The position numbers were made by a program, and so were the translations under genes. Below, one piece after another: positions 1 through 64,000 of a stretch of DNA of 64,000 bases. Every line of letters begins with the position of its first letter. Position 1 is the first letter of the stretch. The stretch comes from Candidatus Woesearchaeota archaeon (GTDB taxonomy: Archaea > Nanobdellota > Nanobdellia > Woesearchaeales > UBA10216), in contig JACPTE010000024.1 of assembly GCA_016192945.1 (NCBI GenBank), positions 16,001-80,000 on the forward strand, given 5' to 3'. Below the pieces are notes generated by a model that was not told the origin of the DNA, made no database searches, and worked only from the letters and a program-made list of their open reading frames with translations.

Positions 1-311
1 TTCAGGAAGCCTATTATAGTCCTTAAAAGTGTGCTTTTTCCATGCCCGCTCGGCCCAACTATTCCAAAAACCTCCCCCCTGAATATCTCAAGGTTGATGC
101 TGTTGAGGATTTTTTTCTGCCCTATGCTGACAGATACGTTGTTCAGCTTTATTATGGGCTCCAAAGTTTCACCTGTTATTTATTCTGTCCTGTGCAATAT
201 ATAAAACTTCGCAAGCGAAAAATTTAAATATAAGAGATACTACTTTAAAGTGTAAACATAGAAAAGCTATTTACGAGTGAAAAATAGCCATATTTATCAC
301 CTCTTTTCCCA

Positions 312-337
312 GGAAGGCTCCCGAAAGGGGGCCTTCC
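312..337. other. Stable 11-bp hairpin capped by a GAAA (GNRA) tetraloop in the intergenic region 3' of the Lon-like gene
   Basis: ggaaggctccc-gaaa-gggggccttcc read directly. Same structure on both strands. Weak T-tract only. Confidence 0.35.
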
Positions 338-393
338 CAGGGTTTAGTGTGCATAATAAGAAGGAAATGAAGAACAGATAGTTCTGCAGGATT

Positions 394-2262
394 TCAACGC
401 CTTCTGAGGGATGCTTTTTTGACTATCCGCCTTTTTCTGGCTTTGAGTATGGCAAGTGTTATAACAGCCCCTGAAATCAGTCCGATGGAAAAAATCGCAT
501 AGTTTTTTGCTTCAGTTGGCAGCTGCAATGGAAGTCTCTGCCAGAGCTCAATTATTGTCTGGTTGGTGCCTGTTGCAGGGTTGGATTTTGGCTCCTTGAA
601 GTATATGTCCATGTCGCTTAGTTCTAGCGCATATTCAGCATACAAAAGCGATGAGTAAGGGTCTGTCTGGTTCAGTGAAGTGGAGTATTCATAATAGCTG
701 TATCCTACTATTGGGAATATCCCCTTGTTCGTATTTCTTGATATTGTTCTTTTTGCTGCCTCCAGTTTCCTCGCAACCAGCTTGCTGATGTCGCCGTCAT
801 CAAGCCCTAGTGAGCTTAAAAGCACATCTGACTCTGCCTTGGCCTTTGAGGCTTTTGAAAGGCAAAGCCCGTAATCCTTGTTTTTGAGGTCATCATACGC
901 CCTGTCTATGTCTTTCCTTGATGGCAGTATGCTTTCCGGGATATAAATCTGCGAATACTCGTACCTCTCTTCAGCCTCCGATATCTTGCTCCTGCACGAG
1001 GCTTCCAGCACTTCCTTGTCAGCAGCCAGCTTTTGTGAGCCCTTTCCGAGGAACTGCGCCCACGCCCTGGCGCTCATCACTCTTTCCTGGGCGTATGCAA
1101 GGTAGAACAGTGCATCATGAATCCTGTTCTGGTCATTATAGCTGGCTGAGGTGTTCAGGTTGTAGTATGCCTCAATCAGCCGCTCTTTTACTGCCGCATA
1201 TGCCTGAAAATCTGTTATTGTGGCTGATTCTGGAATGCCCTTTTCCATGGTTTCTGCGTCTGTTTTTGTCTGCTGAATCTGGCTGGGCAATTCGCTTTTT
1301 GTGTAGTTCTGGGCTTCAAGGAGTAAATACCTGTTTCGCACGTTTGCCCCGAAGCAATAGCTCGCTGCCGAGTAGTAATGCCCTGATTTAAGTTCATCCT
1401 GCCCCCTTTTGCTCAGGTTTCTGGCAATGCTGTATGAGTCAGCATAATTTGACTGCGCTTTTGATGGTTGCGCACTTGATGCCTGGGCTGTCAGGAGTGT
1501 ATTGTTCTCAATCAGCAGTTCTGAAGAGATGCTTTCATTGCATATTGTAAATGCGAGGTTTTTCATTGTCTCTATGTAAGACTGCTCAATCCCGAAGTCA
1601 GGGTTGGATTCGGCTGTTTTTTTCCCTGTAAACTGGTATAATGCCTCCTTTATGTCGCTCACTTCTATTACTTCAATGCCCAAGTTCTTCCCATAATCAG
1701 ACAGGTCTGTGCTCTGGTTGGTTGAGTTGCCTGATTTGTAATACCTCTCCCCTTCTGGTATGAGGACTTTTTTCAGGCCAGCCTCTTTTGCAGCAGTTAT
1801 CTTCTCCTTGAGCCCTCCGACAGGGCCTATAAGGCCGCCTGAGTTTATTGTTCCTGTCATAACAACATCATCCCTTGTAGGAATGCCCTCAATTACTGAC
1901 ACTGTAAGGACTGATGCCGCTGCACCAGCGCTTGGCCCTCCTACAAGAGCAGTGTCTGCCTTGATTGTGTAAAAGAAGTTATACTTGTCGCAGTCAAACT
2001 GGAATTCAGTGCATGCTATCTCTTTGGCAAACCGGGTGGATATCTGGGTGTCCATCTTGGTGAGCGGGAATGACTCTATGAATACCTTTCCCTCTCCAGG
2101 CTGGATTTCAAGGTATAAGTCTGCTGAAAGCCCTGAGTAGCCATCCTGCTGTTCAGAGACTGCCAGGAGCTTCATATGGCCTTTCCTGTAAGCCTCTGCA
2201 CCAGCGCTTGAGCTTATTATTATGGCAAATGCAAGGAATATTGGCAGTATTTTTGTTTTCAT
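394..2262 (-). CDS. Secreted, membrane-anchored Lon-like serine protease (S16 proteolytic domain) with a ~400 aa Ser/Asn/Tyr-rich extension and C-terminal TM anchor
   Basis: N-terminal signal peptide MKTKILPIFLAFAIIISSSAGAEA. S16 catalytic motifs VGGPSAGAAAS...GGLKEK (Ser-Lys dyad spacing like Lon). C-terminal hydrophobic helix plus KARKRRIVKK. TATA aaaattataaaca about 25 nt upstream. Confidence 0.8.
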   Translation of the reverse strand: MKTKILPIFLAFAIIISSSAGAEAYRKGHMKLLAVSEQQDGYSGLSADLYLEIQPGEGKVFIESFPLTKMDTQISTRFAKEIACTEFQFDCDKYNFFYTIKADTALVGGPSAGAAASVLTVSVIEGIPTRDDVVMTGTINSGGLIGPVGGLKEKITAAKEAGLKKVLIPEGERYYKSGNSTNQSTDLSDYGKNLGIEVIEVSDIKEALYQFTGKKTAESNPDFGIEQSYIETMKNLAFTICNESISSELLIENNTLLTAQASSAQPSKAQSNYADSYSIARNLSKRGQDELKSGHYYSAASYCFGANVRNRYLLLEAQNYTKSELPSQIQQTKTDAETMEKGIPESATITDFQAYAAVKERLIEAYYNLNTSASYNDQNRIHDALFYLAYAQERVMSARAWAQFLGKGSQKLAADKEVLEASCRSKISEAEERYEYSQIYIPESILPSRKDIDRAYDDLKNKDYGLCLSKASKAKAESDVLLSSLGLDDGDISKLVARKLEAAKRTISRNTNKGIFPIVGYSYYEYSTSLNQTDPYSSLLYAEYALELSDMDIYFKEPKSNPATGTNQTIIELWQRLPLQLPTEAKNYAIFSIGLISGAVITLAILKARKRRIVKKASLRRR

Positions 2263-2370
2263 TGGATTAAAGAACAGCTATTTGTTTATAATTTTTAGTA
2301 TTGAGAACTTTGAAAAACTCCCTTTGGTCGTTTTTCAACTGCGGTTTCTCCCAAGGGCATCCGCAGCTTT

Positions 2371-2739
2371 TTAGCGCTTCCTTCTTCTGGCAGCTGGTTT
2401 AGTGGCCTTTTTCCTGCTGGATGGCTTTGCTGCTCTTTTCGCTGGCTTTTTTGATGGCTTTTTCCCTGATGGCACCTTCCTGGATATCAGCCCCATAACA
2501 GAAGTGGACTGTGCCGGAGCCCCTGAAAGTGCAGCCCTTGATAGGATAGGCCTTTCTGGCTTTTCAACAGAAGGAGGGGTTATTGATATCATGGATGCTA
2601 TGAACATCAGTGCAAATGCGAAGTCAAATGCAAAGCCCCATTTAAGGTCTATTTTGCCGGATGCAGTGTAAACAGTGACAACAAGGAATCCTATCATGCT
2701 TGTGAGCATGAACATTCTTGGCAGCGGCACTCTTTCCAT
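2371..2739 (-). CDS. Small membrane protein with Lys/Arg/Pro-rich (histone-H1-like) C-terminal tail
   Basis: 122 aa ORF, two predicted TM helices, tail KKPSKKPAKRAAKPSSRKKATKPAARRRKR. No recognisable family. Confidence 0.5.
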   Translation of the reverse strand: MERVPLPRMFMLTSMIGFLVVTVYTASGKIDLKWGFAFDFAFALMFIASMISITPPSVEKPERPILSRAALSGAPAQSTSVMGLISRKVPSGKKPSKKPAKRAAKPSSRKKATKPAARRRKR

Positions 2740-2749
2740 TTGTGTGTCC

Positions 2750-3145
2750 TTATGCTATTGATTTGAGCTTCTGCTCTATATCATTCAATTCTGCTTCCAG
2801 CCTGTCAACGCTGGGCATTCTTTTTTTGGGAATCTTTTTTTCCTCAGAGCCGGGCTCAGCGATTTCATGCTCTTCTGCAGGCAGTTCCTCTTTCATTCGC
2901 ACATCCCATTTTGGGAGCGTCTTGACATCTATTTTAGGGAGCTCTGATTTTATCTCTGGGATCATGCTTAAGATGTCATCGTATATTATCCTGAGTTTCG
3001 CTATCTGGGCTTGCTTTTCTGCCCTTATCGCCTTTAGCTTCTCGTATTTCTGCAGGAACTGGATGAGGTCTTTTGATGACTCCAGCACCCCTTTTCTTAT
3101 TACATTGGGGTTTTCTATTCCCATATAAAGGATGTCGCTTGGCAT
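2750..3145 (-). CDS. Hypothetical coiled-coil protein
   Basis: 131 aa, charged heptad-like sequence (EKLKAIRAEKQAQIAKL; LEAELNDIEQKLKSIA). Tightly spaced with neighbours on the same strand. Confidence 0.5.
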   Translation of the reverse strand: MPSDILYMGIENPNVIRKGVLESSKDLIQFLQKYEKLKAIRAEKQAQIAKLRIIYDDILSMIPEIKSELPKIDVKTLPKWDVRMKEELPAEEHEIAEPGSEEKKIPKKRMPSVDRLEAELNDIEQKLKSIA

Positions 3146-3153
3146 TGGTTCTC

Positions 3154-3372
3154 CTATCTGGGCTTTGAGAGGGCTGACTGGATGTTGGAAATCTTGTTTT
3201 CAATCCTGGCCAGCTCAGATTGCCAAGCGCCCAGCTCATGCTCCTCCTCAGTTTTAAGCTCGTTGATTCGCTTGAAGACTATCTTGGCATCTTCAAGCCG
3301 TTTCTTGACTCGGTCTATTGCTGTTTGGACCTTCTTGTATCTTTCAACCTTGACAAACACTGGTGTGCTCAT
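3154..3372 (-). CDS. Hypothetical small coiled-coil protein
   Basis: 72 aa ORF in a tandem array with 2750-3145 and 3375-4040. Lys/Glu-rich helical sequence. Confidence 0.5.
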   Translation of the reverse strand: MSTPVFVKVERYKKVQTAIDRVKKRLEDAKIVFKRINELKTEEEHELGAWQSELARIENKISNIQSALSKPR

Positions 3373-3374
3373 TT

Positions 3375-4040
3375 TTAAACCTCAAACAAAGTTTTATCCA
3401 TGAACATCATGCCTCGCTGCATATCCTCAAGGCATATGCTCAACTTTTCGTATTCACTCTCGCTTGAATTTCTGATTCTCTCAAAATCAGGGCCAGCCTG
3501 ATTATAGCCTGCTATCTCATCCAGGTCTTCCACAATCTGCCTGAACTTGTAGTCTTTTATGAATATGTGTGGCTCCTCATACTTTTTTTCCTCTGCATGC
3601 GCCGCAGGCTCTTTGGATTCTTCAGCCAATTTGGGAGTGAACTCTGTGATTCGGGTCATTTCCTTCATGTCTGTTTCTTTAATCGGGGTTATAGGAGCCG
3701 CTGCCCATTGTGGAACAGGTGCGGTTTTTGGAATGTCGGGCTGGAATGGCTGCTGCTGCAAAGGAGCAGGTATTGCTTGTTGTTCGTATGAATTGTAGTT
3801 GAATGGCTTGATTTCAGGCAGGCTGTCCAGTTCAGGGAATGGCGCTGGTTTTGGCATGTTAGCAGAAGTTGAGCTGTCTAATGGCGCTAATGGCTGGAGC
3901 GTGGTTGGAGATGTGCTGGCTCCGGAGAATACTGGCAGGTCTGAGGAGAATGATTCTATTTTAGGGGGAGGGGGAAGTTCAAACTCCTGCATTTGGGGCA
4001 TTAGCTCCTTTTGGCCCTTGTTTTCCCCGCCTTTTTTCAT
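3375..4040 (-). CDS. Hypothetical protein with Pro/Gln-rich low-complexity N-terminal half and structured acidic C-terminal domain
   Basis: ORF 3375-4058. TATA tgttatatagagg lies inside the first codons of the long ORF, so the start is probably the internal ATG at 4040 (MKKGGENKG). Confidence 0.5.
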   Translation of the reverse strand: MKKGGENKGQKELMPQMQEFELPPPPKIESFSSDLPVFSGASTSPTTLQPLAPLDSSTSANMPKPAPFPELDSLPEIKPFNYNSYEQQAIPAPLQQQPFQPDIPKTAPVPQWAAAPITPIKETDMKEMTRITEFTPKLAEESKEPAAHAEEKKYEEPHIFIKDYKFRQIVEDLDEIAGYNQAGPDFERIRNSSESEYEKLSICLEDMQRGMMFMDKTLFEV

Positions 4041-4183
4041 AAACCCGAATAAGCCCACTTGCCCACCTCTATATAACAGATTAACCCTTGTTGAAGACCA
4101 GTATCTTTGCTGAATACTGCATAAGGGGATTATAAATCTTTCGTATTACTGGCTGGGGGTATTATAAACTTTTCCATTCAAAA

Positions 4184-5713
4184 TCACTCATATTCTATGG
4201 TGGCTGGGGGCTTCTGTGTTATGTCATATAATACCCTGTTGACTCCCTTGACGTTCTTTACTATGTCTGATGATGCCCTTTCCAGTAGCGTGTATGGCAG
4301 TTTTGCCCAGTCCGCTGTCATTGCATCGCTGCTTGTGACTGCCCTTAGGGCTATTATGTAGCTGTATGTCCTCTCATCTCCCATGACTCCCACTGCCTTT
4401 ACAGGAAGTAGTGCTGCAAGTGCCTGCCATGTTTTTTTGTAGAATCCGTGCTTCTTTAGCTGCTCTATGAATATGAAGTCAGCCTCTCTCAGGATTTTGA
4501 GCTTTTCATTTGTGACCTCTCCTATCACCCTTATTGCAAGACCTGGCCCTGGGAATGGGTGGCGCTCAAGCAGCTCTTCACTTATGCCCATAGACCTCCC
4601 TAAAGCCCTGACTTCGTCCTTGTAGAGGTCTCGTAGCGGCTCTACTGTTTTGAGCTTCATTTTTTCAGGCAGCCCGCCTACATTGTGGTGGGTCTTTATC
4701 AACGATGCTGTTTTTGATGGCTGTGCGCTTTCTATCCTGTCTGGATAGATTGTCCCCTGTCCCAGGAATTCTATGTCTCCGTGCCTCTTCTTGAGTTCGG
4801 CAGCCTTCCTTTCAAACACGTCTATGAATGTGTGCCCTATTACTTTCCTTTTCTGCTCTGGCTCTACAACTCCCTTCAGCCTTTTGAGGAACAATTCTGA
4901 GGCATCTATGAAATGGAAGTTCTCAAATTCCAGCTCATGGAATGTCTTCCTGACCTGCTCTGCCTCATTTTTCCTGAGCAGCCCGTTGTCAACAAACACG
5001 AGATGTATATTCCTGGTTGCCTTTCTTATGATGGTTGCTGCGACAAGGCTGTCAACTCCCCCGCTTACTGCCATTATTACGCCCATGCTGCCAATCCTGC
5101 TTTTTGCCTCTTCAGCCAGCCTGGTGCCAATGCCCTTTGCAGAATAGTTCCTTTTTGCCTTGCATATCCTGAGGAAATTGTCAAGAATCCTGATTCCATT
5201 CAGTGTATGCTGGACTTCTGGATGGAACTGGACCCCGAATATCTTTGCCGGTTCATTTGCATAAGCTGCTACTTTGCAGTCTGGCGTTGATGCCAGCAGC
5301 TCAAATCCTGGCTTCAGCTCAGTGACAGAATCCCCGTGGCTCATCCATACCTGCTCTTTCCTCTTCATGCCTTTCAGCAGTTGGGATGGCTTTTTTATGC
5401 TCATCATCTCCCTGCCGTATTCCTTGCTGCTTGAAACAACCCTGCTTCCAGTAAGGTGGGCAACCAGCTGGTGGCCGTAGCAAATCCCAAGAACAGGTAT
5501 TCCGAGCTTCAGTACACCTGGGCTTATTGTGGGAGCGTCCTTCTCATAAACGCTTCTTGGCCCGCCTGACAGGATAATGCCTTCAGGCATCATTGACTTT
5601 ATGCTTTCAACAGGCTCTGTCCAGTGGACAAGCTCTGAGTAAACGCCAAGCTGCCTTATCCTCCGGGCTATCAGATGCGATACCTGGGATCCAAAGTCAA
5701 TGATGAGAATCAT
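4184..5713 (-). CDS. guaA: GMP synthase (glutamine-hydrolysing), GATase + ATP-PPase domains
   Basis: MILIIDFGSQ...GICYGHQ (class I GATase) and SGGVDSLVAATI PP-loop. Probable start at internal Met. Overlaps the upstream HEPN gene by 4 nt. Confidence 0.93.
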   Translation of the reverse strand: MILIIDFGSQVSHLIARRIRQLGVYSELVHWTEPVESIKSMMPEGIILSGGPRSVYEKDAPTISPGVLKLGIPVLGICYGHQLVAHLTGSRVVSSSKEYGREMMSIKKPSQLLKGMKRKEQVWMSHGDSVTELKPGFELLASTPDCKVAAYANEPAKIFGVQFHPEVQHTLNGIRILDNFLRICKAKRNYSAKGIGTRLAEEAKSRIGSMGVIMAVSGGVDSLVAATIIRKATRNIHLVFVDNGLLRKNEAEQVRKTFHELEFENFHFIDASELFLKRLKGVVEPEQKRKVIGHTFIDVFERKAAELKKRHGDIEFLGQGTIYPDRIESAQPSKTASLIKTHHNVGGLPEKMKLKTVEPLRDLYKDEVRALGRSMGISEELLERHPFPGPGLAIRVIGEVTNEKLKILREADFIFIEQLKKHGFYKKTWQALAALLPVKAVGVMGDERTYSYIIALRAVTSSDAMTADWAKLPYTLLERASSDIVKNVKGVNRVLYDITQKPPATIEYE

Positions 5714-6108
5714 TCTTGAAGCACGCTTTTCATCCATTTATAAAATCTTTCTGCATTTAATATGGCTTCATCAGCTTCCGATTTGCTGATAAGAATTGGC
5801 TCATATTCAGCCCTGCTCTTCAGGCTTAAAAGGTTCAAAAGCTGCCTGTTCTTCTTGCTCACATCGTCTAGTTTTATCTCATTCAGGAGCCTTGCAACAT
5901 CATCATGCCTGATTCCTCTATGTCTTATACCCTTGAATTTTACGGTAAGAGCATCAGCAGAATTAATACCGCAATGCACAGCAGCTATTACGCAGACATT
6001 CCAATGGCTTTTCTGATATGCGTCGTTCATGGATTCAAAGCATTCATCTGCCTTCTTGATGTAATTCTTGTAAAGGCTGCTAGCAACATTTACCGTGTCA
6101 GTTCCCAT
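5710..6108 (-). CDS. HEPN-domain protein (toxin-like partner of the adjacent nucleotidyltransferase)
   Basis: 132 aa all-helical. RHRGIRH (R-x4-6-H-like) motif and C-terminal SRAEYE segment typical of MNT-associated HEPN. 19 nt overlap with the MNT gene. Confidence 0.7.
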   Translation of the reverse strand: MGTDTVNVASSLYKNYIKKADECFESMNDAYQKSHWNVCVIAAVHCGINSADALTVKFKGIRHRGIRHDDVARLLNEIKLDDVSKKNRQLLNLLSLKSRAEYEPILISKSEADEAILNAERFYKWMKSVLQE

Positions 6109-6692
6109 ATATCCTCGCCCATTACCATTATATATTTTTCCAGCACTTCATTAACAAGAGTGCTTTTCCTCCTGTCCTGAAATTCCTTCCTGCTCAACAC
6201 AATGGGAATAATCACATTCCCGTATTTTTGCATTACTTCAGATGCCTTGGCTTCAATAAATCTCATCGCCTCTTCCTTATCAGATGAAATAACCACTAAA
6301 TCTATATCGCTTTCAGGAACCTCGCTTCTCTTTGCAATGCTGCCAAAAATAGCCATTGAAGTTATTTTACCCGTTGCGCTGGCAGCAAGAAATTGCCTGA
6401 ACTTTTCAAATGCCTGCAATTCCTCCTCAAATATTGTTTTGAATTCATCATAAATCGCGCTTTTCCTGTTCAGCACAATATTATTTGACTGTCCGTGATG
6501 TTCCATTAATATGGCATTTGATTTTCTCAATTCTATAACCGCTTTTCTTACGCCTGCATGCGTTACGTCCTTTATAGAGCTTGCAAGTTCCCTAATAGTA
6601 TAAACTTTTGTAGGGTACTTGTGCAGTTCCCTGAGTACCTTAATCCTAACCTTGGTTCCAAGCATATCCTCCAGATAGTTCCTAAATCTCAT
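6090..6692 (-). CDS. Minimal nucleotidyltransferase (MNT, Pol-beta superfamily) with N-terminal winged-HTH
   Basis: FGSIAKRSEVPESDIDLVV (G-S-x9-13-D-x-D) motif. N-terminal RELASSI...THAGVRKAVIELRK resembles a wHTH. Paired with downstream HEPN. Confidence 0.75.
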   Translation of the reverse strand: MRFRNYLEDMLGTKVRIKVLRELHKYPTKVYTIRELASSIKDVTHAGVRKAVIELRKSNAILMEHHGQSNNIVLNRKSAIYDEFKTIFEEELQAFEKFRQFLAASATGKITSMAIFGSIAKRSEVPESDIDLVVISSDKEEAMRFIEAKASEVMQKYGNVIIPIVLSRKEFQDRRKSTLVNEVLEKYIMVMGEDIWELTR

Positions 6693-6693
6693 T

Positions 6694-6709
6694 GTAAACT
6701 TTTGTTTAC
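6694..6709. promoter_or_regulatory. Perfect palindrome GTAAAC-TTTT-GTTTAC abutting the MNT start codon; candidate autoregulatory operator
   Basis: Read directly. Lies 2 nt upstream of the MNT ATG, between it and a TATA-like gcttatatac (about 6726-6735). Confidence 0.4.
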
Positions 6710-6845
6710 AAATGGAAACTAAAGTTGTATATAAGCTTTTCTATCAAATCCCCTGCGAACCCATTTCAAATATTGCTTGAGAAATGAATATAATGGCTTC
6801 TTCCTATATAAAACGCATTCAACAAATTTGCCTTTGCTTTCCGAA

Positions 6846-7973
6846 TCATGTCAAAACCTCCATCAGCTTTTTGTTTTCAATAGCAGCCTTTATCTCCATT
6901 GCAATCCTTTTCCCTACGCTTATGTCCTCGCCGTAGAGGTAGTGGCCGTAGGGCGTGTATCTTGTTCCAGGGCTTCCTGGTATGCGGAGGCTGCAGTCAA
7001 AGATTATGAATTCCTCTTTTGGGGGGCCTGGGGTTATTGCGCCCTGCAGTGCGAAGGGCCCTATTATGCCTGGCTTGTAATATTGCTGTGTTGCCTTTAC
7101 AAATCCCTCGCCAAGCTCATATGCCTTTTCAAGCAGCGATTCCTTTAATGTTACTGCCATATGCCCGTTTTCTATGTATTTTGGCCTTGCATCATCCCCT
7201 AAATCAAGCTGCTGCCTTGCAGTCAGCCTTAGGAAGCCATCAATGTTTGTCTGCCTCCTTGTGTCTGTCCCGAGAAGCTCAAGCTCTTTTGTCAGGGGGG
7301 AATGGAAAAAGTTCAGGTTTACCTGGGGCCCCAGCACGAATTCCTCAATAACCGCCTTTTTCAGGGATTCCGGGGTTATCCTTCCAGCCTTTACAAGCTC
7401 TCTTGACTTTTTAAGGTAATCTTCATGGCTTTTTACAAAGAAGAACTCCCTCTCGTAAGGCCGTTCTGCCTCTGATGCCTTCACTATTGAAAGCCTGTCT
7501 ATTTCCTCTGGCTTGCTGAACCGCCTGGGTGTTTTTATTCCTGCCTTCTCAAGAAGGAAGTACTGGTTGTTGGGCTGGTCTCTTTCCTCTGCCCTTATCA
7601 GCGACCTTGTTCCGAATATGGGAACCATGAACTTGTTTTCTATGTCAGGATAGTTGCAGTAAACCCAGAAGTATCTGCTGTGGATGAATATTGTGTTCAG
7701 CTTCCTTAGCTTTTCCTGGACTTCCTCCCTTGCGATGTCAGCAAAGCTGTCAACCAGTATAACCTCATCAACAATTCCCCTGCCGCCCCTTGACTTGTAA
7801 TGGCTGGAATAGGTTTTTTCCCTTCCTTTCTGGCATACGACAACTGTCCTTAATCCGAGGTCTTTTGCCCCCCTGCATACATCAAGCGCTGAATGGCCCC
7901 CTAGTGTCCCTATTGTGACTTTATCAAGGTCGTATTTTTCAACAATCCGCTTTATTTCTGCCTGGGCTATCAT
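6846..7973 (-). CDS. purP: 5-formaminoimidazole-4-carboxamide ribonucleotide (FAICAR) synthetase, formate/ATP-dependent (ATP-grasp)
   Basis: IGTLGGHSALDVCRGAKDLG N-terminus and overall length match archaeal PurP. Paralog of 8450-9451. Confidence 0.85.
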   Translation of the reverse strand: MIAQAEIKRIVEKYDLDKVTIGTLGGHSALDVCRGAKDLGLRTVVVCQKGREKTYSSHYKSRGGRGIVDEVILVDSFADIAREEVQEKLRKLNTIFIHSRYFWVYCNYPDIENKFMVPIFGTRSLIRAEERDQPNNQYFLLEKAGIKTPRRFSKPEEIDRLSIVKASEAERPYEREFFFVKSHEDYLKKSRELVKAGRITPESLKKAVIEEFVLGPQVNLNFFHSPLTKELELLGTDTRRQTNIDGFLRLTARQQLDLGDDARPKYIENGHMAVTLKESLLEKAYELGEGFVKATQQYYKPGIIGPFALQGAITPGPPKEEFIIFDCSLRIPGSPGTRYTPYGHYLYGEDISVGKRIAMEIKAAIENKKLMEVLT

Positions 7974-8428
7974 TTCAGGCTCACTATTAATATGCCTACT
8001 ATCATTACAGCCGCTCCCAGCAGTGTTCTTATGAGTTCCCTTGTTGACTGAAGCTCTTTCAGCACGAGTATCCCAAGCAGCACTGCGATTATGAAGTTGA
8101 GGTTGTAGATTAGTGACATCTTGGAAATTTCAAAGTTCCTTGCAACCCCCAGTGTAATCATCAGGTACCCCGCTGCCCAGATTATCCCTGCAATTACAAG
8201 CAGCAGCCCGCTGCCGAATGGAACGCTGAAGTCTGGCTTGTTCATGAGCCATGCTATGAGGAATACGGCGATTATTCCAGCCCCGAAGAGGAGCTCTGCA
8301 AGGAATGGGCTGGGATTTCCCCTGAAGCCCAGCTTGTACACTATCACGCTGGCTCCGAATGCAACAGCCGCTATGAGGCTGTAAATTATCCACAATTCCA
8401 TTTTAAACACCCTGTTTTTTTTATTCAT
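7970..8428 (-). CDS. Small 4-TM membrane protein, EamA/DMT-like transporter half
   Basis: 152 aa, four hydrophobic helices, sits between the two purP paralogs with 4 nt overlap. Confidence 0.6.
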   Translation of the reverse strand: MNKKNRVFKMELWIIYSLIAAVAFGASVIVYKLGFRGNPSPFLAELLFGAGIIAVFLIAWLMNKPDFSVPFGSGLLLVIAGIIWAAGYLMITLGVARNFEISKMSLIYNLNFIIAVLLGILVLKELQSTRELIRTLLGAAVMIVGILIVSLK

Positions 8429-8449
8429 TTTTTGATATAACAGCCCTTA

Positions 8450-9451
8450 TCATCCAAGAACCCTCTCAACCTGGTTTGATGCTATGGCGTTCTTTATCTC
8501 CCGCGATATCCTCCTGCCTGTGCTCATTGGCTCGCTGTACTTCAGGTCTGTGTATGGGCTGCCGTTTATGTAGGGGTTTGTGCCTGCAACTATCCTTGCT
8601 GAAACCTCAAAAACGTAGAATTTCAGGTCTGGGGTGATTACAGTTTCAAGGCTGAACGGCCCGAATATGCCCCTTTTCTCTATTGCCTTTGATGCGGCAA
8701 CTACTGCCTCTCCCATCCTGAAAATCTCTGGCAGCAGCGACTCGCGAACAACCATGGGCACGTTTCCTGTTATATTGTATGAGGTGTCAAGCCCCATGTC
8801 AAGCTGGTCTTTTGCAGCTATCCTTCCTATTGAGTCCACGTTGCTTTCATATCTCTTGTCAAAGCTCATCACTTCAACCTCGTCATTAAGGGGGGAATAA
8901 AAATAGTGTATGTATATCGGAGCTCCAACTATGTATTCCTGTATTATGTACGCCTTGCCGTGGTGCTCCTTTATCTTTCGCTCAAACTCGCTGCCGCTTT
9001 TCGCAAGGAAAAATCCCTTTCCCCCTTTTGCGCCATAGAACTTTATTATTGACGGCACGTCTATGTCTTCCGGATTCCTGAAAATCCTTGGCAGCGTAAG
9101 GCCTGCCTTCTTGAGCCATTCCCTCTGCATTTCCCTGTCAGTTTCCCACTTGAGTATTTTCTTGTTGCCGAAGTAGCTTACCTTGAGCCGCTCTATCTGC
9201 TCTGTGCTCATTGCTCCTGTGAAGCTTCCGTGTGGTATTACTATGGCGTTTTCGGATATGAGCTCATTTTCAACTGAGGGGAATTCCTTGAATGAATTGA
9301 GGGTTATTATCCTGTCAGCCACTTTAAACCTTTTGTACGGCTCTTCCCTGTTTTTTTCGCATACGGCTATTGTCCTGAATCCCTCGTCCCTAGCGCCCTT
9401 GAGTATCTGGAGTGCTGAGTGGCTGCCGAGGGTGGCTATCCTTGTGGCCAT
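8450..9451 (-). CDS. purP: FAICAR synthetase paralog (PurP family, ATP-grasp)
   Basis: MATRIATLGSHSALQILKGARDEGF. Alignable along its whole length with the 6846-7973 product. Start taken at internal Met. Confidence 0.85.
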   Translation of the reverse strand: MATRIATLGSHSALQILKGARDEGFRTIAVCEKNREEPYKRFKVADRIITLNSFKEFPSVENELISENAIVIPHGSFTGAMSTEQIERLKVSYFGNKKILKWETDREMQREWLKKAGLTLPRIFRNPEDIDVPSIIKFYGAKGGKGFFLAKSGSEFERKIKEHHGKAYIIQEYIVGAPIYIHYFYSPLNDEVEVMSFDKRYESNVDSIGRIAAKDQLDMGLDTSYNITGNVPMVVRESLLPEIFRMGEAVVAASKAIEKRGIFGPFSLETVITPDLKFYVFEVSARIVAGTNPYINGSPYTDLKYSEPMSTGRRISREIKNAIASNQVERVLG

Positions 9452-10827
9452 AGCCTTTCCTCCCAGTGCCTGCATATGCTTTCTGTTTTTGATGCTGCTA
9501 TCCCTGTGTAGGAAGACGGCTCTTTTAGGATGCTGATTTGCTGCTCAGTCATCTTTTTTATGTAAGGCTCTGCTTCCCTGTCGCTGAAAAGCAGCTCTGC
9601 AATGCTTTTTCCTGATGTGTGTGCTTTCAGGGTGAGCTTCCGGACATATTCGTGGGCGTCAGGATGCCCGCTGGCTGCGAGGAGTATGTATGCCGGCTCT
9701 GCAGATATCATGCCCTTGTTTTTTTCAAGATTCTTTGTGAGGCTGCCTGCATCAACTGTTATTTTTGACATTATCCTGTTGAGCCTGTTTGCTGATAGCG
9801 TGAGCCCGGCTATTATTTCAGTGGCGAACCTTGAGCTGGCAGAGTTTGTGAGGTCCCTCTGGTGCTCTGAAATCTGGTCCATGTAAAGGGTTGTCATTCT
9901 CGGCATGAAGGCTTTCCACATTGACTTTACGTTCTCAAAGTTTATCGGGTTCCTCTTGTGGGGCATTGTGCTGGAGCCAACCTGGGCCTGCTCAAACGCC
10001 TCTGCTACTTCAGAGATTTCTGACCTCTGGAGGTGCCTCATGTCATCAGCAAGGTTTGCCAGGACTCCGAATGCAGAAACAGCAGCATGGATGTAATCTG
10101 TCACGAATTCAGGCTCAACTATCTGGGTTGAGTGTGTTGCCGGCTTTAGCCCGAGCTTTGAGAGGTAGTCTATCTCAAGCTTTTCAGGCTCCCTGAAGAA
10201 AAGCGATGATGCATTGTAGTTCCCTACTGCGCCGGACAGCTTCCCCCTAAGATTAGACGCCGCCTCTTTTATGGCGATTATCCTCCCTCCAAGCCTGCTC
10301 ACGTATTCAGCTATTGCAAACCCGAATGTTATGGGCTCTGCGTGCTGGCCGTGTGTCCTTCCTATCTGGAGCGTGTTTTTTTCCCTTCTTGCAAGCTCTA
10401 TGAGGGTTTTTTCAAGGTTTAGCAGCTGCGGGATTATGAGATTGCTTGCAGCGTCCTTAAGCCTCGCTGCCTCAGCAGTCCCTATTATGTCTGATGATGT
10501 GGCTGTGAAGTGCACATATGGCTTTGCCTTGTCAGAAACCCTTGACCTGATGCAATTGACAAGGGCCCGGATATCGTGCTTGATTCTTTCCTCTTCCTTG
10601 TATACATCCTCTGCTGTGACTTTCCTGCACGCCTCAGATACTTCCTGCACCACTTCCTTGCTGCACACCCTGTTTTCAGCGAGTGCCTCAACAAGCTTTT
10701 CCTCTGCAATGAGGAGGTATCTGATTGATGCTTTTTCTGAGAGGTATTTGTTTATTTCGCTGTAAAGCTCCCTGTTTCCTGCATAATACCTGTAGTCCAG
10801 CGGGCTTATTGAGTCAAACCTGTCCAT
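9436..10827 (-). CDS. purB: Adenylosuccinate lyase
   Basis: Fumarate-lyase signature GSSTMPHKRNPINFE. Typical PurB N-terminus MDRFDSISPLDYRY. Confidence 0.93.
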   Translation of the reverse strand: MDRFDSISPLDYRYYAGNRELYSEINKYLSEKASIRYLLIAEEKLVEALAENRVCSKEVVQEVSEACRKVTAEDVYKEEERIKHDIRALVNCIRSRVSDKAKPYVHFTATSSDIIGTAEAARLKDAASNLIIPQLLNLEKTLIELARREKNTLQIGRTHGQHAEPITFGFAIAEYVSRLGGRIIAIKEAASNLRGKLSGAVGNYNASSLFFREPEKLEIDYLSKLGLKPATHSTQIVEPEFVTDYIHAAVSAFGVLANLADDMRHLQRSEISEVAEAFEQAQVGSSTMPHKRNPINFENVKSMWKAFMPRMTTLYMDQISEHQRDLTNSASSRFATEIIAGLTLSANRLNRIMSKITVDAGSLTKNLEKNKGMISAEPAYILLAASGHPDAHEYVRKLTLKAHTSGKSIAELLFSDREAEPYIKKMTEQQISILKEPSSYTGIAASKTESICRHWEERLWPQG

Positions 10828-11798
10828 CAGATATACCCCCTTCTTGCGAGGTTTTTCCTGATTCTTTCTGTTGCGTCTCCTGGAACTGCATTGAGCTTGC
10901 TCCCTGTTACCTGCTCATAAGCTGTTATGTACCTGTTTGCTGCCTCAATCCTCACTTCATCAGGTATCTCAGGCATTGTTCCCTGCCCCAGGTATCCTTG
11001 GTCTGCCAGCCACTTCCTTACGTATTCCTTGTCTATCCTTCTCTGCTCAAGGCCTTTTTCAAAAAGCCCGTGGTAGCTGTCCTTGTACCAGAATCTTGAG
11101 CTGTCAGGCGTGTGCATCTCGTCAATGAGCATTATCTCACCGCCTTCATCCCTTCCGAACTCGTATTTTGTGTCCACAAGGATTATGTTGTTTTGGGCGG
11201 CGATTCTTGTTCCCAGCTCAAAGAGCTTGAGGCTTGTCTCTGAAACCGCGTCAAACTCATCCCTGTCCATGAGCCCCCTTTTTATTACCTCATTTCCTGA
11301 TACAGACTCGTCATGCCCTCCCTTCTCTGCCTTTGTTGAGGGCGTTACAATTGGCATTTCAAGCTTTTGGTCTTTCTTGAGCCCGTCAGGAAGCCTGTGC
11401 CCGCAGAACTCCCTCGCGCCCCTGCTGTAGCTGTACCAGATTGATGTTGTGGTGACTCCTGTAAGGTATCCGCGAACAACAAACTCCACAGGTATTGGAG
11501 TGCAGTTCCTGGCAACTGTTACATTCGGGTCTGGGATTTCTATGACATGGTTCGGCGCGATGCTCTTTGTCTTGCTGAACCAGAATTCCGACATCTGGTT
11601 CAGCACCTGGCCTTTGAAAGGCAGGGTGCACAGCACAACATCAAATGCAGAGAGCCTGTCTGTTGTGACTATTATTCTTTTATCGCCAACTATGTAGTTG
11701 TCCCTTACCTTTCCCCTGTAAACCTCGCAATCATCTAAGGCAAAATCAGTCTTTTCCAGGACAAGCCTAAGCTGCTTCCTGATTGTATCGGTGTCCAT
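10827..11798 (-). CDS. purC: SAICAR synthetase
   Basis: YRGKVRD and DRLSAFD motifs. Eukaryotic/archaeal long form. Confidence 0.93.
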   Translation of the reverse strand: MDTDTIRKQLRLVLEKTDFALDDCEVYRGKVRDNYIVGDKRIIVTTDRLSAFDVVLCTLPFKGQVLNQMSEFWFSKTKSIAPNHVIEIPDPNVTVARNCTPIPVEFVVRGYLTGVTTTSIWYSYSRGAREFCGHRLPDGLKKDQKLEMPIVTPSTKAEKGGHDESVSGNEVIKRGLMDRDEFDAVSETSLKLFELGTRIAAQNNIILVDTKYEFGRDEGGEIMLIDEMHTPDSSRFWYKDSYHGLFEKGLEQRRIDKEYVRKWLADQGYLGQGTMPEIPDEVRIEAANRYITAYEQVTGSKLNAVPGDATERIRKNLARRGYI

Positions 11799-11803
11799 GC
11801 TTC

Positions 11804-12445
11804 TCAGAGCTCCTTAAGCATACTTAATTTTATTTCCATGATGCTGTTTACAACAATGTCTGCAATTGCCAGCTCATCTGGCTTGTGGGTGGTGGCAACG
11901 GCTATGCATTTCATGCCAGCGTTCCTTGCAGCCTGGATGCCGTGCTTTGAGTCTTCAACTATGACGCACTCATCTGGCTTGGCATTGAGCTTCTCAGCAG
12001 CTTTTATGAAGACTTCGGGGTCAGGCTTGCCTTTTTTAGTGTCTGCCGCTGTTACAACTGCATCAAAAAAGTTCCCTAGCGAAAGCTTGCCAAGTATGAG
12101 GTCAGCATTCCCTTGTGTGGCGGCAGTTGCAAGCGCTACTTTATATCCGAGAGATTTTATTTTGTGAAGAAGTTCCACAGAGCCATTGATTGGCTTAAGG
12201 TCGCGTCTTACAGACTCCCTGAAATAACTATCTTTTTCCAGCGCCAATTCCTTGAGCTTTTCTTCGTCATCAATCCCGAGAAAATGCCTGAGGGTGACCC
12301 TTGGCTGTATTCCGAACCACTTCTTGTAAACATCCGCTGTGATGGTTTTCCCATGCCTTTCAAGAACTTTCTTATAGGCTGCAAAATGCAGGGGTTCAGA
12401 ATCTATGATGACGCCATCCATGTCAAAGATTACTGCCTTGATCAT
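11804..12445 (-). CDS. HAD-superfamily hydrolase (beta-phosphoglucomutase/phosphatase-like)
   Basis: Motif I VIFDMDGVI. Motif III/IV K...DS..G. 4 nt overlap with purE. Confidence 0.8.
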   Translation of the reverse strand: MIKAVIFDMDGVIIDSEPLHFAAYKKVLERHGKTITADVYKKWFGIQPRVTLRHFLGIDDEEKLKELALEKDSYFRESVRRDLKPINGSVELLHKIKSLGYKVALATAATQGNADLILGKLSLGNFFDAVVTAADTKKGKPDPEVFIKAAEKLNAKPDECVIVEDSKHGIQAARNAGMKCIAVATTHKPDELAIADIVVNSIMEIKLSMLKEL

Positions 12446-13206
12446 TTTTTGCTTTCCTCTTTGTCTGCATTGATGACAGCTGCAGCAATTTCCTTTCTGT
12501 AATCAGCAAGCGCCTTATTATTTCCAACGATTTCTGCGGCTGCAACAGCAGCATTGTCTGCCCTGTTAAGGCTGACCCAGATTCCATTTTTTATGCTTGC
12601 AAGCTTCAAGGCATCTTTAGCACTTGTGTTTTCCTTCACAGGGCAGTTTATTGTCAGGCCATTTGGCTTTCCAACCTTTCCTGCGCCGGCAATGCTGACA
12701 AACCTTATGTTAATGCAGTCGTCCTGCAGGATATAGGAAAGCTCGTACTGGACATTGAGCCTCTTTAGCATGTCTGCTGACCTTTCTGCGTAAGGGCTTT
12801 TTACCAGGACAGAAACTTTTTTCCAGCCTTTCGCAATCAATGCGGCAGCATCAGCAGCCTCTTCCGCAGCATCAATGCCGACAGACAGAACAGGAATGCC
12901 TGGGGGCATCTGAAGGGTTGAAAGAAGCGCATCCAGGCCGTTGAAGTTGTCGCTGCATGGCACGCCGATGACAGGCGTCATAGTCCTTGCAGCAATTGCG
13001 CCGGCAAGGTGCGCAGCCATTCCAGCGCCCGCAATTATAGCAGATGGTTTGGAGCCATTAAGGATTTCGTCAAGCTTGCCAGGGCTCTTGTGAGCCGAGC
13101 ATATCCTCAATTCAAAAGGGGCGTTAAGTTCCTTAAGCCTTGAAACAACCCTGTCGTAAACTGCCTTGTTGCTCTTGCTTGCAAAAATGACAAGTACGGT
13201 TCCCAT
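12442..13206 (-). CDS. purE: N5-CAIR mutase / AIR carboxylase catalytic subunit with a C-terminal extension (partial second repeat)
   Basis: AGMAAHLAGAIAARTMTPVIGVP and GIPV.SVGIDAA motifs. 254 aa, versus ~160 for a single PurE domain. Confidence 0.85.
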   Translation of the reverse strand: MGTVLVIFASKSNKAVYDRVVSRLKELNAPFELRICSAHKSPGKLDEILNGSKPSAIIAGAGMAAHLAGAIAARTMTPVIGVPCSDNFNGLDALLSTLQMPPGIPVLSVGIDAAEEAADAAALIAKGWKKVSVLVKSPYAERSADMLKRLNVQYELSYILQDDCINIRFVSIAGAGKVGKPNGLTINCPVKENTSAKDALKLASIKNGIWVSLNRADNAAVAAAEIVGNNKALADYRKEIAAAVINADKEESKK

Positions 13207-13246
13207 GTGTATAGGTAAAGCCGTTTATTTTTAAATTGAACTGTTT

Positions 13247-14014
13247 TCACGCCAGCATAGCCTTTGCGTGATTTACGATGTTCCTGTATAATGCAAGGCC
13301 CTGCCCCTCCTCAGGAAGCTGCTCGCGGCTCCATCTCGGATGCTGGTTTCGGATAACGTATTTTTCAGGGTGTGGCATCATCCCAAAGACATTGCCCTTG
13401 ATATTCGTTACTGCAGCTATGTTCCGCATTGCCCCGTTTGGGTTTTCAGGATAGCCCCTTGTATCATTCAGCAGCCTGTCGCAGTACCTGAACGATACCT
13501 GGCCGTTCCTTTCAAGCCTGGCGAGGTCTGCCTCTGAGGCAACAAACTTTCCCTCGCCGTGGTTTACAGGGACATGCATGCTTTTGATGCCCCGCGTGAA
13601 TATGTTGTCAGCAGCAGGCTTGATGTAAATCCACCTGTCCTCAAAGTGGCCTGAGTCGTTGCCTGTTAGTGTGGCTTCGCAGTTTCCAGGAAGAAATCCT
13701 GTCTTCACCAGCACCTGGAACCCGTTGCATATTCCTATAAGCAGTTTTCCATCCTTGACAAATTTTTGGAAGTCAGATTTCAGCGAATGGCTGATTTGGG
13801 CTGCCATTATCTTTCCAGCGCCTAAATCGTCGCCATAGCTGAACCCGCCTGGAATGACAGCTATATGGAAGCTGTCCAGGCTTGTCCTGCCTTCTATGAG
13901 GTCATTGATATGGGCCTGCCTGGTCTCAGCCCCTGCCAGTTTTAATGCGTGCTCAGTCTCGTTGTTGCAGTTCAGCCCTGAGCCCCTCAGCACCAGTGCA
14001 TTTGGAACAGCCAT
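13247..14014 (-). CDS. purQ: FGAM synthase glutamine amidotransferase subunit
   Basis: Class I GATase with GICNGFQVL. Adjacent to purL. Confidence 0.9.
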   Translation of the reverse strand: MAVPNALVLRGSGLNCNNETEHALKLAGAETRQAHINDLIEGRTSLDSFHIAVIPGGFSYGDDLGAGKIMAAQISHSLKSDFQKFVKDGKLLIGICNGFQVLVKTGFLPGNCEATLTGNDSGHFEDRWIYIKPAADNIFTRGIKSMHVPVNHGEGKFVASEADLARLERNGQVSFRYCDRLLNDTRGYPENPNGAMRNIAAVTNIKGNVFGMMPHPEKYVIRNQHPRWSREQLPEEGQGLALYRNIVNHAKAMLA

Positions 14015-14015
14015 T

Positions 14016-16853
14016 TTACCACCTGAATGTTTGCTGCCATGAGTCTTTCAGCTCGGAAATCCTGGCAGATATTGCTATTTCCCCATCAAGCCCTTTTACA
14101 GAGAAGAGCCTGTCATCTGAAAGCTCGCCAACCCTTGCTGTGGGGGCTGGTTTCATTGCAGACTCAAATTCCTTTTCCCTTCCCTTCTCAACCTCTGCAA
14201 TGAATCTCGTGTTGGATTCTGAGAACAGGAGCTTGTAGTTTTTCTTGTCGCCCTCGTATGGGACTGCAGCAAGGCTGAGTTTCATTCCGAGGTCGCCTGA
14301 AAATGCCATCTCTGCTGCTGCCACAGCGATTCCGCCCTCTGAGCAGTCGTGGCAGCTTCTTACCAGCCCCTTGCTGATTGCTGAGCTCATTTTCTCAAAC
14401 ACAATGGGGGCTGAGTCCCTTACTCTCGGAACATTGGCTCCGGTCTCGTTTTTAAGGCCGTAAAAATAGCTTCCCCCAAGCTCGTCATAGGTAGCTCCAA
14501 CAATGTAGATGCTGTTGCCTGCCTTCTTGGCATCCATTGATACTGTCTTCCTTATGTCGTCAGTTACGCTTACTGCTGAGATGAGAAGCGTGTCAGGGAT
14601 GGTTATTGTCTTTCTCTCTATGTTGAATGCGTTGTTCAGGCTGTCCTTGCCTGATATGTACGGGAGTTCAAGCATTACTGCGAATTCCCTGCATGCCTTT
14701 GCAGCCCTTGTGAGCCTGCCCATGCTCTCCTCGCTGGAGACCCCGCCCCAGCAGAAGTTGTCCAGGATTGCCGTGTGGGCTGGGTTGCCTCCGGCTGCGA
14801 CTGCATTTCTTAATGCCTCGTCTATTGCTGAGGCTGCCATCCAGTATGGGTCTATCAGGCTGTATCTCGGGTTTATTCCGTTTGAGACTACGATGCCCCT
14901 CCACGAGTCAAACAGGGGCTTGATGACTGCTGCGTCGCTTGGCCCGTCGTTGAATGCCCCGACAAGGGGCTTCAGTATTGTGGCTGCCTGGACTTCGTGG
15001 TCATACTGCCTTATTACCCATTCCTTGCTGGCTATTGATGGGTGTGAAAGGATGCTTTTTAGTGCGGGAGTATAGTCTTTTTCCTCCCTGAAATCAGGCT
15101 CTTTCAGCATTGGCGTTTTCCATACTGCCTTCCTGCTGCGCTTAGGCAGGCCCTGGTGCAGGAATTCCATGTCCAGGTCAATAACCCTCTTGGTTCCGTA
15201 GTAAACCTCCAGCCTCTTGTTTCCTGTAAACTCTCCGATGATAGTTGCCTCAGTTCCCTCTTTTCTGCATATCCTGATGAACTCGTCAACATTCCCTGTT
15301 GGGACAGAGAAAACCATTCTCTCCTGGGATTCTGAAACCCAAATCTCCCAGGGGACCATTGCCTGGTGCTTGAGTGGAACCCTGTCCAGGAAAACACGAA
15401 CTCCTGTGTCTTTTGCCATTTCGCCTATGGCAGAGCTGAATCCCCCTCCGCCGCAGTCAGACACGAATGTGTAAAGCCCCTTGTCTCTTGCTTCAAGCAT
15501 GGCGTCCATGAATTTTTTTTCCTCTATGGCGTTTCCAATCTGGACTGCGCTGCTTGGCGAGTCCTCGTCAAGCTCGGCTGAGCTGAATGTGGCTCCGTGA
15601 ATCCCATCCCGCCCAGTCCTCCCTCCAATAACAACTAAAAGCTCTCCCTCGGAAATCCTTTTTTTCTCCATTCCGTCAGGGATTATGCCTGCTGTGCCGC
15701 AGTAGACCAGGGGTGCTCCAAGGTAGTTGTCATGGAATATAATAGCGCCGTTGACTGTTGGTATGCCCATCCTGTTGCCGTAATCACGGACAGCGTTGAC
15801 AACGCCCTTCATTATTCTCTTCGGATGCAGGATTTTCTCAGGGATTTTGCCCTTGTAGTTGGGTGGTGCGAAGCAGAAAACATCTGTATTGAAAATTGGC
15901 TTTGCTCCCAGGCCTGCTGCCAGGATGTCTCTTATGACTCCTCCTATTCCGGTTCCTGCGCCTCCGTAGGGGTCCAGGGCTGATGGGTGGTTGTGGGTTT
16001 CCACCTTGAACGCTACATTCACGTTATCAGTGAACCTTATGATGCCTGCATTGTCGCTGAAGACAGACACGAGCCAGTCCTTATTTAATGATTCTGTTGC
16101 TGCTACTATTGTTTCCTTGAACAGGTTCCTGATGAGCTGCCTTTTTCCATCTTCAAGGTATTCCACTTCAGAGTTGAATGTCTTGTGCTTGCAGTGCTCG
16201 CTCCATGTCTGCGCAATGGTCTCAAGCTCGCCGTCAGTGGGGTTGCGCTTTATCTCCCTGAAATAGTCCCTTATTGTCTTCATTTCCTCAATGTTCAGGG
16301 ACAGCAGCCCCTCCCTGCTAATTCTCATAAGCTCAGTTTCGTCAGCATCTGCCAGGTCTATGGTTTCAACCCTTGGCTCAACTGAGTGCCCTGATAAAGG
16401 TGCTGTTTTTGTAGCTGAGGTTTCATATCCAACAGTGCAGTCCTGGATTATCTCGTTTGAAAGGAACTTTCCAATCCTTCCTGCATCCGGCTCGCCTATT
16501 CCCTCAACGATTACCTTCTGGGAGGTTTTGACTGAGCCTGCATCAATTCCTATGCCTGCTATCGCCTCCATTGCGCTGAGCTCAACAGGGTCCTGGACTC
16601 CCCTCCTGTATGCGATTTCAATTATCCAGCATCCCTTGAAGCCCTTGTTGCCGATGAAATGCTCCTGCACCAGCCTTTCAGTGAGCAGCTCTTCAGCTAT
16701 TGCCTTTGCCTGGTTTTCGTCAACGCCCTCAATGGTGTAAACATCAGCAACAGAAACCATTTTGCAGGATATTCCCAGGTCTTCTGAAAGGGCATTCTTC
16801 AGGGATTCCCCCCTTAAGTCTTTTCCTTTTGGGTAAATCTCAATCCTCGGCAT
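14016..16853 (-). CDS. purL: FGAM synthase II fused to N-terminal PurS-like domain(s) (PurS-PurL fusion)
   Basis: 945 aa versus ~720 for PurL. PurL core begins near RISREGLLSLNIEEM...ETIAQTWSEHCKHKTF. The preceding ~170 aa look like one or two PurS-like units. No separate purS in the window. Confidence 0.9.
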   Translation of the reverse strand: MPRIEIYPKGKDLRGESLKNALSEDLGISCKMVSVADVYTIEGVDENQAKAIAEELLTERLVQEHFIGNKGFKGCWIIEIAYRRGVQDPVELSAMEAIAGIGIDAGSVKTSQKVIVEGIGEPDAGRIGKFLSNEIIQDCTVGYETSATKTAPLSGHSVEPRVETIDLADADETELMRISREGLLSLNIEEMKTIRDYFREIKRNPTDGELETIAQTWSEHCKHKTFNSEVEYLEDGKRQLIRNLFKETIVAATESLNKDWLVSVFSDNAGIIRFTDNVNVAFKVETHNHPSALDPYGGAGTGIGGVIRDILAAGLGAKPIFNTDVFCFAPPNYKGKIPEKILHPKRIMKGVVNAVRDYGNRMGIPTVNGAIIFHDNYLGAPLVYCGTAGIIPDGMEKKRISEGELLVVIGGRTGRDGIHGATFSSAELDEDSPSSAVQIGNAIEEKKFMDAMLEARDKGLYTFVSDCGGGGFSSAIGEMAKDTGVRVFLDRVPLKHQAMVPWEIWVSESQERMVFSVPTGNVDEFIRICRKEGTEATIIGEFTGNKRLEVYYGTKRVIDLDMEFLHQGLPKRSRKAVWKTPMLKEPDFREEKDYTPALKSILSHPSIASKEWVIRQYDHEVQAATILKPLVGAFNDGPSDAAVIKPLFDSWRGIVVSNGINPRYSLIDPYWMAASAIDEALRNAVAAGGNPAHTAILDNFCWGGVSSEESMGRLTRAAKACREFAVMLELPYISGKDSLNNAFNIERKTITIPDTLLISAVSVTDDIRKTVSMDAKKAGNSIYIVGATYDELGGSYFYGLKNETGANVPRVRDSAPIVFEKMSSAISKGLVRSCHDCSEGGIAVAAAEMAFSGDLGMKLSLAAVPYEGDKKNYKLLFSESNTRFIAEVEKGREKEFESAMKPAPTARVGELSDDRLFSVKGLDGEIAISARISELKDSWQQTFRW

Positions 16854-17868
16854 ATTTTACTCCATTCCCACTTGCTGTCTCTCCTATTATCCATGCCTTC
16901 TCTTTCATCTGCCTTAATTTTGCCAGCATTCCTGCTGCATCGCGCTTGTCAACCGCCAGTATGATTCCTATGCCCATGTTGAATGTGCGCATCATGTCGC
17001 TGTCAGGTATGCCCCCCTTCTTCTGCAATAGCCTGAATATCGGCGGAACTTCCCAGTTCTTGGTTATTATCTTTGCCCCGACTCCCTCAGGCAGTATCCT
17101 TGGGAGGTTGTCTGTTATTCCTCCTCCTGTTATGTGTGCAATTCCCTTTATTATAAATTTTTTTTCAAGCCCAAGGAACATGCCCACATATTCCCTGTGC
17201 GGCTCAAGCAATGCCTCTCCTATTGTTGAGTTAAGCTCTTTAATGTAATCTCCTGGTTTGTAGCCTGCCATCTCAAACAGCACTTTTCTTGCCAGGGAGT
17301 AGCCGTTAGTGTGAAGTCCTGTTGATGCCACTCCTATCAGGGCGTCCCCCTCAGCTATCCTGGAGCCGTCAATTATTTCAGACTCCTCAACCAGCCCGCC
17401 TATGACCCCCGCAATGTCATTCTCGCCCTTTACATAAACGCCTGGCATCTGGGCTGTTTCGCCTCCTGCGAGGGTTATGCCGAGCTTTTTGCAGGCCTCT
17501 GCAACGCCCTTCACAATTTCAGGGGCAATATCCTGGTCTATCTTCCCGCTTGCTATGTAGTCCAGGAAAAAGAGCGGCTTTGCCCCGCTTGTGAGTATGT
17601 CATTTGCGCAGTGGTTGACAAGGTCTATCCCGACTGTGTCGTACTTGTTCATCATTCTTGCAACCATCAGCTTTGTTCCGACCCCGTCTGCGCTGAGCAT
17701 CAGCACCGGCTCCCTGTACTTGTTTAGGTTAAGCCTTATGCCCCCGCAGAAGAATCCTGGCTTGACAAATGAATCAGCAGTCAAAGTTCCCTTTACAAGC
17801 TCCTTTATCCTCGCCTTTGCCTTCTCGGCAACATCAATGTCAACGCCGGAATCCTTGTATGTTGTCAT
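16840..17868 (-). CDS. purM: AIR synthetase
   Basis: MTTYKDSGVDIDVAEKAKARIKELVKG. Typical PurM length and motifs. Confidence 0.93.
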   Translation of the reverse strand: MTTYKDSGVDIDVAEKAKARIKELVKGTLTADSFVKPGFFCGGIRLNLNKYREPVLMLSADGVGTKLMVARMMNKYDTVGIDLVNHCANDILTSGAKPLFFLDYIASGKIDQDIAPEIVKGVAEACKKLGITLAGGETAQMPGVYVKGENDIAGVIGGLVEESEIIDGSRIAEGDALIGVASTGLHTNGYSLARKVLFEMAGYKPGDYIKELNSTIGEALLEPHREYVGMFLGLEKKFIIKGIAHITGGGITDNLPRILPEGVGAKIITKNWEVPPIFRLLQKKGGIPDSDMMRTFNMGIGIILAVDKRDAAGMLAKLRQMKEKAWIIGETASGNGVKYAED

Positions 17869-18707
17869 TTTTCTCCCTCAATGTTTTTGTAGCACTGCAG
17901 GGTGTTCTCAAGCAGCATGGCAACTGTCATGGGCCCTACGCCGCCTGGGACTGGTGTTATCCAGCCTGCCTTTTCCCTTGCCTTTTCGTAGTCAACGTCT
18001 CCAATGAGCCTGCCGTTGACCTTTGTTGTGCCGACATCTATTACTGCCGATCCCTGCCTGACCATTTCTGCTGTAACAAGCCCTGGCTTTCCTGCGGCTG
18101 CAACTATTATGTCTGCCTTGAGCGTGTGCTCCCTCAAATTAGCTGTCTTGCTGTGGCAGATTGTTACTGTTGCGTTCCTGTTGAGCAGCATAAGCGCGGT
18201 TGGCTTCCCGACTATCTCGCTTCTTCCGATAATGACGGCGTTTTTTCCCTCTATTGGGATTTTATACAGCTCCAGAAGCCTTATGATGCCCTTTGGGGTG
18301 CATGGGACTGAACTTTCATTCCCTGCCAGCAACTGGCTCTTGCTATGGCTGGTGAACCCGTCAACATCCTTGCTGGCTTCTATCGCTGAAAGTATTCTGT
18401 GTTCGCTGATGTGCTTTGGCAGGGGGAGCTGGACGAGTATGGCGTGGATTGTTTTTTTGGAGTTTAAGCTTTTTATCAGCTCAGTCAGCCCGCTTTCTGT
18501 TGTTGCCTCAGGAAGGCTGTATCTCTCTGAGAGTATTCCTGTCTCCCTGCATGTCCGCTCTTTTATGTCCACGTACATTTTTGATGCAGGGTTGCTGCCG
18601 ACTATTATGGCTGCAAGCCCGGGCTTCTTTCCGAGCCTGCTTATCTCATCCCTGAGCTGGCTTCTTATCGCTTCAGCTGCTTTTTTGCCGTCAAGTATTG
18701 TTGCCAT
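17865..18707 (-). CDS. folD: Methylene-THF dehydrogenase / methenyl-THF cyclohydrolase
   Basis: MATILDGKKAAEAIRSQLRDE...GLAAIIVG...MYVDIKE. Rossmann GGVGPMTVAMLLENT. Confidence 0.9.
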   Translation of the reverse strand: MATILDGKKAAEAIRSQLRDEISRLGKKPGLAAIIVGSNPASKMYVDIKERTCRETGILSERYSLPEATTESGLTELIKSLNSKKTIHAILVQLPLPKHISEHRILSAIEASKDVDGFTSHSKSQLLAGNESSVPCTPKGIIRLLELYKIPIEGKNAVIIGRSEIVGKPTALMLLNRNATVTICHSKTANLREHTLKADIIVAAAGKPGLVTAEMVRQGSAVIDVGTTKVNGRLIGDVDYEKAREKAGWITPVPGGVGPMTVAMLLENTLQCYKNIEGEK

Positions 18708-18718
18708 TTTGATTGTTT

Positions 18719-20056
18719 TCAGTAAAGCTCAAACCCGGATGACAGTTTAGCCACTTCCTGCTTAATCATCCTTATTTTCTTATTTTCCTTTATCTGCTTC
18801 CTGAACTGCTCAGCAAAAGCAGCCCTTTCCTTCTCAGGCATCTCAAAGCCCTTAACTTCCTCAATGACCTCTGCGATAAAGCCTGCAATCAGCTTCATCT
18901 CAGGCTCCTTCATGCCCATTGTCGTGACTGTTGGGGTGCCAAGCCTGATTCCGCTGGGAAAGAAGGGTGATGATGGGTCTGAAGGAACTGTGTTCTTGTT
19001 GACGGTGATTCCTGCAGCATCCAGAGCGTCCTGGACCAGAACACCCTTGCCAATGCCAAAAGGTGTGAGGTCAACAAGCATAAGGTGGTTGTCAGTTCCG
19101 CCTGAGACAATCCTTATGCCTTTAGCCATCAGCGCCTCTGAAAGGGCTTTTGCGTTCTTTACTATCTGGCTTGCATAATCCCTGAACTCAGGCTGCAAGG
19201 CCTCGCCAAGAGCGACTGCAATAGCTGCTGTCTGGTGATTATGGGGCCCTCCCTGAAGGCCTGGAATGACTGCCTTGTCAATTTTTGAAGGCAGTTCAGG
19301 GTCTTTGTCAATGCCCTTTTGGGTTACCATTATCATGCCGCCCCTCGGCCCCCTGAGAGTCTTATGAGTGGTTGTAGTGACTATGTGGGCAAAGGGCACA
19401 GGGCTCTTATGAGCGCCGCCAACAACAAGCCCTGCAATGTGGGCAATGTCAGCAGCAAGATAAGCGCCAGCATCGTCAGCAATCCTTGACATTTCCGCAA
19501 ACGGAAGCTCGCGTGAATATGCAGTCGTGCTGCACCAAATCAGCTTTGGCTTATTCTCCCTGGCGAGCCTTTCAACCTCATCAATATCTATGTAGCCATC
19601 TGACTTGACATGGTAAGGGAAGCTCTTGTACAGTGTGCCTGAAAAGTTTGTCTTCCAGCCGTGGGTCAAATGCCCGCCGTCAGCGAGATTAAGCCCCATA
19701 ACTACGTCGCCAGGTTTCATCAATGCAAAATAGACAGCCTGATTCGCAGGCGAGCCTGAATGCGGCTGGACATTTGCATAAGGCACCCCAAAAGCCTTTT
19801 TCGCCCTTTCAATTGCAAGGTTCTCAATGACATCAATAAACTCATTGCCGCCATAATACCTTTTTCCAGGGTATCCTTCAGAATACTTGTCTGTGAGTAT
19901 TGAACCCAGGGCTTCCAGAACAGCCCTGCTGGTAATGTTCTCTGAGGGTATCAGCTCAAGCCCCTCCCTTCTCCTTTTCAGCTCATTCTGTATTGCTGCA
20001 TAGATTTCCGGGTCTGCTGTTTTCAAGCTGGCTTTTCTGTCCATTTGTATCACCAC
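18719..20056 (-). CDS. glyA: Serine hydroxymethyltransferase
   Basis: LELIPSENITSRAVLEALGS...KYSEGYPGKRYYGG. PLP-lysine region TTTTHKTLRGPRGG. Confidence 0.93.
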   Translation of the reverse strand: MVIQMDRKASLKTADPEIYAAIQNELKRRREGLELIPSENITSRAVLEALGSILTDKYSEGYPGKRYYGGNEFIDVIENLAIERAKKAFGVPYANVQPHSGSPANQAVYFALMKPGDVVMGLNLADGGHLTHGWKTNFSGTLYKSFPYHVKSDGYIDIDEVERLARENKPKLIWCSTTAYSRELPFAEMSRIADDAGAYLAADIAHIAGLVVGGAHKSPVPFAHIVTTTTHKTLRGPRGGMIMVTQKGIDKDPELPSKIDKAVIPGLQGGPHNHQTAAIAVALGEALQPEFRDYASQIVKNAKALSEALMAKGIRIVSGGTDNHLMLVDLTPFGIGKGVLVQDALDAAGITVNKNTVPSDPSSPFFPSGIRLGTPTVTTMGMKEPEMKLIAGFIAEVIEEVKGFEMPEKERAAFAEQFRKQIKENKKIRMIKQEVAKLSSGFELY

Positions 20057-20071
20057 CGCAGGTATTCTCGT

Positions 20072-20686
20072 TTAGGCCATCATTGATAGCAACGCTGGCG
20101 CTATGGCGCTGAATAGGAGCGCGTTGAAGCCGAGGCTTGTTATTCCAAACCTCAGGCACTTGTCAGGATGCCCTCCCATGAATCCGAGTATGAATATCCC
20201 TGTGAATATGCTGTAAAATATGGTGAGCATTATTCCCAGCGTGAATATGTTTACTCTGGAAAAAGTTCCGGCTAAAATCCCTACCAGGGCGAATGAGGGG
20301 ATTGTTATTATGCTGAAATAAGAGAGCCTCATGGAAAAGGCATAGTCAATGGACATTGCTGCTGCCCCGATTATGGCGCCTGCCTTCGCGCCGTAGGCGA
20401 CCCCGCTTAGCACTGTTATGAGTGTGGTTAGCTCAATTCCGATGTGGTTTCTCTTCAGGGTTTTGAGAAGGAAGCATGAGGCGGCATGCGCCAGGAGGAG
20501 CAATGCCAGGATGAAGTATTTGCTTAATGCAAGGGCTGCCAGGGTAAATGTTATGGATAATGTTATTGCTAAAAGGTATTTGCTGAGGAACGCCCTGATA
20601 TGGGGAATTGACTGCCTGAATTGGAATAGTATTAGTTTCATTATCCGGTTAATCTGTAAATTAATGTATCCCGTCATCTTCTGCAT
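20072..20686 (-). CDS. Polytopic membrane protein (5-6 TM), unknown; possible small-substrate (vitamin/folate?) transporter component
   Basis: 204 aa hydrophobic ORF between glyA and 5-FCL, overlapping the latter by 13 nt. Function inferred only from context. Confidence 0.5.
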   Translation of the reverse strand: MQKMTGYINLQINRIMKLILFQFRQSIPHIRAFLSKYLLAITLSITFTLAALALSKYFILALLLLAHAASCFLLKTLKRNHIGIELTTLITVLSGVAYGAKAGAIIGAAAMSIDYAFSMRLSYFSIITIPSFALVGILAGTFSRVNIFTLGIMLTIFYSIFTGIFILGFMGGHPDKCLRFGITSLGFNALLFSAIAPALLSMMA

Positions 20687-21258
20687 TCAATAACCCTTGT
20701 TTCTGTGACTACCTTGTCAAGCCTGACGTCATGCTCTTCCTGGGGCACATTGTCTGCCTTTTGGAAGTCGTATGCAAATCCCACTTTGATGCACCTTGTT
20801 TTTTTCAGGAACCGGTCATAATAGCCCAGCCCCCTGCCAATCCTGTCTCCCTCCTCGTCAAATGCAACTACTGGCACAACAATGATGTCAATCTCGCCTG
20901 GCTCTACAGGCTCTCCTATTGGCTCTGTTATTCCAAATGCTCCCTTTCTGGTGTTTGCAATGCTTTTCAGCTGGACAGGGACCAGCTCATTATTTCCCGG
21001 GTTAGTCACAGGCAAGACCACCCTTTTTCCAAGCTCCAATGCCTGCCGTATGGCTTCCTTTGTGCTAACTTCATTTCCAGTCGCCCAGTAGAGCATTATT
21101 GTGTCAGCCTCGCTGTATTCTGTCAGCCCTGAAAACCTTTCCTGTATGGCTGCGCTTTTTTTGGAAGTCTCTCCCTGTTCCATGCTGTTCCTTTTCCCTG
21201 TGAAAAAAGCCCTTTGCTGCTCTTTCCTGAGCTGTTTTTTTTCAGGGCCTGTAGCCAT
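20674..21258 (-). CDS. 5-formyltetrahydrofolate cyclo-ligase
   Basis: 194 aa. IDIIVVPVVAFDEEGDRIGRGLGYYDRFL matches the MTHFS C-terminal motif. Confidence 0.85.
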   Translation of the reverse strand: MATGPEKKQLRKEQQRAFFTGKRNSMEQGETSKKSAAIQERFSGLTEYSEADTIMLYWATGNEVSTKEAIRQALELGKRVVLPVTNPGNNELVPVQLKSIANTRKGAFGITEPIGEPVEPGEIDIIVVPVVAFDEEGDRIGRGLGYYDRFLKKTRCIKVGFAYDFQKADNVPQEEHDVRLDKVVTETRVIECRR

Positions 21259-22003
21259 TTTTCATCAGCACCCCGTCAAGATAAACCTCTGAATTTCCCA
21301 TTATCTTCAGCCTTCCCTCTGCAATGAGCCTTATGGTGTCCGGGTAAATCATCCAGTCGCCATTTTCCTTGAGCTGGTTCAGGTATTTTTCTGCATCCTC
21401 TTCCATCCTGCCCCTGTTGAACCCTGATAAGTCCACTGGCCTGGAAACCGATATTATGGGCCCTCCGTCAAGCTCTCCGTTGACTATGTGGACTGTAGCC
21501 CTTATTTCCCTTTCCCTGTTCAATACTGCTTTTTTCACGCATTCTGCTCCTGCGCATCCTGCATATACTCTTTTTCCTCCCCTTGTTTTTGTCAGGTCTG
21601 CCGGGTGAACATTGAGTGTTATGAAGTTTTCGTATATTGGCGCTGTGACAACGCTCATGTAGCCGCACAGGGCTACCAGGCCCACTTCGTATTGCCTCAG
21701 CTCCCTGGCTGTTTCTGTGTCATATTCTTCGCGTATTTTCATGTCTCTCCTGCTTGCCATTCCCCTCGCAAGATAATAGTCCTTTATGTCCCTGATGATT
21801 ACGGGTATTCTGTATTCCTCCCCTATCTTTCTGGCGTTGCACTTTTTTTCGTCTTTTGTGTCAGTGAATATTGCCGCAACCTTAAATGTTGTTTCGCCAA
21901 GATTTTTCTGAAGCTCTATGATTCTTCTCAGGTTTGTTCCTGAGCCTGACATAAACCCAGCCACTCTCAATGCTCCTGTCCTTGTGTGTTGCTCGTGCTC
22001 CAT
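21242..22003 (-). CDS. purN: Formyltransferase-domain protein, PurN-like GAR transformylase
   Basis: LNVHPADL resembles the PurN N.HPSLLP motif. Formyl_trans_N fold GFMSGSGTNL. Positioned between purD and folate genes. Confidence 0.75.
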   Translation of the reverse strand: MEHEQHTRTGALRVAGFMSGSGTNLRRIIELQKNLGETTFKVAAIFTDTKDEKKCNARKIGEEYRIPVIIRDIKDYYLARGMASRRDMKIREEYDTETARELRQYEVGLVALCGYMSVVTAPIYENFITLNVHPADLTKTRGGKRVYAGCAGAECVKKAVLNREREIRATVHIVNGELDGGPIISVSRPVDLSGFNRGRMEEDAEKYLNQLKENGDWMIYPDTIRLIAEGRLKIMGNSEVYLDGVLMKNGYRP

Positions 22004-22009
22004 GTCTGT

Positions 22010-23308
22010 TCATTTGAGGCTTGCCATGTGCTGCACTCTTTTCTGAAGGAGCTGCCTTGTTCCTATATCCCTTCTGTGGTATGTTTCGCCCCTGACCATG
22101 CATGCCGCCTGCTCTGCAATCCTCTCTGCATTCTCAATTGTGTCAGCAATCCCGACAAATGCAGCAGCCCGCGACCTGGTGGTGTATATGATTCCATCCT
22201 GTTCCCTGACAGCTGCATAAAACCTGAGTGCTCTTGTTTTTTCAGGGATGTCTATCCTGCCTGTGACAGGATTCTCTGGATATCCCTTTGGAACAACATA
22301 CTTGCATACTGTTGCCTTTCTCTCAAATTCTGCCTTTGCCTTGCGGAGCTCCCCTTCAGCAGCTGCCCTGCATATTTCTGCAAAGCTTGTCTTGAGGAGT
22401 GGAAGCACGTTCATGGCTTCAGGGTCACCGAACCTGGCGTTGTATTCAATCAGCTTAACGCCCTTTTTTGTAAGCATGAACCCGCCATACATCACGCCAC
22501 GATAGGTGCCTATCTCCTGCTTTAGGGCTTTTGCGGTCTTCTCTGTGATTTCGTGTGCCTGCTCAACGTGCTCCCTTTTCAGGAATGGCAGCAGGTGGTT
22601 TGAGTCGCTGTAGCTTCCCATGCCTCCTGTGTTTTGTCCTTCGTCATTTTCGTATGCCCTTTTATGGTCCTGTACAGGGGGGCAGTCAACAACAGTTTCG
22701 GCATCAGTTATTGACTGCAGGCTGAATTCCTCTCCATCCAGCTTTTCTTCAACAATGACATTTGAATGCGTTCTCAGAATGTCATTGCAATATGCAACTG
22801 CATCTTCTGAGCTTTGCAAATGCTCTCCTGAAACTTTCACACCCTTTCCTCCTGTCAGCCCATCAGGCTTCACAACAAACTTGCCAAGCTCATTCATAAA
22901 GTCTTTAATCTCGGATTCGCTGCTTTTGTTGCCGAATATTCTGTATTTTGGGTTTCCAGGTATCCTGTATTTTTCCAGCAGCTGCCTTGTGAATGACTTG
23001 CTTGTTTCAAGCTGGGCTAATGCCTTTGAGGGCCCGAAGCATGCAATGCCAATCTTCAGCAGCTCATCAGCCACGCCAGCTTCCAATGGCGCCTCAGGGC
23101 CTATTACCGCCAGGTCAGGTCTTGTCTTTTCTGCAAATTTTTTTATGGACTGGGCATCTGTTACTGAGCCAACAGTGAATTCCATGCACTGCCTGTAAAT
23201 GCCTGGGTTCCTGTTTGAGAGAAACCCATAGAGTTCTGAGCCTGAGCTGGCAAGGGCGTCTGCTATTGCGTGTTCCCTGGCTCCAGAGCCTATGATTAGA
23301 GCTTTCAT
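22010..23308 (-). CDS. purD: Phosphoribosylamine-glycine ligase (GAR synthetase)
   Basis: MKALIIGSGAREHAIADAL. ATP-grasp. Confidence 0.93.
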   Translation of the reverse strand: MKALIIGSGAREHAIADALASSGSELYGFLSNRNPGIYRQCMEFTVGSVTDAQSIKKFAEKTRPDLAVIGPEAPLEAGVADELLKIGIACFGPSKALAQLETSKSFTRQLLEKYRIPGNPKYRIFGNKSSESEIKDFMNELGKFVVKPDGLTGGKGVKVSGEHLQSSEDAVAYCNDILRTHSNVIVEEKLDGEEFSLQSITDAETVVDCPPVQDHKRAYENDEGQNTGGMGSYSDSNHLLPFLKREHVEQAHEITEKTAKALKQEIGTYRGVMYGGFMLTKKGVKLIEYNARFGDPEAMNVLPLLKTSFAEICRAAAEGELRKAKAEFERKATVCKYVVPKGYPENPVTGRIDIPEKTRALRFYAAVREQDGIIYTTRSRAAAFVGIADTIENAERIAEQAACMVRGETYHRRDIGTRQLLQKRVQHMASLK

Positions 23309-24735
23309 CTTGTTGCTATTTTCTGGTAATCCCTCTGCCTCTGTTCCTGCATCTCTTTTGCATGCCCTGTTTCTGTGGGGTATTCGCCTGTGATGCAGGC
23401 TGTGCAGGTGCTTTCAAGCCCGACTGCCTCCTTGAGGTCTTCAGTGTCCATGTAGATTAGCTTGTCTGCCCCTATTTCCCTCTCAATTTCTGCGATTGTC
23501 TTGCTGCCGGCTATCAGCTCTTTTTCATTAGTGAAGTCTATCCCGTAAAGGCAGGGGTTCCTTATCGGGGGGAATGTGCTTAGCAGGTATACTTTTTTTG
23601 CGCCAAAATCGCGCAGCAGCTGCACTATCCTCTTTGAAGTTGTTCCTCTTACGATTGAATCGTCAACTACCATTACGTTCTTTCCCCTTATCACAGACTC
23701 AATTGGCTTCAGCTTCAGCTTGAGTGCATTCTCCCTTATTTTCTGGGTGGGCATTATGAAGGTTCTTCCTATATACCTGTTTTTTACAAGCCCCTCTTCA
23801 TAAGGGATGCCAAGCGATTTTGCGATAGAGTCTGCCGCCGGCCTGCTTGTGTCAGGGACTGGTATTACCACGTCTATCTCAAGCTCTGGCCAGTGCTTTC
23901 TTACCTTGCTTGCCAGTGCCTGGCCAAGCCTCCTTCTCACTTCGTATATTGATTTGCCCTCAAGCTTTGATTCAACTGCTGAGAAGTAGACAAACTCAAA
24001 AACGCATGGCTTGTGCTGCTTTGCCATTGTTGTTTCTGACTGAACTCCGAGGTTTTTGTCAATGAAGACTGCCTCCCCGTTTTTCAGGTCTCTTATCTGG
24101 TTGTATCCCTCTATTGACAGGGCTATGCTTTCTGATGCGAATGCGTAGCTTGTCTCGCTTTTGTTGCCCCTCTTCCCGAATAGGAGCGGCCTTATCCCGT
24201 TGGGGTCCTTGAAGGCGAATATGCCCTTGCCCTCTATCACGCCCACTGCTGAATACCCTCCTGTCAGCTTTTCCTGAACTGCCCTTACTGCCTGGAAGAA
24301 TCCCTTTTCAGTGTATGCATCTGAAAAAACATAGAGAAGCAGCTCTCCATCTGAGTTTGAGATGAAGGTTCTTCCCTCTTTTTCCATCTGCGCCTTGAGG
24401 AAGGGGTAGTTTATTATGTTGCCGTTGAATGCTATGCCTATTCCATTGTTGTCTGTAAAGAAAGGCTGGCACTCCTTTATGTCGCCATATCCTGCTGTGG
24501 GATACCTGTTGTGGGCTATCCCCATGCATCCGTCAAGGGCTTTTATGCTGTCTTCTGTGAATATGTCAACGGCAAGCCCCTTTTCCCTCAGGATATTCAG
24601 CTTTCCTGAGCTGTTGGATGTTGCAATGCCTGCTGCGTCCTGCCCCCTGTGCTGCTGGTGGGTAAGGGCAATGTATAGCTCTGCGGCTGCTTGACTGCTT
24701 CCTATGACAGCGAAAACACCGCACAAATCACTCAC
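23305..24735 (-). CDS. purF: Amidophosphoribosyltransferase
   Basis: Ntn-hydrolase N-terminus (S)DLCGVFAV with catalytic Cys. PRTase motif VVDDSIVRGTT. Apparent GTG start. Confidence 0.93.
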   Translation of the reverse strand: MSDLCGVFAVIGSSQAAAELYIALTHQQHRGQDAAGIATSNSSGKLNILREKGLAVDIFTEDSIKALDGCMGIAHNRYPTAGYGDIKECQPFFTDNNGIGIAFNGNIINYPFLKAQMEKEGRTFISNSDGELLLYVFSDAYTEKGFFQAVRAVQEKLTGGYSAVGVIEGKGIFAFKDPNGIRPLLFGKRGNKSETSYAFASESIALSIEGYNQIRDLKNGEAVFIDKNLGVQSETTMAKQHKPCVFEFVYFSAVESKLEGKSIYEVRRRLGQALASKVRKHWPELEIDVVIPVPDTSRPAADSIAKSLGIPYEEGLVKNRYIGRTFIMPTQKIRENALKLKLKPIESVIRGKNVMVVDDSIVRGTTSKRIVQLLRDFGAKKVYLLSTFPPIRNPCLYGIDFTNEKELIAGSKTIAEIEREIGADKLIYMDTEDLKEAVGLESTCTACITGEYPTETGHAKEMQEQRQRDYQKIATR

Positions 24736-24892
24736 CTATCAGCCATTTTTCTTGCTATTCAATGCTGGAATCGTCTCAGGCTGTAAATCGGCTAATATGC
24801 CCCATTTATATAGTTTTGGTAGCCCTTCTTTTCCTGCTGATTTTGTTGCAAAAAATTTTTAATCGGAGGGCTCTTATGGCATTAGAACGAAC

Positions 24893-25420
24893 TCAGAAAG
24901 TCCAGGTCAACTGTGATTTATGGCCGTTCGTGGATGGGGCTGGATTGTGTGTGGTTCCTGATTTTTCTGCGTATTTTATCTCGCTAACAAGCCTGAGCGC
25001 CTCTATCAGTTGAGCCTGAAAGTCCAGATTATCCTGGTAAGTGAGGGTTGGCTGGAGTTCTGCGTATAGTTTTTCAGCCATTAACGAGAAATATTCTGCT
25101 GTTTGCAGGGCTTTGTTAACATGTCTCTCAAGGCAGTCCCTTTCTGAATTGTATAAGTTAGTTCTTTCCGAATCAACCAAAAAGCTCATTGCCAATTTAA
25201 GGTCAGTGGCACGAAGAAGCTCGGAGTTTATCCCGACAGTATATGCCTTGAATCTTAAAATCTCTGCATCATGCTGGTTTACGTCCCCCTCTGCAAGTAA
25301 TTTCTCTAGTGCTGATTCCGCATAGCAGGGCAGGTTTATTGCTAGGGCATACCTTGTTCGCGCCTGTCCCATCTCAACAGCTCTCCTTAAGATTTCCAGA
25401 TTGGGTGTTCGTTGAGCCAT
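24893..25420 (-). CDS. Hypothetical all-helical protein, translationally coupled to purH (AICARFT)
   Basis: 175 aa ORF. Its ATG lies 3 nt after the purH TGA. No family recognised. Confidence 0.45.
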   Translation of the reverse strand: MAQRTPNLEILRRAVEMGQARTRYALAINLPCYAESALEKLLAEGDVNQHDAEILRFKAYTVGINSELLRATDLKLAMSFLVDSERTNLYNSERDCLERHVNKALQTAEYFSLMAEKLYAELQPTLTYQDNLDFQAQLIEALRLVSEIKYAEKSGTTHNPAPSTNGHKSQLTWTF

Positions 25421-25422
25421 TT

Positions 25423-26694
25423 TCAGTGCTTAAAAGCCCTTTGCCCGGTGAATGCCATTGTTATGTTATGCCTGTTGCAGGCTTCTATGCTTTCATGGTC
25501 CCTTATTGAGCCTCCTGGCTGCACAATCCCGATAACGCCATAGCTCGCAGCCACCTCCACAGTGTCAGGAAAAGGAAAAAACCCGTCAGAAGCCATTACA
25601 GAGCCTATAAGGTTGCCTTTCTTTTCCTCAACAATCAGGTCAATTTCCCTCTTTTTTTTTGCATCCTGAAGCAGCCAATAGGGAGTGCCGTATTTCTCAA
25701 TTGAAAGCCTTGCAGCGTATTTTTCATATGCCTTGAATGCAGCTATCTTTGCAACGCCAACCCTGTCCTGCTCACCTGTTCCTATCGCAACAGTAGACTC
25801 GTTCTTTACGAAGATTACTGAGTTTGAGGTAACTCCCTGCTGGACTTTCCAGCTGAAAAGAATGTCCTTATACTCCTGTTCTGTAGGCTTTCGCTGGATA
25901 GAGTATGTCTTTCCATTATTTTCTGCAGATGCTGCTGCAAGGTCTTCCCTGCTTCTGATTTTGTTGACTGGGGACTGCTGCAGGATTATTCCCCCGTCAA
26001 TGAGGGGCTTTATGTCAACAAACCTTGTTTGGGCGTATTTATTGAGGGTTTTTATGTTGGGAATCCTTATTATTCTCAGGCTCTTTTTTTTTGAGAGTAT
26101 CTGGAGTGCCTCTTCTTCAAAGTCTGGAGCGCATACGACTTCAAGGTAGTTCTTGTCTATCTCGCTGGCTGTTGCAGTGTCCAGTGTTCTGTTGAACACA
26201 GCCACTCCACCGAATGCTGCGATTGTGTCTGTGAGATTCGCCTCCATGTAGGCTTCAGCAATCGTGCCTCTTGAAGCCACCCCGCTGGGGTTGTTGTGCT
26301 TTATGATGATGGCTGTTGGCTTCTCATCAAAGTATTTCAGGATGTTAAGCGCAGCGTCAACATCAGTAAGGTTGTTCATGCTAGGATGCTTTCCTGCCTG
26401 GATTAGGTCAGCGTCTGTTATCCCGCTTACGAGAGGATTTCCAGGCTTTATGTATTCGCAGTTTCCAAGAGCCAGGCTGCCGCTGGCCAGCTCGTACATT
26501 GCAGCCTCCTGGCCGGGGTTTTCCCCGTATCTCAGTCCCTTTTTGGAGTGCTCTTTTGAATCCTCCTGAATGACCTGCCATAGCTTTTTCCTGTATGTCA
26601 GGCTCTGGTCTCCATAGGATATCCTGATGCTGTCTGGAAAATGGTCGCCTATTATTTCCGTGTAGTCTTTCCTGTAGTCTTTTTTTGGCGCCAT
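25423..26694 (-). CDS. purH: AICAR transformylase domain of PurH (stand-alone C-terminal half)
   Basis: RYGENP...VAVFN...IVQPGGSIRD...FTGQRAFKH. No IMP-cyclohydrolase domain in this ORF. Confidence 0.88.
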   Translation of the reverse strand: MAPKKDYRKDYTEIIGDHFPDSIRISYGDQSLTYRKKLWQVIQEDSKEHSKKGLRYGENPGQEAAMYELASGSLALGNCEYIKPGNPLVSGITDADLIQAGKHPSMNNLTDVDAALNILKYFDEKPTAIIIKHNNPSGVASRGTIAEAYMEANLTDTIAAFGGVAVFNRTLDTATASEIDKNYLEVVCAPDFEEEALQILSKKKSLRIIRIPNIKTLNKYAQTRFVDIKPLIDGGIILQQSPVNKIRSREDLAAASAENNGKTYSIQRKPTEQEYKDILFSWKVQQGVTSNSVIFVKNESTVAIGTGEQDRVGVAKIAAFKAYEKYAARLSIEKYGTPYWLLQDAKKKREIDLIVEEKKGNLIGSVMASDGFFPFPDTVEVAASYGVIGIVQPGGSIRDHESIEACNRHNITMAFTGQRAFKH

Positions 26695-26695
26695 G

Positions 26696-27328
26696 TCAAT
26701 CCAGGTATTCTTTCCTTACCTTGCCTATCGTTGTTGCCTGAAAATACTTGTCTATGCTGTCCATGTAATTGCTGATGTGGCTGAATCCTTTTTTTGCGAG
26801 CAAGTGCCTTGCTGCAAGGCTGGTGCAGCCGTTGTTGCCTCGCATTAAGCTGAGTATGCCCTCGTAGTCTGTTGGCTCTGTGATTACTGCAACCCGCAGG
26901 AAATTCTTGCATCCTGCCTCTATAAGGCTTACTCCCCCTATGTCTATTTTGTTTCTTGCGTCCTCTATTTTTCCGCTTTTGGAGGAGGCTTGCTGGAATG
27001 GGTAAAGGTTCACTGCAACCATGTCTATTTTTCTTATTCTGTGCTGCTCCATGTAATCCCTGTCATCCATGCCCCCCAGTATTCCGCAGTGGATGAGCGG
27101 GTGCAGGGTTTTGACAAGCCCTGATGGCATTTCAGGAAAGCCTGTGTAATCAGATGCCTGAACCACGTTTTTTGGGGCTGCCTTTTCAATTTCCCTGAAT
27201 GTTCCGCCGCTGCTTATTATTTTTATGCCAGGATTTATTTTTACCAGTTCTGATGCGAGGTATTTTATTCCGCTCTTTTCATAGGTGCTTATTATGGCTG
27301 TATTTACTTTAATCAGGTCATCAGTCAT
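26696..27328 (-). CDS. purH: IMP cyclohydrolase domain of PurH (MGS-like, stand-alone N-terminal half)
   Basis: AIISTYEKSG...SSGGTF...VKTLHPLIHCGIL...MVAVNLYPF. TGA stop is separated from the next ATG by a single nt. Confidence 0.85.
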   Translation of the reverse strand: MTDDLIKVNTAIISTYEKSGIKYLASELVKINPGIKIISSGGTFREIEKAAPKNVVQASDYTGFPEMPSGLVKTLHPLIHCGILGGMDDRDYMEQHRIRKIDMVAVNLYPFQQASSKSGKIEDARNKIDIGGVSLIEAGCKNFLRVAVITEPTDYEGILSLMRGNNGCTSLAARHLLAKKGFSHISNYMDSIDKYFQATTIGKVRKEYLD

Positions 27329-28647
27329 TTTTGAAGGTGCTCTCTTGTCCTTTGAAGGGCGTTTTTTCTTACTGTAATCTCCCTTTTCGGGCTTAGGCTT
27401 ACCATGCTTATGGGCACTTGGGTGAATTGCACTAATTCCCTGAAGTATTCCTTCATGGGATCAGGCAGGCTGTCATAGCCTTGCCCGGCCATTTCAATGG
27501 CCTGCTGCTCGGTGAACCTTTCAAAATAGTATTCCTTGTCGCTGTATACTGGAGACCATCCGTCCAGCTTGAATGGGAACCTGGCTGTAATTGCGCCTTC
27601 TTTCTCGTATGCGATTGCTGCCTTGAACTTTTTTCCTGCAAGAACATCTATCTTGGTTACTGCGAAAGCGTCAAACCCGTTTATCATTGCAGAGTATTTG
27701 AGCGCAACAAGGTCTGGCATCCCTACTCTTCTTGGCCTTCCTGTTGTTGCCCCGAATTCCTGCCCCTCTTTCTGGATTTGCCTTCCAAGCTCATCTTTCA
27801 ATTCTGTTGGAAACAGCCCCTCTCCAACCCTTGTCGGGTATGCCTTGGCAACTCCCAGTATTGTGAACTCCCTTGGATTCACGCCCAGGTTTGAGAAAGC
27901 CCCTCCTGCAGTGGTATTTGAGCTTGTTACGTATGGCCTGGTTCCATGCACTATGTCCAGGAGGGCTCCCTGGGCCCCTTCAACAATTATTGACTTTCCA
28001 TGCCTGATTGATTCGTTCAGCTCATAGGCAACAGAGCCTGTGAATGGCCTTAGCTTCCCTGCATATTTATTGTATCGGCTTGCTATTGCTTCAGAATACT
28101 TGGCCAGCTCATCCTCATCCTTGATTATTCCCCTTTCCGCCAGCTCTGCTTTTTTGGCTCTCAGCACTGCATAGAGCCTTTTCGGGAAGTCTTTCTGAAG
28201 CAGGTCATGGATGGTTATGTCTTCTGTCCTGGATGCCTTGTCTTTTGCAGCAGGGCCTATTCCTCTTTTGGTTGTCCCGATTTTTAGCTCTCCACTGGCC
28301 TCCTGGCTGGAGTCAAGTGATATGTGGTATGGCATTATCAGGTGTGTGCGCTCGTCAATCAGGATTTTTCCGGCAATCTTGAAGCCTTTATTAACCACCT
28401 CCTGGCAATCCTTCAGGAAGGATTCCGGATTGAGAAACACATCAGGCCCTATTGCGACATTTTTTCCCTGGAGAACACCTGATGGCAGGGTATGAAGAAT
28501 AACCCTCTTGTCGCCGATTACGATTGTGTGGCCTGCGTTATCCCCCCCATTGAACCTTACAACCCAGTCAGCATCAGCGGCTATGAGGTCAACTATCTTG
28601 CCCTTTCCCTCATCGCCCCAGTAAGCCCCGATTACAACCGTGTTCAT
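27325..28647 (-). CDS. purA: Adenylosuccinate synthetase
   Basis: GAYWGDEGKGKIVD P-loop, GGDNAGHT. Confidence 0.93.
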   Translation of the reverse strand: MNTVVIGAYWGDEGKGKIVDLIAADADWVVRFNGGDNAGHTIVIGDKRVILHTLPSGVLQGKNVAIGPDVFLNPESFLKDCQEVVNKGFKIAGKILIDERTHLIMPYHISLDSSQEASGELKIGTTKRGIGPAAKDKASRTEDITIHDLLQKDFPKRLYAVLRAKKAELAERGIIKDEDELAKYSEAIASRYNKYAGKLRPFTGSVAYELNESIRHGKSIIVEGAQGALLDIVHGTRPYVTSSNTTAGGAFSNLGVNPREFTILGVAKAYPTRVGEGLFPTELKDELGRQIQKEGQEFGATTGRPRRVGMPDLVALKYSAMINGFDAFAVTKIDVLAGKKFKAAIAYEKEGAITARFPFKLDGWSPVYSDKEYYFERFTEQQAIEMAGQGYDSLPDPMKEYFRELVQFTQVPISMVSLSPKREITVRKNALQRTREHLQK

Positions 28648-29081
28648 AAGACCACATTATCTGCGCATGCTGCTTGGTTATTTCTTATGTAAGTGTGTGG
28701 AGGTTGGCCTTGGCCAGCGTAGAGGGGGCTTTCTCTTAATCTGATATCCTTTCTGAAGAGTGCATTATTAAGCGCGGAGTTTACAAGCCTTTCAAGGCTG
28801 CCTGGTGTTGTTCCTGAATCATCCTGAATCGGGTAGGCTGTCACAGTTACCGTATAATCCCTTGAAGGATTAAGTCCTATCATGGACGAAAGTTTAGCTC
28901 CCATTATTGACGCTAAAAAAGAAAGCAGTATTCTTGAATAGCCTATTTTTTCAGCCTCAACTTCTGGCATGTCCATTCCAAGGCCGAAGTATTCTGCCTG
29001 GTCTTGAATATACCGTGCCAGGCTATCTATGTGCGACTGGGTTACAGTGCTTGCCAGGAAAAGCTGAGCTTGGTAATGCAT
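28644..29081 (-). CDS. Hypothetical protein, first gene of the purA-containing transcription unit
   Basis: ORF to 29207. TATA aaaatatataaaac lies inside the long ORF about 24 nt upstream of an internal ATG (MHYQAQ), so a shorter product is likelier. 4 nt overlap with purA. Confidence 0.45.
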   Translation of the reverse strand: MHYQAQLFLASTVTQSHIDSLARYIQDQAEYFGLGMDMPEVEAEKIGYSRILLSFLASIMGAKLSSMIGLNPSRDYTVTVTAYPIQDDSGTTPGSLERLVNSALNNALFRKDIRLRESPLYAGQGQPPHTYIRNNQAACADNVVL

Positions 29082-29173
29082 GCATGTGCAAATTTTTTGT
29101 GTTTTATATATTTTGTCCAAAACCGGCATTATTGAAAACCTCAGTAGCGTGCTCATACATTGAGCCAGATTCG

Positions 29174-29250
29174 GTTCGCTTATGCGAACTTCTTTTCTTT
29201 CCCCCACGCTTACCGAGGGGGAGAAGAAAAGAACCTTTGTTTTACAAAGG
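29174..29250. other. Three tandem hairpins (gttcgc-ttat-gcgaac; 16-bp ttcttttctttccccc/gggggagaagaaaagaa stem; cctttg-tttta-caaagg)
   Basis: Inverted repeats read directly. They overlap the 3' end and stop codon of the 29210-29500 ORF and lie just upstream of the 28644-29081 promoter. Confidence 0.5.
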
Positions 29251-29500
29251 CGAATCTGGCTCTGAATGTGAAGTATATTATCGCGAAAACTGCGTGGATA
29301 AGAACTGAAATGAAGAAGAGCTTCCAGTAGTGGCAGTGCGCGTTGTAGAATTTCTTGTACCAGTCATGCTGCCATAGCCTCTTCTGGAGCGAACTGCCCA
29401 TCAGGCACCTGCATGAGAAAAACACAAGGAACAGCCCTATGATGTTGGTTATCCCAAGCATGAATGTTATTCGTGCTCCGGTTGCAGGCTCTATTAGCAT
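29210..29500 (-). CDS. Small 2-TM membrane protein (hypothetical), last gene of the pyrimidine operon
   Basis: 96 aa. ATG overlaps the pyrF stop. The C-terminus runs through the strong hairpins, so its coding status is uncertain. Confidence 0.35.
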   Translation of the reverse strand: MLIEPATGARITFMLGITNIIGLFLVFFSCRCLMGSSLQKRLWQHDWYKKFYNAHCHYWKLFFISVLIHAVFAIIYFTFRARFAFVKQRFFSSPPR

Positions 29501-30345
29501 CAGATTTCACCTATCTCAGAGTTAATCTCCTTAATTGCCCTTATAGCAGCGCCTGCGAAGTCATCTGTCTGCTGTTTCTCGTATGCATAGTTTATTGAGC
29601 TGCTGCTGTTTATCCTGTGCATTGCCAGGCTGCCATTCCTTCTCAGCACATCTGCAACCTCGTTAGCCAGGCCGCCCTGGGTGCCGACTCCTGGAATGAG
29701 CAGCGGAACCTGCTTGCCTGAATTGGCGAAAAATGAGCTTATTTCAGCAAGCTCTCCTGGGCTGGTTGCTCCTGCAACTGCCCCCAAGCCTTCAATATGC
29801 GAATCCAGCAGCTTCCCGGCTACGTGCATATAAACCTTTTTCCCCTCAGCGCTGAGGTCCTGAAAGTCAGAGGCTCCCTTGTTTGAAGTCCTCACAAGCA
29901 AATAAACGCCCTTTCCCTTGCTGCAGTATCTGAGAAAAGGCTCTATGCTGTCAATGCCCATATATGGGGAAACAGTGACTGCATCTGCCTTCCAGAAGCC
30001 AAAAGCCTCCCTTGCATAAGCTTCGCTGCTGCTTCCAATGTCGCCCCTCTTTGCATCAAGAATCACAGGAATTTTGTGGGATTTCGCGATAACAATTACT
30101 TTCTTAAGCGCCCTTAATCCTGAAAACCCATTCTGTGCAAAGAAGGCATAATTGGGCTTGACAGCAACTGGAACCGAATTATTAGAAACAGCAGCTTCAA
30201 TGATTTCTGAAAAGAACTTTACTATCTTCTTTTCAGAGCTCTGCTCCTTTAAGGGAATCCTCTTGACCACAGGGTCTATTCCCATGCACACTATGCTTTT
30301 TGATTCTTGGGCTTTCTCAACCAGAAGCTCTGTGAACGATTTCAT
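29500..30345 (-). CDS. pyrF: Orotidine-5'-phosphate decarboxylase (long type-2 form)
   Basis: DAKRGDIG motif, (beta/alpha)8 barrel length 281 aa. Confidence 0.9.
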   Translation of the reverse strand: MKSFTELLVEKAQESKSIVCMGIDPVVKRIPLKEQSSEKKIVKFFSEIIEAAVSNNSVPVAVKPNYAFFAQNGFSGLRALKKVIVIAKSHKIPVILDAKRGDIGSSSEAYAREAFGFWKADAVTVSPYMGIDSIEPFLRYCSKGKGVYLLVRTSNKGASDFQDLSAEGKKVYMHVAGKLLDSHIEGLGAVAGATSPGELAEISSFFANSGKQVPLLIPGVGTQGGLANEVADVLRRNGSLAMHRINSSSSINYAYEKQQTDDFAGAAIRAIKEINSEIGEI

Positions 30346-30348
30346 TAT

Positions 30349-30930
30349 TCAGTCAATCTGCTCATCAATCTTTCTTCGCTTGTTTATCTCTGTCAGGAGC
30401 TTTTTTACAAGCGTGTGCGGGTTCTTGTCGTATATGACAGTTGCCCCTGTTTTCTTGTTCATTATCTTGATGAGCTGCCTTAAGTGGTCTGCTATGCCCC
30501 CCGAGCCCTGCATCACGCCTATAATCTGGCCCTCATCATAGGCGATTGTGAACTCATTGAGCGTTCCAACCCTTCCCGCGACTATTATAGTGGCATCGCA
30601 GTTGGTTACGTTCACCACATTCCTGCCCTTGAACCCGAACCCTGTGAATATTATCACATCATAGTTCTTTGTTGGAAACTTGTACCTCTTTGAGTGCTCT
30701 TCAAGGTTTCCTGCTGGCGATATTCCAATCACAAACCCGTCATTATCCTTTGCTCCTCTGGCTGCATCATCAGGGATTCCCTTGCATGCGCCGTTTATGA
30801 GTATGCAGTTGTGCCTGGCGATTTCCCTGCCTAGCTCGTATGCCAGCTTTTTTGCAGGCAAGGTTATTTTGCCCCCTGTGCCGCGCTCAATGGCAGAGCC
30901 CATTATTCCTATTTTGGGTTTCATCTTCAT
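30349..30930 (-). CDS. LOG/TIGR00725-family Rossmann-fold nucleotide-binding protein (putative nucleotide 5'-monophosphate phosphoribohydrolase)
   Basis: KIGIMGSA...GAKDNDGFVIGISP...IIFTGFGFKGRNVVNV...GGIADHL pattern of the LOG/YgdH-like fold. Start taken at internal Met. Confidence 0.7.
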   Translation of the reverse strand: MKMKPKIGIMGSAIERGTGGKITLPAKKLAYELGREIARHNCILINGACKGIPDDAARGAKDNDGFVIGISPAGNLEEHSKRYKFPTKNYDVIIFTGFGFKGRNVVNVTNCDATIIVAGRVGTLNEFTIAYDEGQIIGVMQGSGGIADHLRQLIKIMNKKTGATVIYDKNPHTLVKKLLTEINKRRKIDEQID

Positions 30931-30944
30931 GGCCTCTTTATTCT

Positions 30945-31589
30945 TTATTGTAAATTGTCTTTCTTTGCCCATTCTTCAGGGTTTCTGCTCCATTCAAGGG
31001 CAGTTCGCAGCTCTTCTTTTTTAATATATCCTTTTTCTGCTGCAATTTCCACCAGAATGCTGAAATTGCATAGGGAATTCAGCTTGCAGTTCTGGCTGTC
31101 AAAGCCTTTCCTGGCAGCCTCCATTCCATATGTGAATATGGCAATGCAGTTTTCAACAACAGCGCCCTCCTTTCTTGCGGCAGCAACAGCTGACAATGAG
31201 CTGCCGCCTGTGCTTATCAAATCCTCAATAACCAGGACTTTCTGGCCCTGGGAAACCTTGCCTTCAATCAGGTTTTCCCTGCCGTGGTCTTTTGCTTCCT
31301 TCCTGACATATATCATGGGCTTCTTCAGCTTTTCGGCAACAAGAGCAGCCCACGGGATGCTTGCAGTTGCAACACCTGCAATGACATCAGCCTCAACATT
31401 CTCCTTCCTGATTTTTTTCACAAAATACACTGCAATTGCAGAGCGCTCTGCAGGCATGGAGAGCAGCAGCCTGTTATCGCAATACACAGGGCTTAAGATT
31501 CCTGAAACAAACTTGAATGGATTTGAAGGCCTGAGGATAATGGCATTTGATTTCAGCAATATTTCAGCAACTTTCTTTTCATCAGACAT
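30945..31589 (-). CDS. pyrE: Orotate phosphoribosyltransferase
   Basis: VLVIEDLISTGGS PRTase motif. N-terminus MSDEKKVAEILLKSNAI. Confidence 0.9.
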   Translation of the reverse strand: MSDEKKVAEILLKSNAIILRPSNPFKFVSGILSPVYCDNRLLLSMPAERSAIAVYFVKKIRKENVEADVIAGVATASIPWAALVAEKLKKPMIYVRKEAKDHGRENLIEGKVSQGQKVLVIEDLISTGGSSLSAVAAARKEGAVVENCIAIFTYGMEAARKGFDSQNCKLNSLCNFSILVEIAAEKGYIKKEELRTALEWSRNPEEWAKKDNLQ

Positions 31590-32898
31590 CAAAATCAGCC
31601 TCTTTTCCAGGGCTATTACTGGCAATTTCGCCGTTATTGAAGACCAGCCTTCCGCAGACAATGGTGTGAGTTACTGCTCCCTTCAGTTTCCACCCGTTGA
31701 ATGGTGACCATCCGCATTTCGTGAAAAGTTCATCGTTTTTTATTGTTTTTGTTTTTTTCATGTCAACAATCGTGAAGTCCCCGTCAAAGCCCTGCTCAAT
31801 CCTTCCCTTGCCTCTTATTCCAAAAACAGAGGCAGGGCTTGATGAAGCCAGCTCAACAAGCTTTTGCAGTGAAAGCGCATTCCTGTTCACGGCATCCAGC
31901 ATAAGGGGCATCATTGTCTCAAGCCCTGGCATTCCGGAAGGGGCGTGCCAGTAATCCTGCTCTTTTTCTTCCCTCAGGTGGGGAGCGTGGTCTGTTGCCA
32001 CCATGTCAATAGTGCCGTCGTTAATGTATTTCCAAAGCTCTGAAATTTCCTTTTCACTCCTCAAAGGAGGATTGACCTTGGCATAATTCCCTAGTTTAGA
32101 GGCCTTTTCAGCAGAAAGGAAAAGATGATGGGGCGTGACTTCGCAGGACAGGGTCATTGAACTTTTGTTTGCCTTTACAGCAGAAGCCTCTCCTGCAGTG
32201 CTGATATGGCAGATGTGCAGCCTTGCACTTTTCTTTTTGGCAATTGAAATGGCGCGCTCAACCTCTGATTTTGCCAGCCTGCTGTCCCTTATTTTGAGGT
32301 GAAATGAAGGAATGTCCCTTATGCATTCATTCCTGTATGCTTTGATATTCCTTTTGATGGCATCCTCGTTCTCTGCATGGGCAGCAATCCTTCTTCCAGC
32401 GCCGAAAATCCCCTCAAGCTGGCTCTCGCCAGTGACAAGCAAATCGCCTGTTGAAGAGCCCATGTAAACCTTCAGGGCAGCAATGTTCCCTGCCTTTTTA
32501 ATCTCGCCAAGATTGCTGGTTGCTGCACCGAAATGGAAGCCGAAGTTGACGATGCATCTCTCAGAAGCTATCCTTCTTTTCTCGTCAAGCAGTTTTACAG
32601 AAGTAGTCGGGGGGCTTGAGTTGGGCATGTCAATGAATGTTGTAACGCCGCCTGCTGCTGCAGCCATGCTGGCAGAGCGGAAGTCCTCTTTCCCTGTGAG
32701 CCCGGGCTCCCTGCAATGGACATGGGCATCAATAACTCCGGGGAGGGCAATATTTCCGCGGGCGTCAACAATCTCATCAGAGGATTTTATTGATGATGGT
32801 GCGCTTATCTTTTCTATTTTCCCAAGCTCATTAACAAGTATTCCCTTATTTTCAAGCCTGTCACCAACAAGAATTTTGCAGTTTTTTAATAACAACAT
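31582..32898 (-). CDS. pyrC: Dihydroorotase
   Basis: DAHVHCREPG...ATDHAPH metal-binding motifs. Confidence 0.92.
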   Translation of the reverse strand: MLLLKNCKILVGDRLENKGILVNELGKIEKISAPSSIKSSDEIVDARGNIALPGVIDAHVHCREPGLTGKEDFRSASMAAAAGGVTTFIDMPNSSPPTTSVKLLDEKRRIASERCIVNFGFHFGAATSNLGEIKKAGNIAALKVYMGSSTGDLLVTGESQLEGIFGAGRRIAAHAENEDAIKRNIKAYRNECIRDIPSFHLKIRDSRLAKSEVERAISIAKKKSARLHICHISTAGEASAVKANKSSMTLSCEVTPHHLFLSAEKASKLGNYAKVNPPLRSEKEISELWKYINDGTIDMVATDHAPHLREEKEQDYWHAPSGMPGLETMMPLMLDAVNRNALSLQKLVELASSSPASVFGIRGKGRIEQGFDGDFTIVDMKKTKTIKNDELFTKCGWSPFNGWKLKGAVTHTIVCGRLVFNNGEIASNSPGKEADFDV

Positions 32899-32905
32899 GG
32901 CAATC

Positions 32906-33712
32906 CTAAAGCTTTTCCTTCCTGCTGCTCTTGACTCTGTGATAGCTGCCTAGCTCTGAAATTTTAGCTGCCTGTGCGCTGCTGATGACTGGCCCTTCAG
33001 CACAGGCCCTGATTCCGATTGGGTCAACGCAGCAATGGCCGCACAATCCAAACCCGCATTTCATGTAACGCTCGATGCTGACTTCACAATCAATTTTGTT
33101 TTCATTGCAGATATCCGAAACTGCCTTAAGCATCCTGTCAGGGCCGCAGGCATAAACCCTGTCCACTTTTTGGGCTTTGAACAAATTTTTCAGTGCGTCA
33201 GTCACAAATCCCTTGATGCCTGCACTTCCGTCATCTGTTGTAATTATTAAATTTCCGCTTCCCAGTAATTTTTTTATGCGGTCAGCATAAACAAGCCTTG
33301 CTTTGGAGCGGGCGCCAAGTATGAATTTGACATTGCAGCCTTTTGACACTGCCTCTTCTGCAAGCATGGTAAGCGACGCAGAACCATAGCCTCCGCCAGC
33401 CATGACCAGTTGTTTTGAATTTTTTCCAAGATTATACCCCCTTCCGTATGGCCCCCTGATGCCTACTTTGTCGCCTTCCTTCATTGAGGAAAGCCTGTTT
33501 GAAAAGGGGCCGACTGCAGCAACAGTCAATCCAATCTCGCCTTTTTTCTGGTCGGAATAGCTGACAGCAAATGGCTTTTCATCAATTCCCGGAATCCAGA
33601 GCATTACAAACTGGCCTGGCTTTGCAACCATAGAATGTCTGAGGAAAATGGTTTTTATCCCCTCAGCTTCATCCTTGATTCCCGAAATCCGGATTATTTT
33701 TGGCCTTTCCAT
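32906..33712 (-). CDS. pyrK: Dihydroorotate dehydrogenase electron-transfer subunit (FAD / [2Fe-2S])
   Basis: CGFGLCGHCCVD cluster motif. Ferredoxin-reductase fold. Confidence 0.9.
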   Translation of the reverse strand: MERPKIIRISGIKDEAEGIKTIFLRHSMVAKPGQFVMLWIPGIDEKPFAVSYSDQKKGEIGLTVAAVGPFSNRLSSMKEGDKVGIRGPYGRGYNLGKNSKQLVMAGGGYGSASLTMLAEEAVSKGCNVKFILGARSKARLVYADRIKKLLGSGNLIITTDDGSAGIKGFVTDALKNLFKAQKVDRVYACGPDRMLKAVSDICNENKIDCEVSIERYMKCGFGLCGHCCVDPIGIRACAEGPVISSAQAAKISELGSYHRVKSSRKEKL

Positions 33713-33727
33713 TTTAAGTATCGTAAA

Positions 33728-34651
33728 TTATTTATGGGCAGCTCCTACCATTTCTTTTATTGATGAGTAGCCATTCCTTTGCATTATTTCCTCCATTTCA
33801 GCTGTTACCTTCCTGAAGACATCAATGCCCCTGTAATAAATGCCGGTTCCTATCTCAACAGCGCAGGCACCTGCCATTATGAACTCAACAGCATCCTCGC
33901 CTGTTGTGACTCCGCCAATGCCGATTATAGGAACCTTAACAGCCTTGTGGATTTCATAAACGCAGTTGACAGCCACAGGCTTTAATGCAGGGCCGCTGAC
34001 CCCTCCCTGCCTGTTATGCAGGACAGGCCTTGCGACATCAACATTGATGACCATCCCCGGCATCGTATTTATTGCTGAAATTGCATCAGCACCCGCTTCA
34101 ACAACTGCCCTCGCAACTTTCTTTATGTCCGGGACATTGGGAGCCAGCTTTGCAATAATTGGAACTTTTGTTTTTGACTTTACAATACGTATGACCTCGG
34201 CAGCCGCTTTCTCATTCAAGGCAAAAGCCTCGCCGAAATCACTCGCAGTATTAGGGCAGGACAGGTTAATTTCCAGCATCTGAGGATTCAGCGTTGAAAG
34301 CCTTTCAGCAACATAGCCGAATTCCTCTTTCGTGCCTCCAAAAAGGCTGGGAAAAACAGGAACGCCTGCGTTTTTCATCGCAAACTCTATTTCACCAAGG
34401 CTGTTGTCAACGCCGGAATTGGGAAGCCCCACAGCGTTAAGGAAACCCTTGTCAAACTCCACAAGAACAGGGTTTGCGTGCCCTTCCCTTTCTTTGGGAC
34501 CCAATGATTTGGGAACAATGGCACCAGCACCTTTCTTTGCCGCATAAACACAGGCAGCGCCTGATACTCCCATCACTCCGGAAGCAAGAATAGTGGGGTT
34601 TGAAAGCCTTATGTTCAGTATTTTCGTGCTGAGGTCAATTTGCATTTTCAT
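33728..34651 (-). CDS. pyrD: Dihydroorotate dehydrogenase catalytic subunit (class 1B)
   Basis: NPTILASGVMG...GLPNSG...GGV.TGEDA motifs. Confidence 0.92.
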   Translation of the reverse strand: MKMQIDLSTKILNIRLSNPTILASGVMGVSGAACVYAAKKGAGAIVPKSLGPKEREGHANPVLVEFDKGFLNAVGLPNSGVDNSLGEIEFAMKNAGVPVFPSLFGGTKEEFGYVAERLSTLNPQMLEINLSCPNTASDFGEAFALNEKAAAEVIRIVKSKTKVPIIAKLAPNVPDIKKVARAVVEAGADAISAINTMPGMVINVDVARPVLHNRQGGVSGPALKPVAVNCVYEIHKAVKVPIIGIGGVTTGEDAVEFIMAGACAVEIGTGIYYRGIDVFRKVTAEMEEIMQRNGYSSIKEMVGAAHK

Positions 34652-34662
34652 CCTTATAACAG

Positions 34663-34947
34663 TTAAAGTACTTCTCTTGCAGTTTGTAGTGCTCTTTTGA
34701 CATCTTCCTTTTCCAGGTTTAGGTCAACATTGTGCTCACCAAGCAGGTCAATGAACTCACTCAAAACAACACCTGCAAGCTTTGCGCCAAGCCCTAAGCT
34801 TACCTTTTTCATCTTGTAGAGTTCGACTGCTTTTTCCTTTTTCCCCGATTCCACAAGATTCCTGACTACTTCTGAACGATTCTTCTTCAAAACCCTGCTG
34901 AAATTGTCAAGCAGTTCAGTATCCGGCCTTGCAGAGATGATTTTCAT
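34663..34947 (-). CDS. Small UPF0175-like protein (antitoxin-like HTH), orphan
   Basis: 94 aa. VSLGLGAKLAGVVLSEFIDLLGEHNVDL resembles the UPF0175 C-terminal motif. No PIN partner nearby. Family assignment from memory. Confidence 0.45.
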   Translation of the reverse strand: MKIISARPDTELLDNFSRVLKKNRSEVVRNLVESGKKEKAVELYKMKKVSLGLGAKLAGVVLSEFIDLLGEHNVDLNLEKEDVKRALQTAREVL

Positions 34948-34979
34948 CTTATTGAACCATATAAATGTTTCTTAGTATA

Positions 34980-37900
34980 TCAATACTCATCCCGCGGCTT
35001 GATTTCCAGTTCAGACTCCTTCACTGAAGTTATTGCCTCTGCCAGCATTCTTGCCAGCTGGAGGTTTGTGATAAGCGGGATTGAAAAGTCAGCCGCCTTT
35101 CTCCTTATGACATATTCATCATCCAATTCTTCCTGTGTGAAAGCGCTTGGAATGTTAATCACCAGCTCAAGCTTGTTGCCATTGGTTCCGTTCAGGAACT
35201 CAATAATGTTAGGGCTCTTGTTCTCGTGAACCTTGTATAGAATGGTTGAGCTTATTCCATTTTCCCCCAGGAATAATCCTGTGTGCTCAGTTGAAAACAG
35301 CTTGAATCCTGCATTGTCAAGGATTTTAGCGAATGGCAGGAACTTATACCTTGATTTGTCACCGCCAATGCTTACAAGGATATTCTTCTTTGGAAGCTTT
35401 GAGCCTGCTGCAATTATCGCCTTCAGATATGCATCATAAACGTTCTTTCCAAGGCAGGCTACTTCGCCGGTAGAAGCCATCTCAACGCTTGCAATGGGGT
35501 CGGCGCCTTTAAGCCTTGCAAAGGAAAACTGGGGGGATTTGACTCCTGCAAAAGAAACTCCTGCAGATGCATCTCCGTGGTCTTCATGTGATTTTCCAGC
35601 AATCACGTTTGTAGAAATCTCGGCAAAATTCTTCCCGGAAATCTTGGAAACAAAAGGAAAGCTCCTTGAAGCGCGCAAGTTGCATTCTATGACCTTTATT
35701 TCATTGTCTCTTGCAAGGAACTGTATGTTAAAAGGCCCTGTGATTTTCAATTCTGAAGCGATTCTTCTTGCAATATCCTCAATCTGCCTTGAGGTTTCAG
35801 TGTATATTTTCTTGGCAGGGAAAACCATTGTAGCGTCTCCGGAATGTGTGCCTGCGTTCTCAATGTGCTCTGTGACTGCAAACAGGGTTATCTTCCCGTT
35901 GTCAGCGACTGCATCAAGCTCAATTTCCTTTGCATTGATTATGAACTTGCTTATCACAACAGGATACTCGCTGCTGACTTTGGAAGCCTTTGTAAGGTAA
36001 AGCTCAAGGTCATTGTCGTTGAAGGCGATGTTCATTGCAGCGCCGCTCAGCACGTAAGAGGGGCGGACAAGCACGGGGTATCCTGCATTTTTTGCAAACT
36101 CTGTCGCATCATTTATGTTTGTAAGCTCTTTCCATTTTGGCTGGTCAATGTTCAGCTTGTCAAGCATCTTTGAGAATTTCTGCCTGTCTTCAGCCCTGTC
36201 AATGCTTTCAGCGCTTGTGCCGAGAATTTTCACTCCGGCAGAAGAAAGCTTCATTGCAATGTTGTTTGGAATCTGGCCGCCCATTGAGATAATCACGCCT
36301 TCTGGCTGCTCCAGCCCATAAATGTCCATCACAGTTTCAGCGCTTATTTCGTCAAAATAAAGCTTGTCGCAGACATCATAATCAGTGCTGACAGTCTCCG
36401 GATTATAGTTAATCATAATGGTTTCATATCCGATATTTCTCAATGCCCTGACTGAATTCACACAGCACCAGTCAAACTCAACCGAGCTGCCTATCCTGTA
36501 AACACCAGAGCCGATGACAATCACTTTCTTTTTTTTGCTTATGAAATCAATGTCATGCTCAGTTGCGTTATAAGTGAAGTACAGGTAGTTTGTTACAGCA
36601 GGATATTCAGCAGCGAGAGTGTCTATCTGCTTTACAAACGGGACAATATTGTTTTCTTTTCTTATCTGCCTTATTTCTGAAAAAGGAACGCCTGTGATTA
36701 CTGAAATCTGTTTGTCGCTGAAACCCTGCTTTTTGGCTCTTTCCAGAATTTCTGGAGCAGGCCCGTATGAAATCAGCTGTTTTTCAGTCTCTATTACATT
36801 CGCGATTTTATGAAGGAACCATTTGCCAATTCCGGTTTTTTTATGGATTAGCTCTATTGAATAGCCTTCCATTAAGGCCTGGACAACAGCGAACAAACGC
36901 TCATCAGTTGGAGACTCAAGCTCCTTATCCACATCATATGAAAAATCATTCCCAACCAGCCCGTGCGCACGGATGTCAAGCATCCTTACAGCTTTCTGGA
37001 TTGCCTCCTCAAAAGTCCTTCCAATCGCCATGACTTCTCCAACGCTTTTCATAGAGCTGCCTATATTTCTTGAAACATGCCTGAACTTCTTCAGGTCCCA
37101 TCTGGGGATTTTTACGACAACATAGTCAAGTGCCGGCTCAAAGCATGCTACAGTCTTCTGAGTGATTGAATTTTTTATTTCAGCCAGCGAATATCCCAGC
37201 GCCAGTTTTGCAGCGACAAAAGCAAGAGGGTAGCCAGTTGCCTTTGAAGCAAGGGCAGAACTCCTTGAAAGCCGGGCATTCACTTCTATAATCCTGTAAT
37301 CGTCAGACTCCTTGCCCAACGCATACTGGATATTGCATTCCCCAACAATGCCCAGGTGCCTAATCAGCTTAATGGAAATCTCGCGCAGATTGTGGTATTC
37401 TTTGTTGTCCAATGTCTGTGAAGGCGCAACCACGATGCTATCGCCTGTATGGATGCCCATTGGGTCAAGATTTTCCATGTTGCAGACAGTGATGCAATTG
37501 TCATATGCATCCCGAACAACTTCATATTCAATTTCCTTCCAGTGCTCAAGATACTCTTCAACCAAAATCTGGGGGGAATTTGAAAAAGCCTGCGCTGCAG
37601 TCTCAATAATGTCGGAATCATTCCTGCAGAGGCCGCTGCCCAACCCGCCGAGGGCATAAGCTGCCCTTATCATCACAGGATAGCCAAGCTTGTTTGCTGC
37701 AGTGATTGCATCAGCTATTTTGTTGACTGCATGGCTTTTGGGCGTTTTCAGGCCTATTTCACTTAATTTTTTCACAAACAATTCACGGTCTTCAGTTGCC
37801 TTTATTGCTTCAACAGGCGTGCCGAGGACCTTCACTCCGTATTTCCCAAGAACGCCAGAATCATGCAAGGCAACGCCGCAGTTTAATGCAGTCTGGCCTC

Positions 37901-38168
37901 CGAAGCCCAATAAAATGCCTTCTGGCCTTTCCTTCTTGATTATTTTTTCTACAAATTCTGGAGTGATTGGAAGAAAATATACCTTATCTGCCATTTTCTC
38001 GTCGGATTGGACTGTGGCAATGTTCGCATTTACAAGCACTACTTCTATGCCCTCCTCGCGCAAACTTTTCTCGGCTTGTGCTCCACTATAGTCAAATTCT
38101 CCTCCTTGACCAATGGAAAGGGCTCCAGATCCCAATATCAATATTTTTTTTATTTCAGTTTTTTCCAT
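34980..38168 (-). CDS. carB: Carbamoyl-phosphate synthase large subunit
   Basis: 1062 aa, two ATP-grasp repeats, N-terminus MEKTEIKKILILGSGALSIGQGGEFDYSG. Confidence 0.95.
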   Translation of the reverse strand: MEKTEIKKILILGSGALSIGQGGEFDYSGAQAEKSLREEGIEVVLVNANIATVQSDEKMADKVYFLPITPEFVEKIIKKERPEGILLGFGGQTALNCGVALHDSGVLGKYGVKVLGTPVEAIKATEDRELFVKKLSEIGLKTPKSHAVNKIADAITAANKLGYPVMIRAAYALGGLGSGLCRNDSDIIETAAQAFSNSPQILVEEYLEHWKEIEYEVVRDAYDNCITVCNMENLDPMGIHTGDSIVVAPSQTLDNKEYHNLREISIKLIRHLGIVGECNIQYALGKESDDYRIIEVNARLSRSSALASKATGYPLAFVAAKLALGYSLAEIKNSITQKTVACFEPALDYVVVKIPRWDLKKFRHVSRNIGSSMKSVGEVMAIGRTFEEAIQKAVRMLDIRAHGLVGNDFSYDVDKELESPTDERLFAVVQALMEGYSIELIHKKTGIGKWFLHKIANVIETEKQLISYGPAPEILERAKKQGFSDKQISVITGVPFSEIRQIRKENNIVPFVKQIDTLAAEYPAVTNYLYFTYNATEHDIDFISKKKKVIVIGSGVYRIGSSVEFDWCCVNSVRALRNIGYETIMINYNPETVSTDYDVCDKLYFDEISAETVMDIYGLEQPEGVIISMGGQIPNNIAMKLSSAGVKILGTSAESIDRAEDRQKFSKMLDKLNIDQPKWKELTNINDATEFAKNAGYPVLVRPSYVLSGAAMNIAFNDNDLELYLTKASKVSSEYPVVISKFIINAKEIELDAVADNGKITLFAVTEHIENAGTHSGDATMVFPAKKIYTETSRQIEDIARRIASELKITGPFNIQFLARDNEIKVIECNLRASRSFPFVSKISGKNFAEISTNVIAGKSHEDHGDASAGVSFAGVKSPQFSFARLKGADPIASVEMASTGEVACLGKNVYDAYLKAIIAAGSKLPKKNILVSIGGDKSRYKFLPFAKILDNAGFKLFSTEHTGLFLGENGISSTILYKVHENKSPNIIEFLNGTNGNKLELVINIPSAFTQEELDDEYVIRRKAADFSIPLITNLQLARMLAEAITSVKESELEIKPRDEY

Positions 38169-39837
38169 TGTGCCTCAAATACTCGCGGAATACATCAACA
38201 GCAGAGGGAGAAAGCTTTCCTTCAGCAAGAAATTCTCTTACTTCACCGATGCCCATAAACCTTCCCTCAGCGACTTCAGAACTGTCAAGGGTGATTGGGC
38301 CGTTGTAAACGCACTTGAAGACAGACCTGTGTACATTGTTCTCTTTTCTGTTTGACCTCAGCTTGAACATAAGGGAAAGCTTTGCTCCAGTAATTCCCGC
38401 CTCCTCAAAGAGCTCCCTCTTTGCAGCCTCCTCGTAACTCTCGCCAGACCTTACTGAACCGCCGAATTTGACATCCCACAATCCGGGATAAAGCTTTAGG
38501 TGGGTGGCTCTCATGTGGACAAAAAGCTCTGCTTTTGAATTGAACACCATTGTGTTTGAAGTGCGGTGAAGGAGGCTGTTTTCCATTATTTCCTTCCACG
38601 GAACACTTCGTATCACTGCATCTGACTCGTCAACAATGTCAATAAATTCCTCATGCGAATCCCTGAATTTAAGGAGATTGGTAAGCAAGTCAGGGCGATT
38701 GCTGGATATGATGTCTGGCCCAAGCCCGATCATTGAATTGATATCCTCCTCTGTATCAGGATTCCAGACTCCAACTTTAAGCCCGTTTTTCCTGCAGTCG
38801 CTCATTATCTTCCTGTTTATGAATTTAAAATTGTGAAGAAGGATGCTTGCCCCGGCATCCTTTGCCAGCTCAATATTATTCTCTGTTTTAACGCATATGA
38901 GGCCTGTTTCAAGATTGCTTATGCTCCTGGCCTTTCTTAGCCTTTCATGGTTAAACGAAATTACGACAACAGTTTTCTCTGCCTTTCCTCGTTTCACAGC
39001 ATCAACAACCTGCTCCTCAAGAGAATCATCCTTCAGCTCAACATGAAGGATAACTTTGCCTTTTATCACAGATATCACTTCATCAAGAGTGGGTATCTTT
39101 TCGCCTTTTCCTGCATCCAGCTTCCTAAGCTCAGCCAACGTAAAGTCTGACACCTTTCCCCTGCCGTTGGTAGTTCTGTCCAGTGTAACGTCATGAATGA
39201 CCGCAGCCTTGCCATCCTTTGTAATCCTCACGTCTATCTCCACCATATCTACGCCAAGCTCAATGCCCTTCCTGATTGCCCTAATTGTGTTCTCAGGCTC
39301 CAAGATTCCGGCTCCCCTGTGGCCTGTCACTTTTATCTTCTTAAGTTCAAGATATCCTTTGAATGTGACTTCTGCCCCGGGACTTAATTTCCCCCTGTCA
39401 AGATATTCTTTCATCTCTCCTTCAGCCAAAAACCTGATTTCGTCTATTTCTTCATCCTGCTTTCTTATATGGCCATCGTAAACTATCCTGTAAACCTGAT
39501 AGTTGGCATTGGCTTTTTGTGAACGGAGCTTTGCATTGAAAATGCATTCAAGCTCTTTTGCTTCAATCCCCAGCTCTTCCTTTAGCTCCCTGATTGCTGT
39601 CTCTTCGTAAGACTCCCCTGTTTCCAGAGTGCCCGCTATTCCGATATCCCACATTCCAGGGTAAACATCCTTCTTCATTGACCTTTTCTGGGCAAGGAGC
39701 TTTCCTTCAGAATTGAGAACAATAACCCTTGCAACCCTGTTAAGAAGCGCTCCTTTCCTTACCTCTGCTCTTGTAGCCTGCCCGATGACCTCACCAGCTT
39801 CATTTATCAAATCGATAATTTCTCCCATTTTATTCAC
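38155..39837 (-). CDS. Tri-domain fusion: Nudix hydrolase - glycerophosphodiester phosphodiesterase (GDPD) - Nudix hydrolase
   Basis: Nudix boxes GESYEETAIRELKEELGI and GESYEEAAKRELFEEAGI. Central HRGAG...ENT...EIDVRITKDG...HD..LDRTTNG GDPD motifs. Confidence 0.8.
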   Translation of the reverse strand: MNKMGEIIDLINEAGEVIGQATRAEVRKGALLNRVARVIVLNSEGKLLAQKRSMKKDVYPGMWDIGIAGTLETGESYEETAIRELKEELGIEAKELECIFNAKLRSQKANANYQVYRIVYDGHIRKQDEEIDEIRFLAEGEMKEYLDRGKLSPGAEVTFKGYLELKKIKVTGHRGAGILEPENTIRAIRKGIELGVDMVEIDVRITKDGKAAVIHDVTLDRTTNGRGKVSDFTLAELRKLDAGKGEKIPTLDEVISVIKGKVILHVELKDDSLEEQVVDAVKRGKAEKTVVVISFNHERLRKARSISNLETGLICVKTENNIELAKDAGASILLHNFKFINRKIMSDCRKNGLKVGVWNPDTEEDINSMIGLGPDIISSNRPDLLTNLLKFRDSHEEFIDIVDESDAVIRSVPWKEIMENSLLHRTSNTMVFNSKAELFVHMRATHLKLYPGLWDVKFGGSVRSGESYEEAAKRELFEEAGITGAKLSLMFKLRSNRKENNVHRSVFKCVYNGPITLDSSEVAEGRFMGIGEVREFLAEGKLSPSAVDVFREYLRHNGKN

Positions 39838-40339
39838 TCTTCTCAGTATATTTGTTGAATATCATGGCTCCGTCCAAGGCAAAAACGCCATTTGAAATAA
39901 GTTCTGTTACTTCAGAAGTGCTTGCGTGCCTTACTTCATCCACTTCACCCGTATGTAGCTCTATTTTTCCATTATAGACCAGCTTGAATACCCTTGTGTT
40001 CGTATTGTATGAATCAGACCTGTATTTGACATCAAACAGGTGTCTCAGCTCATTTACTGTATAACCATCTATGCCAAGCTCCTCTTTCAAGCCCCGTAAC
40101 GCAGCAGCTTCATAAGGCTCACTTCTCAATACAGTTTCAGACATGCCCAAATCCCAGCAGCCAGGGAATATATCCTTTGAGTCAGGTCTTTTCTGGACAA
40201 TGAACCTGCCAAAATAATCCACAATTATCACATATACTGTCCTGTGTATCAATGCTTTTTCATCAACATCTTTTCTTGTTGCCTTGCCAACTATTGCGTC
40301 TTCATCATTCACTATATCAATCATTTCTTCAGGAGTCAT
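39830..40339 (-). CDS. Nudix hydrolase (stand-alone, paralogous to the fused Nudix domains)
   Basis: Nudix box SEPYEAAALRGLKEELGI. 169 aa. Confidence 0.8.
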   Translation of the reverse strand: MTPEEMIDIVNDEDAIVGKATRKDVDEKALIHRTVYVIIVDYFGRFIVQKRPDSKDIFPGCWDLGMSETVLRSEPYEAAALRGLKEELGIDGYTVNELRHLFDVKYRSDSYNTNTRVFKLVYNGKIELHTGEVDEVRHASTSEVTELISNGVFALDGAMIFNKYTEKSE

Positions 40340-41118
40340 TTTTTTCTAACTGCTGCTATCAGGTAGTGTCTTTTAACAATGAATTTAGGATGCATTTCAA
40401 AAGTCCTTTTCAGAGCAGCAGCCAATATGCTGTATCTTTTTTTGAATGGGATTTCCAATATCTTTTCACTTCTCCAGGGTATTTTATAATAGTCCATGAG
40501 GAATTTCAGATTATTTTTTCCCAGGGGAAGAATGCTCCAGCGCAAAACCCTGAATTTGCCCTTTCGCAGGGCTTCCTTAAATGCCTTATTCCTGGAATTA
40601 GGGTAATCCAGATAAGCCTTCTTACCAATATCCCTTTTTTCCAACTCAACCTTAATATTTCTTTCAAGTTCCTTTTTGAACTCATTGCTTGCCTTGTCTA
40701 TGCCAATTGTTATTCCAGTCCTGTACAAAGGTACGGCAAAAATCAAAAGGCCTTTTGGCTTCAGAATCTTGCTAATTGATGAGATGGCCTTATTTATTCT
40801 TGTAAACTGCAGCACAAGGCTTGCAAATACAACATCAACAGGCTCTTTTATCATAGAAATCTTCTCAGCAGGCAGCTTTCGGATAGTGATGTTTTGCTTG
40901 CGGAATTTCATTCTGCAATATGCAACCATATCGGTGCTTTTGTCAATAGCTATTATTTTTCCTTTCTTTCCAACCTGCTTGTGCAGCAGGTTCAGGTAAA
41001 TTCCGGTCCCGCAACCCATGTCAACTACTGTATCGCCTTTTTTTATGCGATTTTTTATTTCTGATACCATGGGCTTTAGCATGAAAGCATGCTTTTTGTA
41101 CAGCTGCGATATTCTCAT
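40336..41118 (-). CDS. Class I SAM-dependent methyltransferase
   Basis: Motif I VVDMGCGTG. Rossmann-like order of motifs. Confidence 0.8.
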   Translation of the reverse strand: MRISQLYKKHAFMLKPMVSEIKNRIKKGDTVVDMGCGTGIYLNLLHKQVGKKGKIIAIDKSTDMVAYCRMKFRKQNITIRKLPAEKISMIKEPVDVVFASLVLQFTRINKAISSISKILKPKGLLIFAVPLYRTGITIGIDKASNEFKKELERNIKVELEKRDIGKKAYLDYPNSRNKAFKEALRKGKFRVLRWSILPLGKNNLKFLMDYYKIPWRSEKILEIPFKKRYSILAAALKRTFEMHPKFIVKRHYLIAAVRKK

Positions 41119-42182
41119 TTCATCATCCCCAAAAACTCATCAAACAAAAATCCAGCGTCAACAGGGCCTGGAGTTGCCTCCGGGTGAAATTGGACGCTGA
41201 AGAAAGGCTTGTTCCTGTGCCTTAGCCCCTCGTTAGTGCCGTCATTGGCATTAATGAATGATTCCTCCCATCCTGATGGCATTTTCTTCATGTTGACTGC
41301 AAACCCGTGATTCTGGGAAGTTATATAGCATCTTTTTGTCTGGATATTGCTGCATGGCTGGTTCTGGCCCCTGTGGCCATATTTCAGCTTGTACGTATCT
41401 CCGCCTGCTGCCAAGGCCAGAATCTGGTTGCCCAGGCATATCCCGAATATTGGCATTTCCAGCTTCATCGCTGAGGCAACATTCCTTATCGTTTCCCTGC
41501 ACATCTTCGGGTCCCCAGGGCCGTTGCTTATTACCATGCCATCAAAAGTTTCCCTCGTGAAGTCATAATCCCATGGAACCCTTATTACTGTGCAGTTTCT
41601 TTCAGCGAGGTTCCTGATTATGCTGTTTTTCACTCCGCAATCAACCAGCAGTATCTTCCTGCTGCCTTTTTCGTTGTAGACAATTTTCTTTTTGACAGAA
41701 ACTTCAGCAACAAGATTGCGCTTGTTTGGGTCGTCAATAGGAGCGTCTTTGTTGCTTACGGTTAATTTTCCGAGCATTACCCCCTTTTCCCTTAGCTTCT
41801 TTGTCAAGGCTCTGGTGTCAACGCCATGAATGGCAGGTATATTGTGCTCCTTCAGCCACTCTGAAAGGCTTTTGGCAGCTTTCCAGTGGCTGTAATCAGG
41901 GGAGTAATCAGCAATTATAAGGCCGCTTGCCTGGATTTTATCTGACTCAAAATGCCTTGATAGCCCAAAAGAATCCCTCTCGTCAGCAGGAACCCCGTAA
42001 TTCCCAATAAGCGGGTAAGTTAGAACAAGAATCTGCCCCTTATAGCTGGGGTCGGTCAGGCTTTCAGGATAGCCAACCATTCCTGTGTTGAACACGACCT
42101 CGCCAGAAACAGATGTGCCTGCACCGAAAGAAACGCCATTAAAACGAGTTTTGTCTTCAAGCTCAATATAGCCAGTCATCAA
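41115..42182 (-). CDS. carA: Carbamoyl-phosphate synthase small (glutaminase) subunit
   Basis: Class I GATase with GICLGNQ. CarA N-terminal domain. Confidence 0.93.
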   Translation of the reverse strand: MMTGYIELEDKTRFNGVSFGAGTSVSGEVVFNTGMVGYPESLTDPSYKGQILVLTYPLIGNYGVPADERDSFGLSRHFESDKIQASGLIIADYSPDYSHWKAAKSLSEWLKEHNIPAIHGVDTRALTKKLREKGVMLGKLTVSNKDAPIDDPNKRNLVAEVSVKKKIVYNEKGSRKILLVDCGVKNSIIRNLAERNCTVIRVPWDYDFTRETFDGMVISNGPGDPKMCRETIRNVASAMKLEMPIFGICLGNQILALAAGGDTYKLKYGHRGQNQPCSNIQTKRCYITSQNHGFAVNMKKMPSGWEESFINANDGTNEGLRHRNKPFFSVQFHPEATPGPVDAGFLFDEFLGMMK

Positions 42183-42267
42183 AAAAAAGAGAAAATAAGT
42201 CCATGTTTATAAATTTATAGGTGAGTATGTTAATTTTTATAAATCAGTGCTCATTATCCTGCCTAAA

Positions 42268-42789
42268 ATGGGGATTGACCTGGAAGCAATAGCGAGTATG
42301 GGGTATGATGCTGAATCTCCATTAGAGCTTGATATGTCTCCTGGGGGAATCAGGGGAATAAGCCGCATTGCCTGGGGGTTATATAGTGGCAGCCGCATGA
42401 ACGACGGCTTGCTGGTCTTACACGGGCCATCAGTCCTTGAAAGAAGAAGCGAGTTTGGGATAGCAAAGCTATTATGGGCAGGCAATGGCCTCAATGAGAA
42501 TTATTTTGCAATATCAGGCTTGGGGCATGGAAGGATGGGAGTTGCTATCCTCCAGATAGGCAATCCCGAGTTTATTAATGGAAGGAGGATAATAGGGATA
42601 GGCGAGAATTACACCTTCAGGCTATTTCCTGATCGTGGTGTCTTTCTTGAGGCAGCTACCCTAAAACCCCTTGCAGCAAGCAGCACCAACCTTTTTTATT
42701 ATGCTGGCGCAAGCGTCCTTTTTTATCCATTGGAAAGTATGGAAGGCATTCCCCAGCAGCAGCTACAGCCCGCCGATAATCAGCCCTAG
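42268..42789 (+). CDS. Hypothetical Gly-rich protein divergent from carA, convergent with pyrB
   Basis: TATA atttttataaatc about 30 nt upstream of the ATG. No family recognised. Overlaps the pyrB 3' end by 27 nt. Could be non-coding. Confidence 0.3.
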   Translation: MGIDLEAIASMGYDAESPLELDMSPGGIRGISRIAWGLYSGSRMNDGLLVLHGPSVLERRSEFGIAKLLWAGNGLNENYFAISGLGHGRMGVAILQIGNPEFINGRRIIGIGENYTFRLFPDRGVFLEAATLKPLAASSTNLFYYAGASVLFYPLESMEGIPQQQLQPADNQP

Positions 42790-43683
42790 AAGCGCCATTC
42801 TTACTGGTATGCCGTTGTGAGCCTGCTGGAAGTATATGCTTTGCCTTGCCTCGTCCAGCCCGGGGTTTATCTCATCCACTCTTGGAAGCGGGTGTAGTAT
42901 TTTCATTTCAGGCTTTGCATGCCTCAGGAATGATGTATCAAGCTTGTAGAATCCCTTTACCTTTGCATAGTCCTCTGAGTTGAGGAATCTTTCCTTTTGG
43001 ATTCTGGTTACATAAAGTATGTCCAGTTCCCTGCTTACCTTCGTCAGCTCTTCCTCCTCAACATAGCTTATTCCAGAGGATTCCATCTCCTTGATGTATT
43101 TCTCAGGCAATTTGAGGGATGGGGGTGATATGAAGTAGAACTTCGGGCTGAAATGGGAGAGTGCGTGCGTGAGGCTGTGGACTGTTCTTCCGAATTTCAG
43201 GTCTCCCAGGAATCCTATGTTGAGCCCCTGCAGGGTGCCTTTTGTCTGCATTATCGTGAACAGGTCAACAAATGTCTGGGTAGGGTGCTCGTTTGTGCCG
43301 TCACCTGCGTTTATTATGGGGTTTGATGCTGCTTCGGCAGCTTTACTGACAGAGCCTGCTTCAGGATGCCTCATCACAATAACATCACAGTATCCATCAA
43401 CAATCCTTATTGTGTCGTGTGTTGTCTCCCCCTTTGAAATGGATGTATTGTCAGGCTCTGAAAATCCTATCACAGAGCCTCCAAGCCTGTGCATTGCAGC
43501 CTCAAAGCTCAGTCTTGTCCTGGTTGATGGCTCAAAGAATAGTGATGCCATTATCCTGCCTTTCAGAAGCCCTGAGTATTTGCTTCTGTCAGCCTGTATT
43601 TTGGCTGCAACATCAATTATGTGCAATAGTTCCTGCTTGGAGAAGTCCCTTATTGATATTATATCCCTGTTTTGGAAGCCCAT
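42763..43683 (-). CDS. pyrB: Aspartate carbamoyltransferase catalytic subunit
   Basis: STRTR and HPLP motifs. No pyrI follows. Confidence 0.93.
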   Translation of the reverse strand: MGFQNRDIISIRDFSKQELLHIIDVAAKIQADRSKYSGLLKGRIMASLFFEPSTRTRLSFEAAMHRLGGSVIGFSEPDNTSISKGETTHDTIRIVDGYCDVIVMRHPEAGSVSKAAEAASNPIINAGDGTNEHPTQTFVDLFTIMQTKGTLQGLNIGFLGDLKFGRTVHSLTHALSHFSPKFYFISPPSLKLPEKYIKEMESSGISYVEEEELTKVSRELDILYVTRIQKERFLNSEDYAKVKGFYKLDTSFLRHAKPEMKILHPLPRVDEINPGLDEARQSIYFQQAHNGIPVRMALLGLIIGGL

Positions 43684-43768
43684 TAAAAAAACAAGAGTAT
43701 CAAGCTTAGTTTATAAAGTTTATTTATTTTTTGTGGTGTTTGAAAAATCTGCCTATAATTTTATAAAC

Positions 43769-46768
43769 ATGAGCACCCAGTTAACGCTGATGGTCGGCAG
43801 CAGGCTTCACAATTTGTTTTTCATTGTTTGTGTCTCAATAATTGGCTTTCTGATGTTTTTTTTCATAAAGGTTTCATTCACAGGGTATGGTGTCTATGAG
43901 GAAAACCTGAAGACGTGGGATTTCAGCCAGCCAGCAGATTACTCATTTGATGCCTTATTGATAAATTTCAGCAGCGGGGTGAGGCTGCAGTCTGTCACGA
44001 TTATGACCCCTGCAACAGGCGTAACTACAAACAGGACTTCAGTCACAGCTGCCTACAAGATTGATGATGACAATGAAAGCGAGCTGGTAACTGGCAAGGT
44101 AACGGCTCTTGATGATTTATATGTCAACAATGGGAAAGATGACCTGCTTAATGTCTCTTTTGGCAGCCTGCTCAATAATGGAGACAATCTGTCGTTCTAT
44201 ATTGACCCCTCAAAGGCAGGCAAGATTCGGATTTGCCTGTCTGGAAGCTGCGCCTCCCCTGGATACGGCGAGGCCTCATTCAGCAAGTCAACTGGCTGGG
44301 TTTCAATAAGGCTTTCCAGCCTTCCTTCAGGCTCAAGCTCGTTCTTGATTGACACTGATTCAAGTGTCAAGTTTGATTATATCTATTCAAACTACACAGA
44401 CAGCTACAATTATTCTGTTCCAGGCAGTTCGTACACTGGCAGTGGAGAGATTGAGACAGCTGACTTTTCGCCATCAGGGGTTTCAATGTGGAATGTCTTC
44501 AATGCCTATGGAACCATGAACCAGCAAACATTGGCTTACAGCTACTCAACTGACTCAGGCGTGTCCTGGGTTTCAATAAGCAATGGCTCCAACATGTCAC
44601 TGCCTGCTTCGTCAGGGAAAATCAGGCTTAAGGCAGCACTCTCCAGCGATGGGACGTCAACGCCTGTGTTAAGCTCCATGAGCATATCATACTCCAGGCT
44701 GTTGTGCAGCGAGGATTGGAGGGCTGTTTATGGCACCTGCCTTGTGAATGACTCAAGATTGAAGACGTACAGTGATGCTAATAATTGCAGGACTTCCGAT
44801 GGCCTGCCTTCTGACAACAGTACTTATGTGCAGTGCGACTACTGCACGCCATCATGGGCTGAGCTGAACAGGAGCTGCCTTGTCAATGATACGCTTTTTT
44901 CATATTTCAGCGACACAAACAGCTGCTTTCCATTTACAGGGCTGGCTTCAGACAATAACCCCCCGGCAAACAAGAGTTATGCCTGCGATTATTGCACCCC
45001 GCATATAGCTTTCTTCAACACATCATGCCGGGCTGACGATACTCTGGTCATGTATGCGAACGACAGCAATGGATGTTATTCATTTACAGGGATTGCATCT
45101 GATAATGTGCCTGGCAATGTGACTTTAGGATGCGACTACTGCACGCCATCATGGGCATGCAGCAGCTATTCTTCATGCAGCATTGCTGGAAGGAGGGCAT
45201 GCACTGGTGCGGTGGATGTAAAGTCGTGCTATCAGCTTACAGGGCTTTTGGCAGATTCCTATCAGGGTAACTATTCTGAGTTTGACTCGCAGTGCTTTAA
45301 TGAAGCTGCATCTTTCATGGTTGCAGGGTTTGACATCGCCCCAAGAAGCGCTGAATCCGGGAAAAACATAACAGTGGTTGTCAAAATTTCGGACATGCCC
45401 AAGGTTAGCTCTGCATTTTTGGAAGCCTATGGCTCTGGGCGCATGAAAGCCCTTTCTGTCCAGGGAATGGCTGGCAACAGCACATTCAGGTTCATAATCC
45501 CGACCAGTTCCCTCAATAAGGGCATTTACACTATGAGAGTTAATGCATCAGACTATTACAACAACTCTGCATTGTTTGATATTGATGCCTTTGCAGTTTC
45601 AGGCTCATTAAGTTCTCTCATGAAGAGCGCTGTTGAAGGGAAGAATTTAATTTCAAACGACGCTGAAAGAAAGGTGAGCACGTCAATAAATTTCAGCAAA
45701 AGCGTGAATGGCACTGTTTTTGTAGCGACCTATAATGAAAGCACGAAGAACGAAACGCCTGCCTCCAAAAAGCAGCTCCATAAGTATGTTGAGATAATTC
45801 CTGACGAGTCAATAAGGCCCAGCATATTGGCGGTAACAATAAGGATAAACTACTCTGATGATGAGCTGTCTGTCTGGAATATTGATGCCAGCAGCCTGGC
45901 AATATACTATTACAATGAGTCCTCTTCAGTTTGGGAAAGGCAGGAATCATCTGTCAACTTGACAGGCCATTATGTAGAGGCAGTTGTAGCCCACGCAAGC
46001 CTCTTTGGGGTTTTTGGTGACCCTGCAAATGCGCCTATCGCAAGCGCTCCAAATGGTGATGGCAGCAGCGGCTCAGATGGAGGGGGCGCTGATGGATGCC
46101 AATCTATCCAAGAATGCCCTGGCTCTTCAGGTTCAGGGCCTGTGGCTAATGAAACCAACCAAAGCATAGGAAGCAGGAAGGGAGAAACTGAAAAGCTCAT
46201 TCCTGACTCTCAAAGAATCCTGGCCATTTCAGGCAACACCACTGCAAGAGCCAATGCCTCAGGATTGGCTGGAAAGGGAGCTGGCTGCGATTACAGCATG
46301 GTTATTGACCTCCCTTCAAATATTTCAATGGTAAGGGAAAATTACTTTATTGGAAGGTTCTCAAGCTCAGGCCAGTGCAGCATTGATGAGGTTGAGATGG
46401 TGCTCAAGGGGCCTGTAACTGATATTGTGTCAATAAATTACAGTACGGGCTCTTCAGGCTTCTTGAGGCTGAATTCAAAGCAGGCAAACGCCAATGCTCT
46501 CAGGGGGCTGCCTGTTGGCCTGATTGTCAACTCACGGGATATCCCGAAGAGGACTTATACAGGCAGCTTAATAGTCAGGGGAATTGTCAACAGGAGTGTT
46601 GTGTCTGAAGAATCCCTGCCCTTGTCTGTTGAGATCGGCGAATCCAGGGCTGGCAGCTCATTTGAAGTCCCGCCTGCTGCATGGATTGTTGCAGCAGGAT
46701 GCATAGTCAGCATCATAAGCCTGCTGCTCCTTCGGAGAATTGCCAAAAGGAAAAAGAAAGGAAGATAG
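43769..46768 (+). CDS. Large (~1000 aa) cysteine-rich-repeat cell-surface protein with N-terminal signal/anchor and C-terminal TM anchor plus basic tail
   Basis: Upstream part of the 1199 aa ORF overlaps pyrB antisense. Start at MSTQLT after the divergent promoter. Four ~45 aa repeats containing CDYCTP(S/H)WA...SC...DDTL..Y.D.N.C..FTG.ASDN. Many N-x-S/T sequons. C-terminus AAWIVAAGCIVSIISLLLLRRIAKRKKKGR. Confidence 0.8.
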   Translation: MSTQLTLMVGSRLHNLFFIVCVSIIGFLMFFFIKVSFTGYGVYEENLKTWDFSQPADYSFDALLINFSSGVRLQSVTIMTPATGVTTNRTSVTAAYKIDDDNESELVTGKVTALDDLYVNNGKDDLLNVSFGSLLNNGDNLSFYIDPSKAGKIRICLSGSCASPGYGEASFSKSTGWVSIRLSSLPSGSSSFLIDTDSSVKFDYIYSNYTDSYNYSVPGSSYTGSGEIETADFSPSGVSMWNVFNAYGTMNQQTLAYSYSTDSGVSWVSISNGSNMSLPASSGKIRLKAALSSDGTSTPVLSSMSISYSRLLCSEDWRAVYGTCLVNDSRLKTYSDANNCRTSDGLPSDNSTYVQCDYCTPSWAELNRSCLVNDTLFSYFSDTNSCFPFTGLASDNNPPANKSYACDYCTPHIAFFNTSCRADDTLVMYANDSNGCYSFTGIASDNVPGNVTLGCDYCTPSWACSSYSSCSIAGRRACTGAVDVKSCYQLTGLLADSYQGNYSEFDSQCFNEAASFMVAGFDIAPRSAESGKNITVVVKISDMPKVSSAFLEAYGSGRMKALSVQGMAGNSTFRFIIPTSSLNKGIYTMRVNASDYYNNSALFDIDAFAVSGSLSSLMKSAVEGKNLISNDAERKVSTSINFSKSVNGTVFVATYNESTKNETPASKKQLHKYVEIIPDESIRPSILAVTIRINYSDDELSVWNIDASSLAIYYYNESSSVWERQESSVNLTGHYVEAVVAHASLFGVFGDPANAPIASAPNGDGSSGSDGGGADGCQSIQECPGSSGSGPVANETNQSIGSRKGETEKLIPDSQRILAISGNTTARANASGLAGKGAGCDYSMVIDLPSNISMVRENYFIGRFSSSGQCSIDEVEMVLKGPVTDIVSINYSTGSSGFLRLNSKQANANALRGLPVGLIVNSRDIPKRTYTGSLIVRGIVNRSVVSEESLPLSVEIGESRAGSSFEVPPAAWIVAAGCIVSIISLLLLRRIAKRKKKGR

Positions 46769-47968
46769 TCAATCCTGCTTTTTTTTATTGATGCCTGATG
46801 CTACTTCCTGGTACGCCTCCCTGAACGGCATTCCCTGCTTTACCAGCTTTGCAGCCTCCTCAGCGGTATAAAGCTCAGAAGTCATAGCTTCCCTGCATCT
46901 TTTCTCATTTACTTTCAAGCCATTGATTATCTGTGCCATTATATCTGCTGATGACCCTGCCATCTCTATGCCATTGAACAAAGGCTCTTTCGTGAGCTTA
47001 AAGTCTCCATTATAGCCTGAAGGGAGATTAAGGATAATGTTGTTTACAGCATCGCAATAGCTCTTCATCATGCCTGCCTTAGCCCGCGCAATTTCAAGCA
47101 CGTCAGGGTTTGCCTTATGGGGCATTATGGAGCTGCCCATTGAGAATTCCTTCGGAAGCTCAAAGTAGCCGAATTCAGATGACGTGAAAAGCCATAAGTC
47201 TGTTGACAGCTTGTTTATGTCAAGCATAAGATTGTTCAGGGAATTTAATACCATGAGCTCAAACTTACCGCGGCTGTTCTGGACGTAAAGCGTGTTGTTC
47301 TGGACCTTGTCAAAGCCGAGAAGCTTTTGGGTCAGGTTCCTGTCAATGTTTAGGACCGGCACGCCATATCCCGCAGCGCTGCCCAATGGATTCTGGTTTA
47401 TCAGCTTCTTTGATGAATTTATCAGAGCAAGGTCATCCCGGAATGATTCTGAAAAAGCCTCTGCCCATTTTCCAACAGCATAGGGCATCGCCTTGCGGAG
47501 GTGGGTGTATCCTGGAATTGGAATTTTGCTGTTCTTGCTGCTGAACTTGTTTAGCTCTTCAATCAATCTGCTGACAGCAGAAATAATTTCCTCAAGCTCG
47601 TGCCTTTCGTAAAGCCTCAAAGCAACAATTATCTGGTCGTTCCTTGAGCGGCCTGTGTGGATTTTCTTGCCTAGCTTCCCTAGCTTTTTTGTAAGATGGT
47701 TTTCAATAGCAGTATGGCAGTCCTCCTGCTCTACAGTGATTTTAAACTCGCCTTTGCTGTCCAGGAGCATTATCTCCTCAAGCCCCGCAATCAGCTGTGA
47801 CAATTCAGTTTTATTCAGTATGCCTGCCTTGTGCAGTGCTTTGGCATGGGCAATGCTTGCAATGCAGTCATATTTGACCAGCTTCTGGTCTATTATGTTC
47901 TCGTTGCCAACTGTGAACTTCTCTATTGCCTTGTCAATGTTGAAATCTTTCTTTTGCCAGAGCTTCAT
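46769..47968 (-). CDS. argH: Argininosuccinate lyase
   Basis: Fumarate-lyase signature GSSIMPHKANPD. Confidence 0.92.
   Translation of the reverse strand: MKLWQKKDFNIDKAIEKFTVGNENIIDQKLVKYDCIASIAHAKALHKAGILNKTELSQLIAGLEEIMLLDSKGEFKITVEQEDCHTAIENHLTKKLGKLGKKIHTGRSRNDQIIVALRLYERHELEEIISAVSRLIEELNKFSSKNSKIPIPGYTHLRKAMPYAVGKWAEAFSESFRDDLALINSSKKLINQNPLGSAAGYGVPVLNIDRNLTQKLLGFDKVQNNTLYVQNSRGKFELMVLNSLNNLMLDINKLSTDLWLFTSSEFGYFELPKEFSMGSSIMPHKANPDVLEIARAKAGMMKSYCDAVNNIILNLPSGYNGDFKLTKEPLFNGIEMAGSSADIMAQIINGLKVNEKRCREAMTSELYTAEEAAKLVKQGMPFREAYQEVASGINKKKQD
46779..46788 (+). terminator. Oligo-T tract immediately after the surface-protein stop codon
   Basis: gcttttttttatt read directly, in the convergent gap before argH. 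Confidence 0.45.
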
Positions 47969-47991
47969 CTTGCCTCATTTTTATGGTTGTA

Positions 47992-49263
47992 TTAATAATA
48001 CTTCTTAATTTTATCAGATTTAGTTTTTACCTGATTGGCGAGCTTCATCTGGAAGCTCCACAGCTCAATGAATCCTGCACTCGCATTCTGGTTGAAAGAG
48101 TAGTCTTTCATGAATGTAACAAGGTTCTTGTCATAAAGCGCATTTTCAGAGTAAATAGCAACAGCTTCTGCCTTGCCCTTGTAAAGCTTTACAGTGACTG
48201 AGCCATTAACCTTTTCATTCAGCTTATTGCAGAAAATGTTTAGTTCATCTATCAACGGCTCAAGCCAGAATCCCCCATAGCAAAGATATGCCCATTTAGT
48301 GTCCACAATGCTCTTGAACTCGTTCTCCTGCCTTGTGCAGACATATTTCTCAATTACCTTGTGCGCCTCCAATATGATGGCTGCTGCCGGCATTTCGTAA
48401 ATGTCACGGTTCTTAAGACCAACAACCCTGTCTTCAATATGATAGCTTATCCCAATGCCGTGCTTTGCTCCTATCTTTGCCAATAACAGGATAATATCAG
48501 AAAGCTTCATTATTTTCCCTTCAACAGCAACAGGAAGTCCTTTCTCAAAATCAATCTTTATTAATTCGGGCTTGTCTGGAGCATTCTCAGGGGTGTTGCA
48601 TACAGCGAGTATTTTTTCAGCAGGAGGGATAAGACTGGGATCCTCAATTTCACCTGATTCTGCACTTGAGCCCCACATATTGTCATCATAGCTGTAAGGC
48701 TTGTCCTTGGTTGCTTTTACGGGAATGTTATTTTTCTTGGCATATTCAATCTCCTCATCCCTTCCCATGCTCCATTCACGGACTGGAGCGATGACTTTTA
48801 TCTTTGGACTGATGGTTATGGCAGTTGCTTCAATCCTCACCTGGTCATTTCCTTTTCCTGTGCATCCGTGTGCAATCGCATCTGCGCCTTCCTTTTCAGC
48901 TATTTCAACAGCAATCTTTGCAAGCAATGGCCTGCCCATTGCAGTTGCAAGATGATAAGCGCCCTGATATGAGGCATTGGCTTTTATGCCCTTTGCAACA
49001 TAATTATTAGCAAACTCGTCCTTGGCATCGACTACAAAAGCCTTTTTTGCACCAAGCTTTAATGCCTTTTTCCGGATTTCCTCCAAATCGTCACTATGCT
49101 GCCCAAGATCAACTGTGAGCGCAATTACCTCTGCATTATATTCCTCCTGAATCCACTTAAGCATTACAGAAGTGTCCAATCCGCCTGAATAAAGCAAAAC
49201 TACTTTCTTGACCTGTCCTTTTTCAGCTTCATAGCTTGCAACTTTGGAATATTCTTTTTTCAT
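47992..49263 (-). CDS. argG: Argininosuccinate synthase
   Basis: LLYSGGLDTSV PP-loop. ArgG length. Confidence 0.93.
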   Translation of the reverse strand: MKKEYSKVASYEAEKGQVKKVVLLYSGGLDTSVMLKWIQEEYNAEVIALTVDLGQHSDDLEEIRKKALKLGAKKAFVVDAKDEFANNYVAKGIKANASYQGAYHLATAMGRPLLAKIAVEIAEKEGADAIAHGCTGKGNDQVRIEATAITISPKIKVIAPVREWSMGRDEEIEYAKKNNIPVKATKDKPYSYDDNMWGSSAESGEIEDPSLIPPAEKILAVCNTPENAPDKPELIKIDFEKGLPVAVEGKIMKLSDIILLLAKIGAKHGIGISYHIEDRVVGLKNRDIYEMPAAAIILEAHKVIEKYVCTRQENEFKSIVDTKWAYLCYGGFWLEPLIDELNIFCNKLNEKVNGSVTVKLYKGKAEAVAIYSENALYDKNLVTFMKDYSFNQNASAGFIELWSFQMKLANQVKTKSDKIKKYY

Positions 49264-49274
49264 TTTTCCTCCAC

Positions 49275-49826
49275 TTATTTGAGCGTCATTATCATGGGTA
49301 TCTCATCACACAGTCCGTATTCCATGAGCCTACAGTCAGCGCAATCCTGCTGGTATTTTGAAGCAGGGAAATTTTGTGCTGTAACAAAGCCCCATCTTTC
49401 AAAAATAGGAACATTTTCTCTTTTCGTCAAGGTAAGCATCTGGGAGTGCCCCCTTGCCAAGGCCTCTTCTGCAACTGCCCTGACAAGCAATCCGCCAATG
49501 CCTCTTTTCTGGTATTGCCCATCAACAGCAAGAGTCCTCATTTCCGCAATATCTGCATATTCAACCAATGAATTGCATCCTATTATCCTGGGATTAGCAG
49601 CTACATAAAAGCCGTTCTGTAAAGTAACCTCGATCACCCTTTGCTCAGTTATTGGAAGTAGCATTCCTTTTGCCTCCAAAAAGCCGTTTGAAGCTATTGA
49701 AAACTTGTACTTGTCTGCCCAAGCCTTGATTTGAGGAGCATCAGCTAAGATAGCCTGCCTTACAATGCATGCAGCTGAAAAATCCGTTCCTCCACCGACT
49801 AATGCAAGGTCTTCTATCGTTGCCAT
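49275..49826 (-). CDS. GNAT-family N-acetyltransferase (candidate short N-acetylglutamate synthase or regulator) with C-terminal Cys motif
   Basis: Motif A TLAVDGQYQKRGIGGLLV. C-terminal CADCRLMEYGLCDE. The annotated long ORF's N-terminus (MSYLRQLCLICPVLVN) is really the translated conserved operator DNA. Confidence 0.7.
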   Translation of the reverse strand: MATIEDLALVGGGTDFSAACIVRQAILADAPQIKAWADKYKFSIASNGFLEAKGMLLPITEQRVIEVTLQNGFYVAANPRIIGCNSLVEYADIAEMRTLAVDGQYQKRGIGGLLVRAVAEEALARGHSQMLTLTKRENVPIFERWGFVTAQNFPASKYQQDCADCRLMEYGLCDEIPMIMTLK

Positions 49827-49846
49827 GTTTTCGGGAATCATCAATT

Positions 49847-49908
49847 GATTTATAAGCCTATTGACCAAAACAGGACAAATAAGACATAGTTGTCTTAAAT
49901 AGGACATC
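49847..49908 (-). promoter_or_regulatory. Arg-cluster promoter 1: TATA (cttataaatc) plus conserved upstream ~50-bp element
   Basis: Element ggtcaatagg...gtcctgttttggtc with GACA/TGTC half-sites. Same element at 51543-51605 and 55775-55832, each abutting a TATA box. Confidence 0.55.
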
Positions 49909-50157
49909 TACTTATTTGTCTAGTTTTAGTGAAATAGTATGTAGATATCCACAACATTGTTAATCTGCCTTAAATTAATTCCCTGAAGCACGAATCTGTA
50001 AAGGTTTTCAACAGAAGACCTGTGCTCTTTCGGCTTCGCTCCAAAAGCAGAATAGGCTTTTCTCCACGAATTTATTTTCGGGTGTTCTGATATGAGGGGA
50101 TTATTATGGGTTTCCCTGGCTTTTTTCTGTTCTGTTAACAGCTCTTGATAAATTTCT

Positions 50158-51042
50158 TCATTTTTCCTCCAGCAATTTCAGCATTATAGCCTTCTGCACA
50201 TGAAGCCTGTTCTCAGCCTGCTCAAAAACAATCGAGTTCTGGCTGTCTATCACTTCATCAGTTATCTCGAAGCCCCTATGGGCGGGGAGACAATGCATTA
50301 TCAAGGCATTCTCCGGAACAAGCCCCCTGTTCAGCTGATAAGGAGAAAAAACATTGTGCCTTTTCTCAGCTTCCTTTTCCTGGCCAAGAGAAACCCAGGT
50401 GTCTGTATAAACAATATCTGCCCCTTCAACAGCTTCCTTTGGATTGTTTGTGAAACTCAGAAGGCCTGTTTTTTTTGCAGATTCCATTATTCCCATATTT
50501 GGCTCATAGCCCTTTGGCGTTGCAACAGCAATCCTTATGCCTGTTTTTGTGCAGGCAGCGATAAGCGAATTGCAGACATTGTTGCCATCTCCGATAAATG
50601 CCAGCTTTGATTTGAGGCCTTTCTTTTCCTTGATAGTCATTACATCAGCCAATGCCTGGCATGGGTGCTCAAAGTCAGAAAGCCCGTTTATAACAGGAAC
50701 ACCTGCAACCTTGGCCATCTTTTCTACATCGCTATGTGAATAGACACGAACCATTATTATATCTGCATATCCTCCTATGCATTTTACCTCATCAAAAATA
50801 TTGCCAACTGCAAAGTTGCTGTCCTTCCAGTCAAGGAATGCGGCATGACCTCCAAGTTGTGTCATCCCAATTTCAAATGAAATCCTTGTCCTTGTTGAGG
50901 TTTTCTGGAAAATCATCACAAGGCTTTTGCCTTTCAAGGCTCCAGAATAATTCTCAGGACTCTTTTTGAGCTTTTCAGCTAATGAAATGATTTCATTTAC
51001 CTCTTTATTATCCAAATCCTTGATTGCAAGCAGATGATTCAT
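50158..51042 (-). CDS. argF: Ornithine carbamoyltransferase
   Basis: STRTR carbamoyl-phosphate motif and HCLPAHRG. Confidence 0.92.
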   Translation of the reverse strand: MNHLLAIKDLDNKEVNEIISLAEKLKKSPENYSGALKGKSLVMIFQKTSTRTRISFEIGMTQLGGHAAFLDWKDSNFAVGNIFDEVKCIGGYADIIMVRVYSHSDVEKMAKVAGVPVINGLSDFEHPCQALADVMTIKEKKGLKSKLAFIGDGNNVCNSLIAACTKTGIRIAVATPKGYEPNMGIMESAKKTGLLSFTNNPKEAVEGADIVYTDTWVSLGQEKEAEKRHNVFSPYQLNRGLVPENALIMHCLPAHRGFEITDEVIDSQNSIVFEQAENRLHVQKAIMLKLLEEK

Positions 51043-51051
51043 TTTTCCTGT

Positions 51052-51531
51052 TCAATTGTTTTCAATACTGCAAGATATTAGTTCAGTTTTACAGTTTGGA
51101 TAGCGCGAGCATTTAATGTCATGTGCAAGCATCATTACGTTTTCGGGTATGCTTTCCCTGTCAACAACCTCAAGCTTCAACTTCTTGAAAAACCCTGGCT
51201 TTTCAGTGAATGCTATAAGTTTCTGTACTCCCATTTCCTTTGCTTCCTGCATTGCCATCTCTACCAGCCTTGTCCCTATGCCTTTACCCTGATGCTTCTC
51301 TTTCACCGCCAGACTCCTGAGTTCAGCATAGCCATCCAGAACTATATGCAGGGCTATGCATCCCACAATTTCTCTCCCTATCTTGGCTATGAAGTATTCC
51401 CTTATGCTGCTATACACTTCGCTGAAAGGCTTTGGGGAAACTCCCTTGCCTGTAAAGCTGTTTATAAGGAAATTTATCTCCCCTGCATTGGATAGCTTCG
51501 CTTTTCCAAAAGTCACTTCAGGATTTTCCAT
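51052..51531 (-). CDS. GNAT-family N-acetyltransferase (short NAGS-like)
   Basis: Motif A YAELRSLAVKEKHQGKGIGTRLVEMA. Start MENPEV about 27 nt after the TATA. Paralog of 56538-56999. Confidence 0.72.
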   Translation of the reverse strand: MENPEVTFGKAKLSNAGEINFLINSFTGKGVSPKPFSEVYSSIREYFIAKIGREIVGCIALHIVLDGYAELRSLAVKEKHQGKGIGTRLVEMAMQEAKEMGVQKLIAFTEKPGFFKKLKLEVVDRESIPENVMMLAHDIKCSRYPNCKTELISCSIENN

Positions 51532-51542
51532 GGAAGGTAGTA

Positions 51543-51605
51543 AAGTTAGCTTTCTTATAAGGTTATTGACCAAAACCAGACTAATTAGACATAAATGTCC
51601 TAAAT
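51543..51605 (-). promoter_or_regulatory. Arg-cluster promoter 2: TATA (cttataag) plus conserved upstream element
   Basis: ttattgaccaaaaccagactaattagacataaatgtcctaaataagacaaaacc. Contains the GACATAAATGTC palindrome. Confidence 0.55.
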
Positions 51606-51634
51606 AAGACAAAACCTATTCTCCCTTCTTTGCT

Positions 51635-52810
51635 TTAGCTCCTGTAGCTTGCATTTATGCCAATGTACTTTTCTGTGAGGTCGCAGGTATATGCCGTGTG
51701 CTCTCCGTTTCCCTGTCCCATAACCGCTTTTATTTCTATGGATTTGTGTTTTAGATAATTCTCAGCATTGTTTTCATTGAATTTAAGGGGGTTGCCATTT
51801 TTGAAAACACATATTTTTCCCAGGAATATGGAAATTCCTTTTTCATTGGCACCTGATCCGCTTGCTCCTATGGCCGCAATTATACGCCCCCAATTGGCAT
51901 CATTGCCGTAAATGGCTGTCTTGACCAGATTTGAGTTTGCTATCCTCATTGAAATCTTCTTGGCTGCAATGCCACTTTTTGCCCCTGCAACCTTTACTGT
52001 TATCAGCTTTGTAGAGCCTTCCCCGTCTGCTACGATTTTTTTTGCAAGTGCCAGGCAAACATTTCCCAGTGCCAAAGAGAAGTTTTTTGCTTCTCTCATT
52101 GCCTTTAGCTCCTTATTTCCTGCCTCTCCACTGGACATTATGGCAGCACAGTCATTTGTGCTCATATCCCCATCAACGGTAATTGAGTTAAAAGTCGCAT
52201 CGCAGCAGCTTTTCCATAATTTCTCAAGCAATGCCTGGCTTATCGCCGCATCGGTAATGACGATTGCCAGCATTGTTGCCATATTGGGCGCAATCATGCC
52301 GCTTCCCTTTGCAATGCCTGCTATGGTGACTTTCTTTTTTGAAATCCAAATCTTTTTTAAGACAATCTTTTTCCTGGTGTCGGTGGTCATTATCGCTTCT
52401 GCAGCATTTCGAAGCCCTGCACTGCCTAGCTCAAAAACGGCTTTTTTAACTCCCCTTTTTATCAGCTGGACAGGAAGCCTTTTACCTATTATTCCTGTTG
52501 ACATGACCAAAATTTCATTCAGGCCTGTTTTAAGCTCTTTTGCAGCATGAGCTTGAATAGCCAGGGCATCTTTCAGTCCTTGTTTTCCTGTGCAGGCGTT
52601 TGCAACCCCGCTGTTTACTATGATTGCTTTTTTCTTTTTTTCCCTCATGGCTCTGATTGAAATTTTTACCGGGGCTGCTTTTATTTTGTTTGTAGTAAAT
52701 AGCACTGATGTTTTACATGGATTTTCTGAATAGATTATTGCAAAATCTTTTTTCCGGTTTTTCTTTATTCCGCAGCCGACTCCGGCAGCCAGGAATCCCT
52801 TGGGCATCAT
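51635..52810 (-). CDS. argJ: Bifunctional ornithine acetyltransferase / N-acetylglutamate synthase
   Basis: KGSGMIAPNMATML (ATML self-cleavage site with Thr nucleophile). Confidence 0.92.
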   Translation of the reverse strand: MMPKGFLAAGVGCGIKKNRKKDFAIIYSENPCKTSVLFTTNKIKAAPVKISIRAMREKKKKAIIVNSGVANACTGKQGLKDALAIQAHAAKELKTGLNEILVMSTGIIGKRLPVQLIKRGVKKAVFELGSAGLRNAAEAIMTTDTRKKIVLKKIWISKKKVTIAGIAKGSGMIAPNMATMLAIVITDAAISQALLEKLWKSCCDATFNSITVDGDMSTNDCAAIMSSGEAGNKELKAMREAKNFSLALGNVCLALAKKIVADGEGSTKLITVKVAGAKSGIAAKKISMRIANSNLVKTAIYGNDANWGRIIAAIGASGSGANEKGISIFLGKICVFKNGNPLKFNENNAENYLKHKSIEIKAVMGQGNGEHTAYTCDLTEKYIGINASYRS

Positions 52811-53727
52811 AGTAGTCCCTCGCTTTCTTTTATTCCGAACATAATATTCATGTTCTGGACGGCCTGTCCACTTGCTCCTTTTAACAGGTTATCAAGTGCC
52901 GATATTATCACTATCCTGTTGTTGTGGTCTGCTTCAAAGCCCCCTATGATGCAATAATTGGTGTTTCGGGCATCATGGAGGGTGGGTAGCCTGTCAACAA
53001 CCTTGACGAATTGTTCCTTCTCATAATGCTTTATGAATTCCGTCTTAACATCCCCGGCATCAACAGCCTCGTTCATTATGAAGTGCGAAGTGCAGAGTAT
53101 TCCCCTGAATAATGGAAGCACATGGGGTGTGAATGAAACTTTTTTCCCTAACGCTTTTTCAATCTCTTTTATGTGCTCGTGATTTGTGAGCTGATAGGGC
53201 ATGACATTTTCCTTCAGGTTTTCAGGTGAATTTCTTTGGCTCGGCGTTTTTCCTGCTCCGCTATATCCTGACTTGCAGTCAAATATGATGTTTTTGAGGT
53301 TATTGTTGCCCAGCATCGGCAGAGCAGAAAGTATTGCGGCTGTCGCGTAACAGCCCGGATTTGCTACAAATCTGGTCCTGCTTATTTTCTCACGGTTGAG
53401 TTCAGGAAGTCCATAAACAGCTTCGCTGCCCAAGCGGTAATCTGGGCTTAAGTCAATTATACGCGCCGTTACTTTCGGAACAATTTTCTTTGCCATTCCC
53501 TCCCGTACTGCGAGGAACACTATGTCAGCGATTTTATTTATTTTATCCATGCCGTAGTTTGTGAATGAAATATCACAGTCATATTCGGGATATATATCAC
53601 TGACTTTTTTCCCGTATTTGCTTTCTGAGTTGGCAGCCACTATCTCTACTTTATTGTGTCTGCTCAGTATTTTTATAAGTTCAAATCCTGTATAGCCTGA
53701 CGCGCCTATTATTGCAGCTTTAATCAT
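52807..53727 (-). CDS. argC: N-acetyl-gamma-glutamyl-phosphate reductase
   Basis: IGASGYTGFELIKIL Rossmann. Catalytic Cys in PGCYAT. Confidence 0.92.
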   Translation of the reverse strand: MIKAAIIGASGYTGFELIKILSRHNKVEIVAANSESKYGKKVSDIYPEYDCDISFTNYGMDKINKIADIVFLAVREGMAKKIVPKVTARIIDLSPDYRLGSEAVYGLPELNREKISRTRFVANPGCYATAAILSALPMLGNNNLKNIIFDCKSGYSGAGKTPSQRNSPENLKENVMPYQLTNHEHIKEIEKALGKKVSFTPHVLPLFRGILCTSHFIMNEAVDAGDVKTEFIKHYEKEQFVKVVDRLPTLHDARNTNYCIIGGFEADHNNRIVIISALDNLLKGASGQAVQNMNIMFGIKESEGLL

Positions 53728-54881
53728 TTTAGCACTCCATGCAGGATATCCATTCCTTCAAGAATTTCCGCCTCTGTTATTGTGAGTGATGGAAGCATTC
53801 TCAGCGTTTTCTCAGTGCATTTGTTTATCAAAAGTCCTTTCTTGATGCATTTTTCAGCAACATTTTCGGCATCAACAATGATGTCCATTCCAGCCATAAG
53901 ACCTTTTCCCCTAAACTGGGAGATCAAATCACTCTTGGATTTTAGTTCTGCAAGATTTTTTAGGATGATCGCTCCTTTGTTGTTTGCTTTTTCCACCAGC
54001 CCGTTTTTTTCCATATACGCTATTGTAGCCAAGGCTGCTGTGCATGCAAGCGGATTTCCTCCAAAAGTGCTTCCGTGGTCTCCTTTGCCGAATGAGTCAG
54101 CGATTTCTTCTGCAGCGATTGTCACGCCTATGGGCACGCCATTGGCCAGGCCTTTTGCAGAAGTGACTATGTCTGGCTTTATCTTGCTGTGCTGATAGCA
54201 AAAGTACTTGCCTGTCCTTCCATTTCCAGTCTGCACCTCATCAGCTATAAGGAGAATTCCTTTTTCGTCACAAATTTCTCTTACAGCCTTAAGGTATGAA
54301 TTATGCGGCACTATGACTCCAGCTTCACCCTGTATTGGCTCTACAATGAATGCCGCTGTATCTTCGGTAACTGCTTTACGCAGAGCTTCCGAATCATTAT
54401 ATGGTATGTGCATGAACCCGGGAACCAAAGGCTTAAACGGCTCAGTGTATTTGGCTTTTGAAGTGGCTGACAATGCACCAAATGTGCGCCCGTGAAATCC
54501 GCCATCGGCTGCTATTATGCCTGGCTTTCCTGTGTGCTTTCTTGCAAGCTTTATTGCTGTTTCATTCGCCTCTGCTCCTGAATTGGAGAAGAAACTCTTA
54601 TCAAGGCTTGAAAGCAGGGCTAGCTTCTGGGAGAGCTTTATTTGAGGTTCTGTGTAGTACAAGTTTGTTGTAGTAATTATTTTTCGGATTTGCTCAATAA
54701 TAGCGGAATTGACTTCTTCATTGCAATACCCAACGCTGCAGGTTCCTAGAGCTCCTGCAAGGTCAAGGTAGCTGTTTCCATCAATGTCTAATGCGCGGCA
54801 TCCTATACCTCGCTCTATTAGAAGGCTTATCCTATTATATGTCTGCATCAGACTTTTATTTGATTTTTGCAAATAAGTCAT
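53724..54881 (-). CDS. argD: Acetylornithine aminotransferase (class III PLP)
   Basis: LIADEVQTGNGRTGKYF. PLP-lysine region TSAKGLANG. Confidence 0.9.
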   Translation of the reverse strand: MTYLQKSNKSLMQTYNRISLLIERGIGCRALDIDGNSYLDLAGALGTCSVGYCNEEVNSAIIEQIRKIITTTNLYYTEPQIKLSQKLALLSSLDKSFFSNSGAEANETAIKLARKHTGKPGIIAADGGFHGRTFGALSATSKAKYTEPFKPLVPGFMHIPYNDSEALRKAVTEDTAAFIVEPIQGEAGVIVPHNSYLKAVREICDEKGILLIADEVQTGNGRTGKYFCYQHSKIKPDIVTSAKGLANGVPIGVTIAAEEIADSFGKGDHGSTFGGNPLACTAALATIAYMEKNGLVEKANNKGAIILKNLAELKSKSDLISQFRGKGLMAGMDIIVDAENVAEKCIKKGLLINKCTEKTLRMLPSLTITEAEILEGMDILHGVLK

Positions 54882-54903
54882 GTTTCACCGTAAAATTCTA
54901 ATA

Positions 54904-55734
54904 TCATAGCCTGCTGGCAGGTAAAAAGGCAGTTCTTCTGGTGGTGTGGTTCTTTATGACTATTGTCCCACATACTGATTGGTCAGTAAGGCTTTGCAGC
55001 ATTCCAGACGGGTCAACTATGAAAACGGACGGAGCCCTGTCCATCTTGCTTAGCATTTCAATAATCACTTTAACTTTCAGAAGCATGCCGCCATTCAGTG
55101 CATTTTTTTTGACTAGTTCAGGATAGCCCGATTCTGGGTACAGCTTTTCAATCAGGTTTCCTTCAGCATCCCTGACTCCTCCTTGCTCAGTCACCAGTAT
55201 GAATTTTTTTGGATTAAGCGCCTTCACAAGCTCCTTTGATGCCACGTCTGCATTGATATTGAATTGCTGTCCTGACTTATCAATGCCAATTGGGCAGATT
55301 ACCGGCAATTTTCCATCAATTAATGCGGTTTTTATTGCCTCCAGGTTTACTTTCTTGACATGCCCAACAAATCCGAGGTCCTTGCCATTTATTTTCCAAT
55401 GCTTTGTGCATTCGAAAATATCATATAACACTGTGACGTTCCCGCCTTTTTTCGCTACTTCTTCAGCCAATAAAATGCAGCTCTTTTTGAGCTGTTCAAT
55501 CACTATGCGCAGTTGTTTTTTCCCAGTTACCCTAAGACCCTGTACCTTCTTTGAACTCAGATTTTTCTTTTTCAGCTTTTCATCAATCTGAGGCCCGGCT
55601 CCGCATACTACTATTGAACATAGCCCAAGGCTCTGCGCATAGCTTAAGGCTTCGCCTAGCTCTTGAAGCTGGTTGATTATAACCTTCCCTCCAATCTTTA
55701 TCAATGCAAGTTCCGGATTATTCGAGTCGTTCAT
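54904..55734 (-). CDS. argB: Acetylglutamate kinase
   Basis: LIKIGGKV amino-acid-kinase N-terminus. Start at internal MNDSNN. The longer ORF upstream is translated operator DNA. Confidence 0.9.
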   Translation of the reverse strand: MNDSNNPELALIKIGGKVIINQLQELGEALSYAQSLGLCSIVVCGAGPQIDEKLKKKNLSSKKVQGLRVTGKKQLRIVIEQLKKSCILLAEEVAKKGGNVTVLYDIFECTKHWKINGKDLGFVGHVKKVNLEAIKTALIDGKLPVICPIGIDKSGQQFNINADVASKELVKALNPKKFILVTEQGGVRDAEGNLIEKLYPESGYPELVKKNALNGGMLLKVKVIIEMLSKMDRAPSVFIVDPSGMLQSLTDQSVCGTIVIKNHTTRRTAFLPASRL

Positions 55735-55774
55735 TGTCAAGCTGGTTGTTGATTGAAGTATTATTCTGACATCG

Positions 55775-55832
55775 CTTATAATCCTATTGACCAAAACAGG
55801 ACAAAATAAACAAAAATGTCCAAAACAAAACA
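55775..55832 (-). promoter_or_regulatory. Arg-cluster promoter 3: TATA (cttataat) plus conserved upstream element, shared divergent region with the regulator gene
   Basis: cctattgaccaaaacaggacaaaataaacaaaaatgtccaaaacaaaaca. Confidence 0.55.
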
Positions 55833-55835
55833 TTT

Positions 55836-55900
55836 TAATAGTTAATAGTTAATCGTTTGTAGTTTGCAGTATGAACTACTAACTACTTACCACTTACCTA
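55836..55900. repeat. Short direct and inverted repeats (TAGTTAA x2 / AACTAC x2 / TTACC x2) immediately upstream of the HTH-ACT regulator gene
   Basis: Read directly: tagttaatagttaat...gaactactaactacttaccacttacc. Confidence 0.4.
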
Positions 55901-55906
55901 TTTAGG

Positions 55907-56530
55907 ATGAACATCACAAAGGCTGTTGAAAAGCATGTTTCAGGAAGGCCAAGCATCAAGGACTGCCTCAAGAGGAAGCTGATAAACTACTCTGCGCTCT
56001 CAAGGCAGATTGGCTCGGAGCTTGGAATAAGCAATTTCGATGCAATCCTTATAGCCTGCAGGAGATATGCTGAAAAGCTCAAGTCAGAGGAGGTTCTGGA
56101 AAAAAGAATCATAGACATCCTGAAGAAAAGCAGGATAGGTGTCAAGAACAGGATTGTTGCTGTTGTGATTGAAAAAACGATATATTATAACAGCCTTCTG
56201 GAATTGGAGAAGGAGATAAGGAAAAAAGATGAAACTCTCCATATCATGGAAGGGGCAAATGCGATTACTCTTGTAACAAGCTCGGACTACACTGATAATA
56301 TAAGGAAGCTGTTCAAGGGTCAGATAATAAAGATAAGCAAGGACCTCGCTGAAATAAATGTGAAGAGCCCAAGGGAACTGGAGAATACGCCTGGAGTCCT
56401 CTCACAGATGTGCTCCCTTTTTGCTGAGCGGGGGATAAACATTGTTGAAAGCATGAGCTGCTGGACTGACACGCTGTTCGTAATAAATGAAAGCGACATC
56501 GCAAAAGTGATGGATGCATTGAAGTTCTGA
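55907..56530 (+). CDS. Putative amino-acid-responsive transcription regulator: N-terminal HTH + C-terminal ACT domain
   Basis: HTH-like LSRQIGSELGISNFDAILIACRRY. C-terminal ACT-like SPRELENTPGVLSQMCSLFAERGINIVESMS. Divergent from argB. Confidence 0.65.
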   Translation: MNITKAVEKHVSGRPSIKDCLKRKLINYSALSRQIGSELGISNFDAILIACRRYAEKLKSEEVLEKRIIDILKKSRIGVKNRIVAVVIEKTIYYNSLLELEKEIRKKDETLHIMEGANAITLVTSSDYTDNIRKLFKGQIIKISKDLAEINVKSPRELENTPGVLSQMCSLFAERGINIVESMSCWTDTLFVINESDIAKVMDALKF

Positions 56531-56537
56531 TTGAGAG

Positions 56538-56999
56538 TCAGTATTTTATGACATAGTCTATTTCATCAAGGTTTATAACGATTCCTGTGCATCCTGAAAT
56601 GCAGCTTTTTTTCAGGCTTTCAGGAAGCTCATTATCCTTTGCCACTCTGAACTTGAATTTCCTGAAGAAATCAGGGCTTTTTGTAAAGCCAACTGCATGC
56701 CTTGCATCAAGGAGCTTTGCCTCGTACAGGGCAAGCTCAACGAGCCTTGTCCCTATTCCCTTTCCTCGGAATCCCTGGTTGACAGCAAGGCTGCGGAGCT
56801 CTGCATAATCAGAGTCAATTATGTCAACTGCTATAACGCCAACTATCCTGCCGCTGTCCTTCGCAACAAAGAAGCTCCTTATTTCATGCAGGATGTCATC
56901 AATGCTTCTGGAGAGTATGCGTGCATTGTCAATCAGCAGCTTGATTTCTGCAGCATCAGAAACGCGGGCCTTGCAATAGACTATGTTCGGGCTTGGCAT
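56538..56999 (-). CDS. GNAT-family N-acetyltransferase, paralog of 51052-51531
   Basis: YAELRSLAVNQGFRGKGIGTRLVELALYEAK nearly matches the GNAT2 motif A. Confidence 0.72.
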   Translation of the reverse strand: MPSPNIVYCKARVSDAAEIKLLIDNARILSRSIDDILHEIRSFFVAKDSGRIVGVIAVDIIDSDYAELRSLAVNQGFRGKGIGTRLVELALYEAKLLDARHAVGFTKSPDFFRKFKFRVAKDNELPESLKKSCISGCTGIVINLDEIDYVIKY

Positions 57000-57175
57000 G
57001 GATTAAGGAGAGTTCAATTTATTAATAAAATTAGTGGAATTCTGTTGTTTGAATAAAAAATCCCCATCAAAGCACACAAGTTGGCTTGCCAATCGAGCAA
57101 TCACAAAATTTATATATTCCCATCACGATATTTATAGAGTTTTTACAACTTTAAAATAGTATAGGAGGGATATCC

Positions 57176-57457
57176 ATGCTTAAGACAAAAAGGATGACAG
57201 AGTCATACGATATGAAGGTATTCACTGATTCGGGGGAGTATTTTGGCGATGTGGAAGAGGCCATTATGACCCCGACAAAAGTGGTTGGATGGCGCGTGAA
57301 GGCAACCAAGAACTCTTTTTTGACCAAGATTCTTGGAGGGGGGGCAAAGGGAGTTATTATTCCCCACCAGCACGTAAAGTCTGTGGGGGACGTTATGATA
57401 ATAAGCAAGCTGGCAGTCCCTGCATACAGCAAGGAAAGCGACGAAGATGAAAAGTAA
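57176..57457 (+). CDS. PRC-barrel domain protein
   Basis: 93 aa. SD-like aggaggg 7 nt upstream. Sequence pattern of small archaeal PRC-barrel proteins. Confidence 0.6.
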   Translation: MLKTKRMTESYDMKVFTDSGEYFGDVEEAIMTPTKVVGWRVKATKNSFLTKILGGGAKGVIIPHQHVKSVGDVMIISKLAVPAYSKESDEDEK

Positions 57458-57464
57458 AAAAAAT

Positions 57465-57488
57465 GGCCATAAATGGCCTGGTTTATTG
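57465..57488 (+). terminator. Hairpin GGCCAT-AA-ATGGCC followed by T-rich tract after the PRC-barrel gene
   Basis: Palindrome read directly 8 nt after the stop. Confidence 0.45.
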
Positions 57489-57609
57489 CGCAATTCAAAA
57501 GAAATCCTACACCCCCGGTCAAAGACCTGGTGATTGCTCGCTCCCTTCTGTCGCTCGGTCGGATTTCTAAGAATAAAAATATTCCCGATGAATGTACAGA
57601 GAAGATTTA

Positions 57610-57648
57610 CCACCAGTTAGAAACTGGTGGAATATTTTTATTTAATAG
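57610..57648 (+). terminator. 9-bp hairpin CCACCAGTT-aga-AACTGGTGG followed by aatatttttattt
   Basis: Read directly. No annotated gene ends here. Confidence 0.45.
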
Positions 57649-57740
57649 TTTAATCAGCTCAACTCTAACCTCTCTATATATCTGGCGGCAATTTCTTGTA
57701 CCAAAACACTTTTATTTCAGGAATCCTGCCCAAAATTCAT

Positions 57741-57827
57741 ACGGTAGTGGTCTAACGGCATGACAGGAGCTTCCCAAGGCTAAGCTGGAGTCAGCTTCTA
57801 GTCCGGGTTCAATTCCCGGCTACCGTA
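57741..57827 (+). tRNA. tRNA-Gly: tRNA-Gly (anticodon CCC) with a ~16-nt canonical intron between positions 37/38
   Basis: Hand-folded:
- acceptor ACGGTAG/CTACCGT with discriminator A
- U8, D-arm GTCT-AACGGCA-TGAC
- anticodon stem GGAGC/GCTTC, loop TTCCCAA (U33, CCC, A37)
- intron about 57777-57792
- T-arm CCGGG-TTCAATT-CCCGG (G53-C61, A58)
- C2-G71/G3-C70 Gly identity pairs
- TATA-like tttatttcag about 25 nt upstream
- CCA not encoded. Confidence 0.65.
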
Positions 57828-57829
57828 TT

Positions 57830-60271
57830 TCACTCCTGCTTCAGGATGCCCCTGAGTATTGACATGATTTCTGGGTGCTTCTCAGGATTCAGCATATCTA
57901 CATGAAGCAAGACAGGCTGCAGGCTCGCAGAGCAGTTTCCCCTGGCATAGTAATTATTGGCGCCATCAATGTATGCACTTCTTGCTGTTATGATGCCGTC
58001 ACCATCCTCCCCCTCTGTGTTGCATCCAGTCCCAATTATGTTGTAAACAGGAATGCCTTGAGGCTGGTTTTGCGGGTCGTTGAGCTTCCTGAGGAAGAAT
58101 GAGCCTGAAGACATGTCCTCGCACTCTTTTTCTTCACCCAGGAAAGAGCAGATTTTTGTTGATGTCTTGTTTATCCCGCTGTTTGGTGTGCCTATCATTA
58201 TGAGCTTTGAAACTGATTCGTCACCAAAAATCTGCATGTAGCTCCTTGCTACAAGCCCGCCCATGGAATGCGCAACTATTATCACCTTGTCCTTCCCGGT
58301 TCTCTGCTTAACTATGTCCACCAGTTCCTTGAGCCTTACAGCGTAAACAGTGATTTCATGGCTGCTCCTCTGGACAAGCAGGTATCCTCCCCTCTGGTCG
58401 CTTATTATGTCATAATAATAAGCCACGCTGACGCTTACCGGCTTTCCTGACAGCCCCCAGTCACCAGGCTTGATAGTATCGCTGGAGTTGGGGTATAATA
58501 TGCCTGCATTCAAGTATCCTTCTGACTGCAAGGCCCTCTGAAGGGGGCCAAATGCCTCTGCAGTGAATTCTGGAACACTGCCCCTGCCGATTGAATGGCC
58601 GTGGACTAAAATTATCGGGTAGGTTTTAGGGTCATTCCTGCACTCAGGGCCTGTGCAGCAGGACCTGCATTCCCCCAGAACGCAGCATTCTGGAAAAGGC
58701 TCCCCAAGGCTCTGGTTGATTTTTATGATGTCTGAATGGATTTCAGGCATTATTGCTTGAGAAATATTCGCCCTGGCCAGGGTTAATGAAATGTTCGGGT
58801 ATCTTATGCAGTGAAGCCTGTAAAACTCTGTGGTGTCATTGCTTTCTGTGAGATTGAGGGAAAACCTGAGTGTGGTGTTTTCTGTCAAAGCGCCGCCTGA
58901 TGATAGGTTGCTTTCAAGTTCTCTGAGCTGGAAAAGGAAGGATGACTGGTTCATCATGCTGGAAATATTCAGCTTGTCAAGCATATAGGAGTATGCCCTG
59001 GGGCCGTTGAGTGACCGATTAGATTCGCCGAGAAGCTGTTCTGCATAGTAATATGAGGCGTTTTCAAGTTCACCGCTTACCCCATTGAGCATGGTGCAGT
59101 AGCCTGACCTTATTGAATTTATTTCAGATATTCTTCCCTGTCCCTTGAAGGAGTAATTCACTGTCTTGCAATACCCTTTCAGCAAGCAGGCCTTTTTCAG
59201 TTCATTTTCAGCAATTCTGGTTGCCTTTTCTGATATGTTGCCCAAATGTCCTGCTGCTTTTTTCTCAGATAAATCCAGCCCAAAATTGGCAGCCTCCAGC
59301 ATCGCCTTTATCTCAGACACGTTTTCATAATCAAGCAGTAAAAGCCTGGTTACAGTGTCATTGAAATCTTTGCTTTCAGAAATGATTTCCTGCTGCAGGG
59401 CCGTGTCATTTGCTTCAGCAGCAATTGATATGCTCGGGCCAAGCTCTCCCTTATCAGAATATGTCCTGTTCAGCTCCAGCACTATGCTGTTGTAGGATGA
59501 AATGTCTTCATTCAGTGAGCTGTTAATTTTCTCAATGAGCTTGTAAGAAACCTCTGTCCTGTTTTGGAACCTGTTGTTCAGAAGGGCGTATTCCTGCTCA
59601 TTCCAGAGCGTCCTGAATGTTTCCGACTCAAGAATCACTGATTGAATCTCATCATTAAGCTGCGCCCTCATGGCAGACAGGTCCTTCAGGCTCATCTTGC
59701 TTTCAAGCTGGTTAATCTGGCTGTCCAATAAATCGGCTTCTCCATAGAAAGAGCTCAGTTCGCCAATATGCGCTGTAAGGTTGCTGTGGAGGGTTTCCTT
59801 CAGTTTAAGCTCTGCCTCTGTGTAGTCATAGTTGAATGTTATTAGCGAGGCATATGATTTCCATTCATATCCTGAAAGGCATCCAATGGACTGGATATTC
59901 CTGCAGGTTGCATCAAAATTATACAGGAACTGGCCTCTGCCCCTCCTTGTGAGCTTCAGGCTATAGTTCCTTTCAAACGACTCCCATGGCCTTATGCTAA
60001 AGCTTCCGCTATCAATCCCAATCCCGCTGCTTTGGTCGCTGAAACTGTATTCGCAGCTGACAGTGCAAAAGATTCCTGTATTTGGCCTGATGCTGAACCT
60101 TACAACCGAAACATTCCCATAATTCCCATGAAGTGAAGTGTTGCTTGTAGAGAGGTATACTGTAAGGTCGTTTTTTACATAATTTACCAGGAATATTGCA
60201 GCGATAACTATAATGAAGGCAATGGCCAGCAGGGAGATTATTATTACCCTCTTTGCCTTTGAATGCAGCAT
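57830..60271 (-). CDS. Membrane-anchored extracellular protein: N-terminal TM, long coiled-coil/N-glycosylation-rich region, Cys-rich linker, C-terminal PGAP1-like alpha/beta-hydrolase (lipase/esterase) domain
   Basis: N-terminal VIIISLLAIAFIIVIAAIFLV. GxSxG nucleophile elbow IIVAHSMGGLVARSY with upstream LVHGHS. CCVLGECRSCCTGPECR. Many N-x-S/T sequons. Confidence 0.8.
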   Translation of the reverse strand: MLHSKAKRVIIISLLAIAFIIVIAAIFLVNYVKNDLTVYLSTSNTSLHGNYGNVSVVRFSIRPNTGIFCTVSCEYSFSDQSSGIGIDSGSFSIRPWESFERNYSLKLTRRGRGQFLYNFDATCRNIQSIGCLSGYEWKSYASLITFNYDYTEAELKLKETLHSNLTAHIGELSSFYGEADLLDSQINQLESKMSLKDLSAMRAQLNDEIQSVILESETFRTLWNEQEYALLNNRFQNRTEVSYKLIEKINSSLNEDISSYNSIVLELNRTYSDKGELGPSISIAAEANDTALQQEIISESKDFNDTVTRLLLLDYENVSEIKAMLEAANFGLDLSEKKAAGHLGNISEKATRIAENELKKACLLKGYCKTVNYSFKGQGRISEINSIRSGYCTMLNGVSGELENASYYYAEQLLGESNRSLNGPRAYSYMLDKLNISSMMNQSSFLFQLRELESNLSSGGALTENTTLRFSLNLTESNDTTEFYRLHCIRYPNISLTLARANISQAIMPEIHSDIIKINQSLGEPFPECCVLGECRSCCTGPECRNDPKTYPIILVHGHSIGRGSVPEFTAEAFGPLQRALQSEGYLNAGILYPNSSDTIKPGDWGLSGKPVSVSVAYYYDIISDQRGGYLLVQRSSHEITVYAVRLKELVDIVKQRTGKDKVIIVAHSMGGLVARSYMQIFGDESVSKLIMIGTPNSGINKTSTKICSFLGEEKECEDMSSGSFFLRKLNDPQNQPQGIPVYNIIGTGCNTEGEDGDGIITARSAYIDGANNYYARGNCSASLQPVLLHVDMLNPEKHPEIMSILRGILKQE

Positions 60272-60362
60272 ATTGGCCGATTAGTCCTGTTTTTATTAAA
60301 AACTTGCGTTCCTTTCATAAACTTTTTAAACATTCCTGAACTTCTTAACGATTGTTAACAAA

Positions 60363-60725
60363 ATGGCAGTTTTACCCCAGGAAATACAGGTTTGGTATGT
60401 CCTTCCTGCGTTGAGGAGGGAGATGGCGCGGATGCTTATAGGGCATCATGGAATGCCGCAGAAAAAGGCAGCTGCCATTCTGGGGGTTTCTGAAGGGGCA
60501 GTTTCGCAGTACTTGAGCTCAAAAAGGGGGGCTAATGTCAAATTCAGCAGGCCGGTTATGCAGAACATCAAGGCTGCAGCAAACAGGATAGCTGAAGACA
60601 ACTCAACAGCAATACATGAGCTGATAAAGCTCTCTGAGATGGATTCTGTAAAGCGCATGATATGCGAACTGCACATTGAGCAGGACCCGGCAATCAAGCG
60701 GGAATGCAATATCTGCTTCAGGTGA
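60363..60725 (+). CDS. Small HTH transcriptional regulator (sigma-70 region-4-like HTH) with C-terminal Cys pair, first gene of suf operon
   Basis: [23 protein letters not shown]-terminal CELH...CNIC. Stop overlaps the sufB start region. Confidence 0.6.
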
Positions 60726-60729
60726 AATT

Positions 60730-62139
60730 ATGACAGAGCAAGCATTAAACCTGCTGAACTCAGACTATGGGCAGAAATATGGATTCAGGGACCCTGAACA
60801 ATATGTAAGAAAGTTTGACAGGGGGCTGACCAGGCAGGCGGTTCAGGAAATATCATCTCTCAAGAATGAGCCTGAGTGGATGAGGAACTTCAGGCTTAAG
60901 TCTCTTGAAATATTCTTCAGGAAGAAAATGCCTGCGTGGGGGGCTGACCTGAGCCACATTAATTTTGATGATATCGTGTATTATCTCAGCCCCACTGAAA
61001 GGAAAAGCGCGTCTTGGGATGATGTTCCTGCGAATATCAAGAGCACTTTTGAGAAGCTGGGGATTCCAGAGGCTGAAAGGAGGTTCCTTGGAGGTGTTGG
61101 TGCGCAATATGATTCGGAGACAGTTTACCACAAGCTGAGAAAGGACCTTGAGGAAAAAGGAATAATATTCACGGACACTGACACAGCACTCAAGGAGCAC
61201 GAGGGCATATTCAGGAAATACTTTGGCACTATAGTTCCCCCTCAGGACAACAAGTTTTCTGCATTGAACAGCGCTGTATGGAGCGGTGGGAGCTTTATTT
61301 ACATTCCCAAAGGTGTCAAGGTTGATGTCCCATTGCAGGCATATTTCAGGATTAATGCGAAGAACATGGGGCAATTTGAGAGGACTCTTATTATAGCTGA
61401 TGAGGGCTCTTCTGTCAACTATGTTGAAGGTTGCACTGCACCCATCTACTCCAGCGACTCCCTCCATGCTGCGGTTGTTGAGCTTATAGCCCTGAAGAAC
61501 GCCAGGATAAGGTATACCACAATCCAGAACTGGTCAGGCAATGTCTACAATCTTGTGACCAAGCGGGCATATGCGCACGAACATGCAGTTGTTGAGTGGA
61601 TTGACGGGAATTTGGGCTCAAAGGCAACGATGAAGTATCCGAGCGTCTACCTGATGGGAAGGAATGCTAAGGCAGACATACTTTCAGTGGCATTTGCAGG
61701 AAAGGGGCAGCACCAGGACGCTGGAGGGAAGGCGTACCATTTCGCTCCGGATACCACCTCAACAATAATCTCAAAGTCAATAAGCAGGGATGGGGGAAGG
61801 ACATCATACAGGGGCCTGCTTCATGTAGAGAAGGGGGCTGAGAATGTGAAGTCAAGCGTAAGGTGCGATGCGCTGATTCTTGATGAGGAATCAAGGTCCG
61901 ATACATATCCGGTGATGGAAATAGATGAGGAAAACGTCACTATAACCCACGAGGCAACTGTGGGGAAAATTGGGGAGGACCAGATATTCTACCTTATGTC
62001 GCGGGGGCTTACAGAGCAGCAGGCAGTGACTATGATAGTGCTTGGATTTGTAGAGCAGTTTACCAAGGAGCTGCCGATGGAATATGCGATTGAGCTTAAC
62101 AGGCTCATACAGCTTGAGATGACTGGCTCTGTAGGGTAG
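60730..62139 (+). CDS. sufB: Fe-S cluster assembly scaffold protein SufB
   Basis: Typical SufB N-terminus and length. The long ORF extension upstream overlaps the regulator and is not used. Confidence 0.92.
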
Positions 62140-62154
62140 CCTTGGGGGGTTTTC

Positions 62155-63297
62155 ATGCATAAAGAGCTTTTCATCAAGAGTGAGGAATCAGAGCCTGATT
62201 GGCTGAAGAGGGAAAGGCAGGAGGCTTTTCAGATTTTCATCCAGCAGCAAATCGGGCAATCAGCATACGCTGACATTGGTATAGACTTCAACAGGGCGAT
62301 TTCCGAAGCAGGAAAAACAGGCATTATCTGCAGGGGCGGCGATAAAACAATGGTAAGGGACATAACTGCAGCAATCATGGAAAATCAGGAATTAATGGGA
62401 TTTCTCTCTCAAAAGCTGGTAAGTGATGATGGCTGGATGGCAGCCATGAACACTGCGTGTTTCAATTCAGGCTCATTCATAAGAGTCCCAAAAAACACCT
62501 CAATGAGGCTGTTTAGGAACTTAGTGTCTGGAAATTCTGGCTTCACAAGGACAATCATAGTGGTTGAGGAGGGGGCTGGATTGGAGCTGATTGATGAATT
62601 CACGTCAGGTGCGGATAATTATTTTCACAATGACATGACTGAGCTTCACATAAAAGACAACGCAAGGGTGAGCTACACTTCAATACAGAACCTTGGTGAT
62701 GGGGCTGCATTTATCAGCTGCAGGAAAGCGATTGTGGGAAGAAACTCAAAAATATCGTGGAGTATCATTGGCTCAGGCTCAAAATTTTCAAAAAGCAGGC
62801 GGGAAACAATCCTTGATGCAGAAGGGGCTGAGGTAACGGAAGCAGAGGTAATCCTTACGCGGGGCAGCCAGAGAATGGATTCTGATGCCAGCATACTGCA
62901 TAATGCCAGGAATACGCGGAGCTGGTCCTCAACCAGGGGTGTGCTTGATGGCAGTTCAAGGCAGACTGCTCACGGCATGGTCAGGATAGGGGAGCATGCC
63001 TCAGGCACCAATTCGTTCCTGGAAGAGCATTCAATCCTGCTCAGCAAAGATGCAAAGGCAGACTCTATGCCTGCACTGGAAATCCTCACAAATGATGTCA
63101 GGGCGAAGCACGCTGCTACATGCTCCCAGATTGATGATGAAAGGCTCTTTTACATCATGGCACGCGGATTGTCCAGGGAAGACTCAAAGAAGCTGATTGT
63201 TGAGGGGTTCATAAAGTCGGCCATATCAAGAATGCCAGAACAAGATGAGATTATAGGGATGACGTGCGAGAAATGGCTTCAGGAACTATGCAGCTAA
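62155..63297 (+). CDS. sufD: Fe-S cluster assembly protein SufD
   Basis: SufBD-fold paralog directly after sufB. Confidence 0.9.
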   Translation: MHKELFIKSEESEPDWLKRERQEAFQIFIQQQIGQSAYADIGIDFNRAISEAGKTGIICRGGDKTMVRDITAAIMENQELMGFLSQKLVSDDGWMAAMNTACFNSGSFIRVPKNTSMRLFRNLVSGNSGFTRTIIVVEEGAGLELIDEFTSGADNYFHNDMTELHIKDNARVSYTSIQNLGDGAAFISCRKAIVGRNSKISWSIIGSGSKFSKSRRETILDAEGAEVTEAEVILTRGSQRMDSDASILHNARNTRSWSSTRGVLDGSSRQTAHGMVRIGEHASGTNSFLEEHSILLSKDAKADSMPALEILTNDVRAKHAATCSQIDDERLFYIMARGLSREDSKKLIVEGFIKSAISRMPEQDEIIGMTCEKWLQELCS

Positions 63298-64000
63298 ATG
63301 CCAGCTCAATAAGGGAAGACTTCCCAATACTTGGAAGAAAAGTCAATGGGAAGCCGCTAATTTACCTAGACAATGCTGCAACATCCCAAAAGCCAAGGCA
63401 GGTGATTGATTCCATAAGGGATTATTACGGGAATTACAATGCGAATGTTCACCGGGGCATACACAGGCTGAGTGAGGAGGCATCTGAGGCATACGAATCC
63501 TCCCGCGAAAAAGCCGCCAGGTTCATCAATGCAGGATTTGAAGAGACAATATTCACTAAAAACGCCACTGAATCGCTAAACCTGGTAGCATATTCAATCG
63601 GGATGCAGCTTGGCAAAGGCGATGAGGTGGTTGTTTCGGAAATGGAGCACCATAGCAACTTTGTTCCTTGGCAGCAAATCTGCCTGAAGAAAGGGGCAAG
63701 GCTCAGGTTTGTGAAGATTGATAAAGAAGGCAGGCTTGACATGGATGACCTGGCTGGCTGCCTGAACAGGAAAACCAGGATTGTCTCCATTACGCATGTT
63801 TCAAATGTCCTGGGGACAATAAACCCTGTAAGGGAAATCGCGAAGCTGGCCCATGATTGTGGTGCGCTTTTCATAGTTGACGCAGCACAGAGCGCCCCTC
63901 ACATGCCTCTTGATGTCCGCTCAATAGGCTGTGACTTCCTTGCATTCTCATCGCACAAGATGCTCGGGCCAACAGGCATAGGTGTTCTTTACGGGAAAAA
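63288..64000 (+). CDS. sufS: Cysteine desulfurase SufS (class V aminotransferase), 5' part; continues beyond window
   Basis: DFPIL...IYLDNAATSQKP...HHSN...SSHKMLGPTGIGVLYGK (PLP-Lys). 10 nt overlap with sufD. Confidence 0.9.
   Translation, partial: MQLNASSIREDFPILGRKVNGKPLIYLDNAATSQKPRQVIDSIRDYYGNYNANVHRGIHRLSEEASEAYESSREKAARFINAGFEETIFTKNATESLNLVAYSIGMQLGKGDEVVVSEMEHHSNFVPWQQICLKKGARLRFVKIDKEGRLDMDDLAGCLNRKTRIVSITHVSNVLGTINPVREIAKLAHDCGALFIVDAAQSAPHMPLDVRSIGCDFLAFSSHKMLGPTGIGVLYGK

Follow-up and report, generated by a model that had tools for sequence, protein, structure and literature searches.

Sushi or complement control protein modules are extracellular beta modules of ~60 aa with four Cys, beaded with very short linkers. 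Thrombospondin-type repeats (TSRs; TSP_1 PF00090, TSP1_CFP_C PF22195), which bind glycans or proteins in animals and apicomplexans, occur extracellularly as tandem modules of ~50-60 aa built of three antiparallel strands; they are disulfide-stapled, glycosylated and used in adhesive multi-domain surface proteins. They are regarded as animal-type domains (PMC3417536). In archaea, Haloferax volcanii csg (7ptp) and the PGF-pre-PGF/PGF-CTERM proteins are type-I strings of Ig-like beta domains with many sequons, anchored by a hydrophobic C-terminal segment that is followed by a basic tail. Giardia's variant-specific surface proteins (VSPs) and other protozoan coat proteins rich in CxxC are type-I proteins with a CxxC-rich ectodomain and a short basic tail; the VSPs show antigenic switching. 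The Giardia coat is described as resistant to protease, pH and heat (PMC6341118).

Here we describe a protein encoded in a stretch of 64,000 nucleotides of Woesearchaeota DNA (the window) that resembles each of these systems in part. Four Cys modules in its ectodomain share with TSRs the tandem extracellular arrangement and, in the model, three strands, with disulfides and glycosylation predicted and adhesive use proposed, but they have an extra short helix and carry N-sequons where TSRs have C-mannosylation or O-fucosylation motifs. Like Sushi modules they are 4-Cys beta beads, yet their conserved Trp sits elsewhere and their Cys are spaced differently. The archaeal S-layer and PGF proteins contain no counterpart of the Cys-rich array, and the window protein in turn lacks their PGF motif and archaeosortase signal. 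From the Giardia VSPs it differs in being unrelated in sequence, in having CxxC at module junctions only and in a Cys-rich part that makes up 20% rather than all of the protein; evidence for antigenic switching was not seen. The hypothetical proteins MBI3051043.1, MAG08564.1 and MFA5175941.1, none of them characterised or named, belong to the same repeat family, and the homologues P0002-P0042 share the architecture of the whole protein. We think it reasonably probable that the window protein is a type-I, TM-anchored surface protein of Woesearchaeota, probably N-glycosylated and equipped with a stalk of DPANN-restricted Cys modules, that serves as a coat protein or an adhesin.

Gene, membrane topology and domain layout

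The gene is an unbroken ORF of 999 codons followed by a TAG stop (43769..46768, plus strand), and the interruption that the sequence-only reading had named as a reason to abandon its proposal is absent. Other possible in-frame starts are GTG 43733, which is the start in the 99% identical copy P0001 on contig L019, and ATG 43790 (Met8). As had been described, the gene stands alone on the plus strand between pyrB and argH. These neighbours, confirmed as ATCase and Lyase_1, lie on the minus strand. TATA-like boxes are present upstream: two palindromic copies of TTTATAAA can be read at 43710-43717 and 43760-43767. Box 1 would lie ~27 nt from the pyrB ATG (43683) and box 2 ~26 nt from ATG 43790, a spacing that would fit leaderless archaeal transcripts; a sigma-70 promoter scan is irrelevant for archaea. 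The stop codons of the surface-protein gene and the convergent argH abut at 46768/46769. The T run that had been called a clean terminator is present but overlaps the coding sequence of argH, where it is the antisense of C-terminal Lys codons (KKK). The earlier description of a highly expressed gene found no support. The gene of the homologue P0003 is likewise monocistronic and alone among housekeeping genes. The ArgG of the window is closest to Woesearchaeota.

Table 1. Features of the surface-protein gene and its flanks (window coordinates)
Feature	Residues (aa)	Position (nt)	Strand	Remarks
Intergenic region pyrB/surface-protein gene		43684..43768	none	85 bp, AT-rich, divergent; read directly
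N-terminal hydrophobic segment	16-33	43814..43867	+	LFFIVCVSIIGFLMFFFI; putative signal peptide or signal anchor
All-beta head	40-312	43886..44704	+	pLDDT ~90, all strands (AlphaFold)
Cys module 1	313-356	44705..44836	+	Cys 313/324/340/356; HMM 54 bits; array-initial form
Cys module 2	359-406	44843..44986	+	Cys 359/370/386/406; HMM 68 bits; internal 4-Cys type
Cys module 3	409-455	44993..45133	+	Cys 409/420/436/455; HMM 63 bits; internal 4-Cys type
Cys module 4	458-509	45140..45295	+	Cys 458/464/470/478/487/509; HMM 46 bits; array-terminal 6-Cys type
Ig-like beta-sandwich	517-611	45317..45601	+	pLDDT 85-95
Second beta-sandwich	616-750	45614..46018	+	pLDDT >90; ends ...HASLFGVFG
Disordered Gly/Ser/Asp-rich linker	757-838	46037..46282	+	C777/C783 pair; pLDDT 28-40
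Membrane-proximal beta domain	840-957	46286..46639	+	pLDDT ~90
C-terminal TM helix and basic cytoplasmic tail	970-988; 989-999	46676..46765	+	tail RRIAKRKKKGR
T8 run		46779..46786	+	11 nt past stop; read directly; possible archaeal oligo-T terminator

The reading of a large, extracellular, membrane-anchored protein holds: its N-terminal helix is hydrophobic, and a TM helix followed by a basic tail lies at the C-terminus. AlphaFold places helices at aa 9-32 and 969-998, and the motif (K)PSxTG[FY]xVYE after the N-terminal hydrophobic segment is conserved in orthologues. Among repeat-family proteins that start with Met, 144/176 have a hydrophobic N-terminal segment, and the ending with TM helix and basic tail recurs in 95/192 family proteins. 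Processing of the PGF-CTERM/sortase type, which had also been considered, found no support: neither the residues before the TM helix (...SSFEVPPAAW) nor those of orthologues contain PGF or another conserved motif, and the NCBIfam PGF-CTERM model gave no match. An archaeosortase-like ORF was not found in the 64-kb window, where the polytopic membrane ORFs number two (152 and 204 aa) and neither is an archaeosortase. As several orthologues have long cytoplasmic tails past the TM helix and a sortase-type motif is missing, the anchor appears to be a plain TM helix.

The protein contains 36 N-x-S/T sequons, compared with 13.5 +/- 3.2 in shuffles of the same composition, none of which reached 36 (0/5000), so that the earlier estimate of dozens of such sites is borne out with a highly significant enrichment. 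Their density of 3.6 per 100 aa is ~6-fold that in the other ORFs of the window (0.56 per 100 aa). Across the family sequons are denser inside the repeats (4.7 per 100 aa) than outside (2.6); each module of the window protein carries two to three, and HMM columns 12 and 45 each hold one in 48% of 431 repeats. By this pattern the surface protein is very probably N-glycosylated, and probably heavily so. Like archaeal S-layer proteins in general it is secreted, sequon-rich and membrane-anchored.

Outside the repeats, the head contains a conserved C156/C161 pair and an invariant YSYSTDSGxSW motif in orthologue alignments, and it matched nothing in Pfam, NCBIfam or the PDB sequences. A few orthologues gave weak matches to Big_7, PKD or NPCBM_assoc somewhere in those proteins. 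Weak matches to TIGR04213 (PGF_pre_PGF, up to 1.9e-5), again somewhere in the protein, were obtained for 2/41 orthologues; going by the sequence pattern of that domain, they would fall on the second beta-sandwich. The Gly/Ser/Asp linker of the earlier reading, GDGSSGSDGGGADGC at aa 763-777, lies within a segment predicted to be disordered (pLDDT < 50). In the membrane-proximal domain, C840 and C870 occupy columns conserved in alignments A1 and A2. The number of Cys in the ectodomain is even (24). Foldseek found for the model of the whole protein a generic likeness only, to multi-Ig surface proteins, S-layer proteins and adhesins.

The cysteine module and its family

The four tandem repeats that had been noted are real copies, although the CDYCTP core is found in three of them only (at aa 356, 406 and 455), and the period is 47-52 aa (measured as 50, 49 and 55 aa; 147-153 nt in the DNA) instead of ~45 aa. 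The protein cannot be said to be built on the repeat: the modules account for 197/999 aa (~20%), and some orthologues of the same protein have none. The unit in its true phase is C(TPxW)...C...C...C, and 'CDYC' is the junction between modules. In this phase D-Y dipeptides link modules that hold 4, 4, 4 and 6 Cys. Module 1 follows the pattern C-x-E-x-W...NDS...YxDxNxC...LPSDN...C and begins with LLCSEDW; module 2, preceded by the D-Y of the junction, is modelled with strands at 363-367, 375-382 and 402-405 and a helix at 386-390; module 3 has His-Ile instead of Ser-Trp, and module 4 ends in ...GNYSEFDSQC. The tandem, secreted consensus C-x2-C-T-P-x-W-x3-N-x-S-C-x3-D-T-x4-Y-x-D-x-N-x-C-x3-T-G-L-x-S-D with D-Y junctions is present in the window protein, and within the six-frame translation of the window the four-copy HMM matched this gene alone.

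The domain family is new, while the kind of domain is familiar. As first supposed, the repeat corresponds to no named domain in Pfam, NCBIfam or the PDB sequences. Pfam gave no match of TSP_1, CARDB, Sushi or EGF to the array even at E <= 10, and none to the whole protein at E <= 1. CARDB/PKD/Big Ig-like domains were considered as the identity of the repeat and rejected, as no such match falls on the array; the CARDB/PKD matches in P0129, P0103 and P0088, all of the WSxW subtype and not of the window's type, lie outside the repeats, and that in the repeat-rich P0068 is non-significant (E 0.38). The four-copy HMM matched 65/65 database homologues, and the profile search that had been proposed retrieved 342 proteins at E <= 1e-3 among 1.84 billion representatives, a few weak ones being unrelated repeats. 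All named homologues are hypothetical proteins of Woesearchaeota, Nanoarchaeia or Micrarchaeota. The family thus appears so far almost only in DPANN archaea, a restriction that rests on MAG labels because four loci come from bins labelled 'Methanosarcinales'. It comprises four subtypes and about 300 representative proteins. The 6-Cys and 4-Cys classes align with an hhalign probability of 98.7%, and the sister subtype A7 aligns to the window's type with 95%.

Architectures are many, with a signal sequence nearly always present: module-bearing proteins also carry S8 or C1 peptidase, CARDB, DUF11, LamG, RCC1, NosD/beta-helix, GH113 or PKD domains. Among 192 fetched proteins, 57 relatives have the same N- and C-terminal domains as the window protein. 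Orthologues hold 0-6 modules between these conserved flanking domains, and some giant proteins hold 17-28. Apart from P0001, the homologues in numerous Woesearchaeota MAGs are 27-46% identical to the window protein, and each genome scanned has a single locus.

A lone Cys opens the first module in 120/171 arrays and closes 127/177 arrays, and internal modules have CxxC in 339/341 cases. Since arrays begin and end with a lone Cys, the two Cys of a CxxC sit in different modules. Extra Cys are gained pairwise: those in columns 32 and 41 occur together 78 times and singly never, and a Cys in columns 9-14 is found with one in columns 16-30 82 times, and singly three times. This covariation backs the disulfide bonding that had been suggested, the bonds themselves being deduced from it. 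Two disulfides per module, and three in the terminal one, would staple a mini-domain of ~47-52 aa with three strands and a short helix, and the 'C-D-Y-C' string would be the place where two residues (D-Y) join neighbours and not a redox or metal motif. The AlphaFold run on the repeats, also proposed earlier, modelled each module with three strands and a short helix, at a mean pLDDT of 92.2 for the array; its pTM is only 0.52, so that stiffness and the relative orientation of the modules are not fixed by the model.

Spacer, adhesin, lattice or metal site

Woesearchaeota are mostly anaerobes, a lifestyle that disfavours extracellular disulfides. It might therefore be argued that the module Cys are ligands of Zn or Fe-S via CxxC, like those of zinc ribbons, [2Fe-2S] Fer2_2 domains or the VSPs of Giardia, and that the modules have redox or metal functions. 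Every junction is indeed a C-x-x-C, and short stretches of Pfam Fer2_2 match C-x-Y-C-T-P, with 17.5 bits here and a sum of 38 bits in P0129. These matches span only 11-24 of the 75 profile positions, however, and the one in the window protein covers 11/75 with 17.5 bits against a cutoff of 30.3. Because the CxxC Cys are split between modules there is no four-ligand set within one unit, and the strictly pairwise gain of extra Cys and the extracellular, sequon-rich location speak against metal sites as well; we regard them as highly improbable.

A more serious question is whether the modules are adhesive, TSR-like repeats that bind glycans or proteins of a host and are not mere spacers, and perhaps are distant homologues of TSRs. 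In Foldseek the PDB folds ranked highest for the array are the TSR arrays of properdin and TSP-1 (probability up to 0.54), with TSR arrays at ranks 1, 3, 5 and 38 of the top 38, but at non-significant values (E 0.1-0.6, TM < 0.3). Subtype A7 carries W-S-x-W...C...Q-x-R, resembling the Trp/Arg ladder of TSRs, and aligns to human TSRs over that W-S-x-W/Q-x-R motif with a pairwise E of 0.0065 and a probability of 5.9%; P0129 comes near the threshold of TSP1_CFP_C (25.2 bits, cutoff 27). In contrast, all TSR signals remain below significance, TSP_1 gave no match at E <= 10, and hhalign of A3 and A6 with human TSP-1 TSRs reached a probability of 0.1-0.2%. The window's modules each contain a single Trp, except that module 3 has His-Ile; a conserved Arg is missing, and modules 1-3 hold four Cys. 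The Cys-Trp-Arg layers of TSRs (WxxW(xxW) on RxR, six Cys) were not found in them, the motif occurring only in A7 of other proteins. In alignment A3 the invariant positions are C1, C4, C15, C31, T35 and D40, with P6, L37, P44 and N46 nearly invariant, and the conserved positions other than Cys suggest more than a scaffold; D27, N29, T35 and D40 could serve ligand or Ca2+ binding instead of a passive spacer. DPANN archaea live as episymbionts and have a need for adhesins (PMC11329633). Yet the module is found on many unrelated enzymes and can be absent from orthologues, a pattern typical of spacers, and we judge the adhesive reading fairly unlikely. That the modules are the archaeal counterpart of eukaryotic TSRs, by homology or convergence, used by DPANN episymbionts for contact with host cells, seems distinctly unlikely.

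The protein might also be the main lattice-forming S-layer glycoprotein of this Woesearchaeota clade. It is a sequon-rich type-I protein of ~1000 aa with a C-terminal anchor, conserved across many MAGs at one locus per genome in the scan, and its gene is monocistronic and isolated among housekeeping genes, as is that of P0003. Cys-rich modules are unusual in known S-layer proteins. The Haloferax structure 7ptp is among the best Foldseek matches (probability 0.90), but these matches are generic Ig strings with TM ~0.1, and known S-layer families in Pfam and NCBIfam gave no sequence match. Between two near-identical strains the gene differs by 9 non-synonymous and 2 synonymous changes, which, tiny as the numbers are, argues against strong structural constraint. 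In one metatranscriptome, S-layer genes belonged to the most highly expressed genes of Woesearchaeota (PMC11606122). All in all a main S-layer protein is an unlikely identity.

We hence prefer to see the modules as the stalk of an anchored surface protein. The variable copy number between conserved domains and the reuse of the module in unrelated proteins point to a spacer. From outside to inside, the ectodomain would consist of the all-beta head, the four modules (aa 313-509), two beta-sandwiches, the linker and the membrane-proximal beta domain, followed by the TM helix. The array might form a stiff, protease-resistant and glycan-coated stalk that keeps the head off the membrane, its length being tuned by the number of modules (0-6 in orthologues, 17-28 in some giants), and the whole protein could be a coat protein of the envelope or an adhesin through which the cell contacts hosts or substrates.

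Implications for DPANN surface biology

A large part of archaeal diversity belongs to DPANN, which live attached to other cells and whose surface proteins have hardly been annotated at all. A family of compact extracellular domains with a confident model provides an HMM for annotating secreted and surface proteins in DPANN genomes, where automatic annotation may take the 'CxxCTP' junction for a [2Fe-2S]-binding site. In practice the impact is moderate, as new surface-protein repeats are common in uncultivated microbes and the function here is predicted only. If the modules were indeed TSR counterparts, this conserved protein of Woesearchaeota would serve in host attachment or in the envelope, and the length of its stalk would set the distance between cells; a weak TSR resemblance that proved real would be relevant to where an adhesion module regarded as animal-type comes from. 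Testable predictions on extracellular disulfides and N-glycans in a lineage that is anaerobic and uncultivated follow from the pairwise Cys covariation and the conserved sequons.

Anatomy and subtypes of the cysteine repeat

The sequence-only reading had described at least four tandem repeats of about 45 aa in the surface protein, each built on a CxYCTP core. Four tandem copies are indeed present, but only three of them start with C-D-Y-C-T-P (aa 356, 406 and 455), and these lie 50 and 49 aa apart; the fourth is the most upstream copy (from aa 313) and is without the first Cys. We set the module phase by alignment with 19 orthologous arrays (alignment A4) and by a family-wide count: a lone Cys opens the first module in 120 of 171 arrays, C-x-x-C is found in 339 of 341 internal modules and a lone Cys closes 127 of 177 arrays. 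The structural unit is thus C(TPxW)...C...C...C, and 'C-D-Y-C' is, on these alignments, the junction of two modules via a D-Y dipeptide. The family consensus (alignment A3 of the window's 4-Cys type, 57 sequences) reads CDYCTPxWxxxNxSCxxxDTxxxxYxDxNxCxxxTGLxSDNxxPANxT, with C1, C4, C15, C31, T35 and D40 invariant. In the DNA the copies are spaced by 147-153 nt and have diverged apart from one perfect 26-nt repeat, which might reflect past gene conversion or offer a slippage substrate for changes in copy number.

Features of the surface protein, its gene and the surrounding DNA
Feature	Position	Remarks
Surface-protein ORF	43769..46768 (+)	999 aa
Module 1	aa 313-356	4 Cys; corrected phase
Module 2	aa 359-406	4 Cys; corrected phase
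Module 3	aa 409-455	4 Cys; corrected phase
Module 4	aa 458-509	6 Cys; corrected phase
Perfect direct repeat, TGCGACTACTGCACGCCATCATGGGC	44834-44859 and 45131-45156	26 nt; encodes CDYCTPSWA; starts of the copies at aa 356 and 455
Helix	aa 9-32	full-length model
All-beta head	aa 42-312	full-length model; pLDDT about 90
Repeats	aa 313-510	full-length model
Ig-like domain	aa 517-611	full-length model
Second beta-sandwich	aa 616-750	full-length model
Disordered linker	aa 757-838	full-length model
Beta domain	aa 844-957	full-length model
Helix	aa 969-998	full-length model
C-terminal TM helix	aa 970-988	
Intergenic region, 85 bp		two palindromic TTTATAAA boxes; read from sequence
Biosynthesis genes	including 34980-42182 and 46769-55833	
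ArgG	47992..49263 (-)	
Second probable secreted glycoprotein	57830..60271 (-)	813 aa
tRNA-like gene	57740..57828 (+)	89 nt

The family has four subtypes: an internal 4-Cys type, a 'CC...DC' 6-Cys type, an array-terminal 6-Cys type to which the window's module 4 belongs, and a 57-aa 'WSxW...QxR' type. Comparison of sequence profiles (98.7% for the 6-Cys class A6 against A3, 95% for the WSxW subtype A7 against A3) shows them, at the profile level, to be one family. In 78 repeats there is a Cys at both column 32 and column 41 of the repeat HMM, and in no repeat at just one of them, and a Cys in columns 9-14 is paired with one in columns 16-30 in 82 repeats and single in 3. The window protein contains 26 Cys, 24 in the ectodomain and two in the terminal hydrophobic helices. 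Pairwise gain, the even ectodomain count and the split of CxxC between modules together argue for predicted disulfides among the Cys of the repeats. A metal or redox site at CxxC was rejected on phase, its two Cys lying in different modules, and on pairing. The CxxCTP junction (aa 352-362) gives short repeated matches to Pfam Fer2_2, a [2Fe-2S]-binding family, as it does in the relatives P0129, P0103 and P0188; in P0129 these add up to 38.4 bits against a cutoff of 30.3. Where they sum past the gathering score, as they can in multi-repeat proteins, such matches probably give rise to false '2Fe-2S' annotations.

Database searches and distribution of the family

The repeat had been noted as matching no named domain, and our searches bear this out. 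Nothing meaningful was found in Pfam, NCBIfam or PDB sequences with the whole protein, the isolated array (to E <= 10), a consensus triple repeat, profiles A1, A3 and A7, or relatives with 9-15 repeats as queries. The array itself matched only Fer2_2 and PyrI_C, in each case over 11 residues at the CxxCTP junction and below threshold, and CARDB, PKD, Sushi, EGF and TSP_1 had no match on it (profile search, E <= 10). A search for the exact sequence of the window protein returned no record, and no description of the repeat was found in the literature on Cys-rich, disulfide-bonded or S-layer proteins of Woesearchaeota/DPANN or on prokaryotic TSP1. Neither Pfam 2025, NCBIfam 2026 nor the PDB contains the module, which is a new domain family of a familiar kind, namely a small Cys-rich extracellular repeat in a modular surface protein.

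A word-indexed search returned 65 homologues, all 65 carrying the repeat. One of them, P0001, is 99% identical to the window protein and lies on a 4.3-kb contig of run SRR12113420; the others are 27-46% identical. When 1.84 billion cluster representatives were searched exhaustively with a profile, only 342 proteins scored at E <= 1e-3 (167 at E <= 1e-10), and a single protein had as many as 28 matched stretches; two weaker listed matches, P0134 and P0170 (both E < 1e-13 from many partial matches), were rejected as unrelated repeats. All matches with a named source are 'hypothetical protein' or peptidase entries of Candidatus Woesearchaeota, Nanoarchaeia/Nanoarchaeota, Micrarchaeota or marine metagenomes, and four loci come from TPA bins whose own label is Methanosarcinales. 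In viral contigs a degenerate CDYCTPxW DNA pattern had two matches, which contain no repeat by HMM and are thus due to chance.

Among 192 fetched proteins the repeat is present in 190, a TM helix with basic tail at the C-terminus in 95, and, of 176 beginning with Met, 144 have a hydrophobic N-terminus. About 57 of the 192 have the N-terminal head and C-terminal domains of the window protein in common (local jackhmmer); in the others the module accompanies an S8 or C1 peptidase, CARDB, DUF11, LamG, BNR, RCC1 propellers, NosD/beta-helix, GH113 or PKD. In orthologues of the whole protein the number of modules between the conserved flanking domains ranges from 0 to 6, loci L010-L016 matching in the head and in later domains but having no repeat, and other repeat-bearing proteins contain 17-28. 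Judging by these architectures the module is a mobile extracellular one, and varying copy number with attachment to many unrelated enzymes is the behaviour expected of a stalk or spacer element. The conserved C-terminal part of the head (aa 222-311, with a YSYSTDSGxSW motif) alone matches two Thermoplasmata MAG contigs (L017, L018) that are without Cys repeats; all or part of the head would thus be a separate, more widespread module.

Anchoring, gene context and neighbouring genes

The Gly/Ser/Asp stretch, C-terminal TM helix, basic tail and richness in sequons were all recovered as previously described. The protein has 36 N-x-S/T sites against 13.5 +/- 3.2 in same-residue shuffles, none of 5000 shuffles reaching 36, and its density of 3.6 per 100 aa compares with 0.56 over the 50 or so remaining ORFs of the window. 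Within the same proteins, density is 4.7 per 100 aa inside the repeats versus 2.6 outside, and there the sequons favour certain positions: of 431 repeats, 48% have one at column 12 and 48% one at column 45. Past the N-terminal hydrophobic segment a motif (K)PSxTG[FY]xVYE is kept in orthologues. Processing by an archaeosortase/PGF-CTERM system, a possibility raised earlier, is not supported: neither PGF nor another conserved motif precedes the TM helix, and, as weak evidence from 64 kb of the genome, no archaeosortase-like ORF was found within the window, whose only two polytopic membrane ORFs (152 and 204 aa) do not match one. Some orthologues have long charged tails beyond the TM helix, which points to a plain bitopic anchor.

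The ORF is unbroken, as first read, and a longer frame from 43169 was rejected because it overlaps pyrB. There are three candidate starts, ATG 43769, GTG 43733 (the one used in P0001) and ATG 43790 (Met8). The reported neighbours pyrB and argH are in place, with all other nearby genes on the minus strand. One intergenic box lies about 27 nt from the pyrB ATG and the other about 26 nt from the in-frame ATG 43790, a spacing compatible with leaderless transcripts and with translation starting at Met8. A scan for sigma-70 promoters and intrinsic terminators is uninformative for an archaeon. The proposed oligo-T terminator exists as a T8 run past the stop, but the run is the antisense of the last Lys codons of argH, and the stop codons of the two convergent genes abut at 46768/46769 (window 46766-46790). 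The relative P0003 is likewise encoded by a lone gene on the strand opposite to its immediate neighbours, with housekeeping genes around it; pyrB and argH are not shared as neighbours at homologous loci, and there is no conserved synteny.

Comparison of window 42815-47079 with the near-identical SRR12113420 contig (L019) revealed 13 differences over 4265 nt: 11 in the surface-protein gene, of which 9 are non-synonymous and 2 synonymous, two in argH and none in the adjoining 950 nt of pyrB and spacer. The resulting pN/pS of about 1.3 rests on only 11 substitutions, too few to interpret; the pattern of differences hints at relaxed or diversifying selection, with counts too small to rely on.

Several neighbouring genes deserve mention. 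ArgH is short (399 aa) and matches Lyase_1 only, with no match to the C-terminal ASL domain. ArgG is 77-80% identical to Woesearchaeota ArgG, so the window itself is Woesearchaeota-like, and about 70% identical to hundreds of ArgG proteins of CPR/Patescibacteria (Roizmanbacteria, Microgenomates, Daviesbacteria), many with an extra MGS domain; this similarity suggests that arginine genes may have been transferred between CPR bacteria and this DPANN clade. Biosynthesis genes are unusually numerous in the window for a DPANN: it has carA, carB, pyrB, argB, argG, argH, purL, guaA and sufBD. The second probable secreted glycoprotein (N-terminal TM, 3.2 sequons per 100 aa) has a Cys cluster, CCVLGECRSCCTGPEC, and a C-terminal lipase-, PGAP1- or PhaZ7-like alpha/beta-hydrolase domain; the CDYCTP repeat is absent from it. 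The tRNA-like gene, to which ARAGORN assigns an undetermined anticodon 'cc', may be an intron-containing archaeal tRNA.

Predicted structure and possible function

The full-length AlphaFold model, built with 41 homologues, has a mean pLDDT of 77.6. Modelled alone with 20 aligned arrays, the array reached a mean pLDDT of 92.2 with a pTM of 0.52, so that inter-module geometry is uncertain. In each modelled module a Trp-bearing strand A is followed by strand B, which is longer and ends at Y-x-D; a short helix comes after the third Cys, and strand C, also short, immediately precedes the closing Cys.

In Foldseek searches of the PDB the full model gave generic multi-Ig matches only (TM about 0.1) and the array nothing at E <= 1e-3; a single unnamed BFVD match of the array (C7U0R1, E 2e-4) is not interpretable. 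The best-ranked PDB entries for the array were properdin (1w0r, E 0.1) and thrombospondin-1 arrays of thrombospondin type-1 repeats, TSRs (7yyk, 3r6b, 1lsl; E 0.2-0.6). The WSxW subtype aligns with TSRs over W-S-x-W...C...Q-x-R (probability 5.9%, pairwise E 0.0065), and a protein with 15 such repeats scores 25.2 bits against Pfam TSP1_CFP_C (cutoff 27). Profile comparison of the window's own repeat types with human TSRs found no similarity (probability 0.1-0.2%), and the Trp/Arg ladder that defines TSRs is absent from the window's modules. The likeness is a consistent but sub-threshold lead that does not establish membership, and we consider it unlikely that this archaeal module is TSR-like and serves adhesion when DPANN cells contact their hosts. 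The modules might in addition bind ligands in the manner of TSRs, and Ca2+ might be coordinated by their conserved Asp, Asn and Thr positions.

The protein is best read as a predicted type-I, N-glycosylated surface protein. Its distal head would be held on a stiff, disulfide-stapled and glycan-covered stalk made of a lineage-specific Cys module, and the protein may serve as a coat (S-layer-like) component or as a host or substrate adhesin.

What the first reader, a model, noticed from the sequence alone, without database searches (positions are those of the whole stretch)
49847..55832. Conserved ~50-bp element abutting the TATA box of three arginine-biosynthesis promoters: candidate arg-regulon operator
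Three copies of a near-identical sequence lie immediately upstream of the TATA boxes for GNAT1-argG-argH, GNAT2-argF and argB.
- Sense-strand core: TTGTC(C/T)TATTT...ATGTC...GTC(C/T)GGTTTTGGTCAATA(G/A)(G/C)-(C/A)TTATAA.
- Seen at 49847-49908, 51543-51605 and 55775-55832, with repeated GACA/TGTC half-sites.
- The six-frame track translates it into an apparently conserved protein N-terminus (MSYL.QLCLI.PVLVN), which is an artefact of the DNA conservation.
- Its position upstream of BRE/TATA fits an activator-type site, and its triplication marks a co-regulated arginine regulon.
- No ArgR-like gene is present. The only nearby regulator is the divergent HTH-ACT protein.
Basis: seen in the sequence. 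Interest (0 to 1): 0.75.

Follow-up and report, generated by a model that had tools for sequence, protein, structure and literature searches.

The report
Arginine-gene operator array in Woesearchaeota
Three arginine-biosynthesis promoters in this DPANN archaeon carry the same 57-bp array of protein-binding boxes, an array conserved across Woesearchaeota next to an uncharacterised HTH-plus-ACT protein, which predicts a new arginine regulator and its regulon in archaea that cannot be cultured.

Summary
Three 57-nt copies (49850-49906, 51555-51611, 55776-55832; sense strand is minus; 45-47/57 identical) each end in TTATAA. They sit in front of GNAT1-argG-argH, GNAT2-argF and argB-argD-argC-argJ, and they are the top repeat family in the window.

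Each copy has a fixed layout: a 16-bp palindromic box O1 (TGTYY-N6-RRACA), a TGTYTA half-site, a weaker box O2 29-30 bp from O1, then the BRE region and the TATA box.

The same layout occurs in 46 aligned instances from Woesearchaeota genomes and metagenomes. It usually lies between an arg gene and a divergent 207-aa gene encoding an N-terminal helical HTH-like domain plus tandem ACT domains. There, the left arm of O1 doubles as the BRE of that gene's promoter.

A motif-first metagenome scan landed directly upstream of arg genes in 24 of 39 matches.

The element is not coding, not a detectable RNA and not a generic repeat.

Best reading: it is the operator array of the HTH-ACT protein, which represses its own gene and controls the arg genes in response to an amino acid. 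Whether it represses or activates the arg promoters is unresolved. No binding or expression data exist.

The parts
49850..49906 (-). Element copy 1, upstream of GNAT1-argG-argH. O1 49891-49906 (TGTCCTATTTAAGACA); half-site 49881-49886 (TGTCTT); O2 49862-49877 (TGTCCTGTTTTGGTCA); BRE region 49856-49861; TATA 49850-49855 (TTATAA); ATG at 49826.
51555..51611 (-). Element copy 2, upstream of GNAT2-argF. O1 51596-51611 (TGTCTTATTTAGGACA); half-site 51586-51591 (TGTCTA); O2 51567-51582 (AGTCTGGTTTTGGTCA); BRE region 51561-51566; TATA 51555-51560; ATG at 51531.
55776..55832 (-). Element copy 3, between argB-argD-argC-argJ and the divergent HTH-ACT gene. O1 55817-55832 (TGTTTTGTTTTGGACA); half-site 55807-55812 (TGTTTA); O2 55788-55803 (TGTCCTGTTTTGGTCA); BRE region 55782-55787; TATA 55776-55781; argB ATG at 55734 (TTG at 55740).
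55833..55840 (+). Putative TATA box (TTTTAATA) of the HTH-ACT gene, directly abutting O1. The O1 left arm read on the + strand (AAAACA) sits where the BRE should be. In this window the start codon is 75 nt from O1 instead of the usual 26-30, so a leader is implied.
   Evidence: Inferred from the conserved arrangement in other loci; window sequence
55907..56530 (+). Candidate regulator, 207 aa. N-terminal four-helix HTH-like domain (residues 1-75; 16 K/R against 9 D/E) plus tandem ACT domains like the regulatory domain of aspartate kinase.
49275..49826 (-). GNAT1, first gene behind copy 1 (short N-acetylglutamate-synthase-like acetyltransferase), followed by argG 47992-49263 and argH 46769-47968.
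50158..51531 (-). GNAT2 (51052-51531) and argF (50158-51042), the unit behind copy 2.
51635..55734 (-). argB (54904-55734), argD (53724-54881), argC (52807-53727) and argJ (51635-52810), the unit behind copy 3.

Best explanation
The 57-bp element is a transcription-factor operator array placed just upstream of the BRE/TATA of arginine-biosynthesis promoters. The most likely binding protein is the divergently encoded 207-aa HTH-plus-tandem-ACT protein.

**Anatomy (shown).** Five TGT/ACA-type half-sites lie about one helical turn apart on one face of the DNA:
- a 16-bp palindrome O1 (TGTYY-N6-RRACA);
- a single TGTYTA half-site;
- a degenerate palindrome O2 (TGTYY-N6-GGKCA) whose centre is 29-30 bp from that of O1;
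- O2 ends 5-6 bp before the TATA hexamer, which starts about 29-30 nt before the start codon of a leaderless mRNA.

Where the regulator gene is adjacent, its own TATA box abuts O1, and the left arm of O1 read on the other strand (AAAACA) is that promoter's BRE.

**Mechanism (inferred).**
- Dimers bind O1 with high affinity.
- This occludes TFB at the regulator's own promoter, giving negative autoregulation.
- An amino acid, most plausibly arginine, binds the ACT pair and changes oligomerisation.
- Occupancy of the half-site and O2, next to the arg BRE, changes as a result.

I lean about 55:45 towards ligand-dependent cooperative repression of the arg promoters (TrpY-like) over ligand-relieved activation (LysM/Tar-like). 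The confidence given is for the core claim (operator array, HTH-ACT regulator, arg regulon), not for the sign.
For: - **Three copies, nowhere else.** They are the only matches in 64 kb. The DNA is about 80% identical although the genes behind copies 1 and 2 are only 35% identical.
- **Conserved architecture.** The same rigid layout occurs in 46 aligned instances with 72% mean column identity; the TGT, AC, GT and G..C columns are invariant.
- **Specificity across about 1.2 Mb of Woesearchaeota DNA.**
  - The box PWM gives 103 hits at 12 bits or more, against 1 in shuffled DNA.
  - Flanking genes are the HTH-ACT gene, argG, argF, argB, GNAT and NAT-like genes.
  - 17 of 40 argG genes have a box within 160 nt upstream, against 32 of 870 other genes. 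Many of those 32 are NAT-like or kinase genes of the same loci.
- **Motif-first metagenome scan.** There are 39 matches on 38 contigs. 24 are directly upstream of argG/H/F/B/C or NAT-like genes, and 30 of the 38 contigs carry arg or HTH-ACT genes.
- **Link to the regulator gene.**
  - The regulator gene is divergent from an arg, GNAT or NAT-like gene within 3 kb in 49 of 80 species-level loci.
  - 71 of 79 loci have a box within 1.5 kb upstream of it.
  - The box persists beside homologs only 34-40% identical.
- **Promoter geometry.**
  - TATA hexamers peak at -30 from ATG.
  - Regulator-side BRE scores are near optimal (mean 4.65 against 1.86 for generic promoters, p=2.5e-13).
  - Arg-side BRE scores are below average (0.89, p=8e-4).
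- **The protein.**
  - Pfam finds ACT domains.
  - The model has pLDDT 86, and its C-terminal 140 residues match aspartokinase regulatory domains (Foldseek E=8e-9).
- **Precedent.** The TrpY and Tar systems are summarised in PMC6737238.
Against: - There is no binding, footprint, transcript or ligand data of any kind.
- Gene adjacency could reflect a metabolic rather than a DNA-binding role of the ACT protein.
- 31 of 80 regulator loci show no core arg gene within 10 kb. The regulator may therefore have other or additional targets, or the arg genes may lie elsewhere in those genomes.
- The loci are only +/-10 kb, so no complete-genome regulon was scanned.
- The sign of regulation is not determined by anything computed here.
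Confidence: 0.72

Rival explanations
1. Same operator and same regulator, but the protein is an activator. The apo-protein bound at O1/O2, just upstream of a sub-optimal BRE, recruits TFB/TBP to the arg promoters. Arginine binding to the ACT domains releases it (LysM/Tar/Ptr2-like logic), while it still represses its own gene through O1.
For: - O2 ends 5-6 bp upstream of the TATA hexamer, so it abuts rather than covers the core BRE.
- Arg-side BRE scores are lower than those of generic promoters (0.89 against 1.86, p=8e-4).
- Archaeal activators characterised so far bind upstream of BRE/TATA (PMC6737238).
Against: - BRE scores of the three window copies fall at the 29th to 83rd percentile of generic promoters, so they are not clearly weak.
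- The BRE-region sequence itself is conserved (CA[AT][TC]AGG). This could mean that the regulator contacts it.
- A strong distal site plus weak proximal sites also fits cooperative repression.
Confidence: 0.3
2. The element is an operator, but for a different, unidentified transcription factor. The HTH-ACT protein is instead a metabolic regulatory subunit, for example a feedback-sensing partner of an arginine-pathway enzyme, that merely shares the locus.
For: - The C-terminal fold is that of an enzyme regulatory domain, the aspartokinase beta-type tandem ACT.
- One source annotates homologs as 'aspartokinase'.
- The N-terminal domain has no sequence-level match to a known DNA-binding family.
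Against: - O1 overlaps the BRE of this gene's own promoter in most loci. That is the classic signature of an autoregulated transcription factor.
- The box stays attached to this gene even where arg genes are not adjacent.
- The N-terminal domain is basic (16 K/R against 9 D/E in 75 residues). It has invariant Arg/Lys/Asn/Ser positions, and its best fold hits are DNA-bound domains.
Confidence: 0.12
3. The conserved sequence is an RNA element (leader, riboswitch or small RNA) whose hairpins regulate the arg mRNAs.
For: The O1 and O2 arms can pair if G-U pairs are allowed: 92.5% of cells form a standard pair, against at most 52.6% for slid controls.
Against: - The element lies upstream of the TATA boxes on both sides. 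mRNAs in this lineage are leaderless, with the TATA hexamer at -30 from ATG.
- There is no covariation above shuffles: 134-199 of 500 shuffles do as well.
- Predicted folds differ between the three copies, with z-scores of -0.99, +0.98 and -2.13.
- Rfam gives no hit.
Confidence: 0.03
4. The similarity is a by-product. It could be an N-terminal coding extension shared by the three proteins, or a recently duplicated or mobile repeat with no regulatory role.
For: All three window copies are open in frame with the downstream gene (27, 27 and 33 codons).
Against: - 27 of 43 orthologous elements contain in-frame stops, and the distance to the start codon is not a multiple of 3.
- L001 has a TAG in that frame.
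- The flanking genes are old paralogs (35% identity).
- The element sits at orthologous promoter positions across a phylum.
Confidence: 0.02

Closest known systems
TrpY / TRP-box system of Methanothermobacter thermautotrophicus
   Same: - The regulator gene is transcribed divergently from the amino-acid biosynthetic operon.
- Several short boxes lie in the overlapping promoter region.
- TrpY represses its own gene without ligand, and represses both promoters with the end-product amino acid (PMC6737238).

The layout here (strong O1 on the regulator's BRE, weaker sites reaching the arg BRE) fits that logic.
   Different: - The box sequence differs: TGTYY-N6-RRACA here, not the TRP box.
- The pathway differs: arginine, not tryptophan.
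- Here the array is also copied to promoters far from the regulator gene.
Lrp/AsnC-family archaeal regulators (LysM of Sulfolobus; Ss-LrpB with its three phased boxes)
   Same: From my own knowledge:
- They combine an HTH with an ACT-like (RAM) amino-acid-binding domain.
- They bind phased palindromic boxes upstream of BRE/TATA.
- LysM controls the lysW cluster, which also serves arginine synthesis, and loses activity when lysine is bound.
- Ss-LrpB binds strong outer boxes and a weak middle box cooperatively.
   Different: - The protein has no Pfam AsnC/Lrp hit.
- The sensor is a tandem ACT of the aspartokinase type, not a single RAM domain.
- The DNA-binding domain is a four-helix domain, not a recognised winged helix.
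Bacterial ArgR and ARG boxes
   Same: - It controls the same pathway.
- Pairs of palindromic boxes lie on one face of the DNA next to the promoter.
- Several dispersed arg promoters share the operator.
- The regulator responds to an amino acid and autoregulates (my own knowledge).
   Different: - Neither Pfam nor NCBIfam returns an ArgR/arginine-repressor family for the protein.
- The box consensus and spacing differ: 16-bp boxes with centres 29-30 bp apart, instead of 18-bp ARG boxes 2-3 bp apart.
- The promoter context is archaeal BRE/TATA.
Tar (TK0271) of Thermococcus kodakarensis
   Same: One regulator has sites upstream of BRE/TATA at several amino-acid biosynthesis operons (PMC6737238).
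   Different: - Tar is a MarR-like activator encoded inside the aro operon.
- Here the candidate is an HTH-ACT protein encoded divergently, and the sign of regulation is unknown.

Membership tests
Archaeal BRE/TATA promoter (leaderless) | TATA-like hexamer about 30 nt upstream of the start codon, preceded by an A-rich BRE | tested here: met
   - TTATAA starts at -29 for GNAT1 and GNAT2 and at -47 for argB.
- The lineage-wide peak of TATA hexamers is at -30.
- The BRE consensus is A-rich at -7..-3.
- Arg-side BRE scores of the window copies are 0.98 to 4.19.
Transcription-factor operator (palindromic dimer site) | Inverted repeat with sequence-conserved arms, at a fixed position relative to the promoter, recurring at functionally related genes and rare elsewhere | tested here: met
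   - TGTYY-N6-RRACA occurs 3 of 3 times at the elements in the window.
- The PWM gives 103 hits against 1 in shuffled DNA.
- The downstream genes are arg genes.
- The architecture is rigid across 46 instances.
Transcription-factor operator (palindromic dimer site) | Demonstrated binding by a protein | not testable with these tools
   This needs EMSA, footprinting or DAP-seq.
Bacterial ArgR / ARG box | ArgR protein domains (Arg_repressor N- and C-terminal) and 18-bp ARG boxes in tandem 2-3 bp apart | tested here: not met
   - The candidate regulator has no ArgR family hit in Pfam or NCBIfam.
- The boxes are 16 bp with centres 29-30 bp apart, and the consensus is different.
Lrp/AsnC (FFRP) regulators | HTH_AsnC-type winged helix plus RAM (AsnC_trans_reg) domain | tested here: not met
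   Pfam hits are ACT families and a sub-threshold DUF7523 only. The fold is tandem ACT of the aspartokinase type.
ACT-domain small-molecule sensors | beta-alpha-beta-beta-alpha-beta ACT fold, here as a tandem pair as in aspartate kinase regulatory domains | tested here: met
   - Pfam ACT, ACT_7, ACT_9 and ACT_AHAS_ss hits have E-values from 3.5e-7 to 6.4e-5.
- Foldseek matches aspartokinase regulatory domains at E=8e-9 to 4e-7 over about 145 columns.
- Ligand identity was not tested.
DUF7523 (PF24367) | Score at or above Pfam's gathering threshold (27 bits) | tested here: inconclusive
   - The window protein scores 25.2 bits over residues 9-79.
- Several close homologs and a distant one carry precomputed PF24367 hits.
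- No paper mentions the family.
TrpY-type regulator | Divergent regulator/operon with boxes in the shared promoter region; protein homologous to TrpY; TRP-box sequence | tested here: inconclusive
   - The arrangement is met.
- The box sequence is different.
- Protein homology was not tested, because no TrpY sequence was at hand.
cis-regulatory RNA (leader or riboswitch) | Transcribed, with a conserved secondary structure supported by covariation | tested here: not met
   - The element is upstream of the TATA boxes.
- There is no covariation above shuffles.
- The folds are inconsistent between copies.
- Rfam gives no hit.

The most novel reading that the evidence does not exclude
The DUF7523-like HTH plus tandem-ACT proteins are a previously unrecognised family of archaeal transcription factors. 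In Woesearchaeota they would be the master arginine sensor. They would bind a phased five-half-site operator that is built into a bidirectional promoter, with one operator arm serving as the BRE of the regulator's own gene. This would be the first defined transcription-factor regulon in DPANN archaea.
Probability: 0.6. Interest if true: 0.7.

Novelty: new variant of a known kind. Interest (0 to 1): 0.62.

Why it matters
- **Open question.** Regulation of arginine synthesis in archaea has no described ArgR equivalent in the papers I could search. Nothing I found describes transcription-factor regulons in DPANN archaea, which are almost all uncultured.
- **What this gives.**
  - A precise operator with a fixed architecture.
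  - A named candidate regulator, with 175 clusters at E<=1e-30 in a library of 50%-identity cluster representatives.
  - A predicted regulon: argG, argH, argF, argB/C/D/J and the acetyltransferases that probably make N-acetylglutamate.
- **Testability.** All of it can be tested in vitro with recombinant protein and synthetic DNA, so no culture is needed.
- **Wider interest.**
  - One operator arm doubles as a BRE, a compact design for a bidirectional archaeal promoter.
  - The box can serve as a marker for annotating arginine-pathway genes, including the unannotated NAT-like genes, in Woesearchaeota MAGs.

Tried and rejected
- **Exact composite pattern.** GTCYKGTTTNGGTCMATANNNTTWTAA gave 0 hits in GTDB genomes and 0 in JGI metagenomes. 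It was too specific to the window's sub-lineage, so I replaced it with protein-anchored loci and a looser O1-plus-half-site pattern.
- **Coding N-terminal extension.** Rejected.
- **RNA element.** Rejected: no Rfam hit, no covariation, inconsistent folds.
- **Recent duplication or mobile repeat.** Rejected: GNAT1 and GNAT2 are 35% identical, and the 250-nt spacer after argF has no significant similarity to anything in the cluster.
- **Sequence search of the regulator against PDB chains.** Only spurious or weak hits.
- **Carbamoyl-phosphate genes as regulon members.** The pyrB-carA...carB cluster at 34980-43683 has an ordinary promoter and no box.
- **Distant family members.** P0265 and P0238 sit on short, GC-richer contigs, and their upstream regions showed no recognisable box. 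The box may therefore be specific to the Woesearchaeota branch.
- **Four metagenome matches.** L099, L106, L115 and L123 share one identical match sequence. The one inspected (L123) lies beside an integrase and an IS91-like transposase with no arg or HTH-ACT gene, so I treat them as unrelated chance matches.
- **Literature searches.** Searches for an archaeal HTH-ACT arginine regulator, for DUF7523 and for an archaeal arginine regulon found nothing relevant.

Full report
**1. Observation**

The window holds an arginine-biosynthesis cluster on the minus strand, annotated by NCBIfam and Pfam:
- argB (54904-55734), argD, argC, argJ;
- a GNAT acetyltransferase (51052-51531) followed by argF;
- a second GNAT (49275-49826) followed by argG and argH.

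A 207-aa gene with ACT-domain hits lies divergent from argB (55907-56530, + strand).

A 57-nt direct repeat precedes each of the three units: 49850-49906, 51555-51611 and 55776-55832. It is the top repeat family in the window. The copies are 45-47/57 identical pairwise and align without gaps, each ending in TTATAA.

The core 13-mer occurs exactly only at these three places. The degenerate palindrome TGTYY-N6-RRACA occurs three times in 64 kb, all at the elements.

**2. Not coding, not RNA, not a recent duplication**

All three copies happen to be open in frame with the downstream gene. Against a coding role:
- An orthologous element (L001) carries a TAG in that frame.
- 27 of 43 elements from other genomes carry in-frame stops, and the distance to the start codon varies out of phase.

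Against an RNA role:
- Rfam finds only a tRNA in the window.
- Predicted RNA folds differ between copies, with z-scores of -0.99, +0.98 and -2.13.
- On a 46-sequence alignment the two palindromes show no covariation beyond column shuffles.

Against a recent duplication: the GNAT genes behind copies 1 and 2 are only 35% identical in protein, while the elements are about 80% identical in DNA. Selection therefore acts on the DNA itself.

**3. Organism and related loci**

Homologs of the 207-aa protein are numerous (608 hits), highly conserved, and named as Woesearchaeota or Nanoarchaeota where a source gives a name.

Contigs encoding homologs 72-74% identical show the regulator gene divergent from GNAT-argF-argG-x-argH, with the same element in between.

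A profile-guided scan of one genome per species returned 80 loci.
- 49 carry core arg genes.
- In 49 an arg, GNAT or NAT-like gene is divergent within 3 kb upstream of the regulator gene. The order of the arg genes varies: argG-argH, argG-argF-argH-argJ-argB-argD-argC, argF alone, or argB alone.

**4. Anatomy of the element**

Aligning 46 instances gives 72% mean column identity. The layout is rigid:
- O1, a 16-bp palindrome TGTYY-N6-RRACA;
- four T residues;
- a single half-site TGTYTA;
- a short T-rich spacer;
- O2, TGTYY-N6-GG(G/T)CA, starting 29-30 nt after O1 starts;
- five or six bases, CA(A/T)(T/C)AGG counting the end of O2;
- a TATA hexamer at +51;
- the start codon near +80.

The half-site centres fall about 11, 9, 9 and 11 bp apart, so all five lie on one face of the helix.

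Across all loci, TATA-like hexamers peak sharply 30 nt before start codons, so mRNAs here are leaderless and the TTATAA of the elements is in the standard place. The generic BRE is A-rich at -7 to -3.

Where the regulator gene is adjacent, a second TATA box abuts O1 on the other side, about 30 nt from the regulator's ATG (d=26). The left arm of O1 read on that strand (AAAACA) is a near-optimal BRE: mean score 4.65 against 1.86 for 227 generic promoters (p=2.5e-13). Arg-side BREs score 0.89 (p=8e-4).

This also explains a difference between sites. O1 is TGTTTT next to the regulator gene but closer to a perfect palindrome (TGTCY...RGACA) at distal promoters such as copies 1 and 2.

**5. Specificity**

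A 24-nt PWM of O1 gives 103 hits at 12 bits or more in about 1.2 Mb of Woesearchaeota DNA, against 1 in shuffled sequence.

The genes next to strong hits cluster as follows:
- the regulator (50);
- argG (17);
- a group of 14 made up of argB, argB fusions and free-standing homologs of the fused acetyltransferase-like domain;
- argF (3);
- GNATs;
- an APH-like kinase gene that forms an operon with the regulator in 16 loci.

A box lies within 160 nt upstream of 17 of 40 argG genes and 0 of 33 argH genes, which are internal to operons. It lies upstream of 32 of 870 other genes, many of which are the NAT-like and kinase genes.

An independent motif-first scan of JGI metagenomes with TGTCYNATNTNRGACATNTNTGTYTA returned 39 matches on 38 contigs.
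- 24 matches are directly upstream of argG, argH, argF, argB, argC or NAT-like genes.
- 30 of the 38 contigs carry arg or regulator genes.
- Four contigs share one identical match sequence. The one inspected (L123) carries an integrase and an IS91-like transposase and no arg gene, so I count them as unrelated.

In the window, the pyrB-carA...carB cluster has an ordinary promoter without a box.

**6. The candidate regulator**

- The AlphaFold model has mean pLDDT 86.
- Residues from about 65 to 207 match the tandem-ACT regulatory domain of aspartate kinases (Foldseek E=8e-9). This agrees with the Pfam ACT hits.
- Residues 1-75 form a four-helix domain (pLDDT 89.5). It is basic (16 K/R against 9 D/E) and has invariant Asn27, Ser29, Arg33, Arg52, Arg53 and Lys57.
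- No solved structure is detectable by sequence.
- The window protein is just below threshold for DUF7523, a family no paper mentions.
- A full profile search finds 175 clusters at E<=1e-30 and 889 at E<=1e-10 in a library of 50%-identity representatives, nearly all 200-225 aa.
- 71 of 79 regulator loci have a box of 16 bits or more within 1.5 kb upstream. Homologs only 34-40% identical still have the box beside them.

**7. Mechanism**

*Shown:* the architecture, its conservation, its position relative to two promoters, its association with arg genes, and its association with the HTH-ACT gene.

*Inferred:*
- The HTH-ACT protein binds the boxes as dimers.
- Binding at O1 competes with TFB at its own BRE, giving negative autoregulation.
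- An amino acid bound by the ACT pair, most plausibly arginine, alters oligomerisation and hence occupancy of the weaker half-site and O2 beside the arg BRE.

Two signs are possible.
- **TrpY-like repression.** TrpY represses its own gene without ligand and represses both promoters with ligand (PMC6737238). This model explains the strong distal and weak proximal site design and the conserved BRE-region bases.
- **LysM/Tar-like activation.** This is suggested by O2 abutting rather than covering the core BRE, and by the lower BRE scores.

I lean 55:45 to repression. Nothing computed here settles it.

**8. Comparison with known systems**

The system works like TrpY/TRP boxes, Lrp-family regulators with phased boxes, and bacterial ArgR/ARG boxes. 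Membership in the ArgR and Lrp/AsnC families was tested through their protein domains and not met. Homology to TrpY could not be tested. Literature searches found no description of this regulator family, of DUF7523, or of an archaeal arginine regulon of this kind.

**9. Verdict**

- Only the activator label remains open.
- It is a new variant of a known kind: an amino-acid-responsive transcription factor and operator system, with an uncharacterised protein family, a defined operator architecture, and a lineage (DPANN) in which I found no regulon described.
- All functional claims rest on comparative genomics and structure prediction. No binding or expression evidence exists.

Noticed in passing
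L016-L019, L021, L025, L028, L030, L031, L034, L043, L046, L048, L052, L059, L069, L077 (upstream of the HTH-ACT gene): In 16 species-level loci an APH/fructosamine-kinase-like gene (about 290-345 aa, PF01636) sits between box O1 and the HTH-ACT gene on the same strand. The box then precedes a kinase-regulator operon.
   Followed up: partly
L027, L029, L045, L056, L067, L070, L076, L078, L082, L088 (gene just downstream of the element); L077, L089 (441-464 aa ArgB): Some Woesearchaeota ArgB proteins carry a C-terminal extra domain. Free-standing 160-229 aa homologs of that domain lie directly behind the element; the one checked (L027) has no Pfam hit but carries a GNAT-like motif. They are probably N-acetylglutamate synthases.
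   Followed up: partly
window 49275-49826, 51052-51531, 56538-56999 (all minus strand): There are three GNAT paralogs. GNAT2 matches the acetyltransferase part of the ArgH(A) fusion model NF008964 (E=7e-22). GNAT3 is 41% identical to GNAT2 and lies convergent to the regulator gene, an arrangement conserved in L001, L004 and L007.
   Followed up: partly
window 34980-43683 (minus strand): A pyrB-like carbamoyltransferase, carA, a methyltransferase, two NUDIX genes (one fused to GDPD) and carB form a cluster next to the arg genes. Its promoter (TTTATAA about 30 nt before the ATG at 43683) has no box.
   Followed up: yes
all loci and window: TATA-like hexamers peak sharply at -30 from start codons, and the BRE consensus is A-rich at -7..-3. 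Leaderless mRNAs therefore seem to be the rule in these Woesearchaeota.
   Followed up: yes
window 55833-55906: In the window the regulator's start codon is 75 nt from O1, instead of the 26-30 nt seen in most loci. An extra stretch of about 45 nt implies a leader or a lineage-specific insertion.
   Followed up: no
window 43169-46768 (+): This ORF of up to 1199 aa has no Pfam hit. Its 5' part overlaps the pyrB-like gene on the other strand, so the true start is probably further downstream.
   Followed up: no
window 49255-49289 and 50153-50187: A 35-nt repeat (80% identical) has a 15-nt identical core, GGAGGAAAAATGAA, on the minus strand. One copy lies at the GNAT1/argG junction and the other at the 3' end of argF. 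In relatives argF is followed directly by argG, so this may be a scar of the rearrangement that inserted the element plus GNAT1.
   Followed up: partly
L099, L106, L115, L123: Four metagenome contigs share one identical match to the O1-type palindrome. The one inspected (L123) has an unrelated context (NhaC-like transporter, integrase, IS91-like transposase), so I treat them as chance matches of one mobile sequence.
   Followed up: yes
window 57741-57827 (+): The only Rfam hit in the window is an 87-nt tRNA, longer than the 71-position model. It may have a long variable arm or an intron.
   Followed up: no
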